Source of the DNA: Acidobacteriota bacterium
GTDB lineage: Bacteria; Acidobacteriota; Vicinamibacteria; Vicinamibacterales; CAVVIG01
NCBI GenBank assembly: GCA_043743165.1
Contig: JAYTXA010000066.1
Location: 4,847 to 68,846, forward strand
Length of the DNA stretch: 64,000 nucleotides
Direction of reading: 5' to 3'
The translations under genes and the position numbers were made by a program. Shown here one piece after another: positions 1 to 64,000 of the stretch. Positions within the stretch are counted from its first letter, which is position 1. Each line of letters starts with the position of its first letter. The notes under the pieces are model-generated. The model was not told the DNA's origin, did no database searches, and saw only the letters and a list, made by a program, of their open reading frames with translations.

Positions 1-688
1 TGTGCTCGGCAATCTTGCGACGCATCACCGACAGCGCCACCGTCCGCCCGGCGAGCCCGGCCCCGGTGGCCGGGGTGTGACCGGATGATGGCGTCGGCGC
101 GACCGCGGCCGGAGCGGGCGCCGCTGCGCCCCCCTTCTCGATGTAGGTGATGATGTCGCTCTTGGTGACGCGGCCGCTGATGCCGGTGCCCTGAAGCTGT
201 GCGATATCGACCGAGTGTTCCTTGGCGATGCGCCGCACCAGCGGCGACGATTTCTGGCGGAGCCGCTCTTCCGTCGTGCTCTCGACGGGAATGACGCCCG
301 CGACGGGCGTGTCAACGACCGGCTCGGCCACCGCGGCCGCGGGCGCGGGAGCTGTCTTCGTGGACGGTGCGCCGTCGCCCTGCGCCTTCGGGGCCGGGGG
401 CGGTACGGCGTGCGCCTGAGCCGCAGGCGTGGCGAGGTCCGGCAGCGTGCCGGCCGCTGCGATGATGGCCACGACGGAGTTGACGGGAACCGTCTCGCCC
501 TCGTGAGCGAAGATCGTTGTCAACACGCCGGCCGCGGGCGAGGGAATCTCCGCGTCGACCTTGTCCGTCGAGATCTCGAAGAGGGGTTCGTCGCGATCGA
601 CGCTGTCCCCGACCTTCTTTATCCAGCGGACGATCGTCCCCTCGGCGATCGACTCGCCCATCTGCGGCATCAATACGTCGCTGGCCAT
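1..688 (-). CDS. 2-oxoacid dehydrogenase E2 (dihydrolipoamide acyltransferase), partial (3' end off-window)
   Basis: Own translation from ATG (complement of 686-688): MASDVLMPQMGESIAEGTIVRWIKKVGDSV..EISTDKVDAEIPSP (lipoyl domain). Then an Ala/Pro linker, then SPLVRRIAKEHSVDIAQLQGTGISGRVTKSDI (E3-binding domain) and the start of the catalytic domain. Absent from the ORF track because the stop lies outside the window. Confidence 0.85.
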   Translation of the reverse strand, partial: MASDVLMPQMGESIAEGTIVRWIKKVGDSVDRDEPLFEISTDKVDAEIPSPAAGVLTTIFAHEGETVPVNSVVAIIAAAGTLPDLATPAAQAHAVPPPAPKAQGDGAPSTKTAPAPAAAVAEPVVDTPVAGVIPVESTTEERLRQKSSPLVRRIAKEHSVDIAQLQGTGISGRVTKSDIITYIEKGGAAAPAPAAVAPTPSSGHTPATGAGLAGRTVALSVMRRKIAEH

Positions 689-701
689 AATCTGACTTTC
701 C

Positions 702-2129
702 CTACATGTGGATCGCGGCGCCGTGCGTGGCGTGCGCGGCCTCGCCGACGGCTTCGGCCATCGTCGGGTGCGCGTGAATGGTTCGGATCAGCTCCTCGAC
801 CGTCGACTCGAGCCGCAGCGCAAGCGTCGCTTCGGCCACGAGTTCGGTGGAGCGCGGACCGATCATGTGCACGCCGAGGATTTCGTCGTACTTCTTGTCG
901 GCCACGATCTTCACAAAGCCTTCTGTCTCGCCCGCCATCTTCGCGCGGCCGAGCACGCCGAACGGGAAGGTGCCGACGCTGACGTCGTACCCCTTCTCGA
1001 TCGCTGCCTTCTCGGTGAGGCCAACGCTGCCGATCTCCGGGTCGCAGTAGGTGCAGCCCGGGACGTGCCCGTAGTTGAGCGGGTGGACGTCGTGTCCGGC
1101 GATGCGCTCGGCCACGAGGATACCTTCGGTCGACGACACGTGCGCCAGTTGCGGGTGCGGGCCGTTACCGAGCGTGATGACGTCGCCGATGGCGGAGATG
1201 CCCGGCACGTTCGTGCGGTACATCGCGTCCACCTTGATGTAGCCGCGCTCCATCTCGACGCCGAGCTGCTCGATGTCGAGGCCGGCGGTCACCGGCCCGC
1301 GGCCCGTCGCCACCAGCAGGTACTCGGCGGTGATGTCCTTCGTCGTGCCGTCCGGCAACGCCGCCTGGAGCACGATGCCGTCGGCGGTGGCCTTCGCACT
1401 CGTCACCTTCGTGCCCGTGAGCACGGTGATGCCCTTCTTCCGAAACGACTTCTGGAGTTCAGCCGACACCGCTTCGTCCTCGACCGGCACCAGCCGCGGC
1501 AGCAGTTCGATGATGGTGACATCGGAGCCGAAGCTCTTGAAGATCGACGCGAACTCGACGCCGACCGCGCCGCTGCCCATGATGGCGATCGACTTCGGCA
1601 CCGCCTTCATGTGGATGGCCTGGTCGCTGGTGATGATCCGCTGGTGATCGATCGTGATGCCGGGCACGCTGCGCGGCGACGACCCGGTCGCGACGATGAT
1701 CTCGATCTTCGCCTTGAGGGTCTGCACGTCCCCGTCGATGATCTCGACGACGCCGTTGCCGGCCAGTCGCGCGGTCCCCTTGATCCAGTCGATCTTGTTC
1801 TTCTTGAAGAGGAACTCGACGCCCTTGGTCAGGCTGGTGATGATCTTGTCCTTGCGGGCATGCACCTGCTTCATGTCGATGGAGATTGGGACTCCCGAGC
1901 CGTCGCCGATCGTCACGCCCCACTCCTTGGCGCCCTGCACAATCTTCAGCGCGTGCGCGTGCTCGAGCAGCGCCTTGGTGGGAATACAGCCCCAGATGAG
2001 GCAGGTGCCGCCAAGCGACTTCTGCTTCTCGACACAGGCCACTTTGAGCCCGAGCTGAGCGGCGCGGATCGCAGCCACATACCCGCCGGTGCCGGCTCCA
2101 ATCACGATGACGTCGTATTCGTTGGTCAT
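702..2129 (-). CDS. lpdA: dihydrolipoyl dehydrogenase (E3)
   Basis: 475 aa. FAD fold VIVIGAGTGGY, redox disulfide GGTCLIWGCIPTK, and full-length similarity to the Lpd family. Confidence 0.95.
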   Translation of the reverse strand: MTNEYDVIVIGAGTGGYVAAIRAAQLGLKVACVEKQKSLGGTCLIWGCIPTKALLEHAHALKIVQGAKEWGVTIGDGSGVPISIDMKQVHARKDKIITSLTKGVEFLFKKNKIDWIKGTARLAGNGVVEIIDGDVQTLKAKIEIIVATGSSPRSVPGITIDHQRIITSDQAIHMKAVPKSIAIMGSGAVGVEFASIFKSFGSDVTIIELLPRLVPVEDEAVSAELQKSFRKKGITVLTGTKVTSAKATADGIVLQAALPDGTTKDITAEYLLVATGRGPVTAGLDIEQLGVEMERGYIKVDAMYRTNVPGISAIGDVITLGNGPHPQLAHVSSTEGILVAERIAGHDVHPLNYGHVPGCTYCDPEIGSVGLTEKAAIEKGYDVSVGTFPFGVLGRAKMAGETEGFVKIVADKKYDEILGVHMIGPRSTELVAEATLALRLESTVEELIRTIHAHPTMAEAVGEAAHATHGAAIHM

Positions 2130-2392
2130 TTCTTCAGGGAGGACAGAGGAACGAACGTTGTTGTGGCTGCCGGCCGCGGGGCTGCGGCCTCGGCGTCGGG
2201 CTCAGGCTGTTTCACGCCAGCGCCGGCTTCGAGGCGATTGAGGCGCACCTTCAACTGCCCGATTTCGTACCGGACTTCCCAGTACGACTCGGCCAGCCGC
2301 TCGGCGCGCTTGCTGAGGCTGCGCGAGCGGAAAAGGGCCGAGATGGCCAGCACTATGGCGACACTTGCGAGAACGAGGGAAAAGGGCAACAA
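2126..2392 (-). CDS. small membrane-anchored hypothetical protein
   Basis: 88 aa with an N-terminal hydrophobic helix (FSLVLASVAIVLAISALF) followed by a coiled-coil-like segment. Its stop overlaps the lpdA start by 4 nt. Confidence 0.5.
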   Translation of the reverse strand: MLPFSLVLASVAIVLAISALFRSRSLSKRAERLAESYWEVRYEIGQLKVRLNRLEAGAGVKQPEPDAEAAAPRPAATTTFVPLSSLKK

Positions 2393-2441
2393 AACAGGTA
2401 CGTTAACGAACGGCTTGCAACAGTGTCAACCGGCTGCGACA

Positions 2442-3854
2442 ATGACGGCGCTCCCACCCAAGTCGATGAGCCTGAAGCCTAAGACCGTTCTCATCGTCGA
2501 TAGCGACGAGAGCATGCGTGACAGCTTCGCCTCCGCGCTGAAGCGCGAGTTCCGTGTGCTTCGCGTCGGAACGGGCGAAGCCGCCCTCTCGATGCTGACC
2601 AAGGACGAGGTCGATCTCGTGCTGGTCGACGCCCGTCTCCCCGGCATCAGTGGCTTCGAGCTGCTCCAGATCGTCCGGGAGAACTTCCCGCTCATCGAGG
2701 TGATTGTCGCCTCGACCGCCGCCGACGTCGAGACCGCCGTGCAGGCCATGAAGCACGGGGCGTATCACTACATCCCGAACGACGTGCCGCAGGAGCACTT
2801 GCGGGCGCTGCTGCGCCACGCGGGCGAACAGCAGGACCTCTGCCGGCAGGTGCTGGCGCTGTCCGCGCAAGTGGCCGACGAGTCCGGCCGCGAGTTCATC
2901 GTCGGTCCCAGCCGCCTGACCCGCGACGTGATCGACGTCGTGCACCGGGTGGCCAAACTGCCGGCCACCGTCCTGATTCTCGGCGAGAGCGGCACGGGCA
3001 AGGAGCTGCTGGCCCGCCTCATTCACCGCGACAGCGAAAATCCCGAGGCGCCGTTCATCGCGGTCAACCTCTCAGCCATTCCCAGGGAACTGCTCGAGAG
3101 CACCCTCTTCGGCCACGAGAAGGGGGCGTTCACCGGGGCTATCCGCCAGCAACTGGGCAAGTTCGAGCTCGCCGCGGGCGGCACGTTGTTCCTCGACGAG
3201 ATCGGCGACCTGCATCTCGACCTCCAGGCGAAGCTGCTGCGCGCCATCCAAGAGGACGAGATCGAGCGCGTCGGCGGACAGCAGCCGATCAAGACCTCGT
3301 TCCGACTGATTGCGGCAACCAACGTCGACCTCGAGAAGGCCGTGAAGGAAAGCAAGTTCAGGGAGGACCTCTACTACCGGATCAACGTCATTCCCATCAA
3401 GATGCCGCCGCTGCGGGAGCGCTCGGAAGACATTCCGCAATTGGCCGAGTTCTTCCTGCGCCGCTACAACACCCGCTTCCGCAAACGCATCATCGGCATC
3501 ACCGAGTCGACGATGGCCATGCTGAAGAAGTACTGGTGGCCCGGCAATATCCGCGAACTCGAGAACCTGATCGAGCGCATCGTCGCGATGAACGACAAGG
3601 AATACATCGGCGAGGAAGATCTGCCGCTGGAGTTCCACTTCGCGCAGCTCGAGCCGCGAGGTCAACGCAGCGACAGGCTGTTCGAAGATGCCACGAACAC
3701 CTTCGAACGCAACTTCATCCTGCGAGCCCTCGAGAAGTGCGGCTGGAACGTCACCGCCACCTCCGACTACCTTGGCGTACCGCTGAGCACGCTCAAGTAC
3801 AAGATGGACAAGCTCGAGGTTCGTCAGCTCGCCCGTCGCATTCGCGGCGTCTGA
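2442..3854 (+). CDS. sigma-54-dependent response regulator (NtrC/Fis family)
   Basis: Receiver domain (VLIVDSD..DLVLVDARLPG), AAA+ domain (GESGTGKE, ESTLFGHEKGAFTGA, i.e. the GAFTGA loop), and a C-terminal Fis-type HTH. The real start is inside track ORF 708..3854; ATG 2442 or ATG 2466. Confidence 0.9.
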   Translation: MTALPPKSMSLKPKTVLIVDSDESMRDSFASALKREFRVLRVGTGEAALSMLTKDEVDLVLVDARLPGISGFELLQIVRENFPLIEVIVASTAADVETAVQAMKHGAYHYIPNDVPQEHLRALLRHAGEQQDLCRQVLALSAQVADESGREFIVGPSRLTRDVIDVVHRVAKLPATVLILGESGTGKELLARLIHRDSENPEAPFIAVNLSAIPRELLESTLFGHEKGAFTGAIRQQLGKFELAAGGTLFLDEIGDLHLDLQAKLLRAIQEDEIERVGGQQPIKTSFRLIAATNVDLEKAVKESKFREDLYYRINVIPIKMPPLRERSEDIPQLAEFFLRRYNTRFRKRIIGITESTMAMLKKYWWPGNIRELENLIERIVAMNDKEYIGEEDLPLEFHFAQLEPRGQRSDRLFEDATNTFERNFILRALEKCGWNVTATSDYLGVPLSTLKYKMDKLEVRQLARRIRGV

Positions 3855-4090
3855 GCCGTTCGCGCCGGCAATGACGGGCAGGTTCCCAGCCCCGCAGGCC
3901 AAGTCCTTGGCCTGATCGCAAACCATCCGGATTTGCGTACGGAATAGGCGTCCGGACCGCGTTGCGGCACCAGGCGGCCCACCGGTTGCCCCGTCCGGCG
4001 CTGCGGCACCGCGCGAAGAGGAGGCCGGCAGTGGATGCCAACCCTTTGTTTACCAATCGCTTCCAGCGTTTGCCGAGCTCGGCTGGTGCG

Positions 4091-4106
4091 CGGAATACCG
4101 GTTGCA
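4091..4106 (+). promoter_or_regulatory. candidate sigma-54 (-24/-12) promoter upstream of the radical SAM operon
   Basis: CGGAATACCGGTTGCA: GG(4092-93)-N10-GC(4104-05) spacing with a good -12 TTGCA. The -24 half is weak (CGGAAT versus TGGCAC). It lies about 120 nt upstream of ATG 4227 and next to a sigma-54 activator gene. Confidence 0.3.
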
Positions 4107-4226
4107 CTGCACGGTAGGTGCGGAGGGCTGTGCACGGCCGTCCCTATCAACTGTCAAGCCAGCGGTTCGTTCAGAACGCTCTGCGCGTTTTCTGTGTGTG
4201 GTCTGCCCCCGTGATCCCGAGGACGA

Positions 4227-5600
4227 ATGGCGCCTTCGCTCTTCAATTTGCGCGTCCCGTTGCCGGACAATCGGGTGTTTCTCTGGAACACCTTGACTGA
4301 TGCCGAGGCGATCGTTGACGCCGATGTCGATGCCCTGCTCCAGGCGCCTCCGGGTTCTCTCGCGCCGCTCGATGCGGATACCCGTGAGGCACTGCTCACG
4401 CTGACCGAGCACGGGTTCATCACGGACGGACGCCACGCCGATCGCGTCGCCCTGGCGAACCACCTCCACGCCGTCACGCACGACCGCTCGGAACTGCACA
4501 TCTCCATCCTCACGACGCTGGCCTGCAATTTCGGTTGTGGTTACTGCTATCAGGGCGACCGGACGAGCCACGGCCACGCCGCCTCGATGTCGCTCGACAC
4601 GGCCGCACACGTGGCCCGCTGGGTGGAAGCACAGCTCGACGAGGTGCAACCCGAGCGGCTGCTGCTGTCGTTCCTCGGGGGCGAGCCGCTCCTGAACACC
4701 GCCGCCATTCGCGTCATCGCGTCGCACCTGGCGGCTGCCACCAACGCCCGCGGCGTTCGCCAGGTCGTCACCCTGGTGACCAACGGACTGCTGCTCACTG
4801 AAGCGACGGTCCAGGAGCTGCTGCCGTTCGGCCTCGCCGGCGTGAAGGTCACGCTCGATGGTGCCCGCGAGGCGCACGACCGCTCGCGTCCACTGCGCGG
4901 CGGCCAGCCGACGTTCGACCGCATCATCGACAACCTTCGACGTATCGCCCCGCACGTGCCGATCGCCATCGGCGGCAACATCGACCCCGACGATGCCGCG
5001 TCGTTCACCGAACTGCTGGCGTTCCTGAAGGCACAGCCGTTCGCGGACCGGGTGACCCAGGTGAACGTCAAGCCAGTCGTACGCAGCAGCCAGCCCGGCG
5101 CGCTGCGCCTCGGCAACGGCGCCGTCATTCCGCTGCGGCCCGTGGCCGCCGATACGCCGCGTGCGGCGCGGACCGCCGAGAAGGATGACCCCTTCATCAG
5201 GCTCCGTGCCGAGGCGCGGTCGTTCGGCTTCACCACCGCCGACGCCACGCGTCAGGGGCCGTGCCATGTGCACATGGCGCATGCGCACACGATCGGCCCT
5301 GACGGCGCCCGCTATGCCTGCCCTGGTTTCACTGGCGATCGGGCGCTGCCGGTCGGCCACATCAGCGGCCACAGCACGGCCGCCATGCAGCGCGGCCGAC
5401 TCGCCTTCGAGCAGTTGCGGCCCTGGGACGCCTGCGGCGACTGTTCGTTCATTCCCGTGTGCGCCGGCGGATGCGTCGCGTCTTCCTACAGGGAGAGCGG
5501 CGACATCAATCGTCCAGCGTGCCACAAGCGCGGCCTCGAGGCCGCCGTTGTCGAACGCGCGCAGCTGGCGGCGCTCGCCTGCGCAGGAGTTCCCGCATGA
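4227..5600 (+). CDS. radical SAM/SPASM-domain peptide-modifying enzyme with N-terminal RRE-like extension
   Basis: 457 aa. CNFGCGYC (CxxxCxxC) at residues 100-107, and C-terminal ACGDCSFIPVCAGGC (Cx2Cx5Cx3C SPASM signature) plus further Cys. The roughly 90-aa pre-cluster extension contains a winged-helix-like REALLTLTEHGFI. GAGGA RBS lies before the ATG. Confidence 0.85.
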   Translation: MAPSLFNLRVPLPDNRVFLWNTLTDAEAIVDADVDALLQAPPGSLAPLDADTREALLTLTEHGFITDGRHADRVALANHLHAVTHDRSELHISILTTLACNFGCGYCYQGDRTSHGHAASMSLDTAAHVARWVEAQLDEVQPERLLLSFLGGEPLLNTAAIRVIASHLAAATNARGVRQVVTLVTNGLLLTEATVQELLPFGLAGVKVTLDGAREAHDRSRPLRGGQPTFDRIIDNLRRIAPHVPIAIGGNIDPDDAASFTELLAFLKAQPFADRVTQVNVKPVVRSSQPGALRLGNGAVIPLRPVAADTPRAARTAEKDDPFIRLRAEARSFGFTTADATRQGPCHVHMAHAHTIGPDGARYACPGFTGDRALPVGHISGHSTAAMQRGRLAFEQLRPWDACGDCSFIPVCAGGCVASSYRESGDINRPACHKRGLEAAVVERAQLAALACAGVPA

Positions 5601-5695
5601 CGAAGATCATCATCATCAAGAAGGCGACGACGCACGCAAAGCCGCAGGGCATCTGTCCGATCTACGTCGACGACTTCCCGGCCAGCCGGAAGTAG
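5597..5695 (+). CDS. 32-aa small ORF, candidate radical-SAM substrate/precursor peptide
   Basis: MTKIIIIKKATTHAKPQGICPIYVDDFPASRK. Its ATG overlaps the rSAM stop (ATGA at 5597-5600). AGGAG Shine-Dalgarno at 5585-5589, 7 nt upstream. It is the in-frame tail of track ORF 5459..5695. Confidence 0.5.
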   Translation: MTKIIIIKKATTHAKPQGICPIYVDDFPASRK

Positions 5696-5705
5696 CCGCA
5701 CCAGC

Positions 5706-7178
5706 ATGGCCGGCGTGGGCACACCCCTGAGCAGACGCATGGCTGGCGCAGCCATCATCGTGCTCGCGATCTGCGCGCAGGCCTGTAGCGCGCCGCCGGT
5801 GGTGGCGATGCCCCCCCGTATCCTGCGCATCGGCTTCGGGCTGCCGTCCGGCGACGCCGGCACCAGCGGCGTGCGCCAGGCCGCGCGCATTCTCTCGGTC
5901 GAGGCATTGATCTCGTTCTCGCGCAGCGGGCGGCCGCAGCCCTGGCTCGCCGACCGGTGGGACGTCACCGCGGACGGCCGCACGCTCACGATTCATCTGA
6001 AGTCCGGCATCCGCTTCCACGACGGCCGGGCACTCGACTCCGCCACGGTGCGCGACGCCCTGCAGACCCAGTTGCCCTCGTACATGGGGCCGGCATTCGG
6101 CGACATCAGCGCCATTACCGTGGCGTCGCCGCAAAGCCTGACCATCCAAATGAGGCGCCGCTCGAACTTCGTGCTCGAATCGCTCGATGCCGGTCTCACC
6201 TCGCCCGATTCCCCTGACGCCGGAACGGGCCCGTTCCGATTAGCCGAGCGAGGCAGCAACGACATCCTCGCGCTCGACGCCTATCGCGGCTATCGCGACG
6301 GCAGTCCGGCCATTCCCCGCGTCGAGTTCCACGCCTATCCGTCGGAGCGGGCGGCCTGGGCCGACATGCTGCGCGGCGACGTCGACATGCTCTACGAGGT
6401 GAACGCGGAGGCGCTCCAGTCGCTCGAGCCGTCGCCGCACGTGGCGGTCTACTCGCATCCGCGCAACTACGCCTACGTGCTGTTGATGAACGTGCTGCGG
6501 CCGCAGTTGCGCGACGGGCGGGTGCGGCGCCAGTTGAACGACGCCATCGACCGGCGCCTGCTCGTCCAGGAGGCGATGAACGGCCATGGGCGCCCCATCG
6601 ATTCGCCCATCCCCCCGGACCATTGGGCGGCCGAGCCGGACGACCACACCTCACGCTTCAGCTACACGCCGACGCCGCTCGGCGGCGCGCCACGTTCACT
6701 GACGTGCATCTTCGCCGACGCGTCGCTCGAGCGCATGGCCATGGCGGTGCAGCGTCAACTGCGCCAGATCGGGGTCGAGCTCACGCTCGAGCGCATTCCA
6801 ATCGACCAGCTCTATGCGCGTGCGACGGCCGGACATTTCGACATGCTGCTGGCCGACATGATCGCCGGGCCCACCATGGCGCGTCAGCAATGGTTCTTCG
6901 GCAGCGGCGCGCAGTTCAACTGGGGGCACTACAGCAACCCCGCAGTCGATCGCGCCTTCGACGCGATGCGCGGCGCCGCCTCGGACCCGGAGTACCGGCG
7001 CGGCGTGGCCGCCTACGCACGCGCCATTGTCGACGACCCGCCGGCGATCTTCCTCGCCTGGAGCGAGCGGACGCGCGCGGTCAGTACCCGCTACGCGGTG
7101 CGGGCGGACGCCGGACGCGACGTGCTCAGCACCCTGCGTGAGTGGCGCGAAGCCGACGCCGAGCTCGGGGCGCACTGA
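5706..7178 (+). CDS. ABC-type substrate-binding protein, family 5 (peptide/nickel-type), lipoprotein-like
   Basis: 490 aa. Signal/lipobox-like AAIIVLAICAQAC|S, and SBP_bac_5-like blocks (DRWDVTADGRTLTIHLKSGIRFHDGRALD). No permease or ATPase genes are adjacent. Confidence 0.8.
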   Translation: MAGVGTPLSRRMAGAAIIVLAICAQACSAPPVVAMPPRILRIGFGLPSGDAGTSGVRQAARILSVEALISFSRSGRPQPWLADRWDVTADGRTLTIHLKSGIRFHDGRALDSATVRDALQTQLPSYMGPAFGDISAITVASPQSLTIQMRRRSNFVLESLDAGLTSPDSPDAGTGPFRLAERGSNDILALDAYRGYRDGSPAIPRVEFHAYPSERAAWADMLRGDVDMLYEVNAEALQSLEPSPHVAVYSHPRNYAYVLLMNVLRPQLRDGRVRRQLNDAIDRRLLVQEAMNGHGRPIDSPIPPDHWAAEPDDHTSRFSYTPTPLGGAPRSLTCIFADASLERMAMAVQRQLRQIGVELTLERIPIDQLYARATAGHFDMLLADMIAGPTMARQQWFFGSGAQFNWGHYSNPAVDRAFDAMRGAASDPEYRRGVAAYARAIVDDPPAIFLAWSERTRAVSTRYAVRADAGRDVLSTLREWREADAELGAH

Positions 7179-7179
7179 C

Positions 7180-8919
7180 ATGCGCATCCGTCGCGTCGCG
7201 TCGCGCTTCGCCATCATGCTCGCCGCTGCTGCGCTCGTGCCGCTGGTGGCGTTTGGCGCCTGGTCGCTGGTCACCCTGCAGGGTGCGACGCGCGAGTCGG
7301 TTGTGACCTCGAACCTCGGCCTGGCAACGCGCGAAGCGGAGGACATCTCGCGCGACCTCGAAGGCGATGTCGACATCTTGCGCGCGCTGGCCGCCGACAT
7401 CCAGGACACCGGCCTCCAGCGCTGGCAGAAGGACCTGATCCTCAAGAACTACGCGCTGCGGTTCCGCGAGTTCCGCGAACTCACCCTGTTCGACCCGAAT
7501 GCCGCGGTGCTCGCCACCAGCCGCGTCGGACAGACACGGCTGACGGTGCCGGCCAGGACGCTACTGACCATCGGCGGGGTGTCGATGTCGCCCATCCACA
7601 TCGACGAAGACCTGCTGCCAACCAGCCTGTTCTCCGTGCCGCTGGTGGAGATCGGGCAGCCCGCCGGATGGCTCGTGGCGGAGTTGAGCCTCGAAGAGAT
7701 GTGGCGCATCGTCGAGAAGATCCGCGTCGGCTCGCACGGCTACGCGCTGCTCGTCGCCGCTGATGGACGCCTCATCGCGCACGGCAACCCGGACCAGCGC
7801 GCGCTCGTGGCGCGTGGCCAGCCCCTGGCAGGCCATCCGCTGCTGGCCGGTGGTTCAGCGGTGACGTGGAAGGAATACCTCGACCTGCGTGGCACCACAC
7901 AGCTCGGCGTGGCGGCGCGCGTGCCCAAACTGGGGTGGACGCTCATCATCGAGCAACCGACGGATGAAGCGTTCGCGACGGCGACGCGACTCGGCTGGCA
8001 GCTGGCGTTCGCGGCCATAGCCGCGCTGGTGCTGATGGTGACCATCGGTGTGGTCCTGGGCCGCCAGTTCATCGCGCCGATTTCGGCGCTCGAGGACGCC
8101 ACCCGGCGGCTCGCGGCCGGCGACTTCCACGCGCGCGCGACGGTGAGCGGCGCCGACGAGTTCGCACGCCTCGGCGGGTCGTTCAACACCATGGCCGATC
8201 GACTGGTGAAGCTGCAGGACGCCATCAAGAGCCAGGAGCGCCAGGTGATGTTCGGCCGTGTCGTCGCCGGCCTGTTCCACGACCTGAATCACCCGATCCA
8301 GAACATCGGCAATAACGCACGGCTCATGCTGCGCGACGATGTGGATGCCGAGACGCGGGTCACACTGCAGGCGACCATCGACCGCGAGCTCGGCACGCTG
8401 CGCCGCTTCATGGACGATGTGCTGAACGCGGCACGGCCGCGTCCGCTCGATCGCTTCCCGATGGAAGTGAACGGCTCCGTGAACGAGGTCGCCGACGCCA
8501 TGCGCGCCGAGAGCGACCGCGCGCGTGTGCTGATGGTGGTGCGGTGCGCGGCCGGCCCCCTCATCATCGATGCCGATCGCTTCGCCATCAGCCGCGTCTA
8601 TCGCAACCTGCTCACCAACGGGCTCCAGGCTACGCCGCCTGGTGGACGCGTCACCGTCAGCACGGCACGCATCGGCGGCCGCATCGAGATCAGCGTGACG
8701 GACACGGGGGGCGGCATTCCGCCCGAGCGCCTCGCGGCCATCTTCGACGACTTCGTCACGACGAAGCATCGCGGCCTTGGCCTCGGTCTCGCGACGTCAC
8801 GCCGCATCGTCGAGCAGCTCGGGGGCACCATCGCCGTCGTCAGCACGGTCGGCGAAGGCTCGACCTTCACGCTGCGCTTCGAAGCCAGCCCCGCGCAGGC
8901 GATAGAAGCCGCGAGCTAA
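7180..8919 (+). CDS. sensor histidine kinase (2 TM, periplasmic Cache-like domain, HAMP, HisKA, HATPase)
   Basis: Starts at MRIRRVASRFAIMLAAAALVPLV, 1 nt after the SBP stop. HAMP (APISALEDATRRLAAGDF), H-box LFHDLNHPIQN, N/G boxes NLLTNGLQAT, DTGGGIP, GLGLGLA. Confidence 0.9.
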   Translation: MRIRRVASRFAIMLAAAALVPLVAFGAWSLVTLQGATRESVVTSNLGLATREAEDISRDLEGDVDILRALAADIQDTGLQRWQKDLILKNYALRFREFRELTLFDPNAAVLATSRVGQTRLTVPARTLLTIGGVSMSPIHIDEDLLPTSLFSVPLVEIGQPAGWLVAELSLEEMWRIVEKIRVGSHGYALLVAADGRLIAHGNPDQRALVARGQPLAGHPLLAGGSAVTWKEYLDLRGTTQLGVAARVPKLGWTLIIEQPTDEAFATATRLGWQLAFAAIAALVLMVTIGVVLGRQFIAPISALEDATRRLAAGDFHARATVSGADEFARLGGSFNTMADRLVKLQDAIKSQERQVMFGRVVAGLFHDLNHPIQNIGNNARLMLRDDVDAETRVTLQATIDRELGTLRRFMDDVLNAARPRPLDRFPMEVNGSVNEVADAMRAESDRARVLMVVRCAAGPLIIDADRFAISRVYRNLLTNGLQATPPGGRVTVSTARIGGRIEISVTDTGGGIPPERLAAIFDDFVTTKHRGLGLGLATSRRIVEQLGGTIAVVSTVGEGSTFTLRFEASPAQAIEAAS

Positions 8920-8934
8920 AACGTTCCGAGAGGC

Positions 8935-8977
8935 GTAGCTGCCGAGGAGAAGTGTCGCTGCCGACCTTCAGGTCGGC
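8935..8977. repeat. REP-like hairpin element, copy 1
   Basis: GTAGCTGCCGAG..TCGCTGCCGACCTTCAGGTCGGCT. The perfect 7-bp stem GCCGACC/GGTCGGC with a TTCA loop is at 8960-8977, just after the kinase stop. Confidence 0.5.
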
Positions 8978-9121
8978 TGGATTCAGTTGTGCGGGAGATT
9001 GCTGGCGGGAGCGATCCGGTGGTGAGGGGAGCGCAGCGGCCCGACGTGCCTGGCCGCCGCGCTGCTCTCCACCGCGGTGCACACAGATCGTTGTGTGGGG
9101 AGCGCGTCTTGAACGACGAGC

Positions 9122-9421
9122 CTACTTGCGCGGAAGAACGGCGTCCTTCAGCTGCTTGGTGATGCGCGCCTTCACCACCGTCTTGGCTGGAATCTTGATC
9201 GCCTCGCCAGTGGCAGGGTTGCGGCCCATGCGAGCCTTGCGCTTCTGGACGACCAGTTTCACCATTCCGGGCAGCACGAATTCGCCGGATTTCTTGAGTT
9301 CCCTCTCGGCCAGCTGCGCCAGCTCATCGAAGAACTCGCGAGCCTGCGTGCGCTTGACCTCGAACCGTTCCGCGAAATGCGAGAACAGCTCGGACTTGCC
9401 CATGCGGCGGGCGTCAGCCAT
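9122..9421 (-). CDS. HU/IHF-family DNA-binding protein
   Basis: MADARRMGKSELF..GRNPATGEAIKIPAKTVVKARI (HU arm motif). GAGGAG RBS upstream of ATG 9421; alternative start at 9403. Confidence 0.9.
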   Translation of the reverse strand: MADARRMGKSELFSHFAERFEVKRTQAREFFDELAQLAERELKKSGEFVLPGMVKLVVQKRKARMGRNPATGEAIKIPAKTVVKARITKQLKDAVLPRK

Positions 9422-9584
9422 GTTGATATCTCCTCGTGTCGATCGCGCGTTAGTGAGTGGACCATCGATCACCGCGCGCGCGGCGAAGACCGAGGCGTTC
9501 GCTGTGAAATTGGCCTCATGCTATCCCGCATTTTCAGCCACTGTCAAACAGTGAGATCGCAAAAAACGCGATTTTTCTGAGGGA

Positions 9585-9950
9585 ATGTTAGAATTTCACG
9601 CTATGTCAAGCTCGACCCTCGAGACGTTCCCCAACCCGCGTCCCGCGCGCGATTTCGAAGTCACCATCAGTTGTCCGGAGTTCACATCGGTTTGTCCGAT
9701 GACCGGACTGCCCGACTTCGGCGAGATCCGAATCGTCTACGTGCCCGACGCGTTGTGCGTCGAATTGAAGTCGTTGAAGTACTACATGCTCGAGTTCCGG
9801 AACAAGGGCATCTTCTACGAAGCCGCCACCAACCAGATTCTCGACGACCTCGTCGCAGCGCTCTCGCCCCGTCGCATGACCGTGACGGGCCACTTCTCCG
9901 CCCGCGGCGGCATCACCACCAGCGTCACCGCTACCCACTCGACGGCGTAG
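9585..9950 (+). CDS. queF: NADPH-dependent 7-cyano-7-deazaguanine (preQ0) reductase
   Basis: CPEFTSVCPMTGLPDFGEIRIVYVPD..VELKSLKYYMLEFRN, the type-I QueF signature. Alternative start ATG 9603 (MSSSTLETF). Confidence 0.9.
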   Translation: MLEFHAMSSSTLETFPNPRPARDFEVTISCPEFTSVCPMTGLPDFGEIRIVYVPDALCVELKSLKYYMLEFRNKGIFYEAATNQILDDLVAALSPRRMTVTGHFSARGGITTSVTATHSTA

Positions 9951-10136
9951 CCAGGCCGGACCTCGGACGACGCACGCCGGACCGACGCGCCGAGCGCGAA
10001 CGCGCCTGCACATTCGTAACGTGACGCGCGAAATCCGTGGCGCGTACGCCCCGTCCACATCTGTAAGTGCAGCGACGGTTCTGCGGATGCGCGACTTCAG
10101 GCCTGAATTCGTGAACTTCCGGCATCTGCCGCACGC

Positions 10137-11168
10137 ATGGACGCACGCTCGGTCAGGAACGGCGCTTGCCTTTCCCGTGGTGAGGTCCTTGCTGACACCA
10201 TGCCACTGCTGCTTGCGATCGAACCCGATGCACGACAGGCGGCCTGCCTGACGGCACTCGTGCCGGCGCATCTCACCGCGAACCTCGTCCTCGTGACGTC
10301 CGTGGACGACGCACTCACCGCCCTCGAGCAGCAGCGGCCAGACCTGGTGCTCACCACGCCGTGCCTCAGCGCGTCTGACCAGGCGGTGTTGCTGGCGAGG
10401 CTGGGCGCCAGTAACGGGCACTACCCGGTCGTGCCGACCCTGGCGATTCCACGCTTCACAGCCGACCCGACGTCGCCACGCGGCCCGCACGGAGTGCTGG
10501 CGCGGCTGCGCCGTCCGCGCTCGCCGCGAGGCACACCCGACTGCGAGCCGGCGGCCTTTGCCGCGCAGATCACCGAATGCCTTGCACTGGCGGAGGCCGT
10601 GCGGCGCGCCTGCGCACAGGCCACAACCGGAGGAATGCCTGGCACCACACTGCCGGAGTCGGATGCAGCGACTGCGGCGATACAGCTTCGCGTGACTGCC
10701 GAATCCGAACGTGCCGACGACCCAGCCGTCGATGGTGGGTGGCTCGACCTCGAGCCGTTCCTCGACGACGAGACGATGGCCGAGAGGCTGCGGCATGCAC
10801 ACGACGCTGATGGACTGCAGGAGCCAGATGTCATCGAACTGCCCCCGCCTGACGAGCTGTGGGCGCAGCTTGCGCCCGGCTACACCGCGCGGATGGCGCC
10901 ACTCGAAGGGCCGTCGATGAGTCCGCGGGCAGCGCACGCCGCGACGCACGGGGGGAGCAGCAACATGGAAGCACCCGAGGCTGTGGGCGTTCCGCTGCGG
11001 CTGGTGCGCGCACGCACCGGTTCAGACCGGCCGATGCAGGACGAGTGGGGCCTCTACGACCCCGAGCAGTGCGGGTTTGCGGCGTTGCGACTGCGCCTCG
11101 AGGAACTGGCTGACGACGACCGACGCGAGCAGGACCGCGTCACTCGCTCTGCTATTATTCGCCGGTGA
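10137..11168 (+). CDS. hypothetical protein with N-terminal receiver-like (probably pseudo-receiver) domain
   Basis: The likely start is ATG 10200 (MPLLLAIEPDARQ..). The domain has a CheY-like beta-alpha pattern, but DLVLTTPCLS sits where DLVLLDxxMP is expected. The stop overlaps the GTG of the next gene (GTGA). Confidence 0.4.
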   Translation: MDARSVRNGACLSRGEVLADTMPLLLAIEPDARQAACLTALVPAHLTANLVLVTSVDDALTALEQQRPDLVLTTPCLSASDQAVLLARLGASNGHYPVVPTLAIPRFTADPTSPRGPHGVLARLRRPRSPRGTPDCEPAAFAAQITECLALAEAVRRACAQATTGGMPGTTLPESDAATAAIQLRVTAESERADDPAVDGGWLDLEPFLDDETMAERLRHAHDADGLQEPDVIELPPPDELWAQLAPGYTARMAPLEGPSMSPRAAHAATHGGSSNMEAPEAVGVPLRLVRARTGSDRPMQDEWGLYDPEQCGFAALRLRLEELADDDRREQDRVTRSAIIRR

Positions 11169-13780
11169 CGTCTTCCAGGGCGCGCGCCCTGATGCTGAGT
11201 GGGCTGTTGGCGCTGGCCGCGCCGGCCGCCGCCCAGGTCCCCACGCCAGACGCCCACTTCGGTTTCAGGCTCGGATCCGATCGTCGGCTTGCGACCGCTG
11301 ACGACATCGCCCGCTACTTCACCCGTGTCGCGTCGCAGACCGATCGCGTCACGCTGATCGACCTCGGCAACACCACCGACGGGCATGCCATGCCGGCCGC
11401 CGTGGTGAGCGCGCCGGAGAACATCCGCAACCTCGACCAGATACGCGCCGCCAACCTCCGCCTCTCCGACCCGCGCACGCTCGAGCCTGACGAGGCCAGG
11501 CGTCTGGCTGCGACGCAGAAGGTCATTGTCGCCATCGGCGGCAGCATTCACGCGTCGGAGGTTGGCGCCGCGCAGGCCGCCAGCGAGCTTTTGTACACGC
11601 TGGTGACCGCCACCGACGCGCAGACGCTGGCCGTGCTGCAGAACGTCGTGGTGGTGCTCATCCCGTCACTGAACCCCGATGGCCAGCGACTGGTGGCCGA
11701 CTGGTACGAGAAGCACAAAGGCACGCCGTGGGAGGGCGGGCCGATGCCGTGGCTCTACCAGAAGTACGCCGGGCACGACATCAATCGCGACGCGTTCATG
11801 ATGAACCTGGCGGAGAACCGCAATCTCGCACGGTTCATGTACAGCGACTGGCACCCGCAGGTCTTCCTCACCATGCACCAGATGGAAGAGAACGGACCGC
11901 GGTTCTTCGTGCCGCCGAACACCGATCCGATCGACCCCAACTCCGACCCGCTCATCTGGCGATCCGCCGCGCTGCTCGGCAGCGGCATGGCGCTGCAGAT
12001 GCAGGCTGAAGGCAAGTCGGGCGTCGTCTCGAGCGCGAAGTACGACTACTACTGGCCCGGCTTCGAGGACTCGGCGCCGATCGGCCACAACACCGTCTGC
12101 CTGCTGACCGAGGTGGCCAGCGTCGACGTGGCCACGCCCGTGAACGTGCCGGCGACGGAACTGCGCGCCGGCTTCAAGGGACTCGCCGACTACCGTCCGC
12201 AGATCAATTTCCCCGACCCATGGCCCGGCGGCCGCTGGACGCTGCGCGACATCGTCGACTACGACCTGAGCGCGGTGCGCGGGTTGCTCGTCGCGGCGTC
12301 GGCGTATCGCGAACAGCTCGTGCTGAACTTCTACACCATGGGGCTGCGCGCCGTAGAAAAGGGGCGCCAGGGCGGACCGTTCGCGTTCCTCATTCCTCCC
12401 GAGCAGCACGATCCGCTCACCACCGCCCGGCTCGAGGAACTACTGCTCGCCGGCGCGATCGAGATCCAGCGCGCGATGGAGCCGTTCCGCGCCGACGGCG
12501 AGCCGTATCCGGAGGGCACGGACATCATCTTCATGACGCAGCCGTACCGGGCGTACGTGAAGTCGCTGCTCGAGCGCCAGAGCTATCCCGCGCGGCGCAT
12601 TGCCCCGAACGGACCGCCCGAGCGCCCCTACGACGTGGCTGGCTGGACGTTGCCGATGCAGATGGGCGTCAGCGTGGTCACCATCGAGCGCCGGTTCGAG
12701 CCGCCGTCGCTCACGCGCGTCACGACGCCACGCCTGCTGCAGGGCTCGGTGTGGGGCGAACGCAAGCCGGCCTACTGGGTCATAGACGGGCGCGGCAACG
12801 GGGCGGCGCTGGCGGTGAACCGGCTGCTGGCCGCCGGCGCCATGCCGTCGTGGACGACGACCGGACTCGACACGCTCGGGTTACACCACACCGCCGGCGC
12901 CATCGTCGTGCCGTACGTGCGGAACAGCGAAGCCGTGGTGGCGCGTGTCGCCCACGACCTCGGATTGCGCGTGGACGGCATGAAGGGCAAGCTGCCGCCG
13001 AAGCTCCAGCCGATCGGCCGGTCGCGAGTCGCGGTGTACAAGCCGTGGACCGCCAGCATCGATGAAGGCTGGACGCGGTTCGTCCTCGATCAGTTTGAAT
13101 TCACATATTCCGGGCTGACCGATCAGCAGGTGCGCGCCGGCAATTTGCGCGCGCAGTTCGACGCCATCGTGCTGCCGAACGTTCCGGGCAACATGCTGAC
13201 GGCCGGCTACGCGTCTGACGTCGTACCGCCGGACTATGCCGGCGGCCTCGGCGATGCGGGCATCGAGGCATTGCGGCAATTCACGCGGGCCGGCGGCAGC
13301 CTCATCTGCCTGGGTGCATCGGGCGGACTGGCTATCGGTGCGTTCGAGCTGCCGGTGCGCGACCTTGCGCGTGAGAACGACGACCGCCTCTTCGTCCCCG
13401 GCTCCATTGTCAGGCTGACGCTCGACCCGACGCATCCGCTCTCGTTCGGCATGCAGCCGGACACCGCGGCGTTCTTCGCCTTCAGCTCGGTGTACGCCGC
13501 CGCGTCTGCGACAGCACGCGCCGAAGAGCCGCGCGATCCGTCGCTGGCCGCCGGTGTGAAGACCGTGGCGCACTACGGCGAACGCGACGTGCTGCTGAGC
13601 GGCTGGCTCGAGGGCGAATCGATCCTGGCCGGACGGGCCGCTATCCTGGAAGCGCCCGTCGGCAGCGGACGCGTGGTGCTGTTCGGCTTTCCCGTGCAGC
13701 ACCGCGGCCAGGCGCACGCCACGTTCCGCCTGCTGTTCAACGCGCTGTTCACGTCGCCGCAGGGGCCGGTGAAGAAATAG
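11165..13780 (+). CDS. secreted M14-family zinc carboxypeptidase-like protein
   Basis: 871 aa. Signal peptide ALMLSGLLALAAPAAAQ, and an HxxE zinc motif in GGSIHASEVG. The long C-terminal extension is of unknown function. Confidence 0.75.
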   Translation: MTSSRARALMLSGLLALAAPAAAQVPTPDAHFGFRLGSDRRLATADDIARYFTRVASQTDRVTLIDLGNTTDGHAMPAAVVSAPENIRNLDQIRAANLRLSDPRTLEPDEARRLAATQKVIVAIGGSIHASEVGAAQAASELLYTLVTATDAQTLAVLQNVVVVLIPSLNPDGQRLVADWYEKHKGTPWEGGPMPWLYQKYAGHDINRDAFMMNLAENRNLARFMYSDWHPQVFLTMHQMEENGPRFFVPPNTDPIDPNSDPLIWRSAALLGSGMALQMQAEGKSGVVSSAKYDYYWPGFEDSAPIGHNTVCLLTEVASVDVATPVNVPATELRAGFKGLADYRPQINFPDPWPGGRWTLRDIVDYDLSAVRGLLVAASAYREQLVLNFYTMGLRAVEKGRQGGPFAFLIPPEQHDPLTTARLEELLLAGAIEIQRAMEPFRADGEPYPEGTDIIFMTQPYRAYVKSLLERQSYPARRIAPNGPPERPYDVAGWTLPMQMGVSVVTIERRFEPPSLTRVTTPRLLQGSVWGERKPAYWVIDGRGNGAALAVNRLLAAGAMPSWTTTGLDTLGLHHTAGAIVVPYVRNSEAVVARVAHDLGLRVDGMKGKLPPKLQPIGRSRVAVYKPWTASIDEGWTRFVLDQFEFTYSGLTDQQVRAGNLRAQFDAIVLPNVPGNMLTAGYASDVVPPDYAGGLGDAGIEALRQFTRAGGSLICLGASGGLAIGAFELPVRDLARENDDRLFVPGSIVRLTLDPTHPLSFGMQPDTAAFFAFSSVYAAASATARAEEPRDPSLAAGVKTVAHYGERDVLLSGWLEGESILAGRAAILEAPVGSGRVVLFGFPVQHRGQAHATFRLLFNALFTSPQGPVKK

Positions 13781-13801
13781 GCTCCTCGCCAACCAACACG
13801 C

Positions 13802-15925
13802 ATGACCGATACGTACAAGAACATCGAGAAGCTCGAGAAGGATCTCTGGGCGGCCGCCGACCAGCTTCGCGCCAACTCGAAACTCACCTCCAGCGACTAC
13901 TTCATGCCGGTGCTCGGCGTGATCTTCCTCCGTCATGCCGCGAACCGTTTCGATGGAGCGGCCAGGCAGATTGCGGCCGATCAGGCCAGCGGCAAGATGC
14001 CGAAGCGACGCGTCCGCCCGGAAGACTACGTGGCCAGGCGCTCGCTCTTTCTGCCTGAGAACGCCCGCTACGACTGGCTGATGGAACAGGCCTCGGTGCG
14101 TGGCGGCGACCTGCCGGCGTTGGTCACGGCCGCGATGAGCGCCATCGAAGCGTCGTTCGAGCCGCTCTCGGGTGTGCTGCCGAAGGACTACGGCATCTTC
14201 GAACCGAAGGTGCTCGAAGACCTGATGCGATTGTTCAACAGCGAGCAGGTGAAGACCGCCACCGGCGACGTGTTCGGCCGGATCTACGAGTATTTTCTGG
14301 CTGAGTTCTCGGTTCAGAAAGCGCACGACAACGGCGAGTTCTTCACCCCCTCCTCACTCGTCCAGACCATCGTCAATGTGATCGAGCCGGATCACGGCAC
14401 CGTGTTCGACCCGGCCTGCGGCTCCGGCGGCATGTTCGTGCAGTCGAGCCACTTCATCGAGAACGAGGGCGAGGACACGGCGAAGAAGGTGGTGTTCTAC
14501 GGCCAGGAGAAGAACCGGGACACCATCCGCATCGCGAAGATGAACCTGGCGGTGCACGGGTTGGACGGCAGGATTGCCGAGGCCATCACCTACTACCAGG
14601 ACGAACACACGCTGGCCGGCCGCTGCGACTTCGTCATGGCCAATCCGCCGTTCAATGTCGACCTGGTGGACGGCGAGCGCATCAAGAGCGATCCCCGGCT
14701 GCCGTTCGGGCTGCCGGGCGTGAACAAACAGAAGAAGGTGGGGAACGGGAACTACCTCTGGATCTCCTACTTCTGGAGCTACCTAAACGAGAAGGGGCGA
14801 GCCGGGTTCGTGATGTCGTCGCAGGCTTCCAGCGCCGGGCACGGCGAGAAGGAGGTGCGCCGGAAGATTGTGGAGACCGGCGACGTCGACGTGATGATTT
14901 CCGTCCGCTCGAACTTCTTCTACACGCGATCGGTGCCGTGCGAACTGTGGCACTTCGACCGGAACAAGCCGGCCGAGCGGCGCGACAGCGTGCTGATGCT
15001 GGACGCGCGCAACATCTACCGCAAGGTCACCCGCAAGATCTTCGACTTCACGCCTGAGCAACTCCGCAACATTGCCGCCATCGTCTGGCTCTATCGCGGC
15101 CAGCAGGAGCGGTTTCTCGCGCTTGTGCAGGACTACCTGGCTCGCGTATGCGCGGAGAGCACGGCGGCCCTCGCGGCGCTGGCACCGTTCGAGACAACAC
15201 TGGCGGACGTGCGGGCCAGGCTCGAGGCCGCGACTGGCGCGGTGGCTGCCTCGTCGGAGGTCGACGCCACGAAGAAGCAGGCCCTCACCGAGGCGTCCAC
15301 CGAACTGGCCGCCGCTGCGGCAGCGTATACGACAGACGCGCAGGCCTTGCGCACCGGCGTCGGCGCGTTCGTGCGCACGCATCCGTCCGAGACCGCTGCC
15401 AGCAACGACGCACAGCACGGCGCACGTAAGGCGTTCGAGCCGCACGCCGAGGCGCTGCGCGGGCTGGTGAAGCAGGTGGACCTACTCTACAAGCTGGCGT
15501 CGCGCGCGGCGGACCTGACGGGCGAGCTTTCATCGGGCGACGATGCGATATCGGCCGTGTATGAGCGGCGCGGCACAGGCCGGGTGGTGAAGCAGCTCGA
15601 AGAAGCGCGGAAGAGCGCCGTGGAGCAGTTGAAGCTGGCGGCGTACTTCCACCGGCAGGTGGCGTGGCTGCAGGACCGCTTCCCGAACGCGGAGTTCGTC
15701 GCGGTGCCTGGATTGGTGAAGCTCGTCACGCGCAGCGAGATCGAAGCTGCAGATTGGAGCCTCACGCCGGGGCGCTATGTTGGCGTGGCACCGGCGGCGG
15801 TGGACGAGGACTTCGACTTCGAGCAGACGATGCGGGACATCCACACTGAGTTGGCTGACTTGAATCGGGAAGCTTCTGAGCTTGCGGCGGCGATCCAAAC
15901 GAACCTCGAGTGGTTCGGGGTATGA
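13802..15925 (+). CDS. hsdM: Type I restriction-modification methyltransferase subunit
   Basis: 707 aa. HsdM N-terminal domain, motif I DPACGSGGMF, motif IV FVMANPPFN. Long Ala-rich coiled-coil C-terminal region. Confidence 0.95.
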   Translation: MTDTYKNIEKLEKDLWAAADQLRANSKLTSSDYFMPVLGVIFLRHAANRFDGAARQIAADQASGKMPKRRVRPEDYVARRSLFLPENARYDWLMEQASVRGGDLPALVTAAMSAIEASFEPLSGVLPKDYGIFEPKVLEDLMRLFNSEQVKTATGDVFGRIYEYFLAEFSVQKAHDNGEFFTPSSLVQTIVNVIEPDHGTVFDPACGSGGMFVQSSHFIENEGEDTAKKVVFYGQEKNRDTIRIAKMNLAVHGLDGRIAEAITYYQDEHTLAGRCDFVMANPPFNVDLVDGERIKSDPRLPFGLPGVNKQKKVGNGNYLWISYFWSYLNEKGRAGFVMSSQASSAGHGEKEVRRKIVETGDVDVMISVRSNFFYTRSVPCELWHFDRNKPAERRDSVLMLDARNIYRKVTRKIFDFTPEQLRNIAAIVWLYRGQQERFLALVQDYLARVCAESTAALAALAPFETTLADVRARLEAATGAVAASSEVDATKKQALTEASTELAAAAAAYTTDAQALRTGVGAFVRTHPSETAASNDAQHGARKAFEPHAEALRGLVKQVDLLYKLASRAADLTGELSSGDDAISAVYERRGTGRVVKQLEEARKSAVEQLKLAAYFHRQVAWLQDRFPNAEFVAVPGLVKLVTRSEIEAADWSLTPGRYVGVAPAAVDEDFDFEQTMRDIHTELADLNREASELAAAIQTNLEWFGV

Positions 15926-17151
15926 GTTGGAGTTCTGACGTTCTCGGGGCGGTCGTGAAGCGCGGCGGCGGCGCGATTCAGACAGGCCCTTTCGGCTCGC
16001 AACTTCACCAAGCCGACTACACACCGGACGGCGTTCCGGTCATCATGCCGAAAGACATTCGTGAGGGACGGGTGAGCACGGAAACCGTGGCTATGGTGTC
16101 CGAGCCAACGGCCGTCCGGCTAAAGCGTCATCGACTGGCTCCGCGAACGATCGTTTTGCCCCGGCGAGGCGAAGTCACGAAGCGGGCTTTCATCAGGGAG
16201 GACCAACGGGGCTGGCTCTGCGGAACAGGCTGCCTTCAGATAGTCCTGGGCGGCAGCGAGCTGCATCCAGAGTTCCTCTACTACTTCATGGAGCAACAGG
16301 AAGTCGCTCGCTGGCTGGAGCAACATGCGGTAGGCACGACGATGCTGAATCTGAGCGCCGGCATTGTGGCGGACCTCCCCTTGCGCTATCCGGAAGCGGC
16401 GAGCCAGGGACGCATTGCCGGGATTCTCGCAACCTACGACGACCTGATTGAGAACAACCGTCGCCGCTTGGCGCTGCTCGAAGACGCGGCGCGGCAGGTC
16501 TATCGCGAGTGGTTCGTCCGCCTCCGCTTCCCCGGCCACGAGCACACACGCGTCGTCGACGGCGTGCCTGAAGGATGGTCATCGTGGAGAGTTGACGAGA
16601 TCTGCGACGTTGGCCGGGGCGCTTCACCGCGGCCGATAGCCGCGTTCATGGGCGGCGACATTCCATGGTTCAAGATCGGAGACGCGACCGGGTCTGAGAG
16701 CCCCTTCGTGCTCAGAACTGAGGAGCAAGTAACCGATAAGGGCGCCGAGAAGAGCGTCGCCCTTGAGGCCGGCGCGCTTATTCTTTCTAACAGCGCCACC
16801 TGCGGTATCCCATTCTTCACTGGGGTGCCAGGATGCATCCACGACGGCTGGCTGTATTTCACATGCTTGAAAAGAGTGTCGGAGCGGTTTCTCTACTGCT
16901 TCCTCCACTTCAAGAAAGATGAACTCGTCAGCAGCGTCAGCGACGGTTCCACCCAGAAGAATCTCAATACCTCCGCGGTAAGTAGGTTGGTCATGCTGCT
17001 TCCCGACAACGACCGCCTGCTCGGGCACTTCGAGGAGACGGTTCAACCGATGTTCTCGCAGGCACTGAATCTCGCGGGGCAAAACCAAAAGCTCCGAGCC
17101 GCGCGCGACCTGCTGCTGCCACGCCTGATGAGTGGTGAGATCACCGTATGA
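15922..17151 (+). CDS. hsdS: Type I restriction-modification specificity subunit
   Basis: ATGA overlap with the hsdM stop. Two target-recognition halves are separated by conserved helices (RRRLALLEDAARQVYREWFVRLRFPG, and KLRAARDLLLPRLMSGEI at the C-terminus). Confidence 0.9.
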   Translation: MSWSSDVLGAVVKRGGGAIQTGPFGSQLHQADYTPDGVPVIMPKDIREGRVSTETVAMVSEPTAVRLKRHRLAPRTIVLPRRGEVTKRAFIREDQRGWLCGTGCLQIVLGGSELHPEFLYYFMEQQEVARWLEQHAVGTTMLNLSAGIVADLPLRYPEAASQGRIAGILATYDDLIENNRRRLALLEDAARQVYREWFVRLRFPGHEHTRVVDGVPEGWSSWRVDEICDVGRGASPRPIAAFMGGDIPWFKIGDATGSESPFVLRTEEQVTDKGAEKSVALEAGALILSNSATCGIPFFTGVPGCIHDGWLYFTCLKRVSERFLYCFLHFKKDELVSSVSDGSTQKNLNTSAVSRLVMLLPDNDRLLGHFEETVQPMFSQALNLAGQNQKLRAARDLLLPRLMSGEITV

Positions 17152-18881
17152 GCCCGAAGCCGACCTCGAAGCCTACCGTCAACAGTGCGAGCGCGGCAGC
17201 GCCGCCACCAACGCCAACCGTCCTGCTGCAACCGGACAACAGCAACAAGAAGTACGAAGCCCTGTTCGTCCAGATCGACACCGGAGAGATCAAGTTGCCG
17301 CGGTTCCAGCGGGAGTTCGTCTGGGACAAGGAACAGTCGGCCAAGCTGATCGACTCCATCCTGAAGGGCTTTCCCATCGGCACCTTCATCTTCTGGAAGA
17401 CCAAGGAGGAACTGCGCAGCTACAAGGAAGTGGGCAACCACAAGCTGCCGGACACGCCCAAGGGCGACTACGTTCAGTACATCCTCGACGGCCAGCAGCG
17501 CATCACGTCCCTGTATGCCATCAGGAAGGGCATCCGCCTGACCAAGGACGGCAAGGAAATCGACTACAAGGACATCTTCATCGACCTGCACTTCGACGCT
17601 GCGAAGGATGAGCAGATCGTCGTGACGGAAATGCTCGAAGGCCGAGCCTACGTCTCGGTCCACGATGTGCTGAGCAAGTCGCTCATGAGCCTGTTAAAGG
17701 CCCTCGGTGCGGAGCACGCCGAACAGATCGAAACCTACCGGAACACGCTCACGACCTACGACTTCTCCACCATCGCCATCAAGGACTACCCCATCGAGGT
17801 GGCCTGCGAGATCTTTTCCCGCATCAACACCGGCGGGAAAGTGCTGACCGTGTTCGAGGTGATGGTCGCCAAGACCTACGACGAGTCGAAGCGGTTCGAC
17901 CTGTCCGAGCGCTACGAAGTGCTCCGCGATGGCTCGGACGATGAGAAGGACTGCCTGGCAGCGGCGGGGTTCGACACGCTGCCGGCGTCAATCGTGATGC
18001 AGTGCGTGGCCGCCATCACACTCGGAGCCGTTCGAAGCCGCGATATCCTGAAGATCAAGCGAGAGACGTTCATCGCCAACTGGGAACCGATGAAGGCGGC
18101 TCTGTTCATGGCTGTCGACTTCGTCCGCGCCGAACTGCGCGTGCCGGTGTCCCAGCTCGTGCCCTACCCGGCCGTGCTGGTGCCGCTCACCTACTTCTTC
18201 CATACGATTGGCAACAAGAAGGCGAGCAACGACCAGGCTCGCCGGCTGGAACAGTTCTTCTACTGGGTGGGACTGACCGAGCGCTACAGCTCGGCAACGG
18301 AGTCGAAGCTGGCGGAAGACTTCGCCCGAATGGACGCCATTCGCAGGAGCAAGGCGCCCACGTATCCGCACAGCGAACTCGTGATCGACCCGAGCGCGAT
18401 CAAGGAGACGACGTTCTCCGCAGGCAACGCCTACTGCAAGTCGATCCTGTGCCTGCTCGCTTACCAGCAACCCCTGTCGTTCGACACCAGCGGTCTCGTC
18501 AACCTCGACAACAGCCACCTGAAGATCGCGACAAGCCGGAACTATCACCACTTCTTCCCGAAAGCCTACCTGGCCGGCGTCGATCCTCACGCCGAGCCGA
18601 ATCTCGTGGCGAACATCACGCTGATTGACGGCTATTCGAACAAGCACCGCATCGGGAAGAAGGCGCCGGGCAGCTATATCGGGAAGTTCGCCAAGGCCAA
18701 CAAGAAGCTGACCCACGCCCTGAAGACCCACCTGATCGGCGACCTGGACGAATACGGCGTGCGCGACAACGACTACGACGTCTTCATCGATCGGCGGTCG
18801 AAAGCGATCGCTCTCGCCCTGAATGTGAAGTTGGGATCGATGACACGAAAAGAGGCGGCCGAGGCCGACGGGGCCGAGTAG
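17148..18881 (+). CDS. DUF262/DUF1524 (GmrSD-like) protein embedded in the Type I R-M operon
   Basis: ATGA overlap with the hsdS stop. DUF262 motifs LPRFQREFVW, FPIGTFIFW and ILDGQQRITSLY. The C-terminal His-Me-like region is HHFFPKAYL..NITLIDGYSNKHRIGKKAP. Confidence 0.85.
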   Translation: MSPKPTSKPTVNSASAAAPPPTPTVLLQPDNSNKKYEALFVQIDTGEIKLPRFQREFVWDKEQSAKLIDSILKGFPIGTFIFWKTKEELRSYKEVGNHKLPDTPKGDYVQYILDGQQRITSLYAIRKGIRLTKDGKEIDYKDIFIDLHFDAAKDEQIVVTEMLEGRAYVSVHDVLSKSLMSLLKALGAEHAEQIETYRNTLTTYDFSTIAIKDYPIEVACEIFSRINTGGKVLTVFEVMVAKTYDESKRFDLSERYEVLRDGSDDEKDCLAAAGFDTLPASIVMQCVAAITLGAVRSRDILKIKRETFIANWEPMKAALFMAVDFVRAELRVPVSQLVPYPAVLVPLTYFFHTIGNKKASNDQARRLEQFFYWVGLTERYSSATESKLAEDFARMDAIRRSKAPTYPHSELVIDPSAIKETTFSAGNAYCKSILCLLAYQQPLSFDTSGLVNLDNSHLKIATSRNYHHFFPKAYLAGVDPHAEPNLVANITLIDGYSNKHRIGKKAPGSYIGKFAKANKKLTHALKTHLIGDLDEYGVRDNDYDVFIDRRSKAIALALNVKLGSMTRKEAAEADGAE

Positions 18882-18921
18882 TGCAGTCCACGCCGCTCAT
18901 GTCTTGAACATCTTGCCGGCG

Positions 18922-18958
18922 GTTTACAAATTACAGTACTATCGACGTTTTTGTAAAC
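18922..18958. promoter_or_regulatory. 9-bp inverted repeat (candidate XRE operator) in an AT-rich promoter island
   Basis: GTTTACAAA(18922-30)-N19-TTTGTAAAC(18950-58). A possible TTACAG-N17-TAAACT promoter overlaps it. It lies 17 nt upstream of the XRE-ImmA start. Confidence 0.35.
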
Positions 18959-18974
18959 TATCTGATTTGGAGAG

Positions 18975-20054
18975 ATGGGGACAGTCATGATCGGCGCACG
19001 CCTGAAATTGGCACGAGCAGCCGCGGGCCTCTCGCTCCGACAGCTCGAAGGTGAACTCGGAAGCCTGGTCACGGCGCAGGCCATCGGCAAGTACGAGCGC
19101 GACGAAATGATGCCGTCGTCCACGGTGCTTCTCGCCCTCGCCAAGCGCCTTGGCGTCACGGAGGACTACCTCCTGAACCCTGCCGATGTTGAACTCGTGG
19201 CCGTGGAGTTTCGGAAGAAGAAACTCACGAGCGCGAGGGAATCGGCGGCGGTCCAGGCGCGCATCCTCTCAGAGGTAGAGCGCTACCAGGAGATCGAGCA
19301 GATCCTCGGAATCGACGGCCGTAGTACGCCGGACCTGCCGACCAAGGCGGTCAGCGCGCTGGACGACGTCGAGCGCGCCGCTGAGGAACTTCGGGTCGAG
19401 TGGAGCCTGGGCGAAGACGCCATCCCGAACCTGTGCGAGTTCCTCGAAGAGAGGGGCGTGAAAGTGTGCGCCATCCCCCTTCCGGAGAGCGTGTCCGGTG
19501 TTCAGGCCAATGTCAGGTCCGCCGACGATCGCGTCGTGCGCGTGATCGTGGTGAACGCACACCATCCAGGCGAACGCCAACGATTCACGCTGGCGCATGA
19601 ACTCGGCCACCTGTGTCTCGAGGCGTCCGGCAGCCTCGACATCGAGGACGCGTGCAACCGGTTTGCTGGCGCCTTTCTCGTCCCGAAGGCGTTGCTCGAG
19701 CGAGAGGTGGGCAAACGCCGGAAGGCGATCTGGCTCCGGGAGCTGTTCGAACTGAAGCTGCTCTTCGGCGTCAGCGCCCAGGCCATCGCCTATCGCTGCA
19801 AAGACCTGGGAATCATGAGCCAGGCAGCAATGGCCGTGGTCTTCCAGACGTTCAGCAAGAAGGGCTGGCGGAAGGTGGAGCCACTGGCTCGAGCGTCGGA
19901 ACGCCCTGCCCGGTTCGAACGCCTGTGCCTGCGTGCGCTGGCAGAGGGCTTCATCAGCGAATCTAAAGCGTCGGAGCTGCTGAAGAAGAGCACGCGCGAA
20001 ATCATCGCCAGCCTGGACGCCCCGCCCCAGATAGGTGCCGTCGATGCCAGGTGA
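18975..20054 (+). CDS. XRE-family HTH fused to ImmA/IrrE-type metallopeptidase (COG2856-like)
   Basis: N-terminal HTH_3 (GARLKLARAAAGLSLRQLEGELG..ISKYERD-like). Central HExxH: RFTLAHELGHLCLE. Alternative start ATG 18987. Confidence 0.85.
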   Translation: MGTVMIGARLKLARAAAGLSLRQLEGELGSLVTAQAIGKYERDEMMPSSTVLLALAKRLGVTEDYLLNPADVELVAVEFRKKKLTSARESAAVQARILSEVERYQEIEQILGIDGRSTPDLPTKAVSALDDVERAAEELRVEWSLGEDAIPNLCEFLEERGVKVCAIPLPESVSGVQANVRSADDRVVRVIVVNAHHPGERQRFTLAHELGHLCLEASGSLDIEDACNRFAGAFLVPKALLEREVGKRRKAIWLRELFELKLLFGVSAQAIAYRCKDLGIMSQAAMAVVFQTFSKKGWRKVEPLARASERPARFERLCLRALAEGFISESKASELLKKSTREIIASLDAPPQIGAVDAR

Positions 20055-20259
20055 TGGCGCCCTTCGCTCGTTAGCTGAGGCCGAACAGGTCGAGTGCCAC
20101 GGGGTGCTCTGGGTTCTTGACCAGCTCGAACAACACGGTGCCCTGACGGCCCCCCAGTTGGCTGAAGCGCTGACGACCATTCAGGACCATCCACGATGCC
20201 GGTTGCCTGGCGGCGAGATGCGGCGTCGCCTCGAGCGATATCGCGACTCGCAGCCGTAG
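20035..20259 (+). CDS. small ORF, possible remnant of a PIN-like/DUF3368-type protein
   Basis: 74 aa. GVLWVLDQLEQHGALTAPQLAEAL weakly recalls the C-terminal part of DUF3368/PIN-like proteins (from memory only). It overlaps the ImmA end by 20 nt. Confidence 0.2.
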   Translation: MPSMPGDGALRSLAEAEQVECHGVLWVLDQLEQHGALTAPQLAEALTTIQDHPRCRLPGGEMRRRLERYRDSQP

Positions 20260-23200
20260 GGCCTTCTGGTACACAATCGGCCACCAACACACGCGTGGCA
20301 TTCACCGACATCAACAACGAGGACCGGCTGGTCCAGGACACCTTTGCCCGCCATCTGGAAGAGGCGCTGGGCTGGGTAAGCCTCTATGCGTTCAACGCGG
20401 AGACCTTCGGCCCACAAGGCACCCTGGGCCGAACATCGGAACGTGATGTCGTGCTCGTGCGAGACCTCCGGGCCGCACTCGAACGCCTGAACCCGGACCT
20501 GCCGGCGGACGTGCGTGAGCAGGCCGTCGAGACGCTCACCCGCATCGATTTCAGCCGCTCGCTCGTCCAGCACAACCGCGAGTTCTACCAACACATCCGC
20601 AACGGCGTGCCTGTGAGCTGGCGCGACGAACTCGGCGAACTCCGGTACGCCCACGCGCACGTCATCGACTTCCGCGACCACACCCGCAATCGCTTCCTCG
20701 CGGTTCGCGAGCTGAAGATTCAGGGCGTCCGCGTGCCGCATTACAACCGGCGCGCCGATCTGGTCTGCTTCGTCAACGGGCTGCCGCTCGTGTTCATCGA
20801 GCTGAAAGCCGTCTACCGCAATATCCGCGCGGGCTTCGACGACAACCTCACCGACTACCTGTCGGACCACAGCATCCAGCACGCCTTTCATCACAACGCG
20901 TTCCTGGTGGTAAGCAATGGCGACCAGGCTCGATACGGCTCCATTACCAGCAAATGGGAGCACTTCGTCGAGTGGAAGCGCAACGCCGAGACCGACACGG
21001 CTCGTCTCGACGCACAGGCGCTGCTCGACGGCATGCTGGCGAAAGAACGCCTGCTGGACCTGGTCGAGAACTTCGTCCTGTTCGACGACAGCCGCACGGG
21101 CGGCGCGCGCAAGGTGGTGGCGCGGAATCACCAGGTGCTTGGGGTGAACAACGCCGTGGCCTCGGTTATCCGACAGGAAGCGCTCAAGCGCAATTACCCC
21201 ATTGCCGACAGGTTGATTGAGTATCGGGCGCCAGTCGAGCGCCCACTCGCCGCTGAAGGACCTCCGCCCGAGTCGTGGGGAACAGCCTCTGCTGCTGATG
21301 CATCGCCAGACACGGGAATACCGATCCTCGAGCGCGCGCACGACGAGCTCGGTCGCCTCGGCGTCTTCTGGCACACACAGGGCAGCGGCAAGTCCTACTC
21401 GATGGCCTTCTTCGCCGAGAAGGTCAGGCGTGTGGTGCCAGGAAACTTCACCTTCGTGGTGATGACGGACCGGGACGACCTCGACGACCAGATCTGGCGC
21501 ACGTTCGCCGGCTGCGGAGTCATCGACCAGAAGACACCGCGTGCCGGCTCCGGCAGGGAGCTGCAGGAACTGCTCCGCGGGAATCACCGCTTCGTGTTCA
21601 GCCTGATCCACAAGTTCAACCAGCCGGTCGTCGAACCGTACAGCGTTCGCGACGACATCATCGTCATCTCCGACGAAGCGCACCGCACCCAGTCGGGCCG
21701 CTTCGCGAGGAACATGCGGCTTGCATTGCCCTACGCGTCGTTCATCGGCTTCACGGGCACGCCGCTCTTCAAGCACGATCAGCTCACCCGCCGTATCTTC
21801 GGGAACTACGTCTCGCGCTACGACTTCAAGCGGTCCGAAGAGGATCAGTCCACCGTGAAGCTGGTCTACGAGAACCGGGGCGAGAAGCTGCAGATTGCCA
21901 GACTGGATCTGAACGACCGGATTGCCGAAGCTGTGGAGAGAGCGGAACTGGACCCGGACCAGACAGCCCTGCTCGAGAAACTGCTGGGCAAGGACTATGA
22001 AGTGATCACCGCTCCGGGCCGGCTCGACAAGCTTGCCGACGATTTCGTCGAGCACTGCTCGACACGCTGGGAAACCGGCAAGTCGATGCTGGTCGGCATC
22101 GATAAGTTGACCTGCGCGGGCATGCTCACGCGCATCGAGCACCGGTGGAAGACGCGGATTGCTGAACTCGATGCGCTGGTGCCGGTCCGAGAAGCCGACA
22201 TTGCCGCGGCAGCGGACGACCAGACCCGCGAAGAGCTGTCGGCGCGGCTGGCATCCCTACAGCGCCAGATCGCATGGATGTCGAGCACCATCATCGCACT
22301 CGTCATCAGCGAAGCGCAGAATGAGGTCCGCGATTTCAAGAAGAAGAGCTTCGACATCGTTCCTCACCGGGTCCGGATGAAGACCGGGTTCGACACGCCG
22401 GATGGCCGGCGCGTCAGTGTTGACGACGCGTTCAAAGATCCGGACCATCCGTTCCGAATCGCCATCGTCTGCGCCATGTGGCTGACGGGGTTCGATGTCG
22501 AGTGCCTGGCGACGATGTACATCGACAAGCCGATGAGGGCCCACACGCTGATGCAGGCGATCGCGCGAGCCAATCGCGTCTTCCCTGGCAAGGACTGCGG
22601 CGTCATCGTCGACTACAACGGCATGCTGAAGAGCCTGCGCGAGGCGCTGGCACAATACGCCCTCGGCGATGACGGCGACGGCACCGGCGGCACGATCGTT
22701 GGTCCCATCGAGGATCTGGTGGCCAGCCTGCTGGAAGCAATTGTCGCCACCGAGCAGCATCTCCTCGCGCTCGGGTTCGACACCACGCGACTGCGCGGAG
22801 CATCCGGCTTCACTCGGATTGAGTTACTCCGCACTGCCGCTGACGCCGTCTACACGTCTGACGATGCCAAGCGGCGATTCGAGATCATGGCGCGTCTGGT
22901 GTTCGCGCGTTTCAAGCCGCTGCTCGCGGAGCCGAGCGCGCTCATCTACGGCGAGCGCCACGACAACATCGAAGCCATCTACCGAAAGCTGCAGGACAAG
23001 CGGGACACAGCCGACGTGTCCGCACTCCTCGAACAGCTGCAGCAGATCGTGAACGAGGCTATCAGCACTGCTGCGCCTGGCGATGATCAGGCTGAAGGGC
23101 TGACTGTCGACCTCAGCCAGATCGACTTCGACAAGCTGCGCAAGGAATTCGCACGGAAGGCGCGCCGACCGCACACCGCGGTCCACGACCTGCGGCAGTT

Positions 23201-23696
23201 GATCGAAGACAGGCTTGCGACGATGCTCGCGCGCAATCCTCTGTTGATGGACTATCAGAAGACGTATCAGGCCATCGTCGCCGACTACAACCGCGAGAAG
23301 GACCGCACTACCGTTGAGCAGACCTTCGCGGAGTTGATCGCGCTCGCGCAGAGCCTCGACGCCGAGCAGCAACGCGCCGCGCAGGAAGGTCTGACCGACG
23401 ACGAGCTGGTGCTCTTCGACCTGTTGTTCAAGCCTGACCTGGCCAGGACCGAACGCGAGCGTCTGAAACAGGCCAGCCGAGCCCTGCTGTCTGCCGTCCG
23501 AGGCCTGATCCGTCCGATGCCGAACTGGTCGAGGAACCCAACCACACAGGCGGAAGTGAAGGTCTTCATCGTCGATCGGCTCTATGAAGCGCTCCCGCGG
23601 CCGCCGTTCACCGAGGACGAGACCGACGCGGTTGCGAGTCGGGTCTACGAGTACGTCTGGCAGCGAAGCGAATTCGGTCCGACGCTGGCGGCCTGA
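20196..23696 (+). CDS. hsdR: Type I restriction endonuclease subunit (helicase/nuclease)
   Basis: HsdR N-terminal nuclease region (ADLVCFVNGLPLVFIELKA), SF2 motifs FWHTQGSGKSYSM and ISDEAHRTQ, and a C-terminal helical domain. A GTG at 20295 (VAFTDINNEDRLVQ) is a likely true start. Confidence 0.95.
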   Translation: MPVAWRRDAASPRAISRLAAVGPSGTQSATNTRVAFTDINNEDRLVQDTFARHLEEALGWVSLYAFNAETFGPQGTLGRTSERDVVLVRDLRAALERLNPDLPADVREQAVETLTRIDFSRSLVQHNREFYQHIRNGVPVSWRDELGELRYAHAHVIDFRDHTRNRFLAVRELKIQGVRVPHYNRRADLVCFVNGLPLVFIELKAVYRNIRAGFDDNLTDYLSDHSIQHAFHHNAFLVVSNGDQARYGSITSKWEHFVEWKRNAETDTARLDAQALLDGMLAKERLLDLVENFVLFDDSRTGGARKVVARNHQVLGVNNAVASVIRQEALKRNYPIADRLIEYRAPVERPLAAEGPPPESWGTASAADASPDTGIPILERAHDELGRLGVFWHTQGSGKSYSMAFFAEKVRRVVPGNFTFVVMTDRDDLDDQIWRTFAGCGVIDQKTPRAGSGRELQELLRGNHRFVFSLIHKFNQPVVEPYSVRDDIIVISDEAHRTQSGRFARNMRLALPYASFIGFTGTPLFKHDQLTRRIFGNYVSRYDFKRSEEDQSTVKLVYENRGEKLQIARLDLNDRIAEAVERAELDPDQTALLEKLLGKDYEVITAPGRLDKLADDFVEHCSTRWETGKSMLVGIDKLTCAGMLTRIEHRWKTRIAELDALVPVREADIAAAADDQTREELSARLASLQRQIAWMSSTIIALVISEAQNEVRDFKKKSFDIVPHRVRMKTGFDTPDGRRVSVDDAFKDPDHPFRIAIVCAMWLTGFDVECLATMYIDKPMRAHTLMQAIARANRVFPGKDCGVIVDYNGMLKSLREALAQYALGDDGDGTGGTIVGPIEDLVASLLEAIVATEQHLLALGFDTTRLRGASGFTRIELLRTAADAVYTSDDAKRRFEIMARLVFARFKPLLAEPSALIYGERHDNIEAIYRKLQDKRDTADVSALLEQLQQIVNEAISTAAPGDDQAEGLTVDLSQIDFDKLRKEFARKARRPHTAVHDLRQLIEDRLATMLARNPLLMDYQKTYQAIVADYNREKDRTTVEQTFAELIALAQSLDAEQQRAAQEGLTDDELVLFDLLFKPDLARTERERLKQASRALLSAVRGLIRPMPNWSRNPTTQAEVKVFIVDRLYEALPRPPFTEDETDAVASRVYEYVWQRSEFGPTLAA

Positions 23697-23723
23697 AGCC
23701 CGAAGCCCAGAGTCCGAAGCCTG
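23694..23723. repeat. left arm of inverted repeat bracketing the ECF cassette
   Basis: TGAAGCCCGAAGCCCAGAGTCCGAAGCCTG. It begins with the hsdR stop codon. Its reverse complement matches 25203-25232 at 25 of 30 positions (hand alignment; first 15 identical). Confidence 0.5.
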
Positions 23724-23780
23724 CTGTTAACCTTCCTCCCCGCTTTTCCGTCTTAGCTACAAGAGACAGAGGAGCCTGCA

Positions 23781-24275
23781 GTGAATCAGCCCGAGATCAT
23801 CATCGTTCCGTCGTTCTTCTTCATGGTCGGCTACATCTGCTGGTTGTGGACCAGCGCCGTCCAGCGCAAGCAGCGGCTCACGCTGCTGACCGATTTCAAC
23901 GGCAAGCTGCTCGACAAGCTGGGTTCGGTGAGCGACTTCAGCCAGTTCCTCCAGACCGACGCGGGCGCCCGCTTCATGCGCGATCTCGGATCGGAACCGG
24001 CAGCCCAGGCGTCCGGGCCGCAGGAACGCATTCTGCGGGCGGCGCAGGTCGGCGTCGTGCTCATCTGCCTGGGTGGCGGGCTGTTGCTGCTCGGACCCTT
24101 CAGTAATCTGCCGGGCCGCAGCGATGAAGGGCTCACCACGATTGGCGTGATCGCTTTCTCGGTCGGACTTGGCTTCGTCATCTCCGCCGCCGTGTCCTAC
24201 CGGCTCGCCGGCATCCTCGGACTGCTCCGCCGCAGCCCGGAGACTCCGGGCGTTCCTCTCGAATCGCGCGGCTGA
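23781..24275 (+). CDS. membrane protein, unknown function
   Basis: 164 aa with several hydrophobic helices (IIIVPSFFFMVGYICWLW; VVLICLGGGLLLLGPF; IGVIAFSVGLGFVISAAV). The stop overlaps the sigma-factor ATG (TGATG). Confidence 0.6.
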   Translation: MNQPEIIIVPSFFFMVGYICWLWTSAVQRKQRLTLLTDFNGKLLDKLGSVSDFSQFLQTDAGARFMRDLGSEPAAQASGPQERILRAAQVGVVLICLGGGLLLLGPFSNLPGRSDEGLTTIGVIAFSVGLGFVISAAVSYRLAGILGLLRRSPETPGVPLESRG

Positions 24276-24844
24276 TGAGCGACGGACCAAGCAGCATGGC
24301 TGTCCCACACATGGACGCCGCCATCGACGCAGCCGCCGCGGCGCCACGCCTGCTGGACGAGCGCGAATTCCACGCGCTCTATGCCCGCACGGCGGCACCG
24401 CTGCGCGCCTACGTCGTGCGAACGCTCGGTAAACCTGCGCAGGCTGACGACATCGTGCAGGAGACCTACCTGCGGCTGCTGCGCAAGCCGGTGCCGCCGC
24501 GGACTGACGAGGAGCTGAAGGCCTACGTCTTCCGCATCGCGAGCAACCTGGTGGTTGACCACTGGCGCGCGCACAAGCGAGAGACCGGCGACGCGGTGCC
24601 GGAGCAGGGCACAGCGGGTCGCGATCAGGGTCTGCGGCTCGACGTCGGACGCCTCTTCGCGCGGCTCAAGCCGCGAGAGCGACAGCTGGTGTGGCTGGCC
24701 CACGTTGAAGGGGCCGACCACGAGGAGATCGCCAGCGCCCTCGGTTTGCGGGCCGGCAGCATCAGGGTGCTGCTCTGGAGAGCCCGGCAGCGCTTCGCCC
24801 GGCTGTTGCGGGAGAACGGTCACACGCCAGGGGAACGACGCTGA
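24275..24844 (+). CDS. ECF-type RNA polymerase sigma factor
   Basis: 189 aa. Region 2 (DDIVQETYLRLLRK..YVFRIASNLVVDHWR) and region 4 HTH (ADHEEIASALGLRAGSIRVLLWRARQRF). Confidence 0.9.
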   Translation: MSDGPSSMAVPHMDAAIDAAAAAPRLLDEREFHALYARTAAPLRAYVVRTLGKPAQADDIVQETYLRLLRKPVPPRTDEELKAYVFRIASNLVVDHWRAHKRETGDAVPEQGTAGRDQGLRLDVGRLFARLKPRERQLVWLAHVEGADHEEIASALGLRAGSIRVLLWRARQRFARLLRENGHTPGERR

Positions 24845-25197
24845 TGTTTCGCACCCAACGCGACGACAACGAGCGGCTGATCGCGTCCGCCATGCAGGCG
24901 ATCGCCGACACGGGACGAAGCCGGCCGCCACTGCCCGATCCGTCGTTCATCTGGTGGAAGGCGCAGTTGCTGCGCCGCCACGAAGCAGAGCGCGACGCGA
25001 TCGCGCCGATTGAAGTTGGCGACCGCGTGCACATCGGCGGTGCCATTCTCGGCGCTTTCGCTCTGGCCCTCGGCGCCTGGACCTATCTGCCGGCGCTGGC
25101 GTTCACGCCCGCCGTCGCGCTGACCATCGCCGGCAGCGCGCTGATCCTGCTGATGGTGCTCGCCATGGCGACGTTCGAATCGCTTCGCGGTCGATAG
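24844..25197 (+). CDS. putative membrane-bound anti-sigma factor
   Basis: 117 aa. The ATG overlaps the sigma stop. A cytoplasmic N-terminus is followed by two hydrophobic helices. The call rests on position after the ECF sigma gene. Confidence 0.55.
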   Translation: MFRTQRDDNERLIASAMQAIADTGRSRPPLPDPSFIWWKAQLLRRHEAERDAIAPIEVGDRVHIGGAILGAFALALGAWTYLPALAFTPAVALTIAGSALILLMVLAMATFESLRGR

Positions 25198-25202
25198 GAG
25201 AT

Positions 25203-25235
25203 CAGGCTTCGGACTCTCGGCTCCGGGCTCTGGGC
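25203..25235. repeat. right arm of inverted repeat bracketing the ECF cassette
   Basis: CAGGCTTCGGACTCTCGGCTCCGGGCTCTGGGC, 6 nt after the anti-sigma stop. A related third copy in direct orientation to the left arm lies at 25301-25330 (GCCCGGAGCCTGAAGCCCAGAGCCAGCCTG). Confidence 0.5.
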
Positions 25236-25411
25236 CTGCTCGGTCCGGCTAAAGGCGGACACTACGATGGTGCCCATCGACCCGTCGCGTTTCGCCTGCA
25301 GCCCGGAGCCTGAAGCCCAGAGCCAGCCTGTGGCTCGCCCCTTGCCCCTTCCTCGACGTCGTACGGACTCGCACGCCGAAACACTCGACATTCCACGAAT
25401 GCCGGCGTCGC

Positions 25412-27850
25412 GTGCGCAGATTCCGCACCCAGCGAGGCATGGTGGCGATGGAGATTTCGCAACACAGGATCGGGGACCGCGTGCGTGTGCGCCAGCGCAC
25501 CTGGATGGTGCAGCAGGTGGACAACTACGCCGGTTGCCTGGTCTACACGCTCGGAGGCCTCGGGCACACCGGCCCTGCCACCTGCCGCGTCCTGCATCCG
25601 TTCGACGATGTCGAGCGGGTCGAGGCGGTGCGTCGGACACGGCGCGTACCGCTGCGCACGTGGAGGCAGGCCTGTCGTGCGCTGCTGCTGCAGCACGGCG
25701 ATGCGTCGGCGCTCAGAACCGCTGCATCGGCTCGCATCGAGTTGCTGCCCTATCAGCTCGAGCCAACCCTGGCACTGCTGCAGGGGCACGGGGCACGGCT
25801 GCTCATCGCCGACGAGGTCGGCCTCGGCAAGACGGTGCAGGCCATGCTGGCCGTTGCGGAGCTGCGCGCGCGCGGCCTCGTCTCCCGCGTGCTCGTGCTG
25901 TGTCCAGCCGGCCTGCGCGAGCAATGGGTGGACGAGTGCGCGTCGCGTTTCGATTTGCTGCTTGCCCTCCTCGACCACGCCGCGATTCGCCGGGCGGTGT
26001 CGCGGCATCCGCCGGGGGTGAACCCGTGGCTGCTCGAACCGCTGGCGGTCGCGTCCATCGACTACGTGAAGCGTCCGGACGTGTTGCCCGCCGTGCTGCA
26101 AGCGCACTGGGACATGGTCATCGTCGACGAAGCCCACGGGGCCTGTGGCGACTCGGACCGCCACGAGGCCGTGTCCCGGCTCTGCGCCCGCGCACCCTGG
26201 GTGGTGCTGCTCACCGCGACGCCCCATAGCGGCGACGACGGGGCGTTCACGTCGCTGTGCGCGTTCGGGCGGCACGACGACGGGCTGGTGGTGTTCCGCC
26301 GGTCACGCCTCGAGACCGGTCGCGACGCCGGTCGCCGGGTGCATACCTTGCGGGTGCACCAGACGCCGCCGGAGCGCCGCATGCACGCTGCACTGGCCAC
26401 GCTCACGAAAGCCATGCGGCAGGCGTCGACCGAACTGGATCGGCATGCCTGGCTACTGCTCACCCTGCTCCACAAGCGTGCGCTGTCCAGCCCATTCGCG
26501 CTGGCCGCCTCCGTCGAGCGCCGGCTGCAGCTGCTGGGCACCTCGGCCGATGCCGCAACCCAGCAACTACTGCTGCCTCTAACCGACCCGACCGGCGAGC
26601 TCGACGACGCCGACACCGCGCCGATGTGGAGCGCGCCGGTGCTTGATGATGTTGGTCGCGAGCGTCGCCTGCTCGAACAACTGCTCGCCGCCGCCAGAGA
26701 TGCCGAGGGCACCGAGGCCAAGCTGCACCGGCTGCGGCGTCTGCTGTGCCGCCTGCGCGAGCCGGTCATCATCTTCACGGAGTATCGCGACACGCTGATG
26801 CACATGCGGACGCAGGTGGCCCCGCACGCATCCGTGGTGCACGGCGGCATGACGCGCGAGCAGCGACGCGCGGCGCTCGCGGCCTTTCCGTCCGCAGGCG
26901 TGTTGCTCGCCACCGATGCGGCGGGCGAAGGGCTGAACCTGCAGTCGCAGTGTCGAATGGTCGTCAACCTCGAGCTGCCGTGGAATCCGATGCGGCTCGA
27001 ACAGCGGATTGGCCGCGTCGATCGCATTGGTCAGCGAGCGCGAGTGCACGTCGTGCATCTCGTGGCCGAGGGCACCGGCGAAACGCGGCTGCTCGAGCGA
27101 CTGGCCGGACGCGTGCAGCAGGCGCGCGCTCGCGTCGGCGCGCCAGACCCACTCTGCAGCCGGCCGGAATGGGCGGATCAGGCGTCGGCAGCGCTCGTCG
27201 TACTGGGAAGCGACACGCCGGACATGGCAGCGCGGACCGCCAGCACTCCGCCCTCGATGCCGTTGACGCGGCTCGTCGACGAGAGCGAGTGCGAAGCGGC
27301 ACGCGTCCGGTCGATGCGGCTCATCGCAGAGGCGCACGCACGTCTGGCCGCGCGCCCAGGAGCGTTCGGGGTGTTGGTCAGCCGGGCACGCGCGGCGCAC
27401 ACGCGCGCGGCGTTGGCGGGCCGCGCGCTGGCTGTCTTCCGCTCGGCGATCACCGACGGTGGCGGGCGCCTGGTCGCCACGCACGTCTCCGCCGTGCTCA
27501 GCCCACCGGGCACGCCAATCGAGGTCGCGGCGCGCGCTGCCGCTCTGCATGCTTCTCGCGGGGAGTGGTCGGCACAGGTGCGCGAGGTGCACGCGCGCCT
27601 CACCGCGGTGTGCGCGAACCGTGCCCGGCACATCGCCGGACTGTTCGACTCCGCGCGCGGCGAGCGGCAGCCCGGATTGTTCGACCGCCGCGTCGAGCGC
27701 GAACGGCGCGACACGACCGACGCGCAACTGGCTGCGCGCGCCCGCGCCGATGAACGTGTCGCGCGTGTGGAGCAGTCGTTCACGCTGGAGGCGACCGCAA
27801 GCGAGCTGGTGCTGCTGCTGTCGCCAGGCGCCGACGGAGCACCGCGATGA
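25412..27850 (+). CDS. SNF2/RAD54-family helicase
   Basis: LLPYQLEPTL..LLIADEVGLGKTVQA (motif I), MVIVDEAHGA (DEAH). Helicase-C region: VVHGGMTREQR..LLATDAAGEGLNLQ..NLELPWNPMRLEQRIGRVDRIGQ. The start is more likely ATG 25439 or 25448. Confidence 0.9.
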   Translation: MRRFRTQRGMVAMEISQHRIGDRVRVRQRTWMVQQVDNYAGCLVYTLGGLGHTGPATCRVLHPFDDVERVEAVRRTRRVPLRTWRQACRALLLQHGDASALRTAASARIELLPYQLEPTLALLQGHGARLLIADEVGLGKTVQAMLAVAELRARGLVSRVLVLCPAGLREQWVDECASRFDLLLALLDHAAIRRAVSRHPPGVNPWLLEPLAVASIDYVKRPDVLPAVLQAHWDMVIVDEAHGACGDSDRHEAVSRLCARAPWVVLLTATPHSGDDGAFTSLCAFGRHDDGLVVFRRSRLETGRDAGRRVHTLRVHQTPPERRMHAALATLTKAMRQASTELDRHAWLLLTLLHKRALSSPFALAASVERRLQLLGTSADAATQQLLLPLTDPTGELDDADTAPMWSAPVLDDVGRERRLLEQLLAAARDAEGTEAKLHRLRRLLCRLREPVIIFTEYRDTLMHMRTQVAPHASVVHGGMTREQRRAALAAFPSAGVLLATDAAGEGLNLQSQCRMVVNLELPWNPMRLEQRIGRVDRIGQRARVHVVHLVAEGTGETRLLERLAGRVQQARARVGAPDPLCSRPEWADQASAALVVLGSDTPDMAARTASTPPSMPLTRLVDESECEAARVRSMRLIAEAHARLAARPGAFGVLVSRARAAHTRAALAGRALAVFRSAITDGGGRLVATHVSAVLSPPGTPIEVAARAAALHASRGEWSAQVREVHARLTAVCANRARHIAGLFDSARGERQPGLFDRRVERERRDTTDAQLAARARADERVARVEQSFTLEATASELVLLLSPGADGAPR

Positions 27851-30800
27851 TTCCCGGCTTCGGCGGACACCTGCTCCCGGAAGACTTCGTCGAGGAACGA
27901 CTGCGGTCCGCCCAGGCGCGCGCCGCGGGTGTCGAGCTGCAACGCGCCATGAAGACCTGGTGCGCAGCCACGGCATCACTGGGCCCGGCCACCGGACTGC
28001 GCGCGCTGGTCGACGTGGCGTTGCTCCCGCTGCTCGAACACCTTGGCTTCTCCGCGCCAGGGGTGGCGGCCATGCACCGCGAGCACGCGACCGTGCCGTG
28101 CTTGGCCGGTCGGTCGCCGGTGGTGCTGCTGGCGTGTCCGTGGGGAACGGCGCTGGACCGGCACTGGCGTGCGGCCGTGGTCGACGCGCAGCGCCTCGGC
28201 GCGCGCTGGTGCCTGCTCTTCAACGGCACGCATCTCCGCCTGGTGTCCGCGGCGCGACTGCACTCGCGGCGCCACGCCGAGATGCACCTCGAGGAGGCCG
28301 CCGACGACCCGCGGGCCGCGGCGGCGCTGGCGGCACTGTTCACGTCACGGTGGTTCGACGGCGATCGCGACGCCCTCAGCGCGCTGCTGGCTGATGCGGA
28401 GCAGCACGCTGCCACCGTCTGCCAATCGCTGCGCGGCGGCGTGCTGGACGCATCGGCGCACGTGCTGAGGGCCCTGCTGACACGGGAGCGGACGCGACCG
28501 GTGGCCGACGTCTTCGAGCAGTCGCTCACGATCGTCTACCGGCTGCTCTTCCTCTTCTTTGCCGAGGCGCGAGGGCTGGTGCCGCTCTGGCACCCGCTCT
28601 ACCGGGACAGTTACAGCGTGCAGACGCTGCGAGAAGCGGCACTCACACCCGACAGCGTCGGACTGTGGGACGGTCTGCGCGCCGCCACTCGGCTGGCCCA
28701 TGCCGGCTGCCACGCCGCCGGACTCACCGTCACTGCGTTCAACGGCCGGCTCTTCTCTCCCACTCGCACGCCACTCGCCGAGAAGCGCAACCTCGACGAT
28801 GCCGAGGCGAGGCAGGCCATTATCGCGGTCTCCACACGACGAGGCGCCGACGCCGAGGTGCGCGAGCGCATCTCCTATCGCGATCTCGACGTGGAGCAAC
28901 TCGGCGCGGTGTACGAGACGCTGCTCGACTACGAACCGCATGTCGAGCGGACACCGCGTGGGCGCGCCTTGAAGGTCTCGCTCCGTCCAGGCTCCGGCGT
29001 GCGGAAAGCCACCGGGACGTTCTACACGCCGCAATCGCTCGTCGAGCACCTGCTGCGCGACACGCTGGCGCCGCTCGTGCGCGACGCCACACCCGAGCAG
29101 ATCCTCACGCGCTCGGTGCTCGACCCATCGATGGGCAGCGGCGCTTTCCTGGTAGGTGCCTGCCGCTATCTCGCCACGGCGTACGAAACCGCACTCGTTG
29201 CATGCGGCCGCTGCCATCCGGGCGACCTCGGCCCGTCGGAGCGGGCCTCCATCCGGCGCCTCATCGCCGAGCGGTGCCTGTACGGGGTCGACATCAACCC
29301 GACCGCCGTTCAACTCACCCGGCTGTCGCTCTGGCTCGCCACCCTTGCGGCGGATCGTCCGCTCACGTTCCTCGACCACCGCCTGCGCGTCGGCGACAGC
29401 CTGTCGGGCACCTGGCTCGCGCTGGTGCGGTCGGCCCCAACCCCCAGGCGCGCATCCGGCAGCTTGCCGCTGTTCCCGGACGACCTTCCGGCCGAGGCGC
29501 TGCGCGGCGTGCTGCCTGTCCGCTTCAGCCTGGCGGCCGGGCCGAACGACACCGCGGCACAAGTGCGGGCCAAGGAGCGCGCGCTCGAGCGCCTCGCCGC
29601 TCCGGGGTCGCCGCTCTTCACGTGGAACCGCGTGGCCGACGCCTGGTGCGCGGCATGGCTCGCCTCGCCGCCCGTGCCGCCACACACCTTCGGCGACCTG
29701 TCCGATGCGCTCATCACGGGGCGCTCGCAACTGGCCAACACCACGCTGAAGGAACTGCTCGCACGCGTAGACGCCACACGCGACACGCGCCGGCTGTTCC
29801 ACTGGGAGCTCGAGTTCCCCGAGGTGTTCTTCGACGAGTCTGGCGCCAGAAAGACCGGCGCGGGATTCGACGCCATCGTCGGCAACCCACCATGGGACAT
29901 GGTGCGCGCCGACGGTGCAGGCGACCGCGACGCCGCCAGGATGGAGGCCTCGTCGCTGGTGCGCTTCGCCCGCGACTCCGGCGTGTACGAGGCCCGGTCG
30001 GATGGCCACGCCAATCGCTATCAACTGTTTGTCGAGCGGGCGCTCGCGCTGACGAAGCCTGGCGGACGCATCGGGCTCGTGCTGCCCTCGGGCATCGTGG
30101 CCGACGCGGGGAGTGCGTCGCTGCGACGGTTGTTGTTCTCGCGCGCCCGCGTCGAGCGCGTCATCGGCTTCGACAACCGGCGCGGTACCTTTCCCATTCA
30201 CCGCAGCGTGCGCTTCGTACTGCTTTCGGCCACTGCCGGCGCACCGACGAGCGAGATCGCCTGCCGGTTCGGTGAACAGGATCCCGCCGCGCTGAGCCGG
30301 GTCGCCTTGGACGGCGGCCGCATGGACCCCACCTGGTTCACCACACGCGTCACGCCAGCGCTGCTCCAGCGCCTGTCAGGCGACGACCTCTCCATTCCCG
30401 ATCTCCGCTCGCCGCTCGACCTGGCCATCCTCGAACGGGCCGCGTCGCTGTTCCCCCCATTGGGCTCGGACGCAGGATGGCGGGCGCGTTTCGGCCGCGA
30501 GCTGAACGCCACCGAAGACCGGCGCTGGATGCGGGCGGACGGTGTTGGTGCACCGGTGTTCGAGGGGAAACGCATCGAGCCGTTCCGGACCCTGCCGGGT
30601 CCGGCGCCGTGGCACATCGACCCGGAGCACGCGGACCGCCTGCTTGGCGCGCGCTGGCGACGCACACGCCTCGCCTACCGCGACGTGGCCAGTGCCACGA
30701 ACCGGGTCACGCTCATCGCCGCGCTGCTGCCGGCGAGGTCGGTCTCCACGCACACGCTGTTCTGCCTGAAGACCGATGTGCCGCATGGAACGCAGCGCCT

Positions 30801-31131
30801 GCTCTGCGCGCTCTTCAACAGCCTGGTGGTGAACTTCCTCGTTCGCCTCCGCGTCACCACCCACGTCACCACGTCCATCGTGGAGCGCTTGCCGATGCCG
30901 CTCGAGCACGACCTCGGGCCCGACGCCGATCGGCTCGTGGCCGCGGCCGCCACGCTCGAGCGGACACCGGACGCCCAACGCGTCGCCTGGCTGAACGGTG
31001 CGGCGGCCCGCGCCTATCAGCTCACCAGCGAGGAGTTCGCGCACGTGCTCGCGAGCTTCCCACTCATCGACGCGTCGGAACGCGACGCCATGCGCCGCGC
31101 CTTCGAGCGCCCGGAAGACGTCGTGTTCTGA
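27847..31131 (+). CDS. large N6-adenine DNA methyltransferase, Eco57I/PglX-like (Type IIG/IIL architecture)
   Basis: 1094 aa. ATGA overlap with the helicase stop. LLFLFFAEARGLVP helical region, GTFYTPQSLVEHL, motif I VLDPSMGSGAFLVG, motif IV IVGNPPWDMV, and a C-terminal specificity-like domain (LFNSLVVNFLVR..ERLPMP). Confidence 0.9.
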   Translation: MIPGFGGHLLPEDFVEERLRSAQARAAGVELQRAMKTWCAATASLGPATGLRALVDVALLPLLEHLGFSAPGVAAMHREHATVPCLAGRSPVVLLACPWGTALDRHWRAAVVDAQRLGARWCLLFNGTHLRLVSAARLHSRRHAEMHLEEAADDPRAAAALAALFTSRWFDGDRDALSALLADAEQHAATVCQSLRGGVLDASAHVLRALLTRERTRPVADVFEQSLTIVYRLLFLFFAEARGLVPLWHPLYRDSYSVQTLREAALTPDSVGLWDGLRAATRLAHAGCHAAGLTVTAFNGRLFSPTRTPLAEKRNLDDAEARQAIIAVSTRRGADAEVRERISYRDLDVEQLGAVYETLLDYEPHVERTPRGRALKVSLRPGSGVRKATGTFYTPQSLVEHLLRDTLAPLVRDATPEQILTRSVLDPSMGSGAFLVGACRYLATAYETALVACGRCHPGDLGPSERASIRRLIAERCLYGVDINPTAVQLTRLSLWLATLAADRPLTFLDHRLRVGDSLSGTWLALVRSAPTPRRASGSLPLFPDDLPAEALRGVLPVRFSLAAGPNDTAAQVRAKERALERLAAPGSPLFTWNRVADAWCAAWLASPPVPPHTFGDLSDALITGRSQLANTTLKELLARVDATRDTRRLFHWELEFPEVFFDESGARKTGAGFDAIVGNPPWDMVRADGAGDRDAARMEASSLVRFARDSGVYEARSDGHANRYQLFVERALALTKPGGRIGLVLPSGIVADAGSASLRRLLFSRARVERVIGFDNRRGTFPIHRSVRFVLLSATAGAPTSEIACRFGEQDPAALSRVALDGGRMDPTWFTTRVTPALLQRLSGDDLSIPDLRSPLDLAILERAASLFPPLGSDAGWRARFGRELNATEDRRWMRADGVGAPVFEGKRIEPFRTLPGPAPWHIDPEHADRLLGARWRRTRLAYRDVASATNRVTLIAALLPARSVSTHTLFCLKTDVPHGTQRLLCALFNSLVVNFLVRLRVTTHVTTSIVERLPMPLEHDLGPDADRLVAAAATLERTPDAQRVAWLNGAAARAYQLTSEEFAHVLASFPLIDASERDAMRRAFERPEDVVF

Positions 31132-31147
31132 AGGTGGAAGCCGGATG

Positions 31148-31471
31148 TCAGAGCTTCCTGTGGAACACGAGGGCAGCCACGATGCCGGCCGTCAGTTCCA
31201 GCAGGACGAGTCCGGTCAGGGTGAAGAACGTCCAGTCGCGCCGCAAGCCGTACACCACCACCGACACGGCCACGCGGGTCACCGGCGTGGCCATCAGCAT
31301 GACGAGGCCCGCCGTCATCAGCCATCCCGCCAGCACGGCCAGGCCCGGCACCGTCAGGCTCAGCACCAGCCCCGCGGCCAGACAGCTGCTGCTGGCGTAC
31401 ACGCCGACACGCAGGACCGCACCCAGGCGCTCCTCGAGCGAGACGTCGCTCGGCGGCGGGTTCACAGTCAT
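31148..31471 (-). CDS. DUF1634-like small membrane protein
   Basis: 107 aa from MTVNPPPSDVSLEERLGAVLRVGVY, with three or more hydrophobic helices. The ATG overlaps the stop of the upstream TauE gene (ATGA), which is the usual DUF81/DUF1634 pairing. Confidence 0.7.
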   Translation of the reverse strand: MTVNPPPSDVSLEERLGAVLRVGVYASSSCLAAGLVLSLTVPGLAVLAGWLMTAGLVMLMATPVTRVAVSVVVYGLRRDWTFFTLTGLVLLELTAGIVAALVFHRKL

Positions 31472-32301
31472 TGCAGGCTCCGATACAGCATGAGGATCGA
31501 CACCGAGAACAGCACCGTTGCCAGCAGCAGCTTCAGCGACTTCGCGGAGGCACGCGCCCCGGCGCGCATGCCGACGCTCGACCCTGCCTGCACCCCGAGC
31601 ACGGCCGCGGCCGCCAGGGCCGGAATGAGCATGCCGTTGCCGTAGTAGATGACGGCGCCCGCAGCTGCGGTGACGCCGATCATGAAGGCGCTTGTCGCGG
31701 CCGCCGCGCGCAGCGGCACGCCGCACCAGGCATTGAGCACCGGCACCTTGATGACGCCGCCGCCGATGCCGAGCAGCGACGACACATTACCCGCCACGAA
31801 CGACGCCACCAGCGCCAGCGGCACGCGCTTCACGCGGTAGCTGACCACGCCGCCGCTCTCGCTCTCGACGTATCGTCCGCCCAGCCGGCCCGTGTCGAGG
31901 GCGTCGCCCACCACAATGTTGCGCTTGTTCAGCCGCGACAGGGTGGTGACGCCGACGATGGCGGTCACCCCGGCAAAGACCTGTTCCAGCGTGTGCTGGT
32001 TCATGTACTGCGCGGTGATGCCGCCGAGCAGGCTGCCTGCCGCCGTCGCCACCTCCAGCACCATGCCGAGCCGATAGTTGATGAGGTGCGAGCCGGTGCG
32101 TCCGGCGGAGACGGTGCTCGACGTGCCGATGACGGTGGTGAGGCTGATGGCGGCCGCCACACCGATGGGCATCCCCATGCCGATGGTGAGGAATGGCACG
32201 AGGAAGATGCCGCCACCAATGCCCAGTGTCGCGCCGAGTCCACCGGCCACGGTCCCGGCGACCAGGACGATGAACACCAGGACAGGGGTGACGATCGGCA
32301 T
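31468..32301 (-). CDS. TauE/SafE (DUF81) family anion exporter
   Basis: 277 aa from MPIVTPVLVFIVL. Duplicated LGIGGG(I/V)..VP motifs, and polytopic. The track ORF extends spuriously to 32568. Confidence 0.85.
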   Translation of the reverse strand: MPIVTPVLVFIVLVAGTVAGGLGATLGIGGGIFLVPFLTIGMGMPIGVAAAISLTTVIGTSSTVSAGRTGSHLINYRLGMVLEVATAAGSLLGGITAQYMNQHTLEQVFAGVTAIVGVTTLSRLNKRNIVVGDALDTGRLGGRYVESESGGVVSYRVKRVPLALVASFVAGNVSSLLGIGGGVIKVPVLNAWCGVPLRAAAATSAFMIGVTAAAGAVIYYGNGMLIPALAAAAVLGVQAGSSVGMRAGARASAKSLKLLLATVLFSVSILMLYRSLQ

Positions 32302-32370
32302 CGCGCTGTAGCAACGATAGCGCACGTCCTGATGCGTTCGCGCACCGCGTGCGTTTGGTAGGCTGGGAGC

Positions 32371-33040
32371 ATGAATGCCCCGAGCTTCACGCCCACATCG
32401 ATCGCCTTCCTCCGATCGCTCACGCGCAACAACGATCGCGAGTGGTTCCGCGCACGCAAGGGCCAGTTCGAGCAGCACCTGAAGGCGCCGATGGTGGCGG
32501 TGATTGAAACAGCTCGCGGTCGACTTCCAGGAATTTGCTCCCGAGCTCGTGGCCACGCCGAGGTGCATCTACCGCATCTATCGCGACACGCGCTTCTCGG
32601 ACGACAAGACGCCGCTCAAGACCAACATTGCCGCCAGCTTCCCGTGGCGGGGGCTGCCCCGGCATCAGGGAGCCGGCCTCTACGTCGAGGTGGCGCCGCA
32701 GTGGGTGTGGGTGGGAGGCGGGATGTACGCGCCGGATACGTCGCAGCTCGCCAGGGTTCGCGAACACATCGCCGCCAACCACCAGCGGCTCCGCGCCGTC
32801 CTCGAGTCGCCCGGCTTCCGCAAGACGGTCGGGAGGCTCGAGGGGCAGACGCTGCAGCGCATGCCGGGCGGATTCACGGCAGAGCATCCGGCGGCCGACT
32901 ACCTCCGTCACAAGCAGTTCCTGGCGGCGAAGGAGTTCCCGGCCACCTTCGCGCACGACCCGAAGTTCTATGCCGGTCTGCTCGCGGTGTTCCGGCAGGT
33001 GGCTCCGCTCGTCCGCTTCCTGAACGAGCCGCTGACGTAG
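32371..33040 (+). pseudogene. DUF2461 (TIGR02453-like) gene interrupted by a +1 frameshift
   Basis: The N-terminal part is in frame 1 (MNAPSFTPTSIAFLRSLTRNNDREWFRARKGQFEQHLKAPMVAVIE). The remainder is in frame 2 (KQLAVDFQEFAPEL..IYRIYRDTRFSDDKTPLKT...). They join at the AAA run 32507-32509; deleting one A restores ..VIEQLAVDF.. Confidence 0.7.
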
Positions 33041-33064
33041 CTCGGTCGGCGGTAGACTCGTCGT

Positions 33065-34699
33065 ATGCCTGCCTCCTTCAACGGCCGCGCGCGTGTCTCG
33101 ACCCCCGTCAACGAACCGATCCGCGCCTACGCACCAGGGTCGCCAGAGCGGGCGACGCTGAAGACCGCGCTCGACGGCATGGCGTCGGCGACAGTCGATA
33201 TTCCCATCGTGATTGGCGGGAAGGAGATCCGCACCGGCGATACCGCATCGGTCGTGATGCCGCATGCACACCAGCATGTCCTCGGCACCTATCACAAGGG
33301 CACGCCGGCCCACGCGCAGCAGGCGATCGATGCCGCGCTGGCCGCACACGCCGAGTGGTCGAGCTGGTCGTTCGAGGATCGGGCCGCGGTCCTGCTGAAG
33401 GCGGCAGAGTTGCTCACCACGTCGTGGCGCGACGTTATCAACGCGTCGACCATGCTCGGCCAGAGCAAGACGGTGTTCCAGGCCGAGATCGACGCCGCGT
33501 GCGAGATCATCGACTTCTGGCGCTTCAACGTGCACTACGCCGAGGAACTGCTGGCCGAGCAGCCGATCAGCGATCACACGATGTGGAACCGGCTCGAGTA
33601 CCGCGGCCTCGAAGGGTTCGTCTACGCGGTCACACCGTTCAACTTCACGTCGATTGCGGCGAACCTGCCAACGGCCCCTGCGCTGATGGGCAACACGGTG
33701 GTGTGGAAGCCGGCATCGACGGCGATGCTCTCGGCGCATTACCTGATGAAGCTGCTCGAGGCGGCCGGCATGCCGCCCGGCGTCATCAATCTGGTGCCCG
33801 GCGATCCGGCGGCGCTCTCGAACGTCGTGCTGTCGCACCGCGACCTCGCCGGCGTGCACTTCACGGGCAGCACCGACGTCTTCAACAACATGTGGAAGAC
33901 AATCGGTGCCTCGATGTCGTCGTACCGCTCCTACCCGCGCATCGTCGGCGAAACCGGCGGCAAGGATTTCGTGTTGGCGCACACCTCGGCCGACCCGGCG
34001 GCACTCGCCACGGCGGTGGTGCGAGGCGGCTTCGAGTTCCAGGGGCAGAAGTGTTCGGCGGTCAGCCGCATCTACGTACCACGCTCCATCTGGCCCGACG
34101 TCCGCGACCGCATCGTCGCGATGATGGACGACATCAAGATGGGCGACATCCGCGACTTCCGGAACTTCATGGGTGCGGTCATCGACGAGCGCGCCTTCGA
34201 CCGCATCACCGGGCACATCGCTGAAGCCAGGACGAGCGCGCGGATTGTGGCTGGTGGCGAATCGGACAAGCAGACCGGCTACTTTGTCAGGCCGACACTG
34301 ATCGAGACCGACAACCCGGGGCTGCGTCAGTTGTGCGAGGAGATCTTCGGGCCGGTGGTGACGGCGTACGTGTACGACGACAGCCAGTGGGCCGAGACGC
34401 TTTCCCTCGTGAATGCCACGTCGCCGTACGCGCTGACCGGCGCCATCTTCGCGCAGGACCGGCGTGCGGTCGTCGAGGCGTCGTCGGCGCTGCGCTACGC
34501 GGCCGGCAACTTCTACATCAACGACAAGCCGACCGGCGCCGTGGTGGGCCAGCAGCCATTCGGCGGCGCACGCGCGTCGGGCACCAACGACAAGGCGGGC
34601 TCGAAGCTGAACCTGGTGCGCTGGGTCAGCGCGCGCACGGTGAAGGAGAACTTCAACCCGCCGCGCACCTACACCTACCCTTTCATGGGCGACACGTAG
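33065..34699 (+). CDS. pruA: L-glutamate gamma-semialdehyde (1-pyrroline-5-carboxylate) dehydrogenase
   Basis: 544 aa aldehyde dehydrogenase. VGETGGKDF and FEFQGQKCSA (catalytic Cys), and a long-form P5CDH N-terminus (PVNEPIRAYAPGSPER). Confidence 0.9.
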   Translation: MPASFNGRARVSTPVNEPIRAYAPGSPERATLKTALDGMASATVDIPIVIGGKEIRTGDTASVVMPHAHQHVLGTYHKGTPAHAQQAIDAALAAHAEWSSWSFEDRAAVLLKAAELLTTSWRDVINASTMLGQSKTVFQAEIDAACEIIDFWRFNVHYAEELLAEQPISDHTMWNRLEYRGLEGFVYAVTPFNFTSIAANLPTAPALMGNTVVWKPASTAMLSAHYLMKLLEAAGMPPGVINLVPGDPAALSNVVLSHRDLAGVHFTGSTDVFNNMWKTIGASMSSYRSYPRIVGETGGKDFVLAHTSADPAALATAVVRGGFEFQGQKCSAVSRIYVPRSIWPDVRDRIVAMMDDIKMGDIRDFRNFMGAVIDERAFDRITGHIAEARTSARIVAGGESDKQTGYFVRPTLIETDNPGLRQLCEEIFGPVVTAYVYDDSQWAETLSLVNATSPYALTGAIFAQDRRAVVEASSALRYAAGNFYINDKPTGAVVGQQPFGGARASGTNDKAGSKLNLVRWVSARTVKENFNPPRTYTYPFMGDT

Positions 34700-34714
34700 C
34701 GGCTGCGAGCCCGC

Positions 34715-36085
34715 ATGCACCCCGCATTTTTGGCAGTGCCGTCCGCATCGGCCCTCCGGCGCCGGTTCATGGCGGCGCTCGTCCTGTTCGCGGGCGTCGC
34801 GGCAACACTCGCGGCGCAGGAGCGGTCGGTCGGAGATCTGCGGCGGCAGGACCTGAGCATCGTCCGCTACCAGTACGTGATGAAGACCAGGGCCATGACG
34901 CCCGCCGCGCGCGAGCGCGCGCTCGCGTTGCTGGACGATGCGGATGCGCGTGCGGCGACACTGTCGAAGCCGGCGCTGCACGTGCGGCTGCTCGAAGTGG
35001 TGGGCCTCGCAGACAATGGCCACGACACGCTCACGTTGGGCTCCGACGCCGCGCAGCCCGATCTCCGCATGCCGTACCGCGTGGCGTGGTTCGCGGACGG
35101 CCTCGTCATCGTGCGTGCGACAGGAGCGGCCTCGGATCTGGCGGGTGGACGCATCGACGCCCTCGACGGCCTCACGCCCGCCGAGCTGTATCAGCGACTG
35201 GCGCCGCTGGCTGGCGGCATCGAGTCGCAGCGGAAGCTGTCGCTCGGGCTCGTGCTCGAATCGCCGCAGCTCCTGTTCTCATCGAAGGTGGCGCGGCAGG
35301 CCGACCGGCTGTCACTCCGCGTACGCATGCTCGATGGGACCATCATCGAGCGCACCGTGCAGGCGATAGCGGGGCGCGACGTGCCGCGCGAATCCGACGC
35401 CGAGCGTCTCCTCTCGCCAGACCCGCTGTCGTCCCCTGAACGCGCGTGGACGCCGGCGCTGAAGCCGAACGCCGTGCCGCTCGCGTTCCGCCGCGGCAAC
35501 GACCACGTCCGACTCGAGTCGCTGCTCGGTGGTACGGTGCTGTACGTGCAGGTCCGCACCCGCGTCAGTGTCGCCGGCCAGGAGATCGATGCGTTCGAGC
35601 GGCGCGTGCTCGCCGCCCTCCAGTTGCAGACCCCTTCGGACGTTATCCTCGACCTGCGCTTCAACGCCGGCGGCGACCCGCAGAGCACACTGCCGTTTAT
35701 ACGCAGCCTGCCCGATCGCGTGTCTGGCAAGGTGTACGTGCTCATGAGTCACTACACGTTCTCGGCTGGCATCGTGTCGGCTGCCGCGGTGAAGAAGGCT
35801 GGCGGCGAGAAGGTGGTGCTCGTGGGCGAGGCTCCCGGCGATCGGCTGCGCTTCTGGTCCGAAGGCGGCACCACGTGCCTTCCCGGCTCGGGGTTCTGCC
35901 TCCACTACACCGACGGTCTCGTCGACCTGGAACAGGGGTGCGAGGGGACGCCGGGCTGCTACAGCGATCGGTTCGACGTGGAGGTCGGCCGGCTCGAACC
36001 GGAAATCAGTGCACCGTTCACCGCCGCCGATTACCTCTCAGCGCGCGACAGCGCGATGGAGACCGTGCTGGCAAACCTGCACTGA
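34715..36085 (+). CDS. secreted S41-like (tail-specific protease family) peptidase domain protein
   Basis: Signal peptide MAALVLFAGVAATLAAQE. VILDLRFNAGGD and HYTFSAGIVSAAAV blocks are typical of the S41 fold. Confidence 0.6.
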   Translation: MHPAFLAVPSASALRRRFMAALVLFAGVAATLAAQERSVGDLRRQDLSIVRYQYVMKTRAMTPAARERALALLDDADARAATLSKPALHVRLLEVVGLADNGHDTLTLGSDAAQPDLRMPYRVAWFADGLVIVRATGAASDLAGGRIDALDGLTPAELYQRLAPLAGGIESQRKLSLGLVLESPQLLFSSKVARQADRLSLRVRMLDGTIIERTVQAIAGRDVPRESDAERLLSPDPLSSPERAWTPALKPNAVPLAFRRGNDHVRLESLLGGTVLYVQVRTRVSVAGQEIDAFERRVLAALQLQTPSDVILDLRFNAGGDPQSTLPFIRSLPDRVSGKVYVLMSHYTFSAGIVSAAAVKKAGGEKVVLVGEAPGDRLRFWSEGGTTCLPGSGFCLHYTDGLVDLEQGCEGTPGCYSDRFDVEVGRLEPEISAPFTAADYLSARDSAMETVLANLH

Positions 36086-36100
36086 CCAGGAGCTGTCTGG

Positions 36101-36481
36101 CTACTGCGACACCCTGGTTTCGAGCTTCGTACGCAGCGCCGTGAAGAACGCGTCCGCCACCTTCGCGTAGCCCGCAACGGTCAGGTGCAGGCCGTCGAAG
36201 TCGACGTAGGGATCGGGCGCGCCGCCGAGCGCCTGCCACGTATTGCCGGTGGCAAGCCCGGTGGGTAGTCGGGTCACCCCCTCGACCGCCTCCTCGCCGC
36301 CCCACCCGCAGTTCCTCGCCGACAGCGTCTGCGTCGGATACTGCGCAACGAATCGGCTGTTCAACACGCTCGGGTACGACGTCGGTGTCCCGAACGTGCC
36401 GCAACCGACACCTGAGAACTCGAAGACATTGAGCAGCGACCCGGGCTTGCCTTCGGTGATGCTGTCGCCGAAGGCGAGCAC
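36101..36481 (-). CDS. SGNH/GDSL hydrolase, short and probably 5'-truncated
   Basis: GTG-LAFGDSITEG (block I), NCGWGGEEA (block II), DFDGLHLT (block V). The frame stays open upstream to 36586 with no ATG/GTG/TTG and no signal peptide. Confidence 0.55.
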   Translation of the reverse strand: MLAFGDSITEGKPGSLLNVFEFSGVGCGTFGTPTSYPSVLNSRFVAQYPTQTLSARNCGWGGEEAVEGVTRLPTGLATGNTWQALGGAPDPYVDFDGLHLTVAGYAKVADAFFTALRTKLETRVSQ

Positions 36482-36591
36482 CGCCGACGCGTTCAGCTTC
36501 AGCGCCGCTTGAACGACAACGGGAAACGTACAGCTGGCCGCCCGGCTTTGTGCGTCGGACGCCGTGGCAGGCTCCGTGCCTTCGGCTCAAC

Positions 36592-36960
36592 ATGGCCAAC
36601 CAGGAATCTGCACTGAAGGAGCGTACCCGGAAGTCCGCACTCAACGTCCTTGTGTTTTTGCTCGCAGAGCCCCCTCGCGACGACTGGCGGAGCCTGCGCC
36701 AGCAGCTGATTCGTTCGGCCACGTCCGTCGGCGCCAACTACCGGTCAGCCTGCCGGTCGCGATCCCGCGCTGAATTCATCGCGAGGATCGGCGTCGTCCT
36801 TGAAGAAGCTGACGAGTCAGCATTCTGGCTCGAACTGCTGGTCGATATCGGAGCCACGCGCTCTCCCGTCGCGCAGGGTTTGCTGCGTGAGGCTAACGAG
36901 CTATGCGCGATTCTGGCCGCATCGTCGCTCACAGCCAAAGCCAACAGGGACCGGCGTTGA
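36592..36960 (+). CDS. four-helix-bundle protein (TIGR02436; 23S rRNA intervening-sequence protein family)
   Basis: MANQESALKERTRKSALNV..SATSVGANYRSACRSRSRAEFIARIGVVLEEADESAFWLELL, a family-typical motif string. Confidence 0.8.
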   Translation: MANQESALKERTRKSALNVLVFLLAEPPRDDWRSLRQQLIRSATSVGANYRSACRSRSRAEFIARIGVVLEEADESAFWLELLVDIGATRSPVAQGLLREANELCAILAASSLTAKANRDRR

Positions 36961-36963
36961 ACG

Positions 36964-36998
36964 CTCAATCTTCAATCTGAATTCTGAATTCTGAATTT
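36964..36998. repeat. heptamer microsatellite (5 units) between convergent genes
   Basis: CTCAATC TTCAATC TGAATTC TGAATTC TGAATTT. An AT-rich tract immediately before the stop of the 803-aa ATPase gene. Confidence 0.6.
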
Positions 36999-36999
36999 C

Positions 37000-39411
37000 C
37001 TACGTCCACAGCAGCGCGACGAGCTTCACCGCCACGTTGGTGCGCTTCGGCTTGACCTCGATCCGCTCGAACGTTTCGGTGGCCGGATCACCCGCGGCTT
37101 CGAGCGTAGCCGTCTCGAGCTTCAACTCGTCTTCGAGCTCCAGTTGCTGCTGCTCCAGCACCTGCACTTCGCGCTGGGCGTCGGCGATATCGCCCGACTC
37201 CTTCATCGTCCGGCTCATGCCGCGTGCCGCGGTGGTGGCGCGACCGAGCGTGCTGGCCGTGATGGCCTTGCGTCCCATGAGCGCGCCCATCAGCGTGGCG
37301 CCGACCGAAATTATCGTCTGCAGCTTCTGGCCGGACGCCTGCTCCGACTCCTTCGCCACTCTGGTGACGGCGCGGCGCTTCTTCTCTTCGAGCGCCGCCT
37401 GCCTCGGCGCGTACTTGCGACGTAGTGTATCCAGCGTGCGATCGCGCTCTTCGCGCGACACCTGCTGTAGCCGCGCGCGGAAGTCGCGTTCGGTTTCATC
37501 GGGGCGCGACGTCTCGCCCGTCGACGGGCTGCGCAGCACCTCGAGCACTGCTTTGGTGGTGACGGTGGTGACGAACTGCTTCGACCAGGCGTCGTAGTTC
37601 TTCGCCTTCAGCGCCGGAGCCGGCACGGCCGCATACGTCGCCTCGTCGGGCGCGTCGCGCTCGAGCAGTTCGGGCGCCATGTCGAGCGCCTCGGCAGCGT
37701 CCCAATCGACGGCCACGGCGCCGTCGCCGATCGGGGTCGTCCAGGTGACGAGCCGGGTGGCATCGAGCTTCAGCTTGGGGTCGAGGAAGCGCACGTTGGC
37801 CGACCCGTAGACAACGGGGGTCAGCGGCACCGGCCCACCCGGTGCCTCGGGCGAGAAGAACTGTGGCACGTCTGGCGGTACGACGGGGCGCGCAGCCGCG
37901 GCAACAGCAGCGGCCAGCTTCGGTACGGCGGCGACAGGAGCGGCGACAGCAGGAGCGGCACCCCCAACAACGGCCTGAGCGCGGTGTCCGGCCGAGAGCC
38001 GCTTGATGTCGTCGCGGCCGAGCGGACCGCGCAGGTACGACAGCGCCCATCGCGACTGGAACAGCGTGAGTCCGTCTTCATGCACGTTGCGCATCAGGAA
38101 GACGCGGCTGGTGAGGCTCGACAGCAGTCGATCGAGTTCGGCCCGATCGAAGCCCGCGTGCTCGCTGGCGCCTTCGAGACCGTCGATGAGACGCGCCTTG
38201 TCGCGCTCGGTCTGCAGGCGGCCGAGCCACCAGGTGCCGATGTTCGAGAGCCCCTTGTAGTCGAGGTCGACCGGATTCTGCGTCGCCAGCATTACGCCAA
38301 CACCGGCCGCGCGCCCCTGCTTCAGCAGCGTGAGCAGGGGCCCCTTCGACGGCGGATTCGCGGTCGGTGGGAAGTAGCCGAAGATCTCGTCCATGTAGAC
38401 CAGAGCACGCAGGCTGGTGGTGCCGCCCTGCGTCCGCATCCAGCCGGCCACGGCGTTCAGCAGCAACGACACGAAGAACATGCGCTGCGTGTCGTCGAGG
38501 TGCGCAATCGAGAAGATGGAGACGCGCGGCTTGCCCGAGGTCGTGCGCAGGAACGCGGCAACATCGAGCGGATCGCCCTGCGTCCACACCTCGAACCCGG
38601 GCGATGCGATGAGCGCATTGATGGTCATCGCCAGCGCGAAGCGGTCCTTCGCCGGGTAGAAGCTCTCGAGGTCGATGACACCGATGCGCGTCATCGGCGG
38701 TTGCTGGATACGCTGGATCAGCATGGCGAGGTCGGGGCTGTCGCCCGACTGCCACGCGGACAGCAGGATGGTAGTGAGCAGGATGTGTTCGCGGCTCTTG
38801 AGCGGCTCGCCTTCCACACCGGCCAGTGCCAGCAGGCTCGATACCGTCGTCTGGGCGCGTTCGCGCACGAGTTCCGGGTCGTCCACCGACGGCTTCTGGA
38901 ACGAGGTGAGCACCGACACTGGCGTACCGGCCGTGCTGCCAGGCGTGTAGATGGTGAAGTCTGCCGCGTCGCGCAGGCGCTGGATGCGTGCGCCGTCCTG
39001 CCCCCAGTCGGCCAGTCCGCTCTTCCACCGATCCGCCTGCTCGGCGGCAAACGCCGGCACGTCCTTGCCTGCTCGCCGCGCATCGTCCTCGTTCACCCAC
39101 GGTTCGAAGTCGTCCGTGCCCAGCTGCGGGAACGTGAGGACGAGGTTCGTGAGGTCGCCCTTCGGGTCGATGACGATGACCGGCACCGAGTCGATGGCGG
39201 CTTCCTCGATGACCGCAATGCCGAGCCCGGTCTTGCCGCTGCCGGTCATCCCGACGCAAAGGGCGTGCGTTACCAGATCCTTCGAGTCGTAGAGGACGAG
39301 GTCGCCGGTCGGCTTCTTCGTCTCGGCGTCGACGCGACGCCCCAGGTAGAAGACGCCGAGCTTCTCGAACGCACTGGTCATTGGTCGTGGGTCGGTCGTC
39401 GAAGGCGCCAT
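37000..39411 (-). CDS. HerA/FtsK-like P-loop ATPase (DUF87-type) with long C-terminal coiled-coil region
   Basis: 803 aa. THALCVGMTGSGKTGLGIAVIEEA (Walker A), VIVIDPKGDL. The C-terminal part is rich in heptad-like E/K/R/L segments and has one hydrophobic stretch (IISVGATLMGALMG). Confidence 0.75.
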   Translation of the reverse strand: MAPSTTDPRPMTSAFEKLGVFYLGRRVDAETKKPTGDLVLYDSKDLVTHALCVGMTGSGKTGLGIAVIEEAAIDSVPVIVIDPKGDLTNLVLTFPQLGTDDFEPWVNEDDARRAGKDVPAFAAEQADRWKSGLADWGQDGARIQRLRDAADFTIYTPGSTAGTPVSVLTSFQKPSVDDPELVRERAQTTVSSLLALAGVEGEPLKSREHILLTTILLSAWQSGDSPDLAMLIQRIQQPPMTRIGVIDLESFYPAKDRFALAMTINALIASPGFEVWTQGDPLDVAAFLRTTSGKPRVSIFSIAHLDDTQRMFFVSLLLNAVAGWMRTQGGTTSLRALVYMDEIFGYFPPTANPPSKGPLLTLLKQGRAAGVGVMLATQNPVDLDYKGLSNIGTWWLGRLQTERDKARLIDGLEGASEHAGFDRAELDRLLSSLTSRVFLMRNVHEDGLTLFQSRWALSYLRGPLGRDDIKRLSAGHRAQAVVGGAAPAVAAPVAAVPKLAAAVAAAARPVVPPDVPQFFSPEAPGGPVPLTPVVYGSANVRFLDPKLKLDATRLVTWTTPIGDGAVAVDWDAAEALDMAPELLERDAPDEATYAAVPAPALKAKNYDAWSKQFVTTVTTKAVLEVLRSPSTGETSRPDETERDFRARLQQVSREERDRTLDTLRRKYAPRQAALEEKKRRAVTRVAKESEQASGQKLQTIISVGATLMGALMGRKAITASTLGRATTAARGMSRTMKESGDIADAQREVQVLEQQQLELEDELKLETATLEAAGDPATETFERIEVKPKRTNVAVKLVALLWT

Positions 39412-39478
39412 GCGCCGAATTCTATCCGTGTTACCGGACGCCGCGCAGCCGGTCTAAGCGGTAACAGAGACAAACGTC

Positions 39479-41104
39479 ATGAAACACAGCTTCCTTACGC
39501 TGGCCGCCTGCGCCACCCTCACCTCCCTGCTCGCCGCGGGCACACCGGCCGCGCAACCGAGCACCGACGCTCGCACGGCGTTGCACGTGCTGAGTCGCAT
39601 CACCTACGGCCCCAGGCCAGGCGACGTCGAACGGGTGCAGCGCATCGGCGTCGAGCACTTCATCGAGCAGCAGCTTCATCCGGACACGCTCGACGACAGC
39701 AGCTTCGAGCAACGGCTCGACCGGTTCGAGACGTTGGGGTTGACGTCGCGCGACATCGCCGAGCAGTTCGCCATCCCCGCGCTGCAAGCGCGCCGCGCCC
39801 GCCAGGCGCAGGGCGGCGACACGGTGCCGGACGCAGGTGCCGGCGCCGGTGCCGCGCCGCCGCCGCCGCCGACGACGACGACGGGGCCCGCACGGGTGCG
39901 CGCCAACCTGCCGCTCATCGAACTGGCCGACGCCAAGATTGTGCGCGCCGTGTACAGCGAACGGCAGCTGAACGAGGTACTGGCCGACTTCTGGTTCAAC
40001 CACTTCAACGTCGATGCGAAGAAGGGCACGACGCGGTTCTTGCTCACCGAGTACGAACGCGAGGCCATCCGCCCGCACGTGCTCGGGCGCTTCCGCGATC
40101 TGCTTGGCGCCACGGCGAAGAGCCCCGCCATGCTGTTCTATCTCGACAACTGGATAAGCGCCGACCCGAACGGGCCGCATCTCGATCAGATGCGACCGAT
40201 GGCGAGGCGTCTGCTCGATCGCCCGCAGCAGCAGGCTGGACCGGCGGGGCGGGCCGGGCAGGCGGGCACCCCTCCGGCCCCGCGACGGCCGACCGGGTTG
40301 AACGAGAACTACGGGCGTGAACTGCTGGAACTGCACACGCTCGGCGTCGACGCCGGTTACACGCAGCACGACGTTACCGAGGTGGCGCGCGCCTTCACCG
40401 GCTGGAGCATCGAGCAGCCGCGCCGAGGCGGCGGTTTCCGCTTCGCACCGGCCCTGCACGATAACGGCGAGAAAGTGGTGCTCGGTCGTCGGATTTCGGC
40501 GGGAGACGGCTTGCGCGACGGCGAGCAGGTGCTCGACATCCTGGCGGCGCATCCCGCGACCGCCCGCTTCATCTCGACGAAGCTCGCACGGCGCTTCGTC
40601 AGCGATACGCCGCCGGCCGCACTCGTCGATCGCATGGCCGCCACGTTCACCAGGACGGGCGGCGACCTCCGTGCCGTCATGACGACACTGCTGACGTCGC
40701 CGGAGTTCCTCTCACCAGCTGACGACGGGTCGAAGGTGAAGACGCCGTTCGAGTTCGTCGTCTCTGCGCTGCGCGCGACCGGCGCGGAGATCCGCGACGG
40801 CAGGTTGCTGGTGCGCGGCCTCGAACAGCTCGGGATGCCGCTCTACCAGTGCCAACCGCCGACCGGCTACGCCGATACCGCCGAGGCGTGGGTGAACACC
40901 GGCGCGCTGGTGCAGCGCATGAACCTGGCGCTGTCGCTGGCCTCGGGCGAGGTGCGTGGCGTGCGAGTCGCGTCGCCGCCGAAGGCGGACACGCTGCTGC
41001 AGGGCCAGGTGTCGGACACGACGCGGGCCACGATCGCCAAGGCACAGTCGGAACCACAGGCACTCGCGCTGGCGCTCGGGTCGCCAGAGTTCCAGCGCCG
41101 ATAG
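39479..41104 (+). CDS. DUF1800 domain protein
   Basis: 541 aa. Signal peptide. NENYGRELLELHTLGVDAGYTQHDVTEVARAFTGW is the hallmark DUF1800 block. Confidence 0.85.
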   Translation: MKHSFLTLAACATLTSLLAAGTPAAQPSTDARTALHVLSRITYGPRPGDVERVQRIGVEHFIEQQLHPDTLDDSSFEQRLDRFETLGLTSRDIAEQFAIPALQARRARQAQGGDTVPDAGAGAGAAPPPPPTTTTGPARVRANLPLIELADAKIVRAVYSERQLNEVLADFWFNHFNVDAKKGTTRFLLTEYEREAIRPHVLGRFRDLLGATAKSPAMLFYLDNWISADPNGPHLDQMRPMARRLLDRPQQQAGPAGRAGQAGTPPAPRRPTGLNENYGRELLELHTLGVDAGYTQHDVTEVARAFTGWSIEQPRRGGGFRFAPALHDNGEKVVLGRRISAGDGLRDGEQVLDILAAHPATARFISTKLARRFVSDTPPAALVDRMAATFTRTGGDLRAVMTTLLTSPEFLSPADDGSKVKTPFEFVVSALRATGAEIRDGRLLVRGLEQLGMPLYQCQPPTGYADTAEAWVNTGALVQRMNLALSLASGEVRGVRVASPPKADTLLQGQVSDTTRATIAKAQSEPQALALALGSPEFQRR

Positions 41105-41115
41105 CCACCCAGGAC

Positions 41116-41140
41116 GTAGCTGCCGACATTCAGGTCGGCA
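41116..41140. repeat. REP-like hairpin element, copy 2
   Basis: GTAGCTGCCGACATTCAGGTCGGCA. Stem TGCCGAC/GTCGGCA, located in the 50-nt DUF1800-DUF1501 spacer. Confidence 0.5.
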
Positions 41141-41154
41141 ACAGGTACACGACC

Positions 41155-42390
41155 ATGATCAATCGTCGAGCATTTCTCAAGGACGGCGCATGCGCACTCG
41201 TCAGTCTCGGCTTCGCGCCGTCGTTCCTGGCGCGAACGGTGACCGCGACGGCCGGGACACGGCGACAGAAGCGGCTCATTGCCATCTTCCAGCGCGGCGC
41301 TGTCGACGGGCTGAGCATGGTGGTGCCGCACGGCGACGCCGACTATTACCGTGCGCGGCCAAGCCTGGCAGTCGCCGCACCGGGCAATGCCGCCGACGCT
41401 ACGCTCGACCTCGACGGTTTCTTCGGCTTCAACCCACGCCTCGCGCCGCTGCTGCCGTTCTGGCGGCGCGGCGATCTGGCCGTTGTGCACGCGTGCGGGT
41501 CGCCCGATGCCACCCGCTCGCACTTCGACGCGCAGGACTACATGGAAACCGCCACGCCAGGCGTGAAGAGCACGGGCGACGGCTGGGTGAACCGCTACCT
41601 GCAGAACCGCGCCGCTGAACCGGATAGCCCCTTCCGTGCGGTGGCGCTCGCGTCGCAGATGCCGCGCATGCTGCAGGGGCGCGCCCCGGCGCTGGCCATG
41701 CAGCAGCTGTCGCAGTTCGAACTGCGCGCCGATGCCGTGAACCACTCGTTCGAAGCCGAGTACGCGGCAGCAGCCGACCGCCTGCTGCACGGCACAGGAG
41801 GCGACGCGTTCGAGGCGATGAAGCGGTTGAAAGCCGCCGACCCGAGCCAGTATCAACCCGAGCACGGCGCGCAGTATCCGGCCACCGCGTTCGGCCGCGC
41901 GCTCGGGCAGATTGCACAACTGGTGAAGGCTGACGTCGGACTGGAAGTGGCCTTTGCCGACCTCGGCGGTTGGGACACGCACGTCAACCAGGGGACGACG
42001 CAGGGGCAGTTGGCGGCACGGCTCACTGATTTCTCGGGCGCGATTGCCGCGCTCGTGACCGACCTTGGCGATCACATGGCCGACACGGTGGTGCTGACCA
42101 TGTCGGAGTTCGGCCGCGCCGTGGCGGAGAACGGCAACCGCGGCACCGATCATGGCCACGGCAACGCCATGCTGGTCATCGGCGGCGGCGTTCACGGCCG
42201 GCGCGTCTACGGCCGCTGGCCGGGTCTGGCGCCGGACCAGCGCTACGACCAGCGCGACCTGGCCGTCACTACCGATTTCCGCGACGTCTTCGCGGAGGTC
42301 GTCACCCGTCATATGGGCGTGACCGATGCTACCCCCGTGTTTCCGGGCTTCGCCGTGAATCCGGCGCACTTTCCCGGGATCTTCGGGTGA
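41155..42390 (+). CDS. DUF1501 (sulfatase-fold) protein with Tat-type signal
   Basis: Starts [20 protein letters not shown] (twin-arginine-like). It is the usual partner of DUF1800. The track ORF begins spuriously at 40849. Confidence 0.85.
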
Positions 42391-42437
42391 GGATTCCGGC
42401 GGATCAGGTTCAAAGGTTGGTGCTAAAGTGTCCAGCG

Positions 42438-42734
42438 ATGGCTGACAAGGAAAAGCGCGTCGTCGGCGATGCCCTCGGCATGATCGAAACCCGCGGGTTC
42501 ATCGGTATGGTCGAAGCCACTGACGCCATGCTGAAGACCGCGAACGTCGAACTGGTCAGCTGGCAGAAGGTCGATGCCGGACTCGTCACCGCGATCATCC
42601 GCGGCGACGTCGGCTCGGTGAAGGCCGCGACCGACGCCGGTGCCGCAGCCGCCCGCCGCGTCGGCGAACTGATCGGTGTGCATGTCATCCCGCGCCCGGC
42701 GGATGACGTCGAGAAGATCTTCCCGATTTCCTGA
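42438..42734 (+). CDS. bacterial microcompartment shell protein (BMC-H, Pfam00936 type)
   Basis: [68 protein letters not shown], the canonical PduA/EutM/CcmK-like sequence. Confidence 0.85.
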
Positions 42735-42830
42735 GCGACGTCGGTTCTCGCTCGCCTGCCATGAAGGTCGGTCGGCGATGCTCCAGCCTGAGGTCCACCC
42801 GCTCGCGCCCCGTGCTACCCTCTTTTTGGC

Positions 42831-43151
42831 ATGCTGGTCCCTACCGGAAATTCGCGCCTCGATCGCATCGTTGGCGACGTCGTCGCGCGAGCCGTCCGCA
42901 TGGTTCAACCGAGGCAGATCTGGTTGTTCGGGTCGCATGCGAGGGGCACTGCAACGAGAACGTCGGACGTAGACCTGGCGTTCGACATTACGTCGGCCGG
43001 ACGGGCGCGGTGGGCCGAGTTCGTGCTGGCTGCGGAGGATGAGGTCCCGGCCCTCGTCGATCTGGACCTGGTGGACATCGCCACGTGTACTCCCGCGCTG
43101 GCGACAGAAGCAACCGCAACCGGCCGGCTCGTCTTCGAGCAACGCGCATGA
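42831..43151 (+). CDS. nucleotidyltransferase-domain protein (MNT-type antitoxin)
   Basis: LFGSHARGTATRTSDVDLAF (GS..DxD NTase motif), 106 aa. Confidence 0.85.
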   Translation: MLVPTGNSRLDRIVGDVVARAVRMVQPRQIWLFGSHARGTATRTSDVDLAFDITSAGRARWAEFVLAAEDEVPALVDLDLVDIATCTPALATEATATGRLVFEQRA

Positions 43152-43531
43152 AGCCGCGGGCGCTGGCGAACGCTGAAGCGGCGGTGGCCAAGTTGACGGC
43201 GTTCGTGAGTGAACCCGCGATATCTGAACGCGATCGTGCGGGCGTCATTCAGGCGTTCGAGTTCACCTTCGAAGCGACATGGAAACTTCTGAAGTTCGCT
43301 GCGGAGCGAGAAGGCCTCGACGCCGAGTCTCCAAGGCGCGCACTCGTCGCGGCGCATAAGTTGGGCATCGTGCGAGATGAGATGTTGTGGCTCGACATGC
43401 TCCAGGACCGGAATCTCACCAGCCACGTCTACCACGCGGAGCTCGCCGGTCGCATCTTCACGGCCATCACCACCCGCTACGCGGCGGCCATCGCCGACGC
43501 CGTGGCGCTCGCGGCTGCCACGCTGCGCTGA
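43148..43531 (+). CDS. HEPN-domain protein (HI0074 family nucleotidyltransferase substrate-binding subunit; toxin partner)
   Basis: ATGA overlap with the MNT stop. FEFTFEATWKLLK and RNLTSHVY (Rx4-6H HEPN motif). Confidence 0.85.
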   Translation: MKPRALANAEAAVAKLTAFVSEPAISERDRAGVIQAFEFTFEATWKLLKFAAEREGLDAESPRRALVAAHKLGIVRDEMLWLDMLQDRNLTSHVYHAELAGRIFTAITTRYAAAIADAVALAAATLR

Positions 43532-43887
43532 ACGATTCACGCCGGTCCCTCGCGGCCGGCGTGGCCCGAGTCTCGCGGCGAGCCAAGTTCGATGGGCTCG
43601 AGTCGCAGGACGGGGCTGACGGCATCGCCGTACCACAAATGCAGCATCGTGCCGACTCGTCGACGTGCCCAGCCCATCCAAACGTGCCGTACCCATCCGG
43701 CGCAGAGAGCGACACACCGTCATCTGCAGGAGATGTGCTGAACCCCTCCGGAAGAATGGCGTTGAGACGACATGAGAGCTCAGCGCGAAATCGTTCCGGT
43801 GTGATCATTTGTTCAACCTCTCACTGAACCACCCCGACGCTCCTCGGGGGCACCACTACACCGCCATTGGTATACCATGGTGTAATC

Positions 43888-44157
43888 ATGGCGTTGAACC
43901 TGAAGAACCCGGACGTCGAGCGGTTGGCCAGCGAAGTGGCCCGGCTCACCGGAGAGTCCAAGACCGAAGCGATCCGGCGCGCGCTCGAAGAGCGGCGCCT
44001 GCGGCTGACGGCGCCGTCATCGAAGGCGCGGCGGACGCGCGTGCTGCGCTTCCTGCGCACGAAAGTGTGGGCGTCGATTCCGAAGGAGCAGCTCGGTCGC
44101 CGGTTGACGAGCGCCGAGGAGGACGCGTTGCTCGGCTATGGCCCAGAGGGCGTATGA
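43888..44157 (+). CDS. vapB: VapB-type antitoxin
   Basis: MALNLKNPDVERLASEVARLTGESKTEAIRRALEERR, 89 aa. It overlaps the downstream PIN gene (ATGA). Confidence 0.8.
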   Translation: MALNLKNPDVERLASEVARLTGESKTEAIRRALEERRLRLTAPSSKARRTRVLRFLRTKVWASIPKEQLGRRLTSAEEDALLGYGPEGV

Positions 44158-44543
44158 CGCTCGACACCTCCGCGATCATCGCGATCCTGTTTGCCGAGCC
44201 GGGCTATCTCGACATCCTCGATTGCATTCTCGAGGCGGAGCACGTGCGCGTAGGGGCGCCAACACTGGTGGAAACGAGCCTGGTGTTCACGGGGCGCAGG
44301 GGCGGAAAGGCAGGACGCGAAGTCGAAGAACTGGTGAAGGAACTCGCCGTCACCATCGTGCCATTCGGCGCGGCCGACTGGCATCGCGCCTCCGAGGCGT
44401 TTGCTCGCTACGGCCGGGGTCGTCACAAGGCCGCGCTCAACTTTGGTGACTGCCTGTCGTACGCGACGGCGACCATCGCCGACGACCTGCTGCTGTTTGT
44501 CGGCAACGACTTCCGCCACACCGACGTGCGGTCGGCTCTCTAG
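44154..44543 (+). CDS. vapC: PIN-domain ribonuclease toxin
   Basis: MTLDTSAIIAILFAEPG..NFGDCLSYATA..LLFVGNDF, with the conserved acidic PIN residues. Confidence 0.9.
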   Translation: MTLDTSAIIAILFAEPGYLDILDCILEAEHVRVGAPTLVETSLVFTGRRGGKAGREVEELVKELAVTIVPFGAADWHRASEAFARYGRGRHKAALNFGDCLSYATATIADDLLLFVGNDFRHTDVRSAL

Positions 44544-44619
44544 TCCGCGTCTACATCCTCGCTTTTCTGACGTCGTTCCCCCGATGGGAGAGGCCTCGCA
44601 CTACGGCCGGCGGCGGCCG

Positions 44620-45240
44620 TCAGAGAACCGAGGTCTGCGCTGTCCCAAACCATCTCACGACCGACGATCGAAGGCGCAAGAATGCTTCGTCCGTGCAACG
44701 TGTAAGGCTGATGTTCCGTGCGACCTGCTCGTAGAGGGCCGATGAGCGCGGAACCTGAGCGCGCCTGAACGCCGCGGTGAGCGCCTCTTTTGGGCGTAGT
44801 GGCTTCCCGTCCGGAGCAAAGACGAAGGACTGGGACTCCAGCCAAGCTCTGATGCCCTCCGAAAAGCGCCAATCCACCGCTGAGCGCAGGTGTGTCTCGG
44901 CTCCCCACATCCATGCATCCACCTCAGGGTAGATGACGATAGCCTTTGCGCGGTCTCCCCATAGGGCGCGTAAAGAACCATCCAACTGGGCTTCCAACTC
45001 AACGGGACCAACCGGAGAGCCGGAGCCTTCATAGTCCAGCAGCAGGAGGGCGTGGGAGAACCGACCGTGTTGAACGCCCAGCAACTGGCTGCCTCTGCGC
45101 CGCACACCGCCATCGCGGCCTTGCTCCACGAGAACCTCGAAATCGAGTGTTCGAATTCCGAGCGCCTCCGGCCGACTGAGGGCGCCACGAACGGTGTATT
45201 CGGTGTTCTTGTCAGGCACGAGCAGAATGAGATCGCGCAT
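44620..45240 (-). CDS. TOPRIM-like/DUF4276-like partner of the upstream ABC-type ATPase
   Basis: 206 aa. LILLVPDKNTEYTV, ALLLLDYEGSG and AIVIYPEVDAWMW lie in the order expected for the acidic TOPRIM/DUF4276 motifs. The assignment is from memory of family patterns and has not been searched. Confidence 0.5.
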   Translation of the reverse strand: MRDLILLVPDKNTEYTVRGALSRPEALGIRTLDFEVLVEQGRDGGVRRRGSQLLGVQHGRFSHALLLLDYEGSGSPVGPVELEAQLDGSLRALWGDRAKAIVIYPEVDAWMWGAETHLRSAVDWRFSEGIRAWLESQSFVFAPDGKPLRPKEALTAAFRRAQVPRSSALYEQVARNISLTRCTDEAFLRLRSSVVRWFGTAQTSVL

Positions 45241-45253
45241 CGCGCCGGCCGGC

Positions 45254-46510
45254 CTAACTGAGAATTCCGGATGCGAACATCACACCGAGGTCGGGCTCGC
45301 CTTGCTTCCAGTCACGTAACGCGGGGTGATCATCGCCTGACACGATGTCAGTGGCACCTGACGTGTCCTTTGCAAAGCACAGAACATCCTGCGGCTCAAC
45401 CATGTTCAGTGCGATAGCGCTGTGCGTCGCGAGGAGAACTTGGCCCGAGTACATTGATGACAGCGACTGCAGGACTGTCTCAATCGCCCTTGGGTGAATA
45501 CCGTTCTCGGGCTCTTCGATTAGAAACGTTCCGGTTACGTCAGGGAGGTAAGCGGGAATGGTCAGGGCCAGCAGCCGGAGGCTCCCGTCGGATACCAGCC
45601 AAGACGGAACGCGCGCTCCGTTTGCATAGGTCAGGACCAGATACCTGTGACGGTCCTCCTCGCGTTCAATCGTCTCGATGTCGACAATGTCTGCGAGAGC
45701 GGTCCTGACGTGCTCCAGCCAGCGCCGGAACGCGAGTTGGTTCTTCCGGAGCCCGTCGACAACCCAGGGCAAGTTCGAACCATCCGGCAGAAACTGCATA
45801 CCCACACCGGGCGGACTGGGCCGTCGAATCGCAAACCCATTGAGAGACAAAGTCTGGACTCCCTTCTCCAGCAGGCCCTGGAACCAGGTGCTGACAGGGA
45901 AGCTGTCGAGGTCCGCTGGCACGTTCGCGAGCGCGGACTTGCCTCGGCCCAGCCTGAACGACGGCATGTAGGACTTCTTGCCCTCGGTGTAGTAATTGTC
46001 GTTGCCGCCCGGCTTCTTGGTGATCGCCGCCTTCCTTCGTTTGCTCGAAGTCACTAGCAGTGTTGCCGGTAGCTCAGGCGGGCGTGGGAACTCCAAACGA
46101 GGCTGCGGCGGTTTGTGAGAGCCTTCGAAGAGCCACAGGGTTTCCTGGTCCAGTCCGACCTGATCCGAAGAGTCCCCAAGGCCGACCTGAATCTGGTAGC
46201 GAACGTGCGTGAAGCGCTGCTTGTCCTCGGACATGGCCTTTCGGATGTCCTCCGGAATCTTGGCTTCGACTGCGAGTTGGAAATCGACACCTTCCCCCAG
46301 CCACAGGAGCTTCCGATAGTCAAAGCTCCTGTCGAAGACAGTCTTGCGAACCTCGCCTCGATTCCGCATCAAGTCCCCGAGGAACGCGATGACATCCAGG
46401 AACGTCGTCTTGCCGCTCCCGTTCGGCCCAACAAGCGCCTGAAAGGGACCAATGTCCTGTTCAATGGCCTTCAGACTGCGGAACCGTCGAGCCTCAACGC
46501 GGGTGAACAT
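45254..46510 (-). CDS. ABC-type (AAA_15/AAA_21-like) ATPase
   Basis: 418 aa. FRSLKAIEQDIGPFQALVGPNGSGKTTFLD (Walker A), SDGSLRLLAL (signature-like), FLIEEPENGIHP (Walker B/D-loop), LLATHS (H-loop). Visibly more A/T-rich than the flanking genes. Confidence 0.85.
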   Translation of the reverse strand: MFTRVEARRFRSLKAIEQDIGPFQALVGPNGSGKTTFLDVIAFLGDLMRNRGEVRKTVFDRSFDYRKLLWLGEGVDFQLAVEAKIPEDIRKAMSEDKQRFTHVRYQIQVGLGDSSDQVGLDQETLWLFEGSHKPPQPRLEFPRPPELPATLLVTSSKRRKAAITKKPGGNDNYYTEGKKSYMPSFRLGRGKSALANVPADLDSFPVSTWFQGLLEKGVQTLSLNGFAIRRPSPPGVGMQFLPDGSNLPWVVDGLRKNQLAFRRWLEHVRTALADIVDIETIEREEDRHRYLVLTYANGARVPSWLVSDGSLRLLALTIPAYLPDVTGTFLIEEPENGIHPRAIETVLQSLSSMYSGQVLLATHSAIALNMVEPQDVLCFAKDTSGATDIVSGDDHPALRDWKQGEPDLGVMFASGILS

Positions 46511-46534
46511 GATGTGGGTGACGTTGCGGGGAGA

Positions 46535-46822
46535 TTATACGTCGCGCCAAAGCCCGTTCGCCTCTCGCGCTCCCGTCACATCCTTCTCCGTCACCCCACC
46601 CTCTGAGTGCGTCGTGTACGACACGGTGACGCGGCGATAGTTGATCGTGAGGTCGGGATGATGGTCGGCTGCTTCAGCCGGGTCGACGAGCCTGGACACA
46701 AATGCCACGGCTTCCGGAAAGCCATCGAATGTGAACTGCCGGACCAACGCGTCGCCCTGACGTGCCCATCCGGGCAGCGACGCGAGCCGCTGGTCGATGT
46801 CGTCATCCGTCAAGCGCGCCAT
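46535..46822 (-). CDS. phhB: 4a-hydroxytetrahydrobiopterin dehydratase (PCD/DCoH)
   Basis: 95 aa. LPGW..FTFDGFPEAVAFVSRL..AEAADHHPDLTINYRRVTVSYTTH. Confidence 0.9.
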   Translation of the reverse strand: MARLTDDDIDQRLASLPGWARQGDALVRQFTFDGFPEAVAFVSRLVDPAEAADHHPDLTINYRRVTVSYTTHSEGGVTEKDVTGAREANGLWRDV

Positions 46823-46831
46823 GTGTACTCC

Positions 46832-47191
46832 TCAGACGTTCGGCCGTCGCGCCCGCACGTCGTCGAGGGTGGTACGCGCCGCGTCCACCTGTTCGAGCGA
46901 CGCCCTGCTGCCGTCCGCCGCGCTCGAGTCGCGGGCAATCGCGAAGGCGGCATCGGCCATGGCGCGGTGATACGCACGTTCCGCCTGCTGCAGCGTTGCG
47001 AGCGCCTGCGTGTGCTCGTATTGCCATTCGAGCCAGCGTGTCAGCGTGTCGAGCGCCTCAGGCTCCGAGTTGCCAGTGACGTCGATGCCGAAACGATCGC
47101 CGGTGTCGACGCGGACGGCATAGGCCGTCGCCGTGCCGGCCTGTTCGGTGGTGCGACGCGAGTAGGTGTGAGGTCCGAGTGTGAGGTCCAT
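46832..47191 (-). CDS. hypothetical protein
   Basis: 119 aa with protein-like composition. It sits 6 nt downstream of the oxidase gene on the same strand. No family recognised. Confidence 0.45.
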   Translation of the reverse strand: MDLTLGPHTYSRRTTEQAGTATAYAVRVDTGDRFGIDVTGNSEPEALDTLTRWLEWQYEHTQALATLQQAERAYHRAMADAAFAIARDSSAADGSRASLEQVDAARTTLDDVRARRPNV

Positions 47192-47197
47192 GGGTAT

Positions 47198-48310
47198 CTA
47201 CAACAGTCCGAAGCGGGCCGGCGAAGTAACGGCCAGCGCCTCGTCAATGCGGCCGCCGACGATGGCATCGGCCACCAGGTGCGCGGTGAGCGGCGCCAGT
47301 AGCACGCCGTTACGGTAATGCCCGGTGGCGTACATCAGTCCGGGCACCGCCTCGGACCAGCCGATGATCGGCAGCGGGTCGGGGCTACCGGGACGCAGCC
47401 CGACACGCGCCGAGAGTAGTGTGGCGCGCCACGCATTTGGCAGCAGGTCGCAGACCGCCTCCAGTAACTGCCGCACCCCCGCCACCGTCGTCTGTTCCTC
47501 GAAGCCAGCGTCTTCGACGGTTGCGCCGACCAGCAGCGTGCCGTCGCGCCAGGGCACGAGGTAGCAGTGCTCGTCCCAGGTGATGCGCGCCACGTGCGGG
47601 CCATTCCATCCGAGGTGCAGCAACTGGCCGCGGATCGGCCGCACCGGCACGGCTCCCGATGCGCCTTCCACCTCCACCTGCCCGGACCAGGCCCCGCACG
47701 CCAGCACCACCACGTCCGCGTCGATCGTGCCGTGGTCCGTGTCGATGGCGACGCGAGTGCCGTTTCGACGGATGCGCGTGGCCACGGCCTGCGGACGCAG
47801 CGTCGCTCCGCGACGGCGGGCCGCTTCCACCATCGCCTGCGTCATGCCGGGAGCCGAGATGAGTCCCTGCGTCGGGAGCAGCAGACCGCCGTAGATGTCC
47901 GACGCCAGGTTCGGCTCGTGCGCCCGGGCTTCCACTGGGGTCAGCACCTCGGACGGCACGCCCAGCTCGCCCAGTTCGCGGTGCATCGAGGCAAAGTGGT
48001 TGAGCGTCTCCTCGGCCCTCGCCACATGCAGCGTCCCCGACCGGTCGTAACCAACGGCGACACCACTGTCGGCTTCGACGGCCCGGACAAATTCATCGAA
48101 CAGCGCCAGGCTTCGAGCGCCGAGCGCAAGCAGCGGACCGCCTTCGGCGGCCTCTGTATAGGGGGCGAGCATGCCGCCAGACGCCTGGGTGGCGCCTGCG
48201 CCGGGCGCCCGGCCATCCAGGATGGAGACCGAGGCCCCGCGCCGGGCCAGTTCCGCGGCAATTGCGCAGCCGACGATGCCGGCCCCGATGACAACGATGT
48301 CGCGGGCCAC
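47198..48310 (-). CDS. FAD-dependent oxidoreductase, glycine/D-amino-acid oxidase (ThiO-like) family
   Basis: 370 aa. DIVVIGAGIVGCAIAAELARRG..SILD dinucleotide fold, and a DAO-family C-terminal HYRNGVLLAP. Confidence 0.85.
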   Translation of the reverse strand: MARDIVVIGAGIVGCAIAAELARRGASVSILDGRAPGAGATQASGGMLAPYTEAAEGGPLLALGARSLALFDEFVRAVEADSGVAVGYDRSGTLHVARAEETLNHFASMHRELGELGVPSEVLTPVEARAHEPNLASDIYGGLLLPTQGLISAPGMTQAMVEAARRRGATLRPQAVATRIRRNGTRVAIDTDHGTIDADVVVLACGAWSGQVEVEGASGAVPVRPIRGQLLHLGWNGPHVARITWDEHCYLVPWRDGTLLVGATVEDAGFEEQTTVAGVRQLLEAVCDLLPNAWRATLLSARVGLRPGSPDPLPIIGWSEAVPGLMYATGHYRNGVLLAPLTAHLVADAIVGGRIDEALAVTSPARFGLL

Positions 48311-48448
48311 GCCTGAATATTACGTTAAGATCACCCCAAAGCCTGCCGCGCCTCCCGGTCCGCGGGCGCCTCTCACATACAGTCGTCTCTCTCGCCTCGT
48401 TGATGCACCGCGCAGGCGACACAGATCCCAAGGTTCGCTGTTACAGAT

Positions 48449-51400
48449 ATGCGGAAACTGCTCGTCGCCAACCGCTCGGAGATTGCCATTCGCTGCTTCC
48501 GTGCCGCCACCGAACTCGGCATGCGCACGGTCGCGATCTACAGCCAGGAGGATCGCTTCTCGCTGCATCGCTTCAAGGCTGACGAAGCCTTCCTCATCGG
48601 GCCGCCGATTGGCGGCGAACCAGTGCGGTCGTACCTGAACATCGAGGCGATCGTCGCGCTGGCGAAGGAACAGGATGTGGACTGCATCCACCCCGGCTAC
48701 GGGTTCCTCTCCGAGAACGCCGCGTTCGCGCGGGCATGCGCAGAAGCCGGCATCCAGTTCATCGGGCCGACGCCCGATCACCTCGAGGCGTTCGGCGACA
48801 AGACGGCAGCGAAGAAACTGGCCGCCGCGGCCGGCGTGCCCACCATCCCCGGCACGGAAGAGGCGATTGCCGACCCGGCCGAGGTCGAGCGCGAAGCGCA
48901 GCGCATCGGTTACCCGCTGATGATCAAGGCAAGCTTCGGCGGCGGCGGACGCGGCATGCGCGTCGTGCAGAACGCTGACGAACTGCAGGGCAAGCTGGCC
49001 GAGGCTCAGCGCGAAGCCGGCGCTGCGTTCGGCCGCGCCGAGGTATTCCTCGAGCGCTACATCGCCCGCGCCAAGCACATCGAAGTGCAGATCCTCGGCG
49101 ACGCGCACGGCAACCTCGTTCACCTGTGGGAGCGCGACTGCTCGGTGCAGCGCCGTCACCAGAAGGTGGTGGAGGTCGCGCCGAGCATCAACCTGCCAGA
49201 GGCGCTTCGCCGCCAGATCTGCGACTCGGCCGCGGCTCTCTGCCGTTCCATCAACTACCGCAGCGCCGGCACGGTCGAGTTCCTGCTCGACGTCGATCGC
49301 AACGAGTACTTCTTCATCGAAGTGAACCCGCGCATCCAGGTAGAACACACCGTCACGGAAGTGGTGACCGGCATCGACCTTGTGCGCAGCCAGATCCTGG
49401 TGGCCGAGGGGCACAGGCTGCACGAGTCGCCGCTGAACATCCCGCTGCAAGAGAAGGTGGAGACGCGGGGCGTCGCCATGCAGTGCCGCGTCACGACCGA
49501 AGACCCCGAACAGAACTTCACGCCCGACTACGGCCGCATCACCACCTACCGCTCGGCCGGCGGCTTCGCCGTCCGTCTCGACGGCGGCAACGGCTTCGGC
49601 GGCTCGGTCATCACGCCGTACTTCGACTCGCTGCTGGTGAAGGTCACCACCTGGGGCTCGACGCTCGAGGAAGCGGGCCAGCGCTCCGATCGTGCGTTGC
49701 GCGAGTTCCGCATCCGCGGCGTCAAGACGAACATCTCGTTCCTGCTGAACCTGATCGAGCACCCGACCTTCAAGTCGGGCGAGGCGACGACGACCTTCAT
49801 CGACCAGACGCCGGCGTTGTTCCGCTTCCGCGCCAACCGCGACCGCGCCACCAAGACGCTGTCGTACCTGGGTGACGTCATCGTGAACGGCCGGCCCGAC
49901 GTGAAGGGCGCGTTCAATCCGAAGCGTTCGCTGCCGGCACCGGTGCCGCCGCCGGTGCCGCGCGCCAGCCTGCCGCCCGCCGGCACCCGGCAGAAACTGC
50001 AGGAGCTCGGTCCCGAGAAGTTCGCCGAGTGGATCCGCAACGAGAAGCGGCTGCTTGTCACCGACACGACGATGCGCGACGCGCACCAGTCGTTGCTGGC
50101 CACACGCGTCCGCACCTACGACATGCTCGTGGTGGCCGATGCCGTGGCGCGGCTCACGCCCTCACTGTTCAGCCTCGAGATGTGGGGCGGCGCGACGTTC
50201 GACACCTCGATGCGTTTCCTGCAGGAAGATCCGTGGCAGCGCCTCGCCGACCTGCGCCAGCGCGTGCCGAACATCCTGTTCCAGATGCTGCTGCGCGCCA
50301 GCAACGCCGTCGGCTACACCACCTATCCAGACAACGTGGTGCGCGCCTTCATCAAGCGCAGCGCCGAGGGCGGCATCGATGTTTTCCGCATCTTCGACTC
50401 CCTCAACGCCACATCGAACATGCAGTTGGCGATCGAGTCGGTGCGCAACGACACGAACGTCCTCGCGGAAGCGGCGCTCTGCTACACCGGCGACATTCTC
50501 GACCCGACGCGCACGAAGTACTCGCTGAAGTACTACATCAAGCTCGCCAAGGAACTGGTGCGTATGGGCACGCACGTGCTCGGCATCAAGGACATGGCCG
50601 GCCTGTGCAAGCCGTACGCGGCCTACGCGCTGGTGAAGGCGCTGCGCGACGAGGTTGGCGTGCCGATCCACTTCCATACGCACGACACCAGCGGCATCAA
50701 CTCGGGCAGCGTCCTGCGCGCCTGCGATGCCGGCGTCGATATCGCCGATGCGGCGCTGGCGTCGATGGGCAGCATGACCAGCCAGCCGTGCCTCAACGGC
50801 ATAGTGGCGGCGCTGAAGTACACGGACCGCGACACCGGGCTCGACCAGGTGGCGCTCGACGATCTGAGCCGCTACTGGGCGGCGGTGCGCGAGTTGTACT
50901 ACCCGTTCGAGGAAGGGCTGAAGGCGCCCGGACCGGACGTCTACCAGCACGAGATGCCGGGTGGCCAGTACACGAACCTGCGCCAGCAGTCGAAGAGCCT
51001 CGGGCTCGAGGGCCGCTGGCCGGAAGTGTGCCAGGCCTACGCGACCGCAAACCGCCTGGTGGGCGACATCGTGAAGGTGACGCCGTCGAGCAAGGTGGTG
51101 GGCGACCTCGCGCTGTTCCTCGTCACCAACAAGCTCTCGGCTGACGACGTGATGCAGTCGACCGTGCCGCTCAGCTTCCCGCGTTCGGTCGTCGAGATGA
51201 TGCAAGGGTTGCTCGGCGAGCCGGACGGCGGCTGGCCGAAAGACTTCCAGGACATCGTGTTGAAGTCGGCGCACGTCGAGCCGATCGTCGGACGCCCGGG
51301 TGCGTCGATGGCGCCGGCCGACTTCGAGGCTGCGGCGAAGGACATCCAGCCGAAGATTCAGCGCGAACCGTCGGAGGCGGACGTCCTGTCCTACGTCCTC

Positions 51401-51904
51401 TACCCGCAGGTCTATCTCGACTTCCAGAAGCACGTGGCGCTGTACGGCGACACGTCCACGATTCCGACGTCGAATTTCTTCTACGGCCTGCAGCCCGGCG
51501 AGGAAGCGTCGATCGAGATCGAGCGCGGCAAGACGCTCATCGTGAAGTTCCTCACGATGGGGCAAGTGCGCGAGGACGGCACGCGCACGGTGTTCTTCGA
51601 ACTGAACGGTCAGCCGCGCGCGGTCAGCGTCATCGACCGTTCGGTGTCGGCCACGGTGAAGCGCAACCCCAAGGCCGACCCGGACAATCCGGCGCACATC
51701 TCGTCGCCGATGCCGGGCAAGGTGTCGTCGGTGGCCGTGCGAACGGGCCAGGCGGTGAAGAAGGGCGAACGCCTGCTCTCGATCGAAGCGATGAAGATGG
51801 AGACGGCGGTCTACAGTCCGCGCGACGGCAAGGTCGGCGAGATTTCCGTCGACGCAGGGTCGGCCGTGGAAGCTCGCGACCTGCTGCTCGTCCTCCGCGA
51901 CTGA
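48449..51904 (+). CDS. pyc: pyruvate carboxylase
   Basis: 1151 aa. Biotin carboxylase N-terminal domain (MRKLLVANRSEIAIRCFRA), carboxyltransferase TIM domain (LLVTDTTMRDAHQS), C-terminal biotinyl domain (IEAMKME). Confidence 0.95.
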   Translation: MRKLLVANRSEIAIRCFRAATELGMRTVAIYSQEDRFSLHRFKADEAFLIGPPIGGEPVRSYLNIEAIVALAKEQDVDCIHPGYGFLSENAAFARACAEAGIQFIGPTPDHLEAFGDKTAAKKLAAAAGVPTIPGTEEAIADPAEVEREAQRIGYPLMIKASFGGGGRGMRVVQNADELQGKLAEAQREAGAAFGRAEVFLERYIARAKHIEVQILGDAHGNLVHLWERDCSVQRRHQKVVEVAPSINLPEALRRQICDSAAALCRSINYRSAGTVEFLLDVDRNEYFFIEVNPRIQVEHTVTEVVTGIDLVRSQILVAEGHRLHESPLNIPLQEKVETRGVAMQCRVTTEDPEQNFTPDYGRITTYRSAGGFAVRLDGGNGFGGSVITPYFDSLLVKVTTWGSTLEEAGQRSDRALREFRIRGVKTNISFLLNLIEHPTFKSGEATTTFIDQTPALFRFRANRDRATKTLSYLGDVIVNGRPDVKGAFNPKRSLPAPVPPPVPRASLPPAGTRQKLQELGPEKFAEWIRNEKRLLVTDTTMRDAHQSLLATRVRTYDMLVVADAVARLTPSLFSLEMWGGATFDTSMRFLQEDPWQRLADLRQRVPNILFQMLLRASNAVGYTTYPDNVVRAFIKRSAEGGIDVFRIFDSLNATSNMQLAIESVRNDTNVLAEAALCYTGDILDPTRTKYSLKYYIKLAKELVRMGTHVLGIKDMAGLCKPYAAYALVKALRDEVGVPIHFHTHDTSGINSGSVLRACDAGVDIADAALASMGSMTSQPCLNGIVAALKYTDRDTGLDQVALDDLSRYWAAVRELYYPFEEGLKAPGPDVYQHEMPGGQYTNLRQQSKSLGLEGRWPEVCQAYATANRLVGDIVKVTPSSKVVGDLALFLVTNKLSADDVMQSTVPLSFPRSVVEMMQGLLGEPDGGWPKDFQDIVLKSAHVEPIVGRPGASMAPADFEAAAKDIQPKIQREPSEADVLSYVLYPQVYLDFQKHVALYGDTSTIPTSNFFYGLQPGEEASIEIERGKTLIVKFLTMGQVREDGTRTVFFELNGQPRAVSVIDRSVSATVKRNPKADPDNPAHISSPMPGKVSSVAVRTGQAVKKGERLLSIEAMKMETAVYSPRDGKVGEISVDAGSAVEARDLLLVLRD

Positions 51905-51928
51905 CGCGGGCAACAGGGGGCCTCTGCT

Positions 51929-52318
51929 GTGACCGATTCGACAGAGACACCCCGGCGGACGGTCGCCGTGGTGGACGACGACCCCACCTGCTCGCTCATG
52001 CTCGACCGCATCTTCTCGCGGTCCGGCCACAGCGTGGTGGTCTTCGGGAGTGGCGAGGCGTTCCTCGAGGCGATCGGCACCCAGACGATCGACGTCGTCT
52101 GTCTCGACATGGGACTGCCCGGCATGACCGGTCTCGACACGCTGCGGGCCGCCAAACAGATGGCGCCGGCGCTGCCCATCATTCTCTTCTCGGCGGCTGC
52201 CGCGGAGATCCACACGGACGCCGTGGCCGCGGGAGCAACGGCGTGCGTGCCGAAGACCGGCGCATGGGCGGAACTGCGTCTGGCTGTCGCCGGCGCCATC
52301 GCCGCCGGCGCTGTGTAG
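51929..52318 (+). CDS. single-domain response regulator (CheY-like)
   Basis: VAVVDDDP..VVCLDMGLPGMTGLDTL..PIILFSA. GTG start. Confidence 0.8.
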   Translation: MTDSTETPRRTVAVVDDDPTCSLMLDRIFSRSGHSVVVFGSGEAFLEAIGTQTIDVVCLDMGLPGMTGLDTLRAAKQMAPALPIILFSAAAAEIHTDAVAAGATACVPKTGAWAELRLAVAGAIAAGAV

Positions 52319-52370
52319 CTGCCGACCTTCAGGTCGGCGACCTCGCGAACCTTCAGGTTCGCGGCTACGC
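52315..52370. repeat. REP-like double hairpin element, copy 3
   Basis: GTAGCTGCCGACCTTCAGGTCGGCGACCTCGCGAACCTTCAGGTTCGCGGCTAC. There are two TTCA-loop hairpins (GCCGACC/GGTCGGC and CGCGAACC/GGTTCGCG). The outer GTAGC/GCTAC ends are also complementary. The TAG stop of the regulator lies inside the element. Confidence 0.55.
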
Positions 52371-52384
52371 CAGCACCGAATCCC

Positions 52385-53053
52385 CTACGTCCCTATGCCG
52401 TGCTTTACGGCGTACATCGCCAGTTCCAAGCGGCTCGACATGCCGGTCTTGTCGAAGATCATCGTGAGGTGGCGCTTCACGGTCTCTTCCGAGATCGTGA
52501 GTTTCTCGGCAATGTCCTTGTTCGAGCGTCCTTCGACGACCGCTTGCACAATCTGAAGCTGACGCGCCGTGAGCGTCGTGCCGTTCGGGTCGGGCAACTG
52601 CAGTCCGCCGGGTTCGGCCATGGCCTGAACGATGTCGGTCACCGTCTGATCGCCCAGCCAGTACCTGCCGGACATGACAGCGCGGCAGGCGGTGCCGAGC
52701 CGTTCGGCCACGACGTCCTTCAGCAGGATACCGCGGGCGCCGAGCTGGAGAATTTCGAGCGTCTGGCGCCGGTCCACGGAGGCGGCCAGCACGAGGGTCT
52801 TCACGCTGGCGTTCGTGAGGCGCAGCGCACGCAGCACTTCGATGCCCGACACCTTCGGCATCGCCAGGTCGAGGAGCAGCAGGTCGGGTGTGTGCGTGCG
52901 AACCATGCCCAGCGCGGCGTCACCGTCGCTGCACTCGCCGACAATCTGGAACTCGGGAACGGCCGCGAGGATGTTACGCACGCCGATGCGGACAACCGGA
53001 TGGTCGTCAGCCACGAGCACGCGAAGCGTGTTGGCTGGGGCTGGCGGGCTCAC
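52385..53053 (-). CDS. NarL/FixJ-family response regulator (LuxR-type HTH)
   Basis: LRVLVADDHPVVRIG..LLLLDLAMP. C-terminal LTARQLQIVQAVVEGRSNKDIAEKLTISEETVKRHL. Confidence 0.9.
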   Translation of the reverse strand: MSPPAPANTLRVLVADDHPVVRIGVRNILAAVPEFQIVGECSDGDAALGMVRTHTPDLLLLDLAMPKVSGIEVLRALRLTNASVKTLVLAASVDRRQTLEILQLGARGILLKDVVAERLGTACRAVMSGRYWLGDQTVTDIVQAMAEPGGLQLPDPNGTTLTARQLQIVQAVVEGRSNKDIAEKLTISEETVKRHLTMIFDKTGMSSRLELAMYAVKHGIGT

Positions 53054-53403
53054 TGGAGATCCACCGCCAGGCGCGCGGACAGAAACCGGCGCAGAGACGC
53101 GAGTTGACGATCGATGTCATCGCAGGTGTCTGCTGTGACCTGCTCACCAGCCGCCACGCAGACCTCGATGTCGTCGAACGACGCCATCAACCCCGACGCG
53201 CCGACGATGCCACTGGCGCCCTTGGCGCGGTGCGCATGCGCCTTCACCTCGTCTGACGAAGCCGACTGCCGCATGACGGCGACACTTGCCGACACGTTGT
53301 CGAAGTAGGCCCGAAATATTTCAACCAGAGCGCTCCGCCCTTCGTCGGTGGCGGCGTCGCCCAACGCCGCGGTCTGCGCCAGGTCGAGTTCCTGCTCAGT
53401 CAC
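53050..53403 (-). CDS. Hpt (histidine phosphotransfer) domain protein
   Basis: 117 aa, four-helix pattern, with HAHRAKGASGIVGASGL (H-x-x-K-G). 4-nt overlaps with both neighbouring genes. Confidence 0.75.
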   Translation of the reverse strand: MTEQELDLAQTAALGDAATDEGRSALVEIFRAYFDNVSASVAVMRQSASSDEVKAHAHRAKGASGIVGASGLMASFDDIEVCVAAGEQVTADTCDDIDRQLASLRRFLSARLAVDLQ

Positions 53404-56048
53404 GCGACCCCCAATTGCACCTGCACGCGTGCGAGCAGTGTATCCAGTTCCTTCACCAGTGACGAGGCCAGAGACGCGTCACCCTGCTGACCTGCTGCCT
53501 CGAGCGCTCGTCCCAGCCGCGTGACGTCGGGAATGCCGTACGCCGCGCCCGTTCCCTTGAGGTCGTGTGCGATGCGCCTGAGGCGATCCATGTCTCCGTC
53601 GGCGACGAGTCCTCTGAGGTCCGCCATCTGCCGCCGCTTGTCCCGGACGTATCCGGGCACGAGGTCGGCCAGCAGCGGGTCGATGTCGAGCGGCACGGTT
53701 GCCGGCGCGTCCAGCGGCGGTCCAGCCAACTCCGCTTCCACGCTCGGCAGGACGCCCAGCCGCATGGCTGCCTCCACGGTCGAGCACAGCGTCGTCAGCC
53801 GCACCGGTTTGGCAAGGAGCATCGTGCACCCCGCTGCCACGGCGCGGTCGCGCGCTTCCGGCCCTTCGGTCCCGGTCAACGCCACGATCGGCACTCGCTG
53901 CCCGTCCTCCCGAAGCCTGATGGCCGCCGCTGTCGCGTAGCCGTCGAGCACCGGCATGTTCATGTCGAGCAGTACGAGTGCAATCGGCTGCCGGCCGAGT
54001 TGCTCCAGTGCGTCGTGCCCATTGGCCGCCTGCACGATGCGGTAGCTGTCCCTGAGACAGAGCTTCACCAGTTGCCTGATCTCGGCGGCATCATCGGCGA
54101 CGAGCACGGCCGGTCGCCGGTCGAGCCAGCGGTGGACGGTGTCGACAAGGTCGCGGCCGGCGATCGGCTTGACGACGTAGTCGTTCATGCCGGCGGCGAG
54201 GCACTGCTGGCGGAACCCTTCGACGGCGTGCGCGGTGAAGGCGACGATCGGCACCGGTTCGTCGTCGCGCAGGCGTTCGGTGTCGCGAATCGCCACGGCC
54301 GCCTGCATCCCGTCGAGCACCGGCATCTGCAGGTCCATCAGGATCAGGTCGTAATGCGTCTTGGCCGCCATGTCGACTGCCGCCTGGCCGTCCGCGGCGA
54401 TCGCGACGTGTGCGCCCGCGCTCTCGAGGAGACGCGTCGCCACGCGCTGATTCTCGGCATTGTCCTCCGCCACCAGGATACGAGGCGGCCGGTCGCTGTC
54501 GACAGTGGTCAGCGTCGGCTGGGGTGCCGGCGCGCCGTTCAGACGCGCCGCGGTGCGCTCCTCGTCGAGCGCGTCGAGCACCCGGTCGGCATGCAGCGGT
54601 TTGACGACGCAGTCCGACACGACGGCGCCGTTCAGCTGCGGCGAGGCCACGGTGCTGAGCAGCACCAGTCGCAGATCCTGGTGGGTGCGGTCGCTTTGGA
54701 TCGTGCGAATGAGCTCGAGGCCGGTCTGGTCCGGCAGGTCGTGGTCGATGACCATCGCCGCGTAGTGGCGCGTGCCGAGAGCCGTCAGGGCCTCCGCCGC
54801 CGTCGCCACCACCTGCACCTCGCAGCCGTGATACTCGAGGTGGCAGCGGATCATCCCGTGTTCGGCCTCGCCCGGCACCACCACCATCACCGGCGCGGAC
54901 GGCAGATTCGACCACCGGCGCTGACGCGTCTGCCTGGGCACGTCGTGGAGCGGCAGGCGCACCTCGAAGCGGGTGCCGTGACCGACGCGGCTCTCGACGC
55001 CGATGCTGCCGCCCATCAGGCCGATGAGCGTGCGGGTGATGCTGAGGCCGAGTCCCGTGCCCGCCACATGGTGCGTGTTGGAGCGATCGGCCTGGAAGAA
55101 CCGATCGAACACGCGCGCCTGATCGGCCTCGGCAATGCCGCGCCCGGCATCGGAGACCGAGATGCGCAGCTGCGAGCCACCGGCCGCGGCGGCGGTCTCG
55201 ACCGACACCCGCAGCACCACCGCGCCGGCGTCGGAGAACTTCACGGCGTTGCCAGTCAGGTTCGTGGCAATCTGCCGAAGCCGGTTCGGATCGCCGACGA
55301 TCTGCCGCGGCACATCGGGGTCGATCCAGCAGGTGACGCGCAGCCCCTTCGCCGTGGCCTTGATGGCCGTGGCATCGGTCACTCCCTCGAGCAGTTCCCA
55401 GACGTCGAAGGTCGACTGATCGATGTGCATCTGCCCGGCTTCGATCTCGGAGAAGTCGAGCAGATCCTTGATGAGATACAGCAAAGCGCCGGAGCTGGAG
55501 CGAACACTCTCGAGATAGTCGCGCTGCTCGCGCGTCAGCTGCGAGGCGAGCGCAAGCTCGGTCATCCCGAGGATGGCGTGCAGCGGCGTCCGGATCTCGT
55601 GGCTCATGCGGGCGAGGAACTCGCTCTTTGCCAGGTTTGCCGTCTCCGCATCGTCGCGAGCCTTGAGCAGATCGGCCATGGCGAGGCCGAGTTCGGAGAC
55701 CGAGTTGAGGTCGGTGGTCACCGGCGAGCAGAGGAAGACCATGCAGTCCTGGTCGGGCAGGTGCAGCATCTGCCCCTTCAGGCGCAGCGGACGCGCGAGC
55801 GCCTCGAGCAGCACCACGGAACGCGGATGGTCGGCCAGCGAGGCACAGTCGAAGGGAAACGCCGGCTGCACCAGGCGGAAGTGGTTGCCCAGCGGTGTCC
55901 CCGTACGCAGGCTCGGAAGCACGCGCGCCAAGGTGGCGCCCACTTGCCGGACCAACAGGTCCGGCCCGAAGACGACGTGGAACGGGAAGGCCGCCGCGAA
56001 CGCCGACGGGGGCAGGAACACCCCGAGATTCGCGTCAACGCCTGGCAT
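53400..56048 (-). CDS. hybrid sensor kinase: HNOBA-like N-terminal domain, HisKA, HATPase, three receiver(-like) domains, C-terminal Hpt
   Basis: N-terminus FPFHVVFGPDLLVRQVG..LRLKGQMLHLPDQDCMVFLCSP..ELGLAMADL (matches soluble guanylate cyclase HNOBA blocks). SHEIRTPLHAILG. GTGLGLSITR. Receivers: ILVAEDNAENQ..LILMDLQMP, VLVADDAAE..VLLDMNMP, and one degenerate. Hpt: HDLKGTGAAYG. Confidence 0.9.
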   Translation of the reverse strand: MPGVDANLGVFLPPSAFAAAFPFHVVFGPDLLVRQVGATLARVLPSLRTGTPLGNHFRLVQPAFPFDCASLADHPRSVVLLEALARPLRLKGQMLHLPDQDCMVFLCSPVTTDLNSVSELGLAMADLLKARDDAETANLAKSEFLARMSHEIRTPLHAILGMTELALASQLTREQRDYLESVRSSSGALLYLIKDLLDFSEIEAGQMHIDQSTFDVWELLEGVTDATAIKATAKGLRVTCWIDPDVPRQIVGDPNRLRQIATNLTGNAVKFSDAGAVVLRVSVETAAAAGGSQLRISVSDAGRGIAEADQARVFDRFFQADRSNTHHVAGTGLGLSITRTLIGLMGGSIGVESRVGHGTRFEVRLPLHDVPRQTRQRRWSNLPSAPVMVVVPGEAEHGMIRCHLEYHGCEVQVVATAAEALTALGTRHYAAMVIDHDLPDQTGLELIRTIQSDRTHQDLRLVLLSTVASPQLNGAVVSDCVVKPLHADRVLDALDEERTAARLNGAPAPQPTLTTVDSDRPPRILVAEDNAENQRVATRLLESAGAHVAIAADGQAAVDMAAKTHYDLILMDLQMPVLDGMQAAVAIRDTERLRDDEPVPIVAFTAHAVEGFRQQCLAAGMNDYVVKPIAGRDLVDTVHRWLDRRPAVLVADDAAEIRQLVKLCLRDSYRIVQAANGHDALEQLGRQPIALVLLDMNMPVLDGYATAAAIRLREDGQRVPIVALTGTEGPEARDRAVAAGCTMLLAKPVRLTTLCSTVEAAMRLGVLPSVEAELAGPPLDAPATVPLDIDPLLADLVPGYVRDKRRQMADLRGLVADGDMDRLRRIAHDLKGTGAAYGIPDVTRLGRALEAAGQQGDASLASSLVKELDTLLARVQVQLGVA

Positions 56049-56072
56049 AGGTCACATGAAGGCCGAACGCGC

Positions 56073-56429
56073 CTACTGCTTCGCCATCGTCAGCGAGTTG
56101 GCGGCGATGGACAGCGTGCCGGCTTTCGTCGTCACGTCACCCGTGATCTCGACCATGTGCAGCATGTGCGCGGTCAGCTTGGCGTTCTTGTTCGCTGCCA
56201 GTCCGCCAGTCACCTGGTAGACCGTGCCGTCGGAGGTGAGAAGCGCCACCGGCTTGCCGGCCTTCGCGCACTGCACCGCGCAGGTGGCGTCCGCGTCGAC
56301 CTTCTTCTCCATCAGGTAACACTCCTGATCGATCAGCTGCCCCTTCACCGTTTCGGTCTTCGCGAACGCAGGCGCGCCCATGGTGATTACAAACGCCACG
56401 ACTGCCGCGCCAACCATCACATTACGCAT
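56073..56429 (-). CDS. small secreted protein, unknown function
   Basis: 118 aa. Signal peptide MVGAAVVAFVITMGAPAFA|K, and three Cys in the mature part. It lies 25 nt upstream of the hybrid kinase on the same strand. Confidence 0.6.
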   Translation of the reverse strand: MRNVMVGAAVVAFVITMGAPAFAKTETVKGQLIDQECYLMEKKVDADATCAVQCAKAGKPVALLTSDGTVYQVTGGLAANKNAKLTAHMLHMVEITGDVTTKAGTLSIAANSLTMAKQ

Positions 56430-56500
56430 GTAGACCTCCTGGATTCCGACTGATATCGAACGGCTGCACTCGTCCGAATATATGCGAAGTCGTCGCTGGC

Positions 56501-56938
56501 CTACGGCCAGGTCAGCGCGATCCGGGGTGTGCCTGGCGTGGCCCCGGTGTTGTGCGCGTCTGCGAAGGCGGCGGGCCAGACAACGGAAGAGCGCCAGTTC
56601 AAGTGGATGCGCGGCGTCGCCTCAGGGCGGGCCGCCCGCGGCTCGCTCGCGTGCGTGTCGGCCGCACGCGACGATGACGCGGACGAGATCCGCAGACCTC
56701 CCGTCATCACCGCGGCGCCGTCGATCTTCTGCGCGATCCGATCGAAGGCCGCTTCCAGTTCGGTCATCGGCGCGCTCTTCTTTGCTGCGGCGACGGACTT
56801 CTCAGGCATCCCGGCCTTGGCCGCCTTGTCCGCCTTGTCCGCTGGCTTGGTCACCGCCGGAGCAGCCGCATGCTGCGCACCGGCCGCTACGGGGGCTGCA
56901 GCAGCCGCCAGCAGTCCCGCCAGCAGCAGGGTGCGCAT
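56501..56938 (-). CDS. secreted hypothetical protein (Ala/Lys-rich)
   Basis: MRTLLLAGLLAAAAAPVAAGAQ signal. The ATG shares 1 nt with the carbonic anhydrase stop. The C-terminal half looks low-complexity, so the true extent is uncertain. Confidence 0.4.
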   Translation of the reverse strand: MRTLLLAGLLAAAAAPVAAGAQHAAAPAVTKPADKADKAAKAGMPEKSVAAAKKSAPMTELEAAFDRIAQKIDGAAVMTGGLRISSASSSRAADTHASEPRAARPEATPRIHLNWRSSVVWPAAFADAHNTGATPGTPRIALTWP

Positions 56939-57657
56939 CAATTATGTCCCATGGTATGCGGATCGCTCGGCGCCAGCACGACCGGTTCGGAGAAGAACAC
57001 CTGGCCGCTCATCAGTTCGTAGTAGGCACCGACGAACTGCACCTTGCCCTCGCCGGCAAACTCACGAAGGATGTGCGAGCCGGCCACCATGTCGTTCAGC
57101 GTTCCTTCGACGTTGGCCAGGATGGCGGCACGCATGCGCTCCGCCTCGGGGCGCGAGGCGGTGGCCTTCACCGCGGGGCGAATGGCAGCAATCAGGTAGT
57201 CGAGGTTCGGTCCGAGCGACTGCCCCACCGGGGTATCGACGGCGGCTTTTACGGCACCGCACGACTCGTGCCCCATCACCACCACCAGCGGCACGTTGAG
57301 GTGCTCGACCGAGTACTCGAGGCTGGCGAGAATGGCTTTATCGGTGATGTTGCCTGCGGCACGCACGACGAACAGGTCGCCCAGTCCGGTGTGGAAGACG
57401 ATTTCCGGCGGCACTCGCGAGTCGGCACAGGAAAGGATCGATGCAAACGGCGCCTGCCCCCCGGCCAGCGCGGTGCGCCGCGCGCCGTCGACCGGCAGCG
57501 CGTCTTCGGGGCTGGCCACGAATCGCGCGTTGCCCGCCTTCAGCTTGGCCAGCGACACGCTGGCGGGCGAACCCGCCGCCGTCACCAGGCCGCCACTGAT
57601 CGAGAGGGTCGCGGCTACGGCAGCAGCCAGTCCCAGTACATTCCTATGCAGTCTCAT
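56938..57657 (-). CDS. beta-class carbonic anhydrase with signal peptide
   Basis: SCADSRVPPE and VMGHESCGAV zinc-ligand motifs, 239 aa. Confidence 0.9.
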   Translation of the reverse strand: MRLHRNVLGLAAAVAATLSISGGLVTAAGSPASVSLAKLKAGNARFVASPEDALPVDGARRTALAGGQAPFASILSCADSRVPPEIVFHTGLGDLFVVRAAGNITDKAILASLEYSVEHLNVPLVVVMGHESCGAVKAAVDTPVGQSLGPNLDYLIAAIRPAVKATASRPEAERMRAAILANVEGTLNDMVAGSHILREFAGEGKVQFVGAYYELMSGQVFFSEPVVLAPSDPHTMGHN

Positions 57658-57737
57658 CCGTCGATCCTCCGCGTCTCAGGAGAAATCGGCGGCGCAAGGG
57701 ATTTCCTGAGTACCCGATTCGTGGTACTCGTGAAGGT

Positions 57738-58571
57738 ATGGCGAAGCGAACCGGCCGGCAATTCGAGTACGTCCTCGGTGATCATGCGCGCGAGGCGGCG
57801 CGACTGCGTGCACAGGCGAAGCTGTGGGACCCGGTCTCGCACGCGCTGTTCGACCGCATTGGCGTGCGGCGGGGCTGGACGGTGCTGGAGGTCGGCCCCG
57901 GACAGGGGTCGCTGCACATGGAGCTGCGGCGTCGCGTTGGCGGCACCGTCGACGCGGTCGAACGCTCGGCTGCCTTTGCGTCGAAGCTGGAACGGCTGGT
58001 GCGCAAGGATGGACTCGGGCCGAGCCGCATCTTCTTCTCCGACCTGATCGACGCCGACCTGCCGGCAAACACCTACGACCTGATCTTCGCGCGGTGGGTG
58101 TTCCTGTTCCTCCCGGACCCGGCGGCGCACGTGAAGCTGCTGGCCCGCGCGCTCAAGCCGGGCGGCGTGCTCGCCATTCAGGACTATCACCGCGACACGT
58201 TCATGCTCGTACCGCGCCCGGAACGCTGGGACGACTTCATCACTGCCGACCGCGCGTTCTTCGCGTCGCAGGGGGGCAATGTCAGCATTGGCGTGCGGCT
58301 GCCCGCGATGATGCAGGCGGCGGGCCTGCGGATGTCCGGCATCGAGCAGACGACCAAGGCGGGCCATCCGGGCTCCGCCACCTGGAACTGGGTGACGAAT
58401 TACATGCTGTCGGTGGTCGACCGGCTCGACCACCGCTCGCCGTCATTCGACCGGCGTGCCGCGCTGGGGCTGAAGAAGGCCTGGCTCGAGGCTGGTGAGA
58501 ACCCGTCGACGCTGCTCATTGCGCCGTGTGTGCTCGACGTGGTGGCGAAGAAGCCGCGGCGCCGCGCGTAA
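57738..58571 (+). CDS. class I SAM-dependent methyltransferase
   Basis: 277 aa. Motif I VLEVGPGQGSL, and post-I/II blocks (YDLIFARWVFLFL, LKPGGVLAIQD). Confidence 0.8.
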   Translation: MAKRTGRQFEYVLGDHAREAARLRAQAKLWDPVSHALFDRIGVRRGWTVLEVGPGQGSLHMELRRRVGGTVDAVERSAAFASKLERLVRKDGLGPSRIFFSDLIDADLPANTYDLIFARWVFLFLPDPAAHVKLLARALKPGGVLAIQDYHRDTFMLVPRPERWDDFITADRAFFASQGGNVSIGVRLPAMMQAAGLRMSGIEQTTKAGHPGSATWNWVTNYMLSVVDRLDHRSPSFDRRAALGLKKAWLEAGENPSTLLIAPCVLDVVAKKPRRRA

Positions 58572-58656
58572 AACACGCCGTCGCACGCCACCTTCGCCTC
58601 GCGAATGACCACGCGCGCCGCTTCGCCAACGGCGATCGAGTCTTCGTCGGGCTGGT

Positions 58657-59004
58657 TCAACGCCCCAACATGATGTCGATGCCGTGAAGGATCTGCGCGC
58701 GCGGTTTCGACCCTAAGCGCCCAAGCCGCTCCGTGAGGACAGACCGGTCGAGTGCGATGATCTGTGACACGTTGGCCACCGAGTCTTTCGGTAATCCGGT
58801 CGCCTTGCTCGTGAGCAGCACGTTGCCCGGTGCGGCGGCCCAGACCGTGTTGCTGGTCAGTGGCACGCACACCACCGTCGCGATGCGACTTCGATTCAGG
58901 GGGTTGCCCTGGACCACGACCACCGGACGTCGAAAGCCGGGGCCCGAGCCCGCGGGTTCTGGCAGATCCGCCCACCACACGTCCCCTTGCGCGACGTCTA
59001 CCAC
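58657..59004 (-). CDS. mazF: PemK/MazF-family toxin
   Basis: VAQGDVWWADLPEP..RPVVVVQ..VVCVPLTS..VANVSQIIALDRS. GTG start overlapping the antitoxin end. Confidence 0.85.
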   Translation of the reverse strand: MVDVAQGDVWWADLPEPAGSGPGFRRPVVVVQGNPLNRSRIATVVCVPLTSNTVWAAAPGNVLLTSKATGLPKDSVANVSQIIALDRSVLTERLGRLGSKPRAQILHGIDIMLGR

Positions 59005-59237
59005 TCCACGTTCCTCAGCATGCGCCGACCGGCGTGGCGTACGAACGAATCCGCCGCGGTGTCGCCGAGTTCATCGACGACGACGTTCATGGCTTCGGTT
59101 ACTTCGTCCGGGGCGTGTCGGGCGAGGTATTCAGCCAACGCTTCGGCATACAACTGACTCCGAGACTTCCGCGTCCGCCTTGCATAGCCTTCGGCTTCGC
59201 GGTACACCCGATCAGGCAACGATACGGCGGTTTTCAT
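58998..59237 (-). CDS. ribbon-helix-helix (CopG/MazE-like) antitoxin
   Basis: [38 protein letters not shown] (RHH pattern). The track ORF extends spuriously to 59285. Confidence 0.75.
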
Positions 59238-59292
59238 ACCATTAGTATAACCGCTGTTCGTCGGGCACAGGTCACAACGCGGCACCAGCGCG

Positions 59293-59749
59293 TCAACTGG
59301 CGCGAGGCTGCACGCGGGTGCCTGTCGCGATCGTGTCGCCCGGGTGCAGAATCAAGACGGCTCCAGGCTCGAGTCCGCCGGTGACTTCGGCCTCCTGCCC
59401 GTTCTGGTGTCCGAGGGTCACCGGCCTCGGCACGGCTCGACCATTGCTCACCACGAACACCGCCCACCGCCGCGCCGGTGCGCAGCAGCGCGGCGGTGGG
59501 CACTACCGAGCCCGAGGTTGGCACATCGAGCCCGCCGAGGATGTTCAGCAGTGTCGACTTACCCGAAGACGAGGGACCGAGCAGGACGATGAACTCGCCT
59601 TCGTAGAGCTCGAAGTCGACGCCGCGCAGCGCCTCGACCGTGACCTCGCCCATCGTGTAGACCTTGCGGAGGCCACGGGCCAGGAAGACCGGTTCGCTGG
59701 GCGGTGCGTCGGGCATGGGGGCGCTGAGCCGACCGGCGGGGTCACCCAT
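59293..59749 (-). pseudogene. chimeric remnant: N-terminus of a MacB/LolD-type ABC ATPase fused to the C-terminus of an efflux membrane-fusion protein
   Basis: [62 protein letters not shown] runs directly into [15 protein letters not shown]. After a frame shift it continues as [51 protein letters not shown] (MFP C-terminal pattern). Own translation. Confidence 0.6.
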
Positions 59750-59770
59750 GTCCTTGGACTGAGCTGTTAC

Positions 59771-60254
59771 CTATCTCTCCGACCGTTCAATTCCGCGTCC
59801 AAGCAGGCGAGCCTCTACGAACGCGTGCGCCTCGACCGCGGACGTGAACACGTGCGCTCCGGCTTGACGCGCGCCCGGCGATGGTGGCATCCAGTCTGGA
59901 ACCAGTAGCGCGAGCATTCCCGCAGAGGAGGCGGCTACAACGCCAGCTTCCGAGTCCTCGAGAGCGACGCAGTGCTGTGGCGCGGCGCCGAGCTTGCGTG
60001 CCGCGGTCAGATAGATGTCGGGCGCGGGTTTGCCCCGCTCGATCTGACCCTGTGACGACCGCTTGGAATGTGTCGGACAAGCCGGCCTGCCCCAAGCTAA
60101 ATTCCGTGAAGGGCCGGCCCACCAGCGTCGAGTAGGTTGCGTCGTCCAGATCGCACCCGAGCTCGCGGCAGCCCAATTGCCACGCCACCTTGTAGAGCGG
60201 CTCGGTGTCGAGCATCAGTCCGTCCATGTCGAACACGACCGCGTCGATTCTCAC
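59771..60254 (-). pseudogene. decayed HAD-superfamily (beta-phosphoglucomutase-like) hydrolase
   Basis: Motif I AVVFDMDGLMLDTEPLY is in one frame. GQIERGKPAPDIYLTAARKLGAAPQHCVALEDSEAGVVAASSAGM is in another frame (shift near 60041-60059). The cap/motif II region appears about 60 aa too short. Confidence 0.65.
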
Positions 60255-60392
60255 TCCATGCCCTTCTACGAGTGTGTCTGGCCAACGCCCGCTTCACCAG
60301 CGGCCGCTCATGATTGCGCTTGATGCCGTCTGGTGCGACGCGATATTGGGCAGCATCTCGCGTGCTAGCATAGTGCCAGCAGAGGAGATGAC

Positions 60393-60620
60393 ATGCCAAC
60401 AATTACCGTCCGCAATGTCCCGCCGAAGGTCGTGCAATCTCTGAAAGCGCTGGCCAAACGCCACAACCGATCCATGGAACAGGAAGTGCGCGACCTCCTG
60501 GAAGGATACGTGGTGGAACGGCGGGCCATCCTCGACCAGATTGAGGCCGGCTGGCAGCGGCACACCCGGCGACCGACGGCCGCCGAGGTCGATGCCTGGA
60601 TGGCCGTTGGACGACCGTGA
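60393..60620 (+). CDS. vapB: VapB/FitA-like antitoxin
   Basis: MPTITVRNVPPKVVQSLKALAKRHNRSMEQEVRDLL, 75 aa. It overlaps the downstream PIN gene by 4 nt. Confidence 0.8.
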   Translation: MPTITVRNVPPKVVQSLKALAKRHNRSMEQEVRDLLEGYVVERRAILDQIEAGWQRHTRRPTAAEVDAWMAVGRP

Positions 60621-61030
60621 AAGCCGTCGTCGACACCAACGTCATCGCCTACCTGCTGCTCGGCACCGCGGCATTCGCTGATGAGTCGCGCGCGTGCTTC
60701 GAGCGCGTCGTGACGCCACTCGCACCGGCGCATTGGGAAGCGGAGTTGGCCAACGTCGTATGGATGGCCGTGAAAGCCGGCGTCGTGTCAGCCGCCGACG
60801 GACCCGCACGTCTGGGACTGGCGCGGCGGTTGGGCATCGAGTCAATCGCCACCTCGACGCTCAGCCAGGGTGCGCTCCTCCGCGCCATCGAATCCGGAGT
60901 GTCTGTGTACGACACGCTCTTTGTCGAATTGGCCGCACGCTCCGCCTGTCGATTGGTGACGTTCGACAAAGCCGTACTGAAAGCGTTTCCCGATATCGCC
61001 TGCCGTCCTCGCGACCTCGTTGAACGTTGA
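60617..61030 (+). CDS. vapC: PIN-domain toxin
   Basis: (GTG)KAVVDTNVIAYLL..YDTLFVELAARSACRLVTFDKAV, 137 aa. Confidence 0.9.
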   Translation: MKAVVDTNVIAYLLLGTAAFADESRACFERVVTPLAPAHWEAELANVVWMAVKAGVVSAADGPARLGLARRLGIESIATSTLSQGALLRAIESGVSVYDTLFVELAARSACRLVTFDKAVLKAFPDIACRPRDLVER

Positions 61031-61132
61031 TCAGTCTGCCACCTCAGACCGTTCAGGCGGTCATCGGCCAGACCCGCCGCGTGCGAAAAGTTCGTTGACT
61101 TGGCTGGCGCGCGCACGCTACGCTCGTTCGTC

Positions 61133-61210
61133 ATGTTCGTCCGCGTCCACCACGTGCACCATCATCACCACCTGGCAGCTGCCTGGCGGGTGGAGTTGCG
61201 CGCACAGTAG
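61133..61210 (+). CDS. hisL: histidine operon leader peptide (25 aa, 7 His in 8 codons)
   Basis: ATG TTC GTC CGC GTC CAC CAC GTG CAC CAT CAT CAC CAC CTG.. = MFVRVHHVHHHHHLAAAWRVELRAQ*. It is followed by a terminator and then hisI. A possible TTGACT(61095-100)-N18-TACGCT promoter lies upstream. Confidence 0.7.
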   Translation: MFVRVHHVHHHHHLAAAWRVELRAQ

Positions 61211-61240
61211 GCTCGTTCACGAACGAACCACGCGACATGC

Positions 61241-61265
61241 AACCCGCCACCCGGCGGGTTTTTTT
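61241..61265 (+). terminator. intrinsic terminator of the his attenuator
   Basis: AACCCGCC-ACCC-GGCGGGTT stem-loop (61241-61260) running into a run of 7 T (61259-61265), 72 nt upstream of the hisI ATG. Confidence 0.7.
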
Positions 61266-61336
61266 GTGCCCGCACGGATGGTCCATCGCACCACGGCCCG
61301 CACGTTGACGCCCGGCACCGTGACAGAGGACAGACG

Positions 61337-61657
61337 ATGAAGATTGATTTTTCGAAACTCGACGGGCTCATCCCCGCGGTCATCCAGGACAGCACAACCC
61401 TGGAGATCCTGATGGTCGGCTTCATGAACGAAGAGTCGCTCGCCAAGACCAAGGAGACCGGGTTCGCCACCTTCTGGAGCCGCAGCCGCAACAAGCTGTG
61501 GATGAAGGGTGAAACCTCCGGCAACCAGCTCAAGGTGGTCGAAACCCTGGTCGACTGCGATGAGGACACCCTCGTCCTCAAGTGCATCCCGCTTGGCGAC
61601 GGCGTCGCCTGCCACACCGGCGAGCGCACCTGCTTCTACCGCACGCTCGAAGACTGA
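61337..61657 (+). CDS. hisI: phosphoribosyl-AMP cyclohydrolase
   Basis: 106 aa. [53 protein letters not shown]. Confidence 0.9.
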
Positions 61658-61671
61658 TCGAAGGACAGACA

Positions 61672-62559
61672 ATGAAACTGAAACTTGGCATTCCGAAGGG
61701 CTCCCTGCAGGACGCGACGATCCAGCTGTTCCAGCGGGCAGGCTTCAACATCTCCGTAAGTTCGCGTTCCTACTTCCCGTCGATCGACGACCCGGAAATC
61801 GAGTGCATGCTGATTCGCGCCCAGGAAATGGCGCGCTACGTCTCGGACGGTGTGCTCGATGCCGGCCTCACCGGCCTGGACTGGATCGCCGAGCACGAAG
61901 CCGGCGACGGCAACACCGGGGTCATCGAACCGATCGCCGACCTGATCTACGCCAAGCAGAGCTTCGGCAAGGTGCGCTGGGTGCTGGCAGCCCCGGAAGA
62001 CTCCGACATCAAGTCGGCGAAGGACCTCGAAGGCAAAACGATCGCCACCGAACTGGTGCGCGCCACCAAGGCCTACTTCAAGAAGCACGACGTCAACGTG
62101 AAGGTGGAGTTCTCGTGGGGCGCCACCGAAGTGAAGCCGCCGATGCTCGCCGACGCCATCGTCGAGGTGACCGAGACCGGCTCGTCGCTGCGCGCCAACC
62201 GCCTCCGCATCATCGACACGCTGATGGAGAGCAACACGCAGCTCTTCGCCAACAAGACCGCCTTGGCCGATAGCTGGAAGAAGGAGAAGCTGCAGAACAT
62301 CGCCTTGCTCCTGAAGGCCGCCATCGAAGCGCAGGGTCGCGTCGGCATGATGCTCAACGTGAAGAAGGCCGACCTGCAGACCATCCTCGCCCTGCTGCCG
62401 GCCCTTCAGCGCCCCACCATCTCGAGCCTCAGCGACGAGGAGTGGGTGGCGGTCAACACGATCATCGAAGAGAAGACGGTGCGTACGCTCATCCCGAAGC
62501 TCAAGGCCGCCGGCGCCCAGGGCATCGTCGAGTACCCGCTCAACAAGATTGTGCTGTAA
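61672..62559 (+). CDS. hisG: ATP phosphoribosyltransferase (long form)
   Basis: [25 protein letters not shown].. and a C-terminal regulatory domain (..[22 protein letters not shown]). The track ORF starts spuriously at 61582. Confidence 0.9.
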
Positions 62560-62562
62560 CCC

Positions 62563-63795
62563 ATGAAGATCATCGACACCTCGAACAAGCGGGCAATCGC
62601 CGCGCTCTTTGCCAAGAAGGAATCCACCGACCGCGTCTTCGAGCGCAAGGTCGCGGCCATCGTGCAGAAAGTGCGCACGGGCGGTGACAAGGCGCTGTTG
62701 CGCTTCGCGAAGCAGTTCGACAACCTCGCGCTCCCGATCGAGGTGACGCGCGAGGAGATGGAAGCCGAAGCTGCCAAGCTGCCGATCGACGTACGGCTCG
62801 CCATCACGAACGCGGCGAAGAACATCGCGCGCGTCGCGGCGAAGCAGATCCCGAAACACTTCGACCTCGAGGTGATGAAGGGCGTCATGGTCGAGCAGCG
62901 TATCGAACCGATCGAAAGCGTCGGCTGCTACGTGCCCGGTGGCCGCTTCCCGCTTCCCTCCTCCCTGCTGATGACGGCCGTGCCGGCCCGCGTCGCCGGC
63001 GTCCGCAACATCATCGTGGTCTGCCCGAAGCCCGAAGGTGCGGTCATGGCGGCCGCGCTCGAAGCCGGCGTCACGAAGCTGTTCCGCATCGGCGGTGCGC
63101 ACGCGGTAGCGGCCCTGGCGTACGGCACCGAGTCGGTGCCGCGCGTCGACAAGATCGTGGGCCCCGGTAACAAGTGGGTGGCGCAGGCCAAGGCGCAGGT
63201 GACGGCCGACTGCGCCATCGATTTCTACGCCGGCCCCACCGAAATCGTCGTCGTCGCCGCCAGCGGCAACCCAAAGTGGATCGCCGCCGACCTCATCGCC
63301 CAGGCGGAACACGACCCGGATGCGCGCTCGGTCTTCATCACCTGGAAGAAGGCATTCGCCGAACGGGTGAGCAAGGCGGTGGACAAGATGGCTGTCGGGC
63401 GCGACATCGTCACTAAGTCGCTCGCCGCACACGGCGCCATCGTCATTGCCAAGGACGCCGATGAGGCGATGGCGTTGTCGAACCGCTTCGCGCCGGAACA
63501 CCTGGTGGTGGAGAGCGACGCGCTGATCAATCGGCCGATCGTCGCCGGTGCGGTCTTCGTCGGTCCGCACACGGCGCAGGCCGCGGGCGACTACGCAACC
63601 GGGTCGAACCACGTGCTGCCGACCGCCGGCGCCGCTCGCTTCCGCGGCGGACTGAGCGCTGCCGACTTCGTGCGCGTGATGGCCGTGCAGCGGCTCACTG
63701 CCGATGGCCTGGCGCGGCTCGCACCGACAGTGGTGCCGCTCGCCAGGGCGGAAGGGCTGCGCGCCCACGCCGAGTCGGTCCAGATCCGGCTGTGA
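62563..63795 (+). CDS. hisD: histidinol dehydrogenase
   Basis: 410 aa. VGCYVPGGRFPLPSSLLM, IAQAEHDPDA, APEHL, GDYATGSNHVLPT. Confidence 0.95.
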   Translation: MKIIDTSNKRAIAALFAKKESTDRVFERKVAAIVQKVRTGGDKALLRFAKQFDNLALPIEVTREEMEAEAAKLPIDVRLAITNAAKNIARVAAKQIPKHFDLEVMKGVMVEQRIEPIESVGCYVPGGRFPLPSSLLMTAVPARVAGVRNIIVVCPKPEGAVMAAALEAGVTKLFRIGGAHAVAALAYGTESVPRVDKIVGPGNKWVAQAKAQVTADCAIDFYAGPTEIVVVAASGNPKWIAADLIAQAEHDPDARSVFITWKKAFAERVSKAVDKMAVGRDIVTKSLAAHGAIVIAKDADEAMALSNRFAPEHLVVESDALINRPIVAGAVFVGPHTAQAAGDYATGSNHVLPTAGAARFRGGLSAADFVRVMAVQRLTADGLARLAPTVVPLARAEGLRAHAESVQIRL

Positions 63796-63808
63796 CGGAC
63801 GAACGCCT

Positions 63809-64000
63809 GTGATTGAGAAATACCAGAAGCCAGCCGAGCTCTACGACGGCCTGCGCCTGCACCAGAACGAGAACACCGGCGGTTGCTCGCCAACAGTGCT
63901 CGCGGCGCTCGCAGGTCTCGAGGCATCCCAGGTGGGGTTCTATCCGCCCTATGAGGCGGCCACGCGTGCGTGCGCTGCCTACCTGGGCGTCGAGCCTGAT
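63809..64000 (+). CDS. hisC: histidinol-phosphate aminotransferase, 5' partial (runs off window)
   Basis: Own translation from GTG 63809: VIEKYQKPAELYDGLRLHQNENTGGCSPTVLAAL.. (the LxxNEN motif typical of HisC). Open to the window end. Confidence 0.7.
   Translation, partial: MIEKYQKPAELYDGLRLHQNENTGGCSPTVLAALAGLEASQVGFYPPYEAATRACAAYLGVEPD

Follow-up and report, generated by a model that had tools for sequence, protein, structure and literature searches.

Several described systems pair the gene of a substrate-binding protein (SBP) with that of a sensor kinase, the SBP acting as a co-sensor. The nearest is CBP-ChiS of Vibrio cholerae, followed more loosely by LuxP-LuxQ-LuxO, TorT-TorS and AioX-AioS-AioR. 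CBP belongs to the SBP_bac_5 family and the periplasmic domain of ChiS is dCache-like (PMC8050422), and family-5 SBPs are established as co-sensors in CBP-ChiS, DppA-Tap and AibA-TlpB (PMC8050422). Here we describe a five-gene module from a 64-kb stretch of DNA of an Acidobacteriota bacterium (hereafter, the window), in which a response regulator, a radical SAM (rSAM) peptide maturase and its precursor peptide precede an orphan family-5 SBP and a sensor kinase. LuxO and AioR are sigma-54 activators, as is the regulator of the module. The ligands of CBP-ChiS, LuxPQ, TorTS and AioXS are chitin oligosaccharides, AI-2, TMAO and arsenite, whereas that of the module is inferred to be a ribosomal peptide encoded in its own operon. 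The module differs further in that its kinase is non-hybrid and its SBP has no linked transporter; CBP, by contrast, also works with an ABC importer.

The module also resembles peptide-signaling and peptide-modifying systems. AgrBDCA, ComQXPA and NisRK co-encode precursor, modifying enzyme and receptor under autoregulation, as we propose for the module, and share with it the joint diversification of signal and receptor among close relatives. These are Firmicutes systems in which a membrane kinase senses the signal directly and the regulators are of the sigma-70 type, whereas the module occurs in diderm phyla and has a putative SBP co-receptor, a sigma-54 activator, a predicted rSAM cross-link and, in some clades, a TonB-dependent receptor. 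The maturases CteB (SCIFF), PapB (freyrasin) and QhpD have in common with the module maturase a CX3CX2C motif, a seven-Cys SPASM domain and an N-terminal RRE, the last being a prediction for the module. PapB joins Cys to the carbon beside an Asp/Glu carboxylate and also to C-terminal residues, and its Cys-Xn-Asp/Glu motifs resemble the module's Cys followed by a carboxylate-bearing residue (PMC9413430, PMC12373016). However, the module precursor contains only one Cys, with one X4 ring predicted where the comparators have multiple rings, and the module maturase shows only ~20% sequence identity and scores far under every curated NCBIfam cut-off. Methanobactin operons (MbnA, MbnBC, MbnT, MbnE) and TonB-linked lasso-peptide clusters combine a RiPP precursor with a TonB-dependent receptor and a permease-less family-5 SBP, as do loci L050, L056, L086 and L087 of our comparison set. 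The module does not qualify as a methanobactin operon: it lacks MbnB/MbnC chemistry, its maturase is an rSAM enzyme, and in place of the sigma/anti-sigma pair of the methanobactin type it has a sigma-54 activator within a two-component system. The module of the window also lacks a receptor gene, unlike methanobactin operons with their MbnT. No published description of the module was found in the literature searched.

The analysis followed an earlier sequence-only reading, which had described five tightly packed same-strand genes, a 372-nt spacer after the first of them and no accompanying ABC permease or ATPase genes. This layout was confirmed and held in full:

2442-3854, plus strand: NtrC-family response regulator (sigma-54 enhancer-binding protein), identified by Pfam domains and translation
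3855-4226: spacer between the regulator and rSAM genes, 372 nt
3897-3912, no strand assigned: distal enhancer-like palindrome GGCCAAGTCCTTGGCC, putatively bound by the regulator, 194 bp 5' of the -24 box
3976-3991, no strand assigned: half-degenerate palindrome GGCCCACCGGTTGCCC, the proximal of two enhancer-like elements, 115 bp 5' of the -24 box
4091-4106, plus strand: sigma-54 type -24/-12 promoter CGGAATACCGGTTGCA, 137 nt upstream of the rSAM ATG
4227-5600, plus strand: radical SAM/SPASM peptide maturase with an N-terminal RRE-like domain, identified by Pfam and NCBIfam matches
5597-5695, plus strand: precursor peptide MTKIIIIKKATTHAKPQGICPIYVDDFPASRK, 32 codons, with an equivalent ORF in relatives
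5706 (ATG) to 7178 (stop), plus strand: orphan family-5 SBP (PF00496), the proposed peptide receptor
7180 (ATG) to 8919 (stop), plus strand: sensor histidine kinase, identified by Pfam domains

The peptide ATG overlaps the rSAM stop codon (ATGA), and the kinase starts 1 nt past the SBP stop, a gap from which we infer, from sequence alone, that the SBP and kinase genes are translationally coupled. Neighboring genes in the window encode an Lpd-like protein (minus strand), HU, QueF, an unknown ORF, an M14 peptidase and HsdM. Within ~10 kb of the module in the window there is no gene for an ABC permease or ATPase, and none was called among the 15 loci whose gene tables were examined, the remaining loci having been searched for the query genes only. 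The layout of an Opp/Dpp/Nik importer (an SBP with two permeases and one or more ATPases) was accordingly not met in the window or the 15 examined relatives. The source organism is a soil acidobacterium.

Conservation of this neighborhood, the check proposed with the sequence-only reading, was then assessed across 53 species-level genomes, mostly Vicinamibacterales, and the outcome was positive. The SBP and kinase genes lie downstream of the rSAM gene in all 43 testable loci, the regulator lies upstream of it in 45 of 49 testable genomes, and a precursor ORF follows it in 45 of 49; four Vicinamibacterales loci have no adjacent regulator. The Lpd, HU and QueF flanks are likewise syntenic across Vicinamibacterales, but the module is kept where the Lpd/QueF flanks are missing, as at L050 (a Myxococcota MAG), L056 (an unclassified bacterium) and L091 (Nitrospiria), and in other MAGs. 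The module is widespread. Exceptions among distant loci include L087 and L088, where the kinase is missing, and L089, where the SBP is. Distant versions often carry a TonB-dependent receptor, encoded between the regulator and rSAM genes (L050, L056, L087, L089) or beside them (L086), implying that the ligand is taken up from outside. The receptor gene is absent from Vicinamibacterales loci, the window included. No conserved exporter or leader peptidase was found in any clade; an MFS gene occurs at L050 only, on the opposite strand.

The maturase matches Radical_SAM (PF04055), and its SPASM cysteine motif was read from the sequence. The CX3CX2C motif (C100-x3-C104-x2-C107) is invariant in 24 homologues. 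The seven-Cys SPASM pattern (CX9-15GX4C, gap, CX2CX5CX3C, gap, C) is complete, at C346-x13-G-x4-C365, C403-x2-C406-x5-C412-x3-C416 and C432, with every one of these cysteines invariant in homologue group A1. CteB is the closest solved structure both by sequence (E 4e-17) and by full-length fold (Foldseek, E 6e-16), and Cys-peptide maturases, PapB and QhpD among them, make up its NCBIfam neighbors. TIGR04280, the computationally defined 'geopeptide radical SAM maturase' family, is the best curated model for the rSAM proteins in each of the three clades, with scores of 234-305 bits (233.8 for the window protein, 256-305 in the other clades) that all miss its 400-bit cut-off. The structure model contains a beta3-alpha3 unit at residues 7-84, at moderate confidence (pLDDT 72). 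Together with the full-length CteB alignment and the leader covariation described below, it supports an N-terminal RRE, which is predicted by the model; leader binding is inferred.

The window meets the expectation of an adjoining short Cys-containing precursor. Its peptide of 32 aa consists of a leader (MTKIIIIKKA) and a core, KPQGICPIYVDDF, with a single Cys and an Asp at Cys+5. None of the precursor peptides matched an NCBIfam model. Across relatives the leader is conserved as MKIxVIKK, and the core is hypervariable except for Cys, Pro at +1 and Asp/Glu at +5: Cys is invariant in 45/45 peptides and Asp or Glu occupies Cys+5 in 43/45, while seven of the eight peptides from other clades either end at Cys+5 or have Asp there. 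On the basis of this motif and homology to CteB-like rSAM/SPASM enzymes, we predict a Cys-X4-carboxylate thioether ring; the product itself is inferred.

The regulator comprises REC, Sigma54_activat, AAA_lid and HTH_8 domains (PF00072, PF00158, PF25601, PF02954), and its translation shows GAFTGA and the receiver Asp context, fulfilling the NtrC-family architecture of REC, AAA+ with GAFTGA and Fis-type HTH. The sequence-only reading had also noted a sigma-54-like -24/-12 element in the spacer. A plain consensus scan of the window was not above chance (59 matches vs 71 expected), but the element held by phylogenetic footprinting, which recovered, in almost every one of 52 orthologous spacers, a box, yGGAAy-N5-TTGCw, placed 31-137 nt 5' of the rSAM ATG. 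In the window copy GG and GC are 12 nt apart; its score of 16.5 is reached by 4.6% of background 150-nt windows, and scores of at least 17.5, typical of most orthologous boxes, by 0.8%. The box is present in 5/6 distant-clade loci, and L088 has neither regulator nor box. No sigma-70-like promoter was found in the spacer. Upstream of the box, GGCCAA-N4-TTGGCC (at most 2 mismatches) occurs in 42 of the 52 spacers, with distal offsets clustering ~195-215 bp from the box, and a proximal site ~113-116 bp upstream recurs in many of them. The distal palindrome is the sole match in the 64-kb window at no more than 1 mismatch, and the distant locus L092 has four copies of the distal type. Positional conservation over the 52 spacers thus meets the expectation of a -24 GG/-12 GC promoter with upstream activator sites. 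The -24/-12 element is real and the cis elements are shown by conservation; occupancy and promoter function are inferred.

The SBP_bac_5 protein is modeled confidently (pLDDT 88.5) with a cluster-C SBP fold. A fold search leaves its ligand class undecided, the best hits being proteins that bind Ni chelates, peptides, opines and glutathione, with 15-21% identity. NikA/NikZ, Opp5A, CntA, DppA and AgaA are the closest NCBIfam and PDB neighbors, with curated cut-offs far from reached (e.g. 104 bits vs 393 for NikA), and a match to MbnE is weak (E 1e-6 over ~115 residues). The N-terminus has a signal or lipoprotein-like sequence, and a Gly-Cys conserved in the homologue consensus suggests a lipoprotein. 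The kinase comprises dCache_1 (residues 41-258), HAMP (293-343), HisKA and HATPase_c domains. Hydrophobic segments at ~10-32 and 272-294, read from the sequence, flank the periplasmic dCache_1, so that both the placement of a periplasmic sensor domain between two TM segments and the SBP-kinase adjacency outside a transporter operon expected of a co-sensing pair are met.

Covariation was evaluated by partial Mantel tests on 24 loci with regulator distance controlled. The peptide core tracked the SBP (r = 0.31-0.57, p <= 0.002) and the kinase sensor domain (r = 0.37-0.49), and showed no correlation with the rSAM enzyme (r ~ 0). The leader tracked the N-terminal 90 residues of the rSAM enzyme (r = 0.33-0.38, p <= 0.003) and no other part of it, nor the SBP. 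The strongest association, exceeding that of either partner with the peptide, was between SBP and kinase sensor domain (partial r 0.65), and it is the sole evidence, an indirect one, that the two proteins interact. At 89-91% regulator identity, SBP identity was 0.75 for loci with matching cores (L025/L030) and 0.36-0.51 where cores differ. The SBP is the fastest-evolving gene of the cluster, with a mean pairwise distance of 0.64 vs 0.27 for the regulator. Both the Mantel and the pair tables meet the expectation of signal-receptor co-diversification, subject to phylogenetic non-independence: shared ancestry inflates Mantel significance, and n is only 24.

Overall, we favor, with moderate confidence, a RiPP signal circuit that is autoinducing and diversifies in the manner of pherotypes, with ligand binding, phosphotransfer, cross-link and export all inferred. 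The rSAM/SPASM enzyme would bind the MKIxVIKK leader through its N-terminal RRE-like domain, a step with covariation support, and would form a thioether between the lone Cys and the residue at Cys+5 that bears a carboxylate (Asp22 here), closing a ring of six residues of ranthipeptide or PapB type. The processed peptide would get to the periplasm or outside through an unlinked route of unknown identity. There the orphan family-5 SBP may capture it, and the loaded SBP would contact the periplasmic dCache of the kinase, as the three-way covariation supports. The kinase would phosphorylate the NtrC-type regulator, which would occupy both GGCCAA-N4-TTGGCC palindromes and turn on the sigma-54 promoter at 4091-4106. 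Transcription of the rSAM, peptide, SBP and kinase genes from it would exert positive feedback on signal and receptor alike.

The sequence-only reading had proposed sensing of the peptide through SBP and kinase, a sigma-54 activator and a feedback loop. This is supported by the conserved neighborhood, the conserved promoter with its palindromes, the co-diversification of the core with SBP and kinase sensor domain, and the TonB-dependent receptors of distant versions, with binding, phosphotransfer, chemistry and export remaining inferences, but the loop needs qualification: the regulator gene lies 5' of the sigma-54 promoter and is therefore probably outside it, so that the loop would likely amplify maturase, peptide, SBP and kinase and not the regulator. 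The missing exporter and leader peptidase, flagged then as a weakness, remain one. Dedicated export and processing genes are conserved in no clade, and the circuit is therefore not shown to be self-contained. It further counts against the circuit that regulator, kinase or SBP is missing from some loci, that core-SBP covariation is equally compatible with an immunity or sequestration role of the SBP, and that no experimental evidence of any kind exists.

Other explanations must be weighed against this reading. One possibility, less likely than the circuit, is that an unrelated external cue (nutrient peptides or a metal chelate, for instance) is what the SBP and kinase detect, and that the regulator then turns on the rSAM-peptide pair as an output, for example a bacteriocin or stress peptide, the peptide not being the ligand. 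The nutrient and metal-chelate binders among the SBP's neighbors (NikA/NikZ, Opp5A, CntA, DppA, AgaA) and the absent exporter favor this view, and dCache domains frequently bind small metabolites. However, covariation ties the core to the SBP and the kinase sensor domain and not to the modifying enzyme, a differing core goes with a drop in SBP identity from 0.75 to ~0.4 while regulator identity stays constant, and the receptor for a common nutrient is not expected to be the fastest-evolving gene of its cluster (0.64 vs 0.27). Least plausible, and already disfavored, is that the gene order is inherited synteny without functional coupling. The syntenic Lpd, HU and QueF flanks of Vicinamibacterales speak for it, but other phyla have the module and not these flanks, conservation extends to its cis elements, and its genes overlap or are 1 nt apart at their junctions.

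Two further rivals, both of which we regard as unlikely, give the peptide a different role. In one it is a secreted metallophore-like or scavenging RiPP, a methanobactin analogue recaptured through the TonB-dependent receptor and SBP, with the SBP, kinase and regulator reporting its loaded form. In its favor are the TonB-dependent receptors of L050, L056, L087, L089 and L086, the weak match of the SBP to the methanobactin binder MbnE (E 1e-6), nearest curated families that bind metal chelates, and an SBP without a permease; MbnE likewise has none. Against it, the only potential soft ligand, the Cys, is the predicted cross-link site, a metal-binding site would not usually have so hypervariable a core, the receptor gene is lacking from the Vicinamibacterales loci, that of the window among them, and no metal-responsive regulator or box was seen. 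In the other, the peptide is an autoinducing bacteriocin of the nisin/subtilin type, sensed directly by the dCache domain, and the lipoprotein-like SBP is a sequestering immunity protein. An immunity binder would explain core-SBP covariation equally well, and the SBP signal sequence and conserved Gly-Cys suggest a lipoprotein; two-component autoinduction of RiPPs is established for lantibiotics. Yet SBP-sensor covariation (partial r 0.65) exceeds that of either with the peptide, the SBP and kinase genes, 1 nt apart, appear translationally coupled, CBP-ChiS directly exemplifies co-sensing by an SBP_bac_5 protein paired with a dCache kinase, and a TonB-dependent receptor encoded by the producer suits uptake or sensing better than killing.

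Returning to the autoinducing circuit, the peptide core and SBP change fast and jointly between species, and the system therefore behaves like private dialects (pherotypes), a pattern of diversification that resembles the "dialects" of quorum sensing.

ORF listing and translation confirmed every coordinate that the sequence-only reading had assigned to its proposed self-contained peptide-signal circuit at 2442-8919. With the Pfam/NCBIfam domains, the gene set is:

2442-3854, NtrC-type regulator (REC, Sigma54_activat, AAA_lid, HTH_8)
regulator-rSAM spacer, 372 nt
4227-5600, rSAM/SPASM maturase gene (Radical_SAM domain)
5597-5695, precursor peptide, a 32-codon ORF whose ATG overlaps the rSAM stop
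5706-7178, family-5 SBP (SBP_bac_5)
7180-8919, kinase (dCache_1, HAMP, HisKA, HATPase_c)

We placed the regulator start at ATG 2442 because its homologues are 462-473 aa; a 1048-codon open frame at 708-3854, which extends into the regulator gene and shares sequence with the Lpd gene on the minus strand, was rejected as a high-GC artefact. The operon is flanked by genes for a minus-strand Lpd-like oxidoreductase, HU and QueF, together with an unknown ORF, an M14 peptidase and HsdM. The claim that no ABC permease or ATPase accompanies the SBP held among these neighbours, and none was called beside the SBP in any locus with gene content examined. HsdM, a type I restriction-modification methylase (N6_Mtase and HsdM_N) at 13802-15925, directly follows the M14 peptidase and was absent from the same position in the relatives examined.

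Relatives of the rSAM protein number in the thousands, most of them from Acidobacteriota and about 50% identical. Scanning one genome per species and then running tblastn with the window proteins, we found the SBP and kinase downstream of the rSAM gene in 43/43 loci with enough sequence, the regulator upstream of it in 45 of 49, and the small peptide ORF in 45 of 49. The earlier question whether these genes form a conserved neighbourhood was therefore answered positively in Vicinamibacterales, where the linkage is weak evidence on its own because the flanking Lpd, HU and QueF are likewise syntenic. Decisive evidence for a conserved gene set comes instead from distant loci, which retain the module. 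Those from a Myxococcota MAG (L050) and an unclassified bacterium (L056), with rSAM proteins 32-33% identical, both keep the regulator, rSAM, peptide(s), SBP5 and dCache kinase without Lpd and QueF. A Nitrospiria contig (L091) carries the rSAM, peptide, SBP5 and dCache kinase, and the distant locus L092 has the regulator, then the rSAM and peptide. Other distant loci are reduced, the kinase being absent from L087 and L088, the SBP from L089 and the regulator from L088. Four Vicinamibacterales loci (L019, L023, L044, L057) have neither an adjacent regulator nor Lpd, and carry a minus-strand M14-like gene instead. No exporter or leader peptidase was conserved among the loci examined. In L050, the SBP and kinase genes are separated by an MFS transporter gene in opposite orientation. 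Some distant loci also include a TonB-dependent receptor:

L050:5665-7704, between regulator and rSAM gene
L056:5689-7773, between regulator and rSAM gene
L087:5666-7678, between regulator and rSAM gene
L089:5454-7496, between regulator and rSAM gene
L086:3597-5294, adjoining the regulator

The maturase contains CX3CX2C plus the full seven-Cys SPASM motif, and its closest solved relative, both by sequence and by full-length fold, is the thioether synthase CteB. Its structure model predicts an N-terminal beta3-alpha3 RRE-like unit. In NCBIfam the enzyme comes closest to Cys-peptide maturases (geopeptide, CefB, TIGR04463, PapB and QhpD), all scoring far below cut-offs, and membership of the geopeptide family (TIGR04280) was rejected on score. 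From motif and homology, we infer that the enzyme resembles a thioether synthase.

A profile built on 45 distinct Vicinamibacterales peptides shows the leader M-K-I-x-V-I-K-K-A, K at Cys-5, P at Cys-4, an invariant single Cys (45/45), P at Cys+1 (34/45), I or V at Cys+4, and Asp or Glu at Cys+5 (43/45); in the window's 32-aa precursor, the Cys and the Asp are Cys19 and Asp24. Other clades retain an MK(I/V)xxKKG-type leader and the single Cys (a distant-clade example is MKVSKGKKVTDPKPAVCVPVAF). Their peptides end exactly at Cys+5 in L050, L056, L086, L087, L089 and L091, the L088 peptide has Asp at Cys+5, and the sole exception, L092, ends at Cys+6. A carboxylate-bearing residue at Cys+5 is thus the common denominator across clades, L092 excepted. 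PapB joins the Cys sulfur to the carbon beside the Asp/Glu carboxylate in Cys-Xn-Asp/Glu motifs (PMC9413430) and, in vitro, also joins Cys to C-terminal residues (PMC12373016). Because this chemistry coincides with the Cys+5 carboxylate pattern and a CteB-like enzyme, we predict a thioether ring of the form Cys-X4-(Asp, Glu or C-terminal residue), which remains an inference. Nine peptide variants searched against NCBIfam at E <= 10 returned nothing. In four loci, the precursor is repeated:

L013:9412-9736 and L029:9592-9950, two or three identical tandem copies
L050:9399-9713, three near-identical copies (one E/Q difference)
L038:9631-9850, two slightly different copies

Downstream of the operon, an 871-aa M14 zinc carboxypeptidase is encoded at 11165-13780. 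Peptide trimming by this enzyme is conceivable because many peptides end in Lys/Arg-rich tails. We rejected it as a conserved leader peptidase, since it is syntenic in only some loci (L002, L005, L007, L008, L020, L033, L049) and the linkage is not conserved.

The spacer upstream of the rSAM gene had been read as carrying a sigma-54-like element. A window-wide scan for TGGCAC-N5-TTGC with 2 mismatches gave no support, returning 59 matches against 71 expected, not above chance. As the plain consensus was uninformative, we footprinted 52 orthologous regulator-rSAM spacers instead, and here the claim held: the best GG-N10-GC match 31-137 nt from the rSAM ATG was almost always yGGAAy-N5-TTGCw. The window box scores 16.5, a value reached by 4.6% of background 150-nt windows, and most orthologous boxes attain 17.5, reached by 0.8%. 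A palindrome, GGCCAA-N4-TTGGCC, occurs with <=2 mismatches in 42/52 spacers, at offsets upstream of the -24 box that cluster at ~113-116 bp and ~195-215 bp. The sites in the window are:

4091-4106, -24/-12 box from footprinting, CGGAATACCGGTTGCA, with its GG at 4092-4093 and GC at 4104-4105
3976-3991, proximal palindrome
3897-3912, distal palindrome, the sole such site in 64 kb

A match at 3975-3989 was rejected as a -24/-12 box; its fixed 115-bp distance from the conserved box and its palindromic relatives mark it as an enhancer-type site. Beyond Vicinamibacterales, a good box lies just upstream of the rSAM gene in 5/6 other-clade loci (TGGCACGCCCTTTGCT in L056, for example), and none was found there in L088, the locus without a regulator. 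The distant L092 spacer holds four GCCAA-N4-TTGGC sites plus TGGCATAAGCATTGCT. The four Vicinamibacterales loci without an adjacent regulator retain the sigma-54 box (CGGAATGGCCGTTGCA, starting ~33 nt before the ATG), and no palindrome was found within 600 bp in them. We infer from this conservation, without regulator-binding data, that box and palindrome form the classic layout of an enhancer-binding-protein promoter. Since this promoter follows the regulator gene, the feedback operon would comprise the rSAM, peptide, SBP and kinase. Scans of 2100-9700 found no sigma-70-like promoter or terminator within the operon, and no Rfam elements were found in 1-16000.

We then compared pairwise distances over 24 non-redundant loci. 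Mean distance was largest for the SBP (0.64, the fastest-evolving), followed by the kinase sensor domain (0.52), rSAM (0.39) and regulator (0.27). Partial Mantel tests controlled for regulator distance and used raw, rank and log distances, also without close pairs, with the core taken as -6 to +8 around the Cys and the leader as residues 1-10. The core correlated with the SBP (r = 0.31-0.57, p <= 0.002), with the kinase sensor domain (r = 0.37-0.49) and with the kinase cytoplasmic part (r = 0.20-0.28), and showed no significant correlation with rSAM over the 24 loci (r ~0). The leader behaved in the opposite way, correlating with the N-terminal 90 residues of rSAM (r = 0.33-0.38, p <= 0.003) and, over the same 24 loci, with neither the SBP nor the kinase sensor domain. 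SBP and kinase sensor domain correlated with each other at r = 0.65. Among pairs with 89-91% regulator identity, SBP identity was 0.75 where cores match (L025/L030) and 0.36-0.51 where they differ. The tests are liberal under shared ancestry and the number of loci is small.

The SBP was modelled with confidence (pLDDT 88.5) in a cluster-C fold. Identity to its nearest structures (NikZ, AppA, YliB, NikA, AgaA, GbpA, DppA, AapF) is no more than 15-21%, and these bind ligands of several classes. Family-5 SBPs are known as co-sensors: CBP works with ChiS, whose sensor is dCache-like, DppA with Tap, and AibA with TlpB (PMC8050422). The bolder reading of the module is an unrecognised family of peptide quorum sensing among diderm phyla of soil and sediment (Acidobacteriota, Nitrospirota, Myxococcota and relatives). 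Its signal molecule would be an rSAM-cyclised peptide with a Cys-X4-carboxylate thioether ring, which in some clades would close onto the C-terminal residue itself. It would be detected by the orphan family-5 SBP docked on the dCache kinase, with a dedicated outer-membrane receptor of the TonB-dependent type added in some lineages. The output would be tied to sigma-54, and each species would come to have its own pherotype as signal and receptor diversify. Every biochemical step here is inferred, and taken whole we consider this reading more likely to be wrong than right.

Several other explanations bear on these results. The covariation could reflect a generic rate or linkage artefact, against which the double dissociation of core and leader argues; the rSAM gene lies nearer the peptide core than the kinase does. 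A cofactor precursor of the PQQ or mycofactocin-like type was rejected, since covariation of the variable core residues with the SBP makes it probable that the product retains them. Two possibilities stand beside these: the SBP may be an immunity or sequestering protein, and the signal may be a metal-loaded form. The fold search did not discriminate the ligand class, since it matched binders of Ni chelates, peptides, opines and glutathione alike.

Taken singly, the parts of the proposed quorum-sensing system are of known kinds: the maturase is a CteB/PapB-like rSAM RiPP enzyme, the kinase belongs with the SBP-dependent sensor kinases, the regulator is a sigma-54 activator of the NtrC type, and the logic is that of an autoinducing peptide as in Agr, ComX and nisin. 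What appears to be new is the assembly of a single-Cys rSAM peptide, orphan SBP5, dCache kinase and sigma-54 activator, sometimes with a TonB-dependent receptor, and its occurrence in diderm phyla with pherotype-like co-diversification. We found no description of the module in the full-text literature searched; among curated NCBIfam models, none reaches its cut-off on the rSAM, and none matches the peptide at all. Peptide cell-cell signalling is textbook knowledge for Firmicutes and almost unknown in diderm bacteria, Acidobacteriota are among the most abundant soil bacteria with an essentially unexplored social biology, and most rSAM peptides have no known role. The module is compact and conserved, and one can pick out from the sequence its signal, modifying enzyme, receptor pair, regulator, promoter and enhancer sites, making it a directly testable case. 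The predicted product would be a new small thioether macrocycle, and some clades may offer natural ring closure onto a C-terminal residue, a reaction so far demonstrated only in vitro, with PapB. Natural peptide-SBP pairs are numerous and could supply a panel of orthogonal ligand-receptor parts. Even without quorum sensing, a RiPP core co-evolving with a periplasmic binding protein offers an entry point to rSAM-peptide function.

In seven loci (L027, L029, L031, L034, L036, L038, L054), the rSAM gene and the main peptide are separated by another small ORF, of the MKNDKKETDKKKGTLRPWLVDVAVEHLR type (for example L034:9450-9536). This ORF has a core-like PW..D motif with Arg in place of Cys and no MKIxVIKK leader; judged by its sequence, it may be a paralogue that cannot be modified, possibly acting as a decoy or antagonist. 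The window's rSAM subclade (homologues P0001-P0007) does not have a three-Cys insert (GTCMTSAGAG...TCDSC) at about residues 295-320 of the window rSAM, as compared in the homologue alignment A1. All other Vicinamibacterales rSAM homologues carry it, which might give them an additional metal site; the window subclade retains the seven canonical SPASM cysteines. Two public records titled 'uncultured Bifidobacterium sp.' (L006, CAYLTD010000014.1) and 'Casimicrobiaceae' (L012, DASPYC010000338.1) contain a Vicinamibacterales-type locus with flanking genes 77-86% identical, and these bins are likely mislabelled or contaminated.

Follow-up and report, generated by a model that had tools for sequence, protein, structure and literature searches.

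A conserved σ54-linked locus of Vicinamibacterales encodes a putative single-ring radical SAM peptide that is possibly sensed by its own binding protein and kinase

What does the radical SAM/SPASM enzyme encoded at this acidobacterial locus act upon, and what purpose might its product serve? The original prediction, made from the DNA alone, was that of an enzyme with an N-terminal RRE that modifies a 32-aa peptide encoded immediately downstream. The enzyme (457 aa; positions 4227-5600, + strand, of the 64-kb window, by which we mean the whole stretch of DNA that was analysed) was characterised using Pfam, NCBIfam, motif searches, an AF2 model and Foldseek. The predicted CxxxCxxC at residues 100-107 (nt 4524-4547) reads C100-N-F-G-C104-G-Y-C107, and the predicted Cx2Cx5Cx3C signature was found as C403-x2-C406-x5-C412-x3-C416 within a full seven-Cys SPASM region (residues 346-432, nt 5262-5522) that runs from C346-x13-G360-x4-C365 through C403/406/412/416 to C432. 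This Cys pattern (CX9-15GX4C … CX2CX5CX3C … C) was invariant across 120 homologues. Pfam returned Radical_SAM (PF04055) over its cut-off (3.5e-14), together with Fer4_12.

The best-scoring named family in NCBIfam was the geopeptide maturase, TIGR04280 (a 'hypothetical equivalog'), which matched nearly the whole enzyme (residues 36-441) and yet reached only 233.8 bits against a cut-off of 400. The next matches were CefB, TIGR04463, FlmE/OhkG and PapB; all of these nearest families are peptide maturases, several of them with Cys-containing peptide substrates. The PapB model NF047865 scored 105.6 bits (cut-off 340), the SCIFF maturase model TIGR03974 89.1 bits (cut-off 425) and QhpD 102 bits (cut-off 453). 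As the enzyme scores under the cut-off of every named NCBIfam family, a function could not be transferred to it by orthology. The top PDB profile match was CteB (2.8e-27), and CteB, TigE, ChlB and anSME ranked highest when the enzyme model was searched with Foldseek. Clear orthology to the anaerobic sulfatase maturases had been named as a finding that would speak against a peptide substrate; this was ruled out, TIGR03942 giving 63 bits against a cut-off of 349, and no sulfatase gene was found near the locus by Pfam annotation of neighbouring genes. In contrast to the anSME type, the enzyme has an extra N-terminal domain and seven rather than eight auxiliary-cluster Cys. Judged from profile matches and the modelled fold, the solved structures nearest to it are those of the peptide maturases CteB and TigE, and not of sulfatase maturases.

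About 90 residues, REALLTLTEHGFI among them, precede the radical SAM cluster, as had been described. The further proposal that this extension adopts an RRE-like fold was supported by the predicted structure and found no significant counterpart in the profile searches. An AF2 model built on 120 sequences, used instead of a 15-sequence model (pLDDT 58) whose N-terminus was unusable, had a mean pLDDT of 81.5 and about 90 in the N-terminal domain (residues 1-88). In the model, three β-strands (7-11, 16-21 and 26-31) are followed by three helices (32-39, 50-61 and 69-84), and this β1β2β3-α1α2α3 order corresponds to the RRE topology; CteB and TigE, maturases that bear an RRE, could also be aligned with the whole length of the model. 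Five N-terminal domains gave no match in Pfam, PqqD included, and a PDB profile search with residues 1-92 returned only insignificant matches to MarR/SlyA winged-helix proteins.

At 5597-5600 the stop codon of the enzyme gene and the start codon of the small ORF overlap (TGA and ATG within ATGA), and an AGGAG Shine-Dalgarno sequence lies within the 3' end of the enzyme gene (5585-5589, + strand), 7 nt 5' of that ATG; both had been pointed out originally, as had the 32-aa translation MTKIIIIKKATTHAKPQGICPIYVDDFPASRK of the ORF (5597-5695, + strand). By itself an ORF of 32 codons is within chance, because the window is 66% G+C and holds dozens of spurious ORFs of about this length. It was comparison across loci that identified it as a gene. 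A conserved short ORF followed the orthologous rSAM gene in 68 of 74 fully covered Vicinamibacterales loci, starting 0-30 nt past the rSAM stop codon or overlapping it, so that the coupled, enzyme-first layout, at first called atypical, is instead the norm for this peptide family. The homologous loci carry a strong TAGGAGA Shine-Dalgarno sequence, of which the rSAM stop codon TAG forms part. The 81 loci searched yielded 67 distinct orthologous peptides, and a profile search among 1.84 billion representatives recovered 107 clusters (50% identity), nearly all of 30-34 aa. Conserved residues were encoded by synonymous codons (K by AAG/AAA, P by CCG/CCC/CCT/CCA, D by GAC/GAT, C by TGC/TGT). The peptide matched no Pfam or NCBIfam model, and public records call it a "hypothetical protein", in agreement with the earlier statement that it belongs to no named family; with 11 peptides, NCBIfam gave nothing at E ≤ 10 except a meaningless methanobactin match (E = 6.4), a search in which HMMER filters may hide very weak matches. 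Our literature search found no paper on the peptide family or on the rSAM-peptide system. On these comparative grounds, the 32-codon ORF is a genuine coding sequence, and its product belongs to a peptide family that had no name. That it should be a chance frame or a mere coupling device, with the enzyme acting on another substrate such as a protein, is suggested by the frequency of random ORFs of at least 30 codons in G+C-rich DNA, but this explanation is extremely improbable and effectively refuted by the comparative data, given amino-acid conservation with synonymous variation over more than 180 distinct sequences, the ORF's own strong Shine-Dalgarno sequence, the modelled leader-binding domain of RRE type and the exclusion of the anSME family.

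The peptide MTKIIIIKKATTHAKPQGICPIYVDDFPASRK can be divided into a leader (about residues 1-13), a conserved K15-P16, C20, a variable P21-I22-Y23, V24, D25-D26 and a basic tail. In a set of 188 distinct peptides, the motif was MKIxVIKK…K-P-x-x-Φ-C-x-x-x-[VI]-[DE]. The presence of a Cys was an entry condition for this set, in which 183 of the 188 Cys-containing peptides had exactly one. An acidic residue (D/E) stood at C+5 in 183 of 188 peptides (97%), K-P at C−5/C−4 in about 90%, V/I at C+4 in 91% and an aromatic residue just before the Cys in about 70%, while positions C+1 to C+3 were hypervariable (entropy 2.6-3.5 bits). Three loci, the 'CPWM' subgroup, had no acidic residue at C+5. Two relatives of the peptide carry a duplicated core behind a single leader.

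The original prediction had dealt with the enzyme and the peptide only, and had missed a conserved context of σ54 regulator, promoter, substrate-binding protein (SBP) and kinase, which is the more interesting part of the locus. Upstream, at 2442-3854 (+ strand), lies a gene for a σ54-dependent response regulator of NtrC/AtoC type (REC, AAA+ σ54-interaction domain and HTH_8), for which Pfam reported Response_reg, Sigma54_activat (3e-68), AAA_lid_14 and HTH_8; its top NCBIfam matches were AtoC, NtrC and the PEP-CTERM response regulator, none reaching its cut-off. Of the 81 loci, 77 have this regulator 5' of the rSAM gene, with identities of 60-85%. Downstream of the peptide, an orphan family-5 SBP (SBP_bac_5, Pfam 1.1e-46; 5706-7178, + strand) is probably an exported lipoprotein and a candidate co-sensor. 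Homologues of this SBP have lipobox signal peptides and start 0-15 nt past the peptide stop codon, and the gene was present in 71 of 81 loci. Its nearest NCBIfam families were NikA, Opp5A and CntA (the NikA/Opp/CntA group), all far under their cut-offs, and the ligands of these families include nickel and metallophores besides peptides. The last gene (7180-8919, + strand), starting 1 nt past the SBP stop codon, encodes a membrane histidine kinase with the order TM, periplasmic dCache_1, TM, HAMP, HisKA and HATPase_c (domains from Pfam, TM segments as read); 65 of 81 loci have it, and in most of the others the contig ends too early to show it. Thus an orphan extracytoplasmic SBP, with no ABC permease or ATPase genes within ±10 kb, adjoins a kinase in which two TM segments flank a dCache domain.

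A σ54-type −24/−12 promoter, CGGAATACCGGTTGCA (4091-4106, + strand; GG at 4092-4093, GC at 4104-4105), is located 136 nt 5' of the rSAM ATG and is the sole match to the σ54 promoter pattern in the window. The pattern [CT]GG[AC]A-N6-TTGC[AT] occurred in 76 of 77 regulator-to-rSAM intergenic regions and elsewhere only 5 times in 1.33 Mb, an enrichment of about 750-fold. The palindrome GGCCAAG-TC-CTTGGCC (3897-3912), 193 nt upstream of the −24 element, is a candidate upstream activating sequence (UAS) for the regulator and the sole match to GNCAANNNNTTGNC within the 64-kb window. Across loci, GnCAA-N4-TTGnC-like sites keep a fixed distance from the −24 element, clustering at about −113, −194 and −215. 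A second UAS-like site, GCCCACCGGTTGCC (3977-3990), 114 nt upstream of the −24 element, is weak by itself because it has two mismatches to the consensus; its offset is the most populated of the palindrome family (−110 to −115, 39 loci). The promoter and terminator scan found no intrinsic terminator inside the operon, and Rfam found no RNA family in the window. The same scan gave one σ70-like match, on the minus strand near HU and beyond the cassette. From promoter and palindromes, the regulator is a candidate activator of the operon.

The order of σ54-dependent response regulator, rSAM enzyme, peptide, lipoprotein SBP and dCache kinase was kept wherever a contig spanned the block, in a sample consisting of the best 80 loci of a scan of the genome collection, all from Vicinamibacterales. 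The four genes from rSAM to kinase share one direction and either overlap or are separated by 0-15 nt; at least 404 species-level genomes keep the block as part of the core genome. Comparative analysis thus strongly supports a self-contained five-gene module at one fixed chromosomal site in Vicinamibacterales (Acidobacteriota), and, just as strongly, a σ54 −24/−12 promoter at the head of a tightly packed operon of rSAM, peptide, SBP and kinase genes. A mobile bacteriocin-type cluster was rejected, as the block lies between lpd and HU/queF in nearly all loci and is single-copy in the window; there were no immunity or export genes in the block, and no exporter or leader protease was encoded within ±10 kb of it. 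An M14 carboxypeptidase (11165-13780), considered as a tailoring enzyme, was left out of the system because it is found downstream in the window and on one other contig, and is absent there in L081.

Could the two-component system and SBP be neighbours of the rSAM-peptide pair by descent alone? Gene neighbourhood is a weak sign of functional linkage here, because the 80 best loci are all of one lineage and lpd, a small ORF, HU and queF, which flank the block in most loci, are syntenic too. Nevertheless, we consider such an accident of descent very improbable, since 76 of 77 loci have the σ54 promoter and palindromes exactly between a gene for a σ54 activator and that for the rSAM enzyme, the genes from rSAM to kinase are so closely packed, and the SBP has no transporter partner.

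As to the chemistry, a short peptide is probably cyclised by the radical SAM enzyme, judging from the enzyme's relatives and the peptide motif. The RRE-like domain would bind the β-strand-like leader MKIxVIKK, and the radical SAM core, aided by the SPASM auxiliary clusters, would join the sole conserved Cys to the acidic residue at C+5. The expected product would be a thioether ring, C-x-x-x-[VI]-[DE], with three hypervariable ring residues, comparable to the Cys-Asp/Glu/Thr products of PapB, QhpD and CteB. The Cys-to-Asp linkage suggested originally is consistent with the family motif, with its one Cys and its acidic residue at C+5. The Tyr modification offered beside it is unlikely as the family reaction, as Tyr occupies C+3 in 12% of peptides and this position is among the most variable.

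The ring partner of the Cys could also be another residue or an α-carbon. Other chemistries of this kind include a sactionine (S to Cα) bond to another residue, Cys oxidation of the sulfatase-maturase type, epimerisation, or a C-C crosslink to the aromatic residue beside the Cys. The scores under every family cut-off leave room for them, as do structural neighbours that include TigE (a cyclopropylglycine synthase), the maturase ChlB and anSME, the three peptides devoid of an acidic residue at C+5, and the aromatic residue that precedes the Cys in about 70% of peptides. We nonetheless find them doubtful, though by no means negligible. Apart from an acidic residue fixed at C+5 in 97% of the 188 Cys-containing peptides, seven rather than eight SPASM Cys would leave an open site on one auxiliary cluster, the kind of site to which the substrate Cys binds in CteB. 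Furthermore, the nearest characterised relatives, CteB, PapB and QhpD, form Cys thioethers, and no obligatory partner is to be expected at C−1 or from C+1 to C+3, where residues vary too much.

The reading that we favour, with modest confidence, is that of a σ54-controlled operon for a peptide with one Cys–Asp thioether ring, possibly sensed by the operon's own SBP and kinase. In the favoured sequence of events, the matured peptide would get to the periplasm and be bound by the SBP, which would signal via the kinase to the σ54 regulator; the regulator would then turn on the operon, closing a positive feedback loop like that of agr or comQXPA, and specificity would lie in the variable ring and in the SBP, which evolves very fast. 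Against this stands that there is no exporter or protease within ±10 kb and no signal sequence on the peptide to take it to a periplasmic SBP. The more particular proposal of a peptide-pheromone (quorum-sensing) system, in which a peptide with a single ring closed by the radical SAM enzyme, the product of a σ54 operon, is released and read by a dedicated lipoprotein SBP, dCache kinase and NtrC-type activator in turn, is tentative, and to our knowledge no such system has been described in Acidobacteria.

The divergence of the genes bears on this reading. Mean pairwise identity was 0.82-0.83 for the regulator, 0.66 for the rSAM enzyme and 0.63-0.64 for the kinase, falling to 0.40-0.42 for the SBP, and in genome pairs with 86% Lpd identity the SBPs were just 50% identical. 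Peptide-core distance followed SBP distance when controlled for regulator distance, with a partial Mantel r of 0.32, a value of the kind that shared phylogeny inflates. Fast evolution of periplasmic proteins has many causes, and SBP divergence may reflect selection or relaxed constraint.

Alternatively, the SBP, kinase and σ54 regulator might sense an external cue (oligopeptides or a metal-chelate), and the rSAM-peptide product would be the effector and not the signal; candidates for such an effector are an antimicrobial, an intracellular factor or a metal-binding peptide. The promoter and its enhancer-like sites are equally well explained by such an arrangement, no dedicated peptide exporter or protease is present, the top NCBIfam matches of the SBP are nickel and metallophore binders, and a Cys with an Asp-Asp motif could bind metal; dCache kinases, moreover, commonly sense small molecules directly. 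We hold this alternative to be possible but unlikely. The placing of SBP and kinase inside the peptide's σ54 operon is a feedback architecture typical of autoinducer cassettes, and if the ligand were a conserved nutrient or metal, there would be no reason to expect the SBP to be the fastest-evolving component, with a divergence that tracks the peptide core. In addition, bacteriocin clusters do not look like this locus, which is single-copy, part of the core genome and devoid of an immunity gene.

Among known systems, PapB/PapA (freyrasin) and CteB/CteA (thermocellin, SCIFF) share the architecture of RRE, radical SAM and SPASM, the RRE being a modelled one in our enzyme, and likewise involve a short ribosomal peptide in which a Cys is followed by an acidic residue at a fixed spacing. 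SCIFF and PapA have six Cys, whereas here there is one and presumably one ring. The spacing here is C-X4-D/E; PapB forms Cys-X3-Asp/Glu thioethers and accepts n = 0-6 (PMC9413430). The locus also differs from ranthipeptide systems in its gene order, with the peptide after the enzyme, in its Gram-negative acidobacterial host and in an operon that includes σ54, SBP and kinase elements. For clostridia, an involvement of ranthipeptides in regulation related to quorum sensing has been reported (Chen et al. 2020, as cited in PMC8102284). The geopeptide system, itself uncharacterised, was mentioned in no paper that our literature search returned, and its peptide models matched none of the 11 peptides tested in a comparison made by HMM only. 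QhpD is likewise a radical SAM/SPASM protein with recognisable HMM similarity to the enzyme, and makes Cys-Asp and Cys-Glu thioethers; its substrate QhpC, however, is an enzyme subunit and not a free peptide, and there are no qhp genes at the locus.

The agr (AgrBDCA) and comQXPA cassettes of Firmicutes likewise unite precursor, modifying enzyme, histidine kinase and response regulator in one locus, with hypervariable signal and receptor parts and a conserved regulator. Their structural genes are under the cassette regulator, to which the σ54 promoter and palindromes beside the activator gene would here correspond. For ComX, too, we know of no dedicated exporter. Pfam and NCBIfam revealed no AgrB, AgrD, ComQ or ComX homology at the locus, and in place of a thiolactone or prenylation the sequences point to radical SAM chemistry. 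By analogy, sensing would differ in using a separate lipoprotein SBP, with σ54 output, in the phylum Acidobacteriota. LuxP/LuxQ/LuxO, TorT/TorS/TorR and AioX/AioS/AioR likewise have a gene for an orphan periplasmic binding protein beside that for a periplasm-sensing kinase; the LuxQ periplasmic domain is tandem-PAS (dCache-like), and LuxO and AioR are σ54 activators. AioX/AioS/AioR is a known system of SBP, kinase and regulator (PMC7565993, PMC5908839). In contrast to all three, the SBP here is of the family-5 peptide/nickel type and its candidate ligand is encoded in the same operon, and no orthology to the LuxPQO, TorTSR or AioXSR proteins was found (the LuxO model gave 321 bits against a cut-off of 800).

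The new precursor family has an unusually simple core, in which a single Cys and a single acidic partner frame three free positions, and is therefore a minimal substrate with which to study or engineer radical SAM thioether macrocyclisation. That a circuit of sensor, regulator, promoter, enzyme and peptide is kept as a core-genome locus, unlike an accessory RiPP cluster of antibiotic type, suggests a role in physiology or signalling. Members of the Vicinamibacterales (Acidobacteria subdivision 6) are abundant in soil and rarely cultured, and little is known of how they interact socially or regulate their genes. If the pheromone proposal is true, rapid co-diversification of peptide ring and SBP would give strain-specific 'pherotypes' across an abundant soil order. 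Should the peptide prove to be what the SBP and kinase of its own operon recognise, the locus would represent a new architecture of peptide communication in Gram-negative bacteria, and a handle on cell-to-cell signalling in soil communities.

The 457-aa ORF of the radical SAM/SPASM (rSAM) enzyme (4227-5600, + strand) ends in an ATGA overlap (5597-5600) with the 32-aa ORF (5597-5695, + strand), and an AGGAG lies at 5585-5589, 7 nt 5' of the peptide ATG, all as described in the original prediction, which took the 32-aa product, MTKIIIIKKATTHAKPQGICPIYVDDFPASRK, to be the substrate of the enzyme. Since a 32-codon ORF alone is unremarkable in a window of 66% G+C, its reality was decided by cross-genome comparison. 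Scanning one genome per species gave 404 loci, the best 80 of which were fetched. Of the 74 loci with coverage of this region, 68 have a conserved short ORF of 29-37 aa 3' of the orthologous rSAM gene, in most cases overlapping the rSAM stop or starting no more than 17 nt after it, and preceded by TAGGAGA. No two of the 67 recovered peptides are identical and synonymous codons are used at the conserved residues, so that selection acts on the protein and the peptide ORF is a real gene. The gene is broken by a stop or frameshift, though recognisable, in five loci (L016, L022, L057, L058 and L077); sequencing error is likely, because four of the five are long-read MAGs, and the L016 copy may be a true pseudogene. 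The L079 copy is degenerate.

When 1.84 billion representative proteins were searched with a profile, 107 peptide clusters at 50% identity were recovered, nearly all of 30-34 aa. No Pfam or NCBIfam model matches the peptide, public names, where there are any, read 'hypothetical protein', and a literature search found no paper on the rSAM-peptide system. The comparative data thus support the reading of the peptide as the rSAM substrate and point to a new, unnamed precursor family. We propose that a domain resembling a RiPP recognition element (RRE) binds the peptide leader, that the enzyme would then link the only Cys of the peptide with the acidic residue five positions on (C+5, counting from that Cys), giving a six-residue thioether ring, and, speculatively, that the product is sensed by a neighbouring substrate-binding protein (SBP) and histidine kinase and so induces its own operon.

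While the pairing of rSAM and peptide genes in the original prediction stood, its wider context of regulator, SBP and kinase had not been seen. In every locus long enough the order is regulator, rSAM, peptide, SBP, kinase. In the window, the block opens with a σ54-dependent response regulator (2442-3854), and the peptide gene is followed by a family-5 SBP (5706-7178) and a histidine kinase of TM-dCache-TM-HAMP-HisKA-HATPase architecture (7180-8919). The rSAM gene shares 4 nt with the peptide gene, 10 nt separate the peptide stop from the SBP start (usually 0-15 nt in other loci), and 1 nt separates SBP and kinase. SBP homologues carry lipoprotein signal peptides, and no ABC permease or ATPase gene lies within ±10 kb, which makes the SBP an orphan. 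Its nearest NCBIfam families are the nickel/metallophore binders (NikA, CntA), and also Opp and Dpp.

Between the regulator and rSAM genes, 76 of 77 loci contain the motif [CT]GG[AC]A-N6-TTGC[AT], which has 5 matches elsewhere in 1.33 Mb of these loci and reads as a σ54 −24/−12 promoter, typically TGGAACACGCGTTGCA. The window copy, CGGAATACCGGTTGCA (4091-4106), is the sole match in 64 kb. Palindromes of the form GnCAA-N4-TTGnC stand 5' of the promoter in the loci compared, at set distances of some −113, −194 and −215; in the window an enhancer-like palindrome, GGCCAAG-TC-CTTGGCC, occupies 3897-3912 and a weaker site 3977-3990. Together they resemble the classic enhancer-dependent σ54 layout, presumably served by the adjoining activator. 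Adjacency alone says little about function, because the whole region is syntenic in one lineage; a functional link among the cassette genes is indicated by the σ54 promoter and enhancer signals, the operon packing and the orphan SBP.

An orphan SBP beside a kinase recalls SBP-dependent sensors such as LuxP/LuxQ and, likewise, AioX/AioS/AioR. The favoured reading is that SBP and kinase sense the product of their own operon. Pairwise identities averaged over 31 complete loci are 0.82 for the regulator, 0.66 for the rSAM, 0.63 for the kinase and 0.40 for the SBP, which evolves much the fastest of the cassette genes in the window and L001-L080, the fetched loci; between genome pairs the SBP is about 50% identical where the housekeeping neighbour Lpd is 86% and the regulator 91% identical. 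Even where regulators are 94-95% identical, the residues of the putative peptide ring differ in nearly every case. This pattern resembles the signal/receptor polymorphism of agr and comQXPA, and could come from relaxed constraint instead. With regulator distance controlled, peptide-core and SBP distances correlate (partial Mantel r = 0.32, p = 0.0005), a weak indication that core and SBP diversify together, because shared ancestry inflates the test and fast-evolving proteins resolve phylogeny better. In clostridia, a link between ranthipeptides and regulation related to quorum sensing has been reported (Chen et al. 2020, as cited in PMC8102284). The main weakness of the self-sensing model is that neither exporter nor leader protease genes were found within ±10 kb, and that the peptide itself lacks a signal sequence. 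In the principal rival model, which we consider possible, though rather unlikely, the sensor responds to some other cue and the peptide serves purely as an output.

The enzyme has the radical SAM motif C100-x3-C104-x2-C107, the SPASM signature C403-x2-C406-x5-C412-x3-C416 and about 90 residues N-terminal to the radical SAM cluster, all of which had been recognised at the outset. Its C-terminal half holds a complete seven-Cys SPASM motif (C346-x13-G360-x4-C365, C403/406/412/416 and C432), all seven Cys being invariant among 120 homologues. An AlphaFold model built from these 120 homologues (mean pLDDT 81.5) replaced a poor earlier one from 15 sequences. Its N-terminal 88 residues, at about 90 pLDDT, form strands 7-11, 16-21 and 26-31 followed by helices 32-39, 50-61 and 69-84, a predicted β3-α3 arrangement matching RRE topology. 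The RRE assignment is drawn from the model, because matches were absent or insignificant when an RRE was sought in the N-terminal domain by sequence alone. The top Foldseek matches, aligned over the full length, are CteB (5WGG/5WHY), also the best match by sequence profile (2.8e-27), and TigE (8VPO), with ChlB, anSME, SuiB, SkfB and PqqE lower.

Pfam returns Radical_SAM and Fer4_12. NCBIfam places the enzyme among peptide-modifying rSAM/SPASM maturases, yet below every curated cut-off: 233.8 bits for the geopeptide maturase TIGR04280 (cut-off 400), 161.6 for CefB (600), 151.5 for TIGR04463 (525), 128.2 for FlmE/OhkG (500), 105.6 for PapB (340) and 102.5 for QhpD (453). By these scores it belongs to the broad rSAM/SPASM peptide-maturase class, itself already known, and is orthologous to no named family. 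An anaerobic sulfatase maturase is ruled out, the score being 63 bits against a cut-off of 349. There are more than 3,000 homologues in the protein database, most of them unnamed; two named ones among the matches listed, from Acidobacteria and Luteitalea, are called 'radical SAM protein'. Around residues 288-319 (window 5088-5183), disordered in the predicted model, a segment of about 25 residues with three nearly invariant Cys (KPLGGTCMTSAGAG…CDSC) is present in the other ~113 family members and absent from the window enzyme and the six relatives nearest to it (P0002-P0007). This triad, possibly a third cluster or metal site, seems dispensable, because the peptide of the subclade lacking it looks typical.

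Motif statistics were taken from 188 distinct peptides, all preselected as having the leader motif and one or more Cys. Their leader (putatively MTKIIIIKKATT in the window) follows M-K-I-x-[VI]-[VI]-K-K; K and P occupy C−5 and C−4 in 90% and 89%, C−1 is mostly aromatic, and exactly one Cys is present in 183 of the 188, all preselected to have at least one. Hypervariability (2.6-3.5 bits) marks C+1 to C+3; V/I stands at C+4 in 91% and D/E at C+5 in 97% and C+6 in 78%, before a Pro-rich section and a tail of basic residues. P0198 and P0217 each have two tandem copies of the core after a single leader (for example MKIQVIKSAKPSTFCQWMVDEVPLSKMNAKPSAFCQWMVDEVPLSKK), much as in typical RiPP precursors, which suggests a modular unit beginning 'AKP' ('AKP…K').

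CteB and QhpD make related thioethers, and the auxiliary cluster of CteB leaves one site free for the thiolate of the substrate; by analogy, seven rather than eight SPASM Cys would fit such a cluster here. PapB forms Cys-X3-Asp/Glu thioethers and accepts spacings of 0-6 (PMC9413430). A different chemistry, such as a sactionine bond or some other Cys modification, seems the less probable outcome; in its favour are the three C-P-W-M-I-[AST] peptides (L017, L059 and L061), which have no acidic residue at C+5 and, if the ring partner is Asp/Glu, must use another acceptor. These loci also have the most divergent regulators (60-64%) and kinases (46-48% identity to the window).

The order common to these genomes is lplA, lpd, small ORF, cassette, HU, queF, in one lineage only among all fetched loci, so that the block is a vertically inherited core locus and not a mobile cluster. 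A conserved ORF (2126-2392, − strand), in 55 fetched loci, encodes 88 aa with an N-terminal TM and a coiled-coil-like region, overlaps the lpd start and has no Pfam match; it is on the strand opposite to the cassette and is not counted in it. Four syntenic MAG loci (L001, L002, L012 and L020), titled 'uncultured Bifidobacterium' or 'Bifidobacteriaceae' in GenBank, have Lpd and regulator 77-86% identical to those of Vicinamibacterales where the contig reaches, and are probably mislabelled. An 871-aa protein with a Peptidase_M14 (zinc carboxypeptidase) domain (11165-13780, + strand), 5.5 kb 3' of the peptide gene, is likewise placed on the P0036 contig but not in L081; a carboxypeptidase could trim the basic C-terminal tail, though the linkage is inconsistent. 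A type I restriction-modification island 3' of the syntenic block (13802-23696, + strand; HsdM, HsdS, a GmrSD-like nuclease, an HTH/M78 (ImmA/IrrE-like) protein and HsdR) has no counterpart at the corresponding position in L081.

The less usual aspect of the system is its fixed place in a circuit of σ54, SBP, kinase and regulator, which is conserved as a core locus throughout one order of soil Acidobacteria. A true peptide-pheromone function is possible, though rather unlikely; if real, it would be of considerably greater interest.

Follow-up and report, generated by a model that had tools for sequence, protein, structure and literature searches.

A Snf2 helicase together with a PglX-like methylase forms a sub-module common to DISARM, ARMADA and type 3 BREX. 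To our knowledge, this sub-module has always been studied alongside effectors. In the 64-kb stretch of DNA analysed here (the window), such a pair of genes stands without linked effectors. We tentatively read it as a derivative of the DISARM/ARMADA helicase-methylase module that has lost its effectors, is inherited vertically and would methylate host DNA. The clade carrying it appears to offer a natural pair stripped of every linked effector, held under selection at one site over deep divergence. It would therefore be a clean system for asking whether the motor aids the methylase, whether the pair alone hinders invaders, and whether immune modules can be domesticated into cellular DNA-methylation machinery.

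Layout and coupling of the gene pair

Both ORFs, 25412-27850 and 27847-31131, are present on the forward strand of the window (Table 1) and share an ATGA stop/start overlap at 27847-27850, as the preliminary description had it. The 812-aa helicase proposed there corresponds to a real ORF starting with GTG at 25412, but translation probably starts further downstream. Both the database gene call (P0121) and the orthologue alignment point to the ATG at 25448 (MEIS...), giving 800 aa, and helicase motifs are numbered on this protein. Downstream, the pair does end shortly before a convergent DUF1634/TauE membrane gene pair, although the gap after the methylase stop is 16 nt, not the 17 first counted.

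The pair starts after an ECF-sigma cassette, as was also noted before, which consists of a DUF6249-like gene, an ECF sigma factor and a 117-aa ORF. In the leader that follows lies an imperfect inverted repeat made of 7/14-nt units, and the leader sequence is not conserved in two of the closest relatives (loci L001 and L002). We asked whether the cassette might regulate the pair or make up a third part of the system. It adjoins the pair only in the window, L001, L002 and, partly, L051; given this restriction to the closest relatives and the unconserved intergenic sequence, it is not a defining part.

The helicase gene lies immediately upstream of the methylase gene in 40 of the 42 related loci. 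Of 27 loci, 12 have a 4-nt overlap of stop and start, and in 24 the spacing falls between -13 and +12 nt. The two genes co-evolve, with a correlation between helicase and methylase pairwise identities of r = 0.90 (351 pairs).

Table 1. Features of the helicase-methylase locus in the window.
Feature	Position	Strand	Basis or remark
Intergenic leader, ECF-sigma cassette to helicase gene	25198..25447	+	Imperfect inverted repeat 25202-25235 / 25300-25324
RapA/BrxHII-type Swi2/Snf2 ATPase gene, 800 aa	25448..27850	+	Pfam SNF2-rel_dom + Helicase_C
N-terminal small beta-barrel, Tudor-like as in RapA/BrxHII (aa 11-50)	25478..25597	+	AF2 model strands, conserved motif
Snf2 ATPase core (aa ~95-560)	25730..27127	+	Pfam, invariant motifs
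Walker A GLGKT, invariant	25820-25834	+	Helicase alignment
DEAH, invariant	26126-26137	+	Helicase alignment
Motif VI QRIGRVDRIGQ, invariant	27002-27034	+	Helicase alignment
Helicase C-terminal region (aa ~577-792)	27176..27823	+	Alpha+beta domain, then long helical hairpin
QPGLFDRR, clade-specific motif in hairpin loop	27668-27691	+	Helicase C-terminal region
PglX-like gamma-class N6-adenine DNA methyltransferase gene, 1094 aa	27847..31131	+	Pfam Eco57I + N6_Mtase
Methylase N-terminal alpha/beta domain (aa 1-170)	27847..28356	+	Arginine- and tryptophan-rich
Helical domain (aa 171-380), including FLFFAEARGLVP (nt 28549-28584)	28357..28986	+	Common to DrmMI models (PDLC02640, aa 123-365)
Methyltransferase core (aa 381-800)	28987..30246	+	Pfam, invariant motifs
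Motif I DPSMGSGAF	29122-29148	+	Methyltransferase core
Helical insert (aa ~531-665)			Within methyltransferase core
Motif IV NPPW	29884-29895	+	Methyltransferase core
C-terminal specificity-like domain (aa 801-1094)	30247..31128	+	TIGR02987 match

Domain composition of the two proteins

The SNF2 motifs previously reported for the helicase were all located (GLGKT at aa 125-129, DEAH at aa 227-230 and RIGQ at aa 526-529), and its catalytic motifs are invariant across 62 sequences. Matches to PF00176 and PF00271 exceed their cut-offs, and the protein belongs to the RapA-like branch of Snf2. RapA is the nearest solved structure by sequence (1.6e-37 among PDB sequences) as well as by fold, as the AF2 model (pLDDT 80.8) has full-length RapA as its top match (E 2.7e-24, about 1000 columns). 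The helicase nevertheless differs from RapA in having one N-terminal barrel instead of a tandem pair, in its C-terminus, in a score of 166 bits against the RapA model's cut-off of 576, and in its genetic coupling to a methylase. In the model, the barrel is formed by strands 11-14, 17-27, 30-37 and 45-50, and its motif GDRVRVR..W..C..TL..PFD is conserved. The Tudor label follows the assignment for BrxHII and RapA in PMC12839542, where BrxHII of type 3 BREX has the same layout as our helicase: Tudor, Snf2 and an alpha+beta domain.

The second gene encodes a gamma-class N6-adenine methylase, as previously described, with 85 bits to PF07669 (cut-off 25) and 50 bits to PF02384 (cut-off 20). Its cited motifs were found at aa 235-246 (FLFFAEARGLVP), aa 426-434 (DPSMGSGAF) and aa 680-683 (NPPW), the latter two invariant across 64 + 35 methylase sequences. 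Catalytic motifs of both proteins are invariant even at 38% identity. The AF2 model of the methylase (pLDDT 83) has full-length BREX PglX/BrxX structures as its top folds (8zek, 8q56 and 8c45; E ~1e-16 over 1030-1087 columns). The C-terminal part of TIGR02987, a model for Alw26I/Eco31I/Esp3I methylases, matches aa 669-1086. Per-region identities gave no sign of greater variability in the C-terminal region than in the remainder of the protein, in the ingroup, ARMADA-context and solo sets alike.

Lineage restriction, synteny and selection

Full-length relatives share 38-56% identity with the pair in the genome scan (here and below, genome-scan figures are among the matches listed) and up to 93% in the protein database. 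Among the matches listed, they occur only in records labelled Vicinamibacterales, Vicinamibacteria or Acidobacteriota, with one partial exception, L041, from a record named 'uncultured delta proteobacterium'. Beyond this full-length family, identity falls to 30% or less (among the matches listed). The pair occupies one syntenic housekeeping neighbourhood across Vicinamibacteria, with histidine kinase, HU, QueF, Smr, M14 peptidase, TauE, DUF2461 and aldehyde dehydrogenase genes as recurrent neighbours. HU, QueF and Smr were considered as partners; although syntenic in 19 loci, they lie 5-6 kb upstream with other genes between, and we regard them as no more than signs of vertical inheritance. 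The G+C content of the pair is 0.70-0.72 in the window, and in all 26 loci compared it is higher than in the flanking DNA. With dN/dS values of 0.20 for the helicase and 0.13 for the methylase, both are under purifying selection, and their dS (0.69-0.74) compares with 0.50-1.07 in flanking genes.

The preliminary description placed the pair in a defence island on account of an adjoining Type I restriction-modification locus. That locus (13802-23696) proved to be a low-GC insertion absent from L001 (63% identical) and L084 (88%), both of which retain the remaining synteny, while the other neighbours are housekeeping genes. Adjoining a restriction-modification system is weak evidence of a defence role unless relatives are checked.

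The same observations bear on a role in autonomous, nuclease-free defence, which we regard as rather unlikely. Here, the PglX-like enzyme would mark self, and a methylase-Snf2 complex would translocate on unmethylated invader DNA and block its replication or transcription in a BREX-like manner. Single-class range (among the matches listed), one syntenic site, native or higher G+C and a dS like that of the flanks are the opposite of what patchy, island-borne defence systems display. Viral contigs held no ingroup member, and the relatives found there had just 24-31% identity. Conversely, every characterised relative of both proteins acts in phage defence (DISARM, ARMADA and BREX), which also counts against host methylation. 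In Serratia class 1 DISARM, replication of phage Nami recovered fully only in the joint deletion of drmD-drmMI and drmABC, hinting at a small independent contribution of drmD-drmMI. BREX, moreover, needs no classical endonuclease for restriction, and the top structural match of our methylase is the PglX of BREX, but that system requires PglZ and BrxC. Likewise, ARMADA defence requires every one of its four genes (bioRxiv 10.1101/2025.09.15.676423; PMC13463889). The initial suggestion of an uncharacterised defence system is thus now less likely, as single-class range (among the matches listed), synteny, native composition and purifying selection are a better fit to a resident cellular function than to a mobile immune system.

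Linked partners and relation to known systems

No drmA/B/C, pglZ, brxC/L or endonuclease gene had been recognised beside the pair, and this holds: searches for YprA/DUF1998 helicase, PLD, PglZ, BrxC and DUF499 found none among the window's main ORFs or within ±10 kb at about 45 related loci. Pfam and PADLOC scans of the window's main ORFs likewise gave no DISARM, BREX or ARMADA partner. A YprA-like HMM built from 10 proteins of ARMADA type I-like loci (positive control 1582-2787 bits) had no match, even with the threshold relaxed to E<=10, in the window or in about 45-48 ingroup loci. No conserved third gene emerged from the ±10-kb surroundings of 42 related loci, as no other gene occurs in more than 19 of the 42. 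Among ten recurrent neighbour families without a label, scans of representatives assigned nine to housekeeping types and gave no Pfam match for the tenth. Two checks proposed beforehand were run: PADLOC related the pair to DrmD (best match 7.7e-82) and DrmMI (5.5e-101), and the survey found it standing alone in about 45 related loci (±10 kb each).

DrmD and DrmMI of class 1 DISARM, the best PADLOC and NCBIfam matches of the pair, show the same order of a RapA-like Snf2 gene and then a large gamma-class N6-adenine methylase gene. Unlike class 1 DISARM, however, the pair is without the core triplet DrmA, DrmB (DUF1998) and DrmC (PLD) in the window's main ORFs and the 42 loci. Alignment is confined to the cores, both proteins of the pair are shorter, and both score below the curated cut-offs of these models; the helicase reaches 302 bits against a cut-off of 610 for the DrmD model NF038317, covering profile positions 90-655 of 1021 only. 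The pair is also lineage-fixed (among the matches listed) and syntenic rather than island-borne.

ARMADA types I and II have ArmA and ArmB, a BrxHII/RapA-like helicase and a PglX-like methylase in the same order (bioRxiv 10.1101/2025.09.15.676423; PMC13463889). Among the matches listed, no helicase-linked relatives outside the clade lie nearer than loci of ARMADA type I order. These type I-like loci, assigned by gene order and DruE-like PADLOC hits and not by an ARMADA model, hold genes for ~1725-aa YprA-like, ~950-aa Snf2 and ~1330-aa methylase proteins. The pair differs in having neither an adjoining YprA-like (DUF1998) ArmC nor a GajB-like ArmD. Its identity to the outgroup, ARMADA-like loci included, is ~29-36% for the helicase (best BLAST segment) and 24-30% for the methylase (among the matches listed).

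Despite the PglX-like fold, the methylase scores 34-37 bits with the PglX models NF033451, NF033452 and NF033455, whose cut-offs are 400-900. PglZ, BrxC/PglY, BrxA and BrxB of BREX types 1 and 3 are missing from the scanned window ORFs and the conserved neighbours of the ingroup. Finally, DUF499-centred, BREX-related systems (Hma-type) also have both a Snf2 helicase and an N6-adenine methylase, and HmaA scores 3.9e-53 in the PADLOC search. They are defined by the DUF499 ATPase, usually with a nuclease; the pair has neither, as no DUF499 AAA+ ATPase was found in the window ORFs flanking it, and the ingroup, where part of the ORFs were scanned against Pfam, has no conserved third gene. Keyword searches of the ARMADA and BREX-diversity papers turned up no description of this stand-alone pair.

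Could the pair be the modification or sensing half of a dispersed DISARM- or ARMADA-like system, with the YprA/DUF1998 helicase-nuclease elsewhere in the genome? The DrmD and DrmMI matches would agree with this, and inspection covered ±10 kb per genome plus the 64-kb window, yet we judge it improbable. A YprA-like gene adjoins 10 of the 14 outgroup loci that have both a helicase and a methylase, and was found in none of about 45 ingroup loci. Ingroup proteins are shorter (800 versus ~950 aa and 1094 versus ~1350 aa) and form a separate clade with at most 36% identity to the outgroup (among the matches listed), which fits a loss of partner-binding parts.

Search for a nuclease domain

Very improbable, in our view, is a cryptic enzyme of Type IIG or ISP style, with a divergent active nuclease in the methylase N-terminal domain or the helicase C-terminal alpha+beta domain. 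PADLOC Type IIG models do match portions of the methylase, and BpuSI and DrdV are among its fold matches, but the model matches fall on the core and C-terminus, not on a nuclease. The methylase N-terminal domain has no invariant Asp, Glu or Lys in sets of 16, 35 and 64 sequences, making an active nuclease there unlikely; its invariants are Gly, Pro and Arg, with Trp and Leu almost invariant. A profile of this domain had just spurious armadillo-repeat matches among PDB sequences, and no N-terminal PD-(D/E)xK nuclease fused to the methylase, as in Type IIG/IIL enzymes, was found. BrxHII and RapA have a restriction-endonuclease-like fold past the ATPase, but this domain is described as catalytically degenerate (PMC12839542). 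HNH, PLD and PD-(D/E)xK signatures were not found in the helicase C-terminus.

The pair had also been likened to a split Type ISP enzyme. Type ISP enzymes are single polypeptides with an Mrr-like nuclease, a helicase-like ATPase, a methylase and a specificity domain. Here, two polypeptides are made, the motor is of the RapA/BrxHII Snf2 type, the methylase has PglX architecture and neither protein showed a nuclease domain, so the comparison is not supported.

That the pair is a decaying, functionless remnant of a lost defence system is hardly credible: effector genes are absent and some MAG copies look fragmented (L019, L041, L047 and L051), but these may be assembly errors, dN/dS is 0.13-0.20, catalytic motifs stay invariant down to 38% identity and translational coupling is kept.

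A possible role in host DNA methylation

Under the tentatively favoured reading, host methylation by an effector-less module, one translationally coupled message would yield both proteins, which probably form a complex. In it, the RapA-like Snf2 motor would spend ATP to travel along or remodel protein-covered duplex DNA and may so open sites to the PglX-like enzyme, which would place N6-methyladenine on the host chromosome. Judging from PglX and DrmMI, this enzyme probably recognises a short, non-palindromic sequence; DrmMI places m6A at a non-palindromic site in Serratia DISARM. Because no nuclease or effector reads the mark in cis, methylation itself would be the output, as an epigenetic, housekeeping or passive protective mark. 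In Serratia DISARM, m6A methylation was more complete when the entire system was present than when only the two methylases were, a result compatible with accessory proteins aiding methylation.

A more specific version, which we consider distinctly unlikely, is that a defence-derived Snf2 remodeller and PglX-type methylase were domesticated as a clade-wide epigenetic machine. The motor would clear or track nucleoid-protein-bound or newly replicated DNA, and the methylase would keep the m6A pattern. The conserved QPGLF loop might tether such a machine to a host factor, for example the sliding clamp. In eukaryotes, DDM1 and LSH provide remodeller-assisted DNA methylation; the domesticated machine, if real, would be a prokaryotic counterpart.

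A literature search for Vicinamibacter methylation or methylomes returned nothing. No RNA runs holding the locus were found, and it was present in six DNA metagenome runs from sediment, soil and lake.

Organisation of the gene pair

The RapA-like Snf2 helicase gene and the PglX-like N6-adenine methylase gene are two overlapping ORFs, as the preliminary description had it, and every motif quoted there was located. The helicase is 800 aa long in the database gene call and aligned orthologues start with MEI..., so the true start is most likely ATG 25448, which is preceded by GAGG, rather than GTG 25412. Pfam domains are SNF2-rel_dom and Helicase_C in the helicase, and Eco57I and N6_Mtase in the methylase. 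The ATPase and methylase catalytic motifs are invariant in homologue alignments.

Features of the gene pair and its surroundings (window positions; aa, residue positions, those of the helicase numbered on the 800-aa protein)
Feature	Position	Strand	Remark
Type I R-M block	13802-23696		HsdM/HsdS/HsdR, GmrSD/DUF262-type, HTH-IrrE (RmrA-like)
GmrSD/DUF262-type gene	17148-18881		PDC-M55C/HEC-05-like; embedded in R-M locus
HTH-IrrE gene	18975-20054		RmrA-like; embedded in R-M locus
Helicase leader repeat	25202-25324
Helicase, longest ORF	25412-27850	+
Helicase GLGKT	aa 125-129
Helicase DEAH	aa 227-230
Helicase RIGQ	aa 526-529
Helicase QPGLFDRR	aa 741-748 (27668-27691)
Methylase ORF	27847-31131	+	ATGA overlap with helicase ORF
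Methylase FLFFAEARGLVP	aa 235-246
Methylase DPSMGSGAF	aa 426-434
Methylase NPPW	aa 680-683
803-aa protein	37000-39411	-	weak HerA/DUF87 and mad8 matches
206-aa ORF	44620-45240	-	unannotated; adjoins AAA_21 ATPase
AAA_21 ATPase	45254-46510	-	HEC-01A, mad3 and AriA-like PADLOC matches

Genomic surroundings

A convergent DUF1634/TauE membrane pair ends 16 nt past the methylase stop, and on the 5' side lie a DUF6249-like gene, an ECF sigma factor gene and a small ORF. The G+C content of the R-M block is 0.60-0.63, against 0.65-0.72 around it. In the related locus L001 (methylase identity 63%), the DUF6249/ECF cassette comes 220 bp after the M14 peptidase gene and leads into the pair, and the R-M block is missing. 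It is also missing from L084 (methylase identity 88%; a 1.75-Mb contig), which is syntenic with the window both upstream (histidine kinase, HU, QueF, Smr) and downstream (DUF1634/TauE, DUF2461, aldehyde dehydrogenase). This marks the Type I R-M as an insertion specific to the window's genome. Judged from these sequence comparisons, the R-M locus is a recent insertion that separates the M14 peptidase gene from the ECF cassette, and the pair is older than that insertion and lies outside any defence island. The earlier placement of the pair in such an island thus falls, the adjoining locus being a low-G+C insertion that neither syntenic relative shares. The accompanying statement that the pair has no DISARM or BREX partner stands: a search of the main ORFs of the window (64 kb) found no YprA/DUF1998, PLD, PglZ, BrxC or DUF499 gene.

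Further features of the window were noted. The AAA_21 ATPase and the 206-aa ORF, where G+C dips to 0.625, may form a second small defence-type locus (44620-46510), and the 803-aa protein is conserved in both L001 and L084, where its syntenic position is unchanged. The helicase leader holds an imperfect inverted repeat built of 7/14-nt units; its sequence varies between relatives, and the equivalent position in L001 (7343-7404) carries 8.9 tandem AGTTCTG heptamers. Both an ECF operon terminator and a variable simple-sequence tract are possible explanations.

Distribution and conservation

Full-length methylase homologues at 54-93% identity make up well over 100 clusters in the protein database (clustered at 90% identity), and the named clusters among them are labelled Vicinamibacterales. 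When representatives of 50%-identity clusters were searched exhaustively, two tiers emerged: collinear proteins of ~1080-1160 aa, reaching down to roughly 40% identity, and proteins of 1240-1500 aa that match piecewise at 33-40%. Among one-genome-per-species contigs, the full-length family occurs in at least 47 loci (38-56% identity). Among the matches listed, all but one of these are labelled Vicinamibacterales, Vicinamibacteria or Acidobacteriota, the exception being a partial match in a record titled delta proteobacterium; beyond the family, matches from other phyla show a sharp drop in identity, to at most 30%.

The Snf2 gene lies directly upstream of the methylase gene in 40 of 42 loci of the full-length Vicinamibacteria family (the ingroup). 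The intergenic gap is -13 to +12 nt in 24 of 27 ingroup loci, with a 4-nt stop/start overlap in 12 of the 27, and pairwise identities of the two proteins are correlated (r = 0.90, n = 351 pairs). G+C is higher in the pair than in its flanks in 26 of 26 loci (27 ingroup loci compared; 0.687 versus 0.659), the reverse of the AT-bias usual in acquired defence genes. Some copies in metagenome-assembled genomes (L019, L041, L047 and L051) look split or truncated, which may reflect assembly frameshifts or genuine pseudogenes.

Relationship to DISARM and ARMADA

The best defence-model matches were DrmD for the helicase (7.7e-82) and DrmMI for the methylase (5.5e-101), bearing out the homology to class 1 DISARM proposed earlier; both alignments are confined to the enzyme core. 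Against the curated DrmD model, the helicase scored 302 bits, short of the cut-off of 610 by a factor of two. In its AlphaFold model (62 homologues, pLDDT 80.8), a small beta-barrel at the N-terminus precedes the Snf2 core, which is followed by an alpha+beta domain and then by a long helical hairpin. Full-length RapA is the top fold match (E 2.7e-24) and also the top sequence match among solved structures. The loop of the hairpin carries QPGLFDRR, a motif that the closer half of the clade keeps almost unchanged and that ARMADA-type helicases lack; it presumably resembles the sliding-clamp-binding motif Qxx(L/M)F. The layout of the model is the one recently described for BrxHII-type helicases (PMC12839542).

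Outgroup matches, at 24-30% identity, were of two kinds: solo proteins of ~1350 aa with Type IIG-like scores, and arrays of three genes that encode a ~1725-aa helicase, a ~950-aa Snf2 protein and a ~1330-aa methylase. The ~1725-aa helicase scores DruE-like; these matches and the order of the genes led us to class the arrays as ARMADA type I. An HMM of this helicase scored 1582-2787 bits on its own loci and found no match in the window or any ingroup locus. Defence by ARMADA II in E. coli requires all four genes (bioRxiv 10.1101/2025.09.15.676423; PMC13463889). In the class 1 DISARM of Serratia, DrmMI methylates ACACAG, the whole system gives fuller methylation than the methylases alone, and deletion of drmD-drmMI has a phage-specific effect. 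We conclude that the pair is the DISARM/ARMADA helicase-methylase module in a stand-alone form fixed in one lineage.

Possible role of the pair

We tentatively propose that the Snf2 motor helps the PglX-type enzyme to methylate the chromosome of the host cell. The two proteins would form a complex and would leave a methyl mark without a linked reader, at a type of site that, like the biological role, we infer. What the analysis shows directly is which proteins these are, their motifs, the gene linkage, the distribution, the selection on the pair and the absence of partners from the regions covered.

The methylase model (64 homologues, pLDDT 83) is best matched by full-length BREX PglX/BrxX (E ~1e-16, 1030-1087 columns), and CamA, M.BseCI, BpuSI and DrdV match it via the methylase part. 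The methylase scores 34-37 bits with curated PglX models (cut-offs 400-900), and the viral contigs searched held no ingroup homologue. Autonomous, nuclease-free interference of the BREX kind by the pair seems unlikely. Within ±10 kb, no other gene is common to more than 19 of the 42 ingroup loci. Ten unlabelled families recur among the neighbours, and scans of their representatives identified nine as housekeeping types and gave no Pfam match for the tenth. We consider it improbable that an effector is encoded elsewhere in the genome, unlinked to the pair.

A cryptic nuclease within the pair is very improbable. Alignments of 16, 35 and 64 sequences show no Asp, Glu or Lys that is invariant in the N-terminal alpha/beta domain of the methylase (aa 1-170); the residues that are invariant there are Gly, Pro and Arg (Trp and Leu nearly so). 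A profile search with this domain against solved structures matched no nuclease. Neither protein therefore appears to carry an active nuclease. The description of the pair as a split Type ISP enzyme was dropped. In the comparison with L084, the helicase has a dN/dS of 0.20 and the methylase one of 0.13, with dS of 0.69-0.74 for the pair and 0.50-1.07 for flanking genes; that the pair is a decaying remnant is scarcely credible.

Overall, the evidence agrees better with a resident role in the cell than with a mobile immune system. A resident function is favoured by restriction to one class (among the matches listed), a fixed chromosomal site, native composition and purifying selection, and by tight gene coupling and by losses when the pair is set against the ARMADA/DISARM homologues: the partner proteins are gone, and each protein is 150-250 residues shorter. 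The chief value of the pair is as a natural minimal system for learning what the shared helicase-methylase module does alone.

Solo methylases were found in many phyla (L050, L053, L055-L060, L062, L063, L065-L067, L069, L071-L073, L075, L078, L080 and L083). They are typically ~1350 aa long, with an average mutual identity of ~50% (37-64% by region), and the two that were scanned both had Type IIG-like scores. They look like a widely transferred family, separate from the Vicinamibacteria pair; one of them, L056, is on a Vicinamibacterales chromosome, so solo methylases can occur in this order too.
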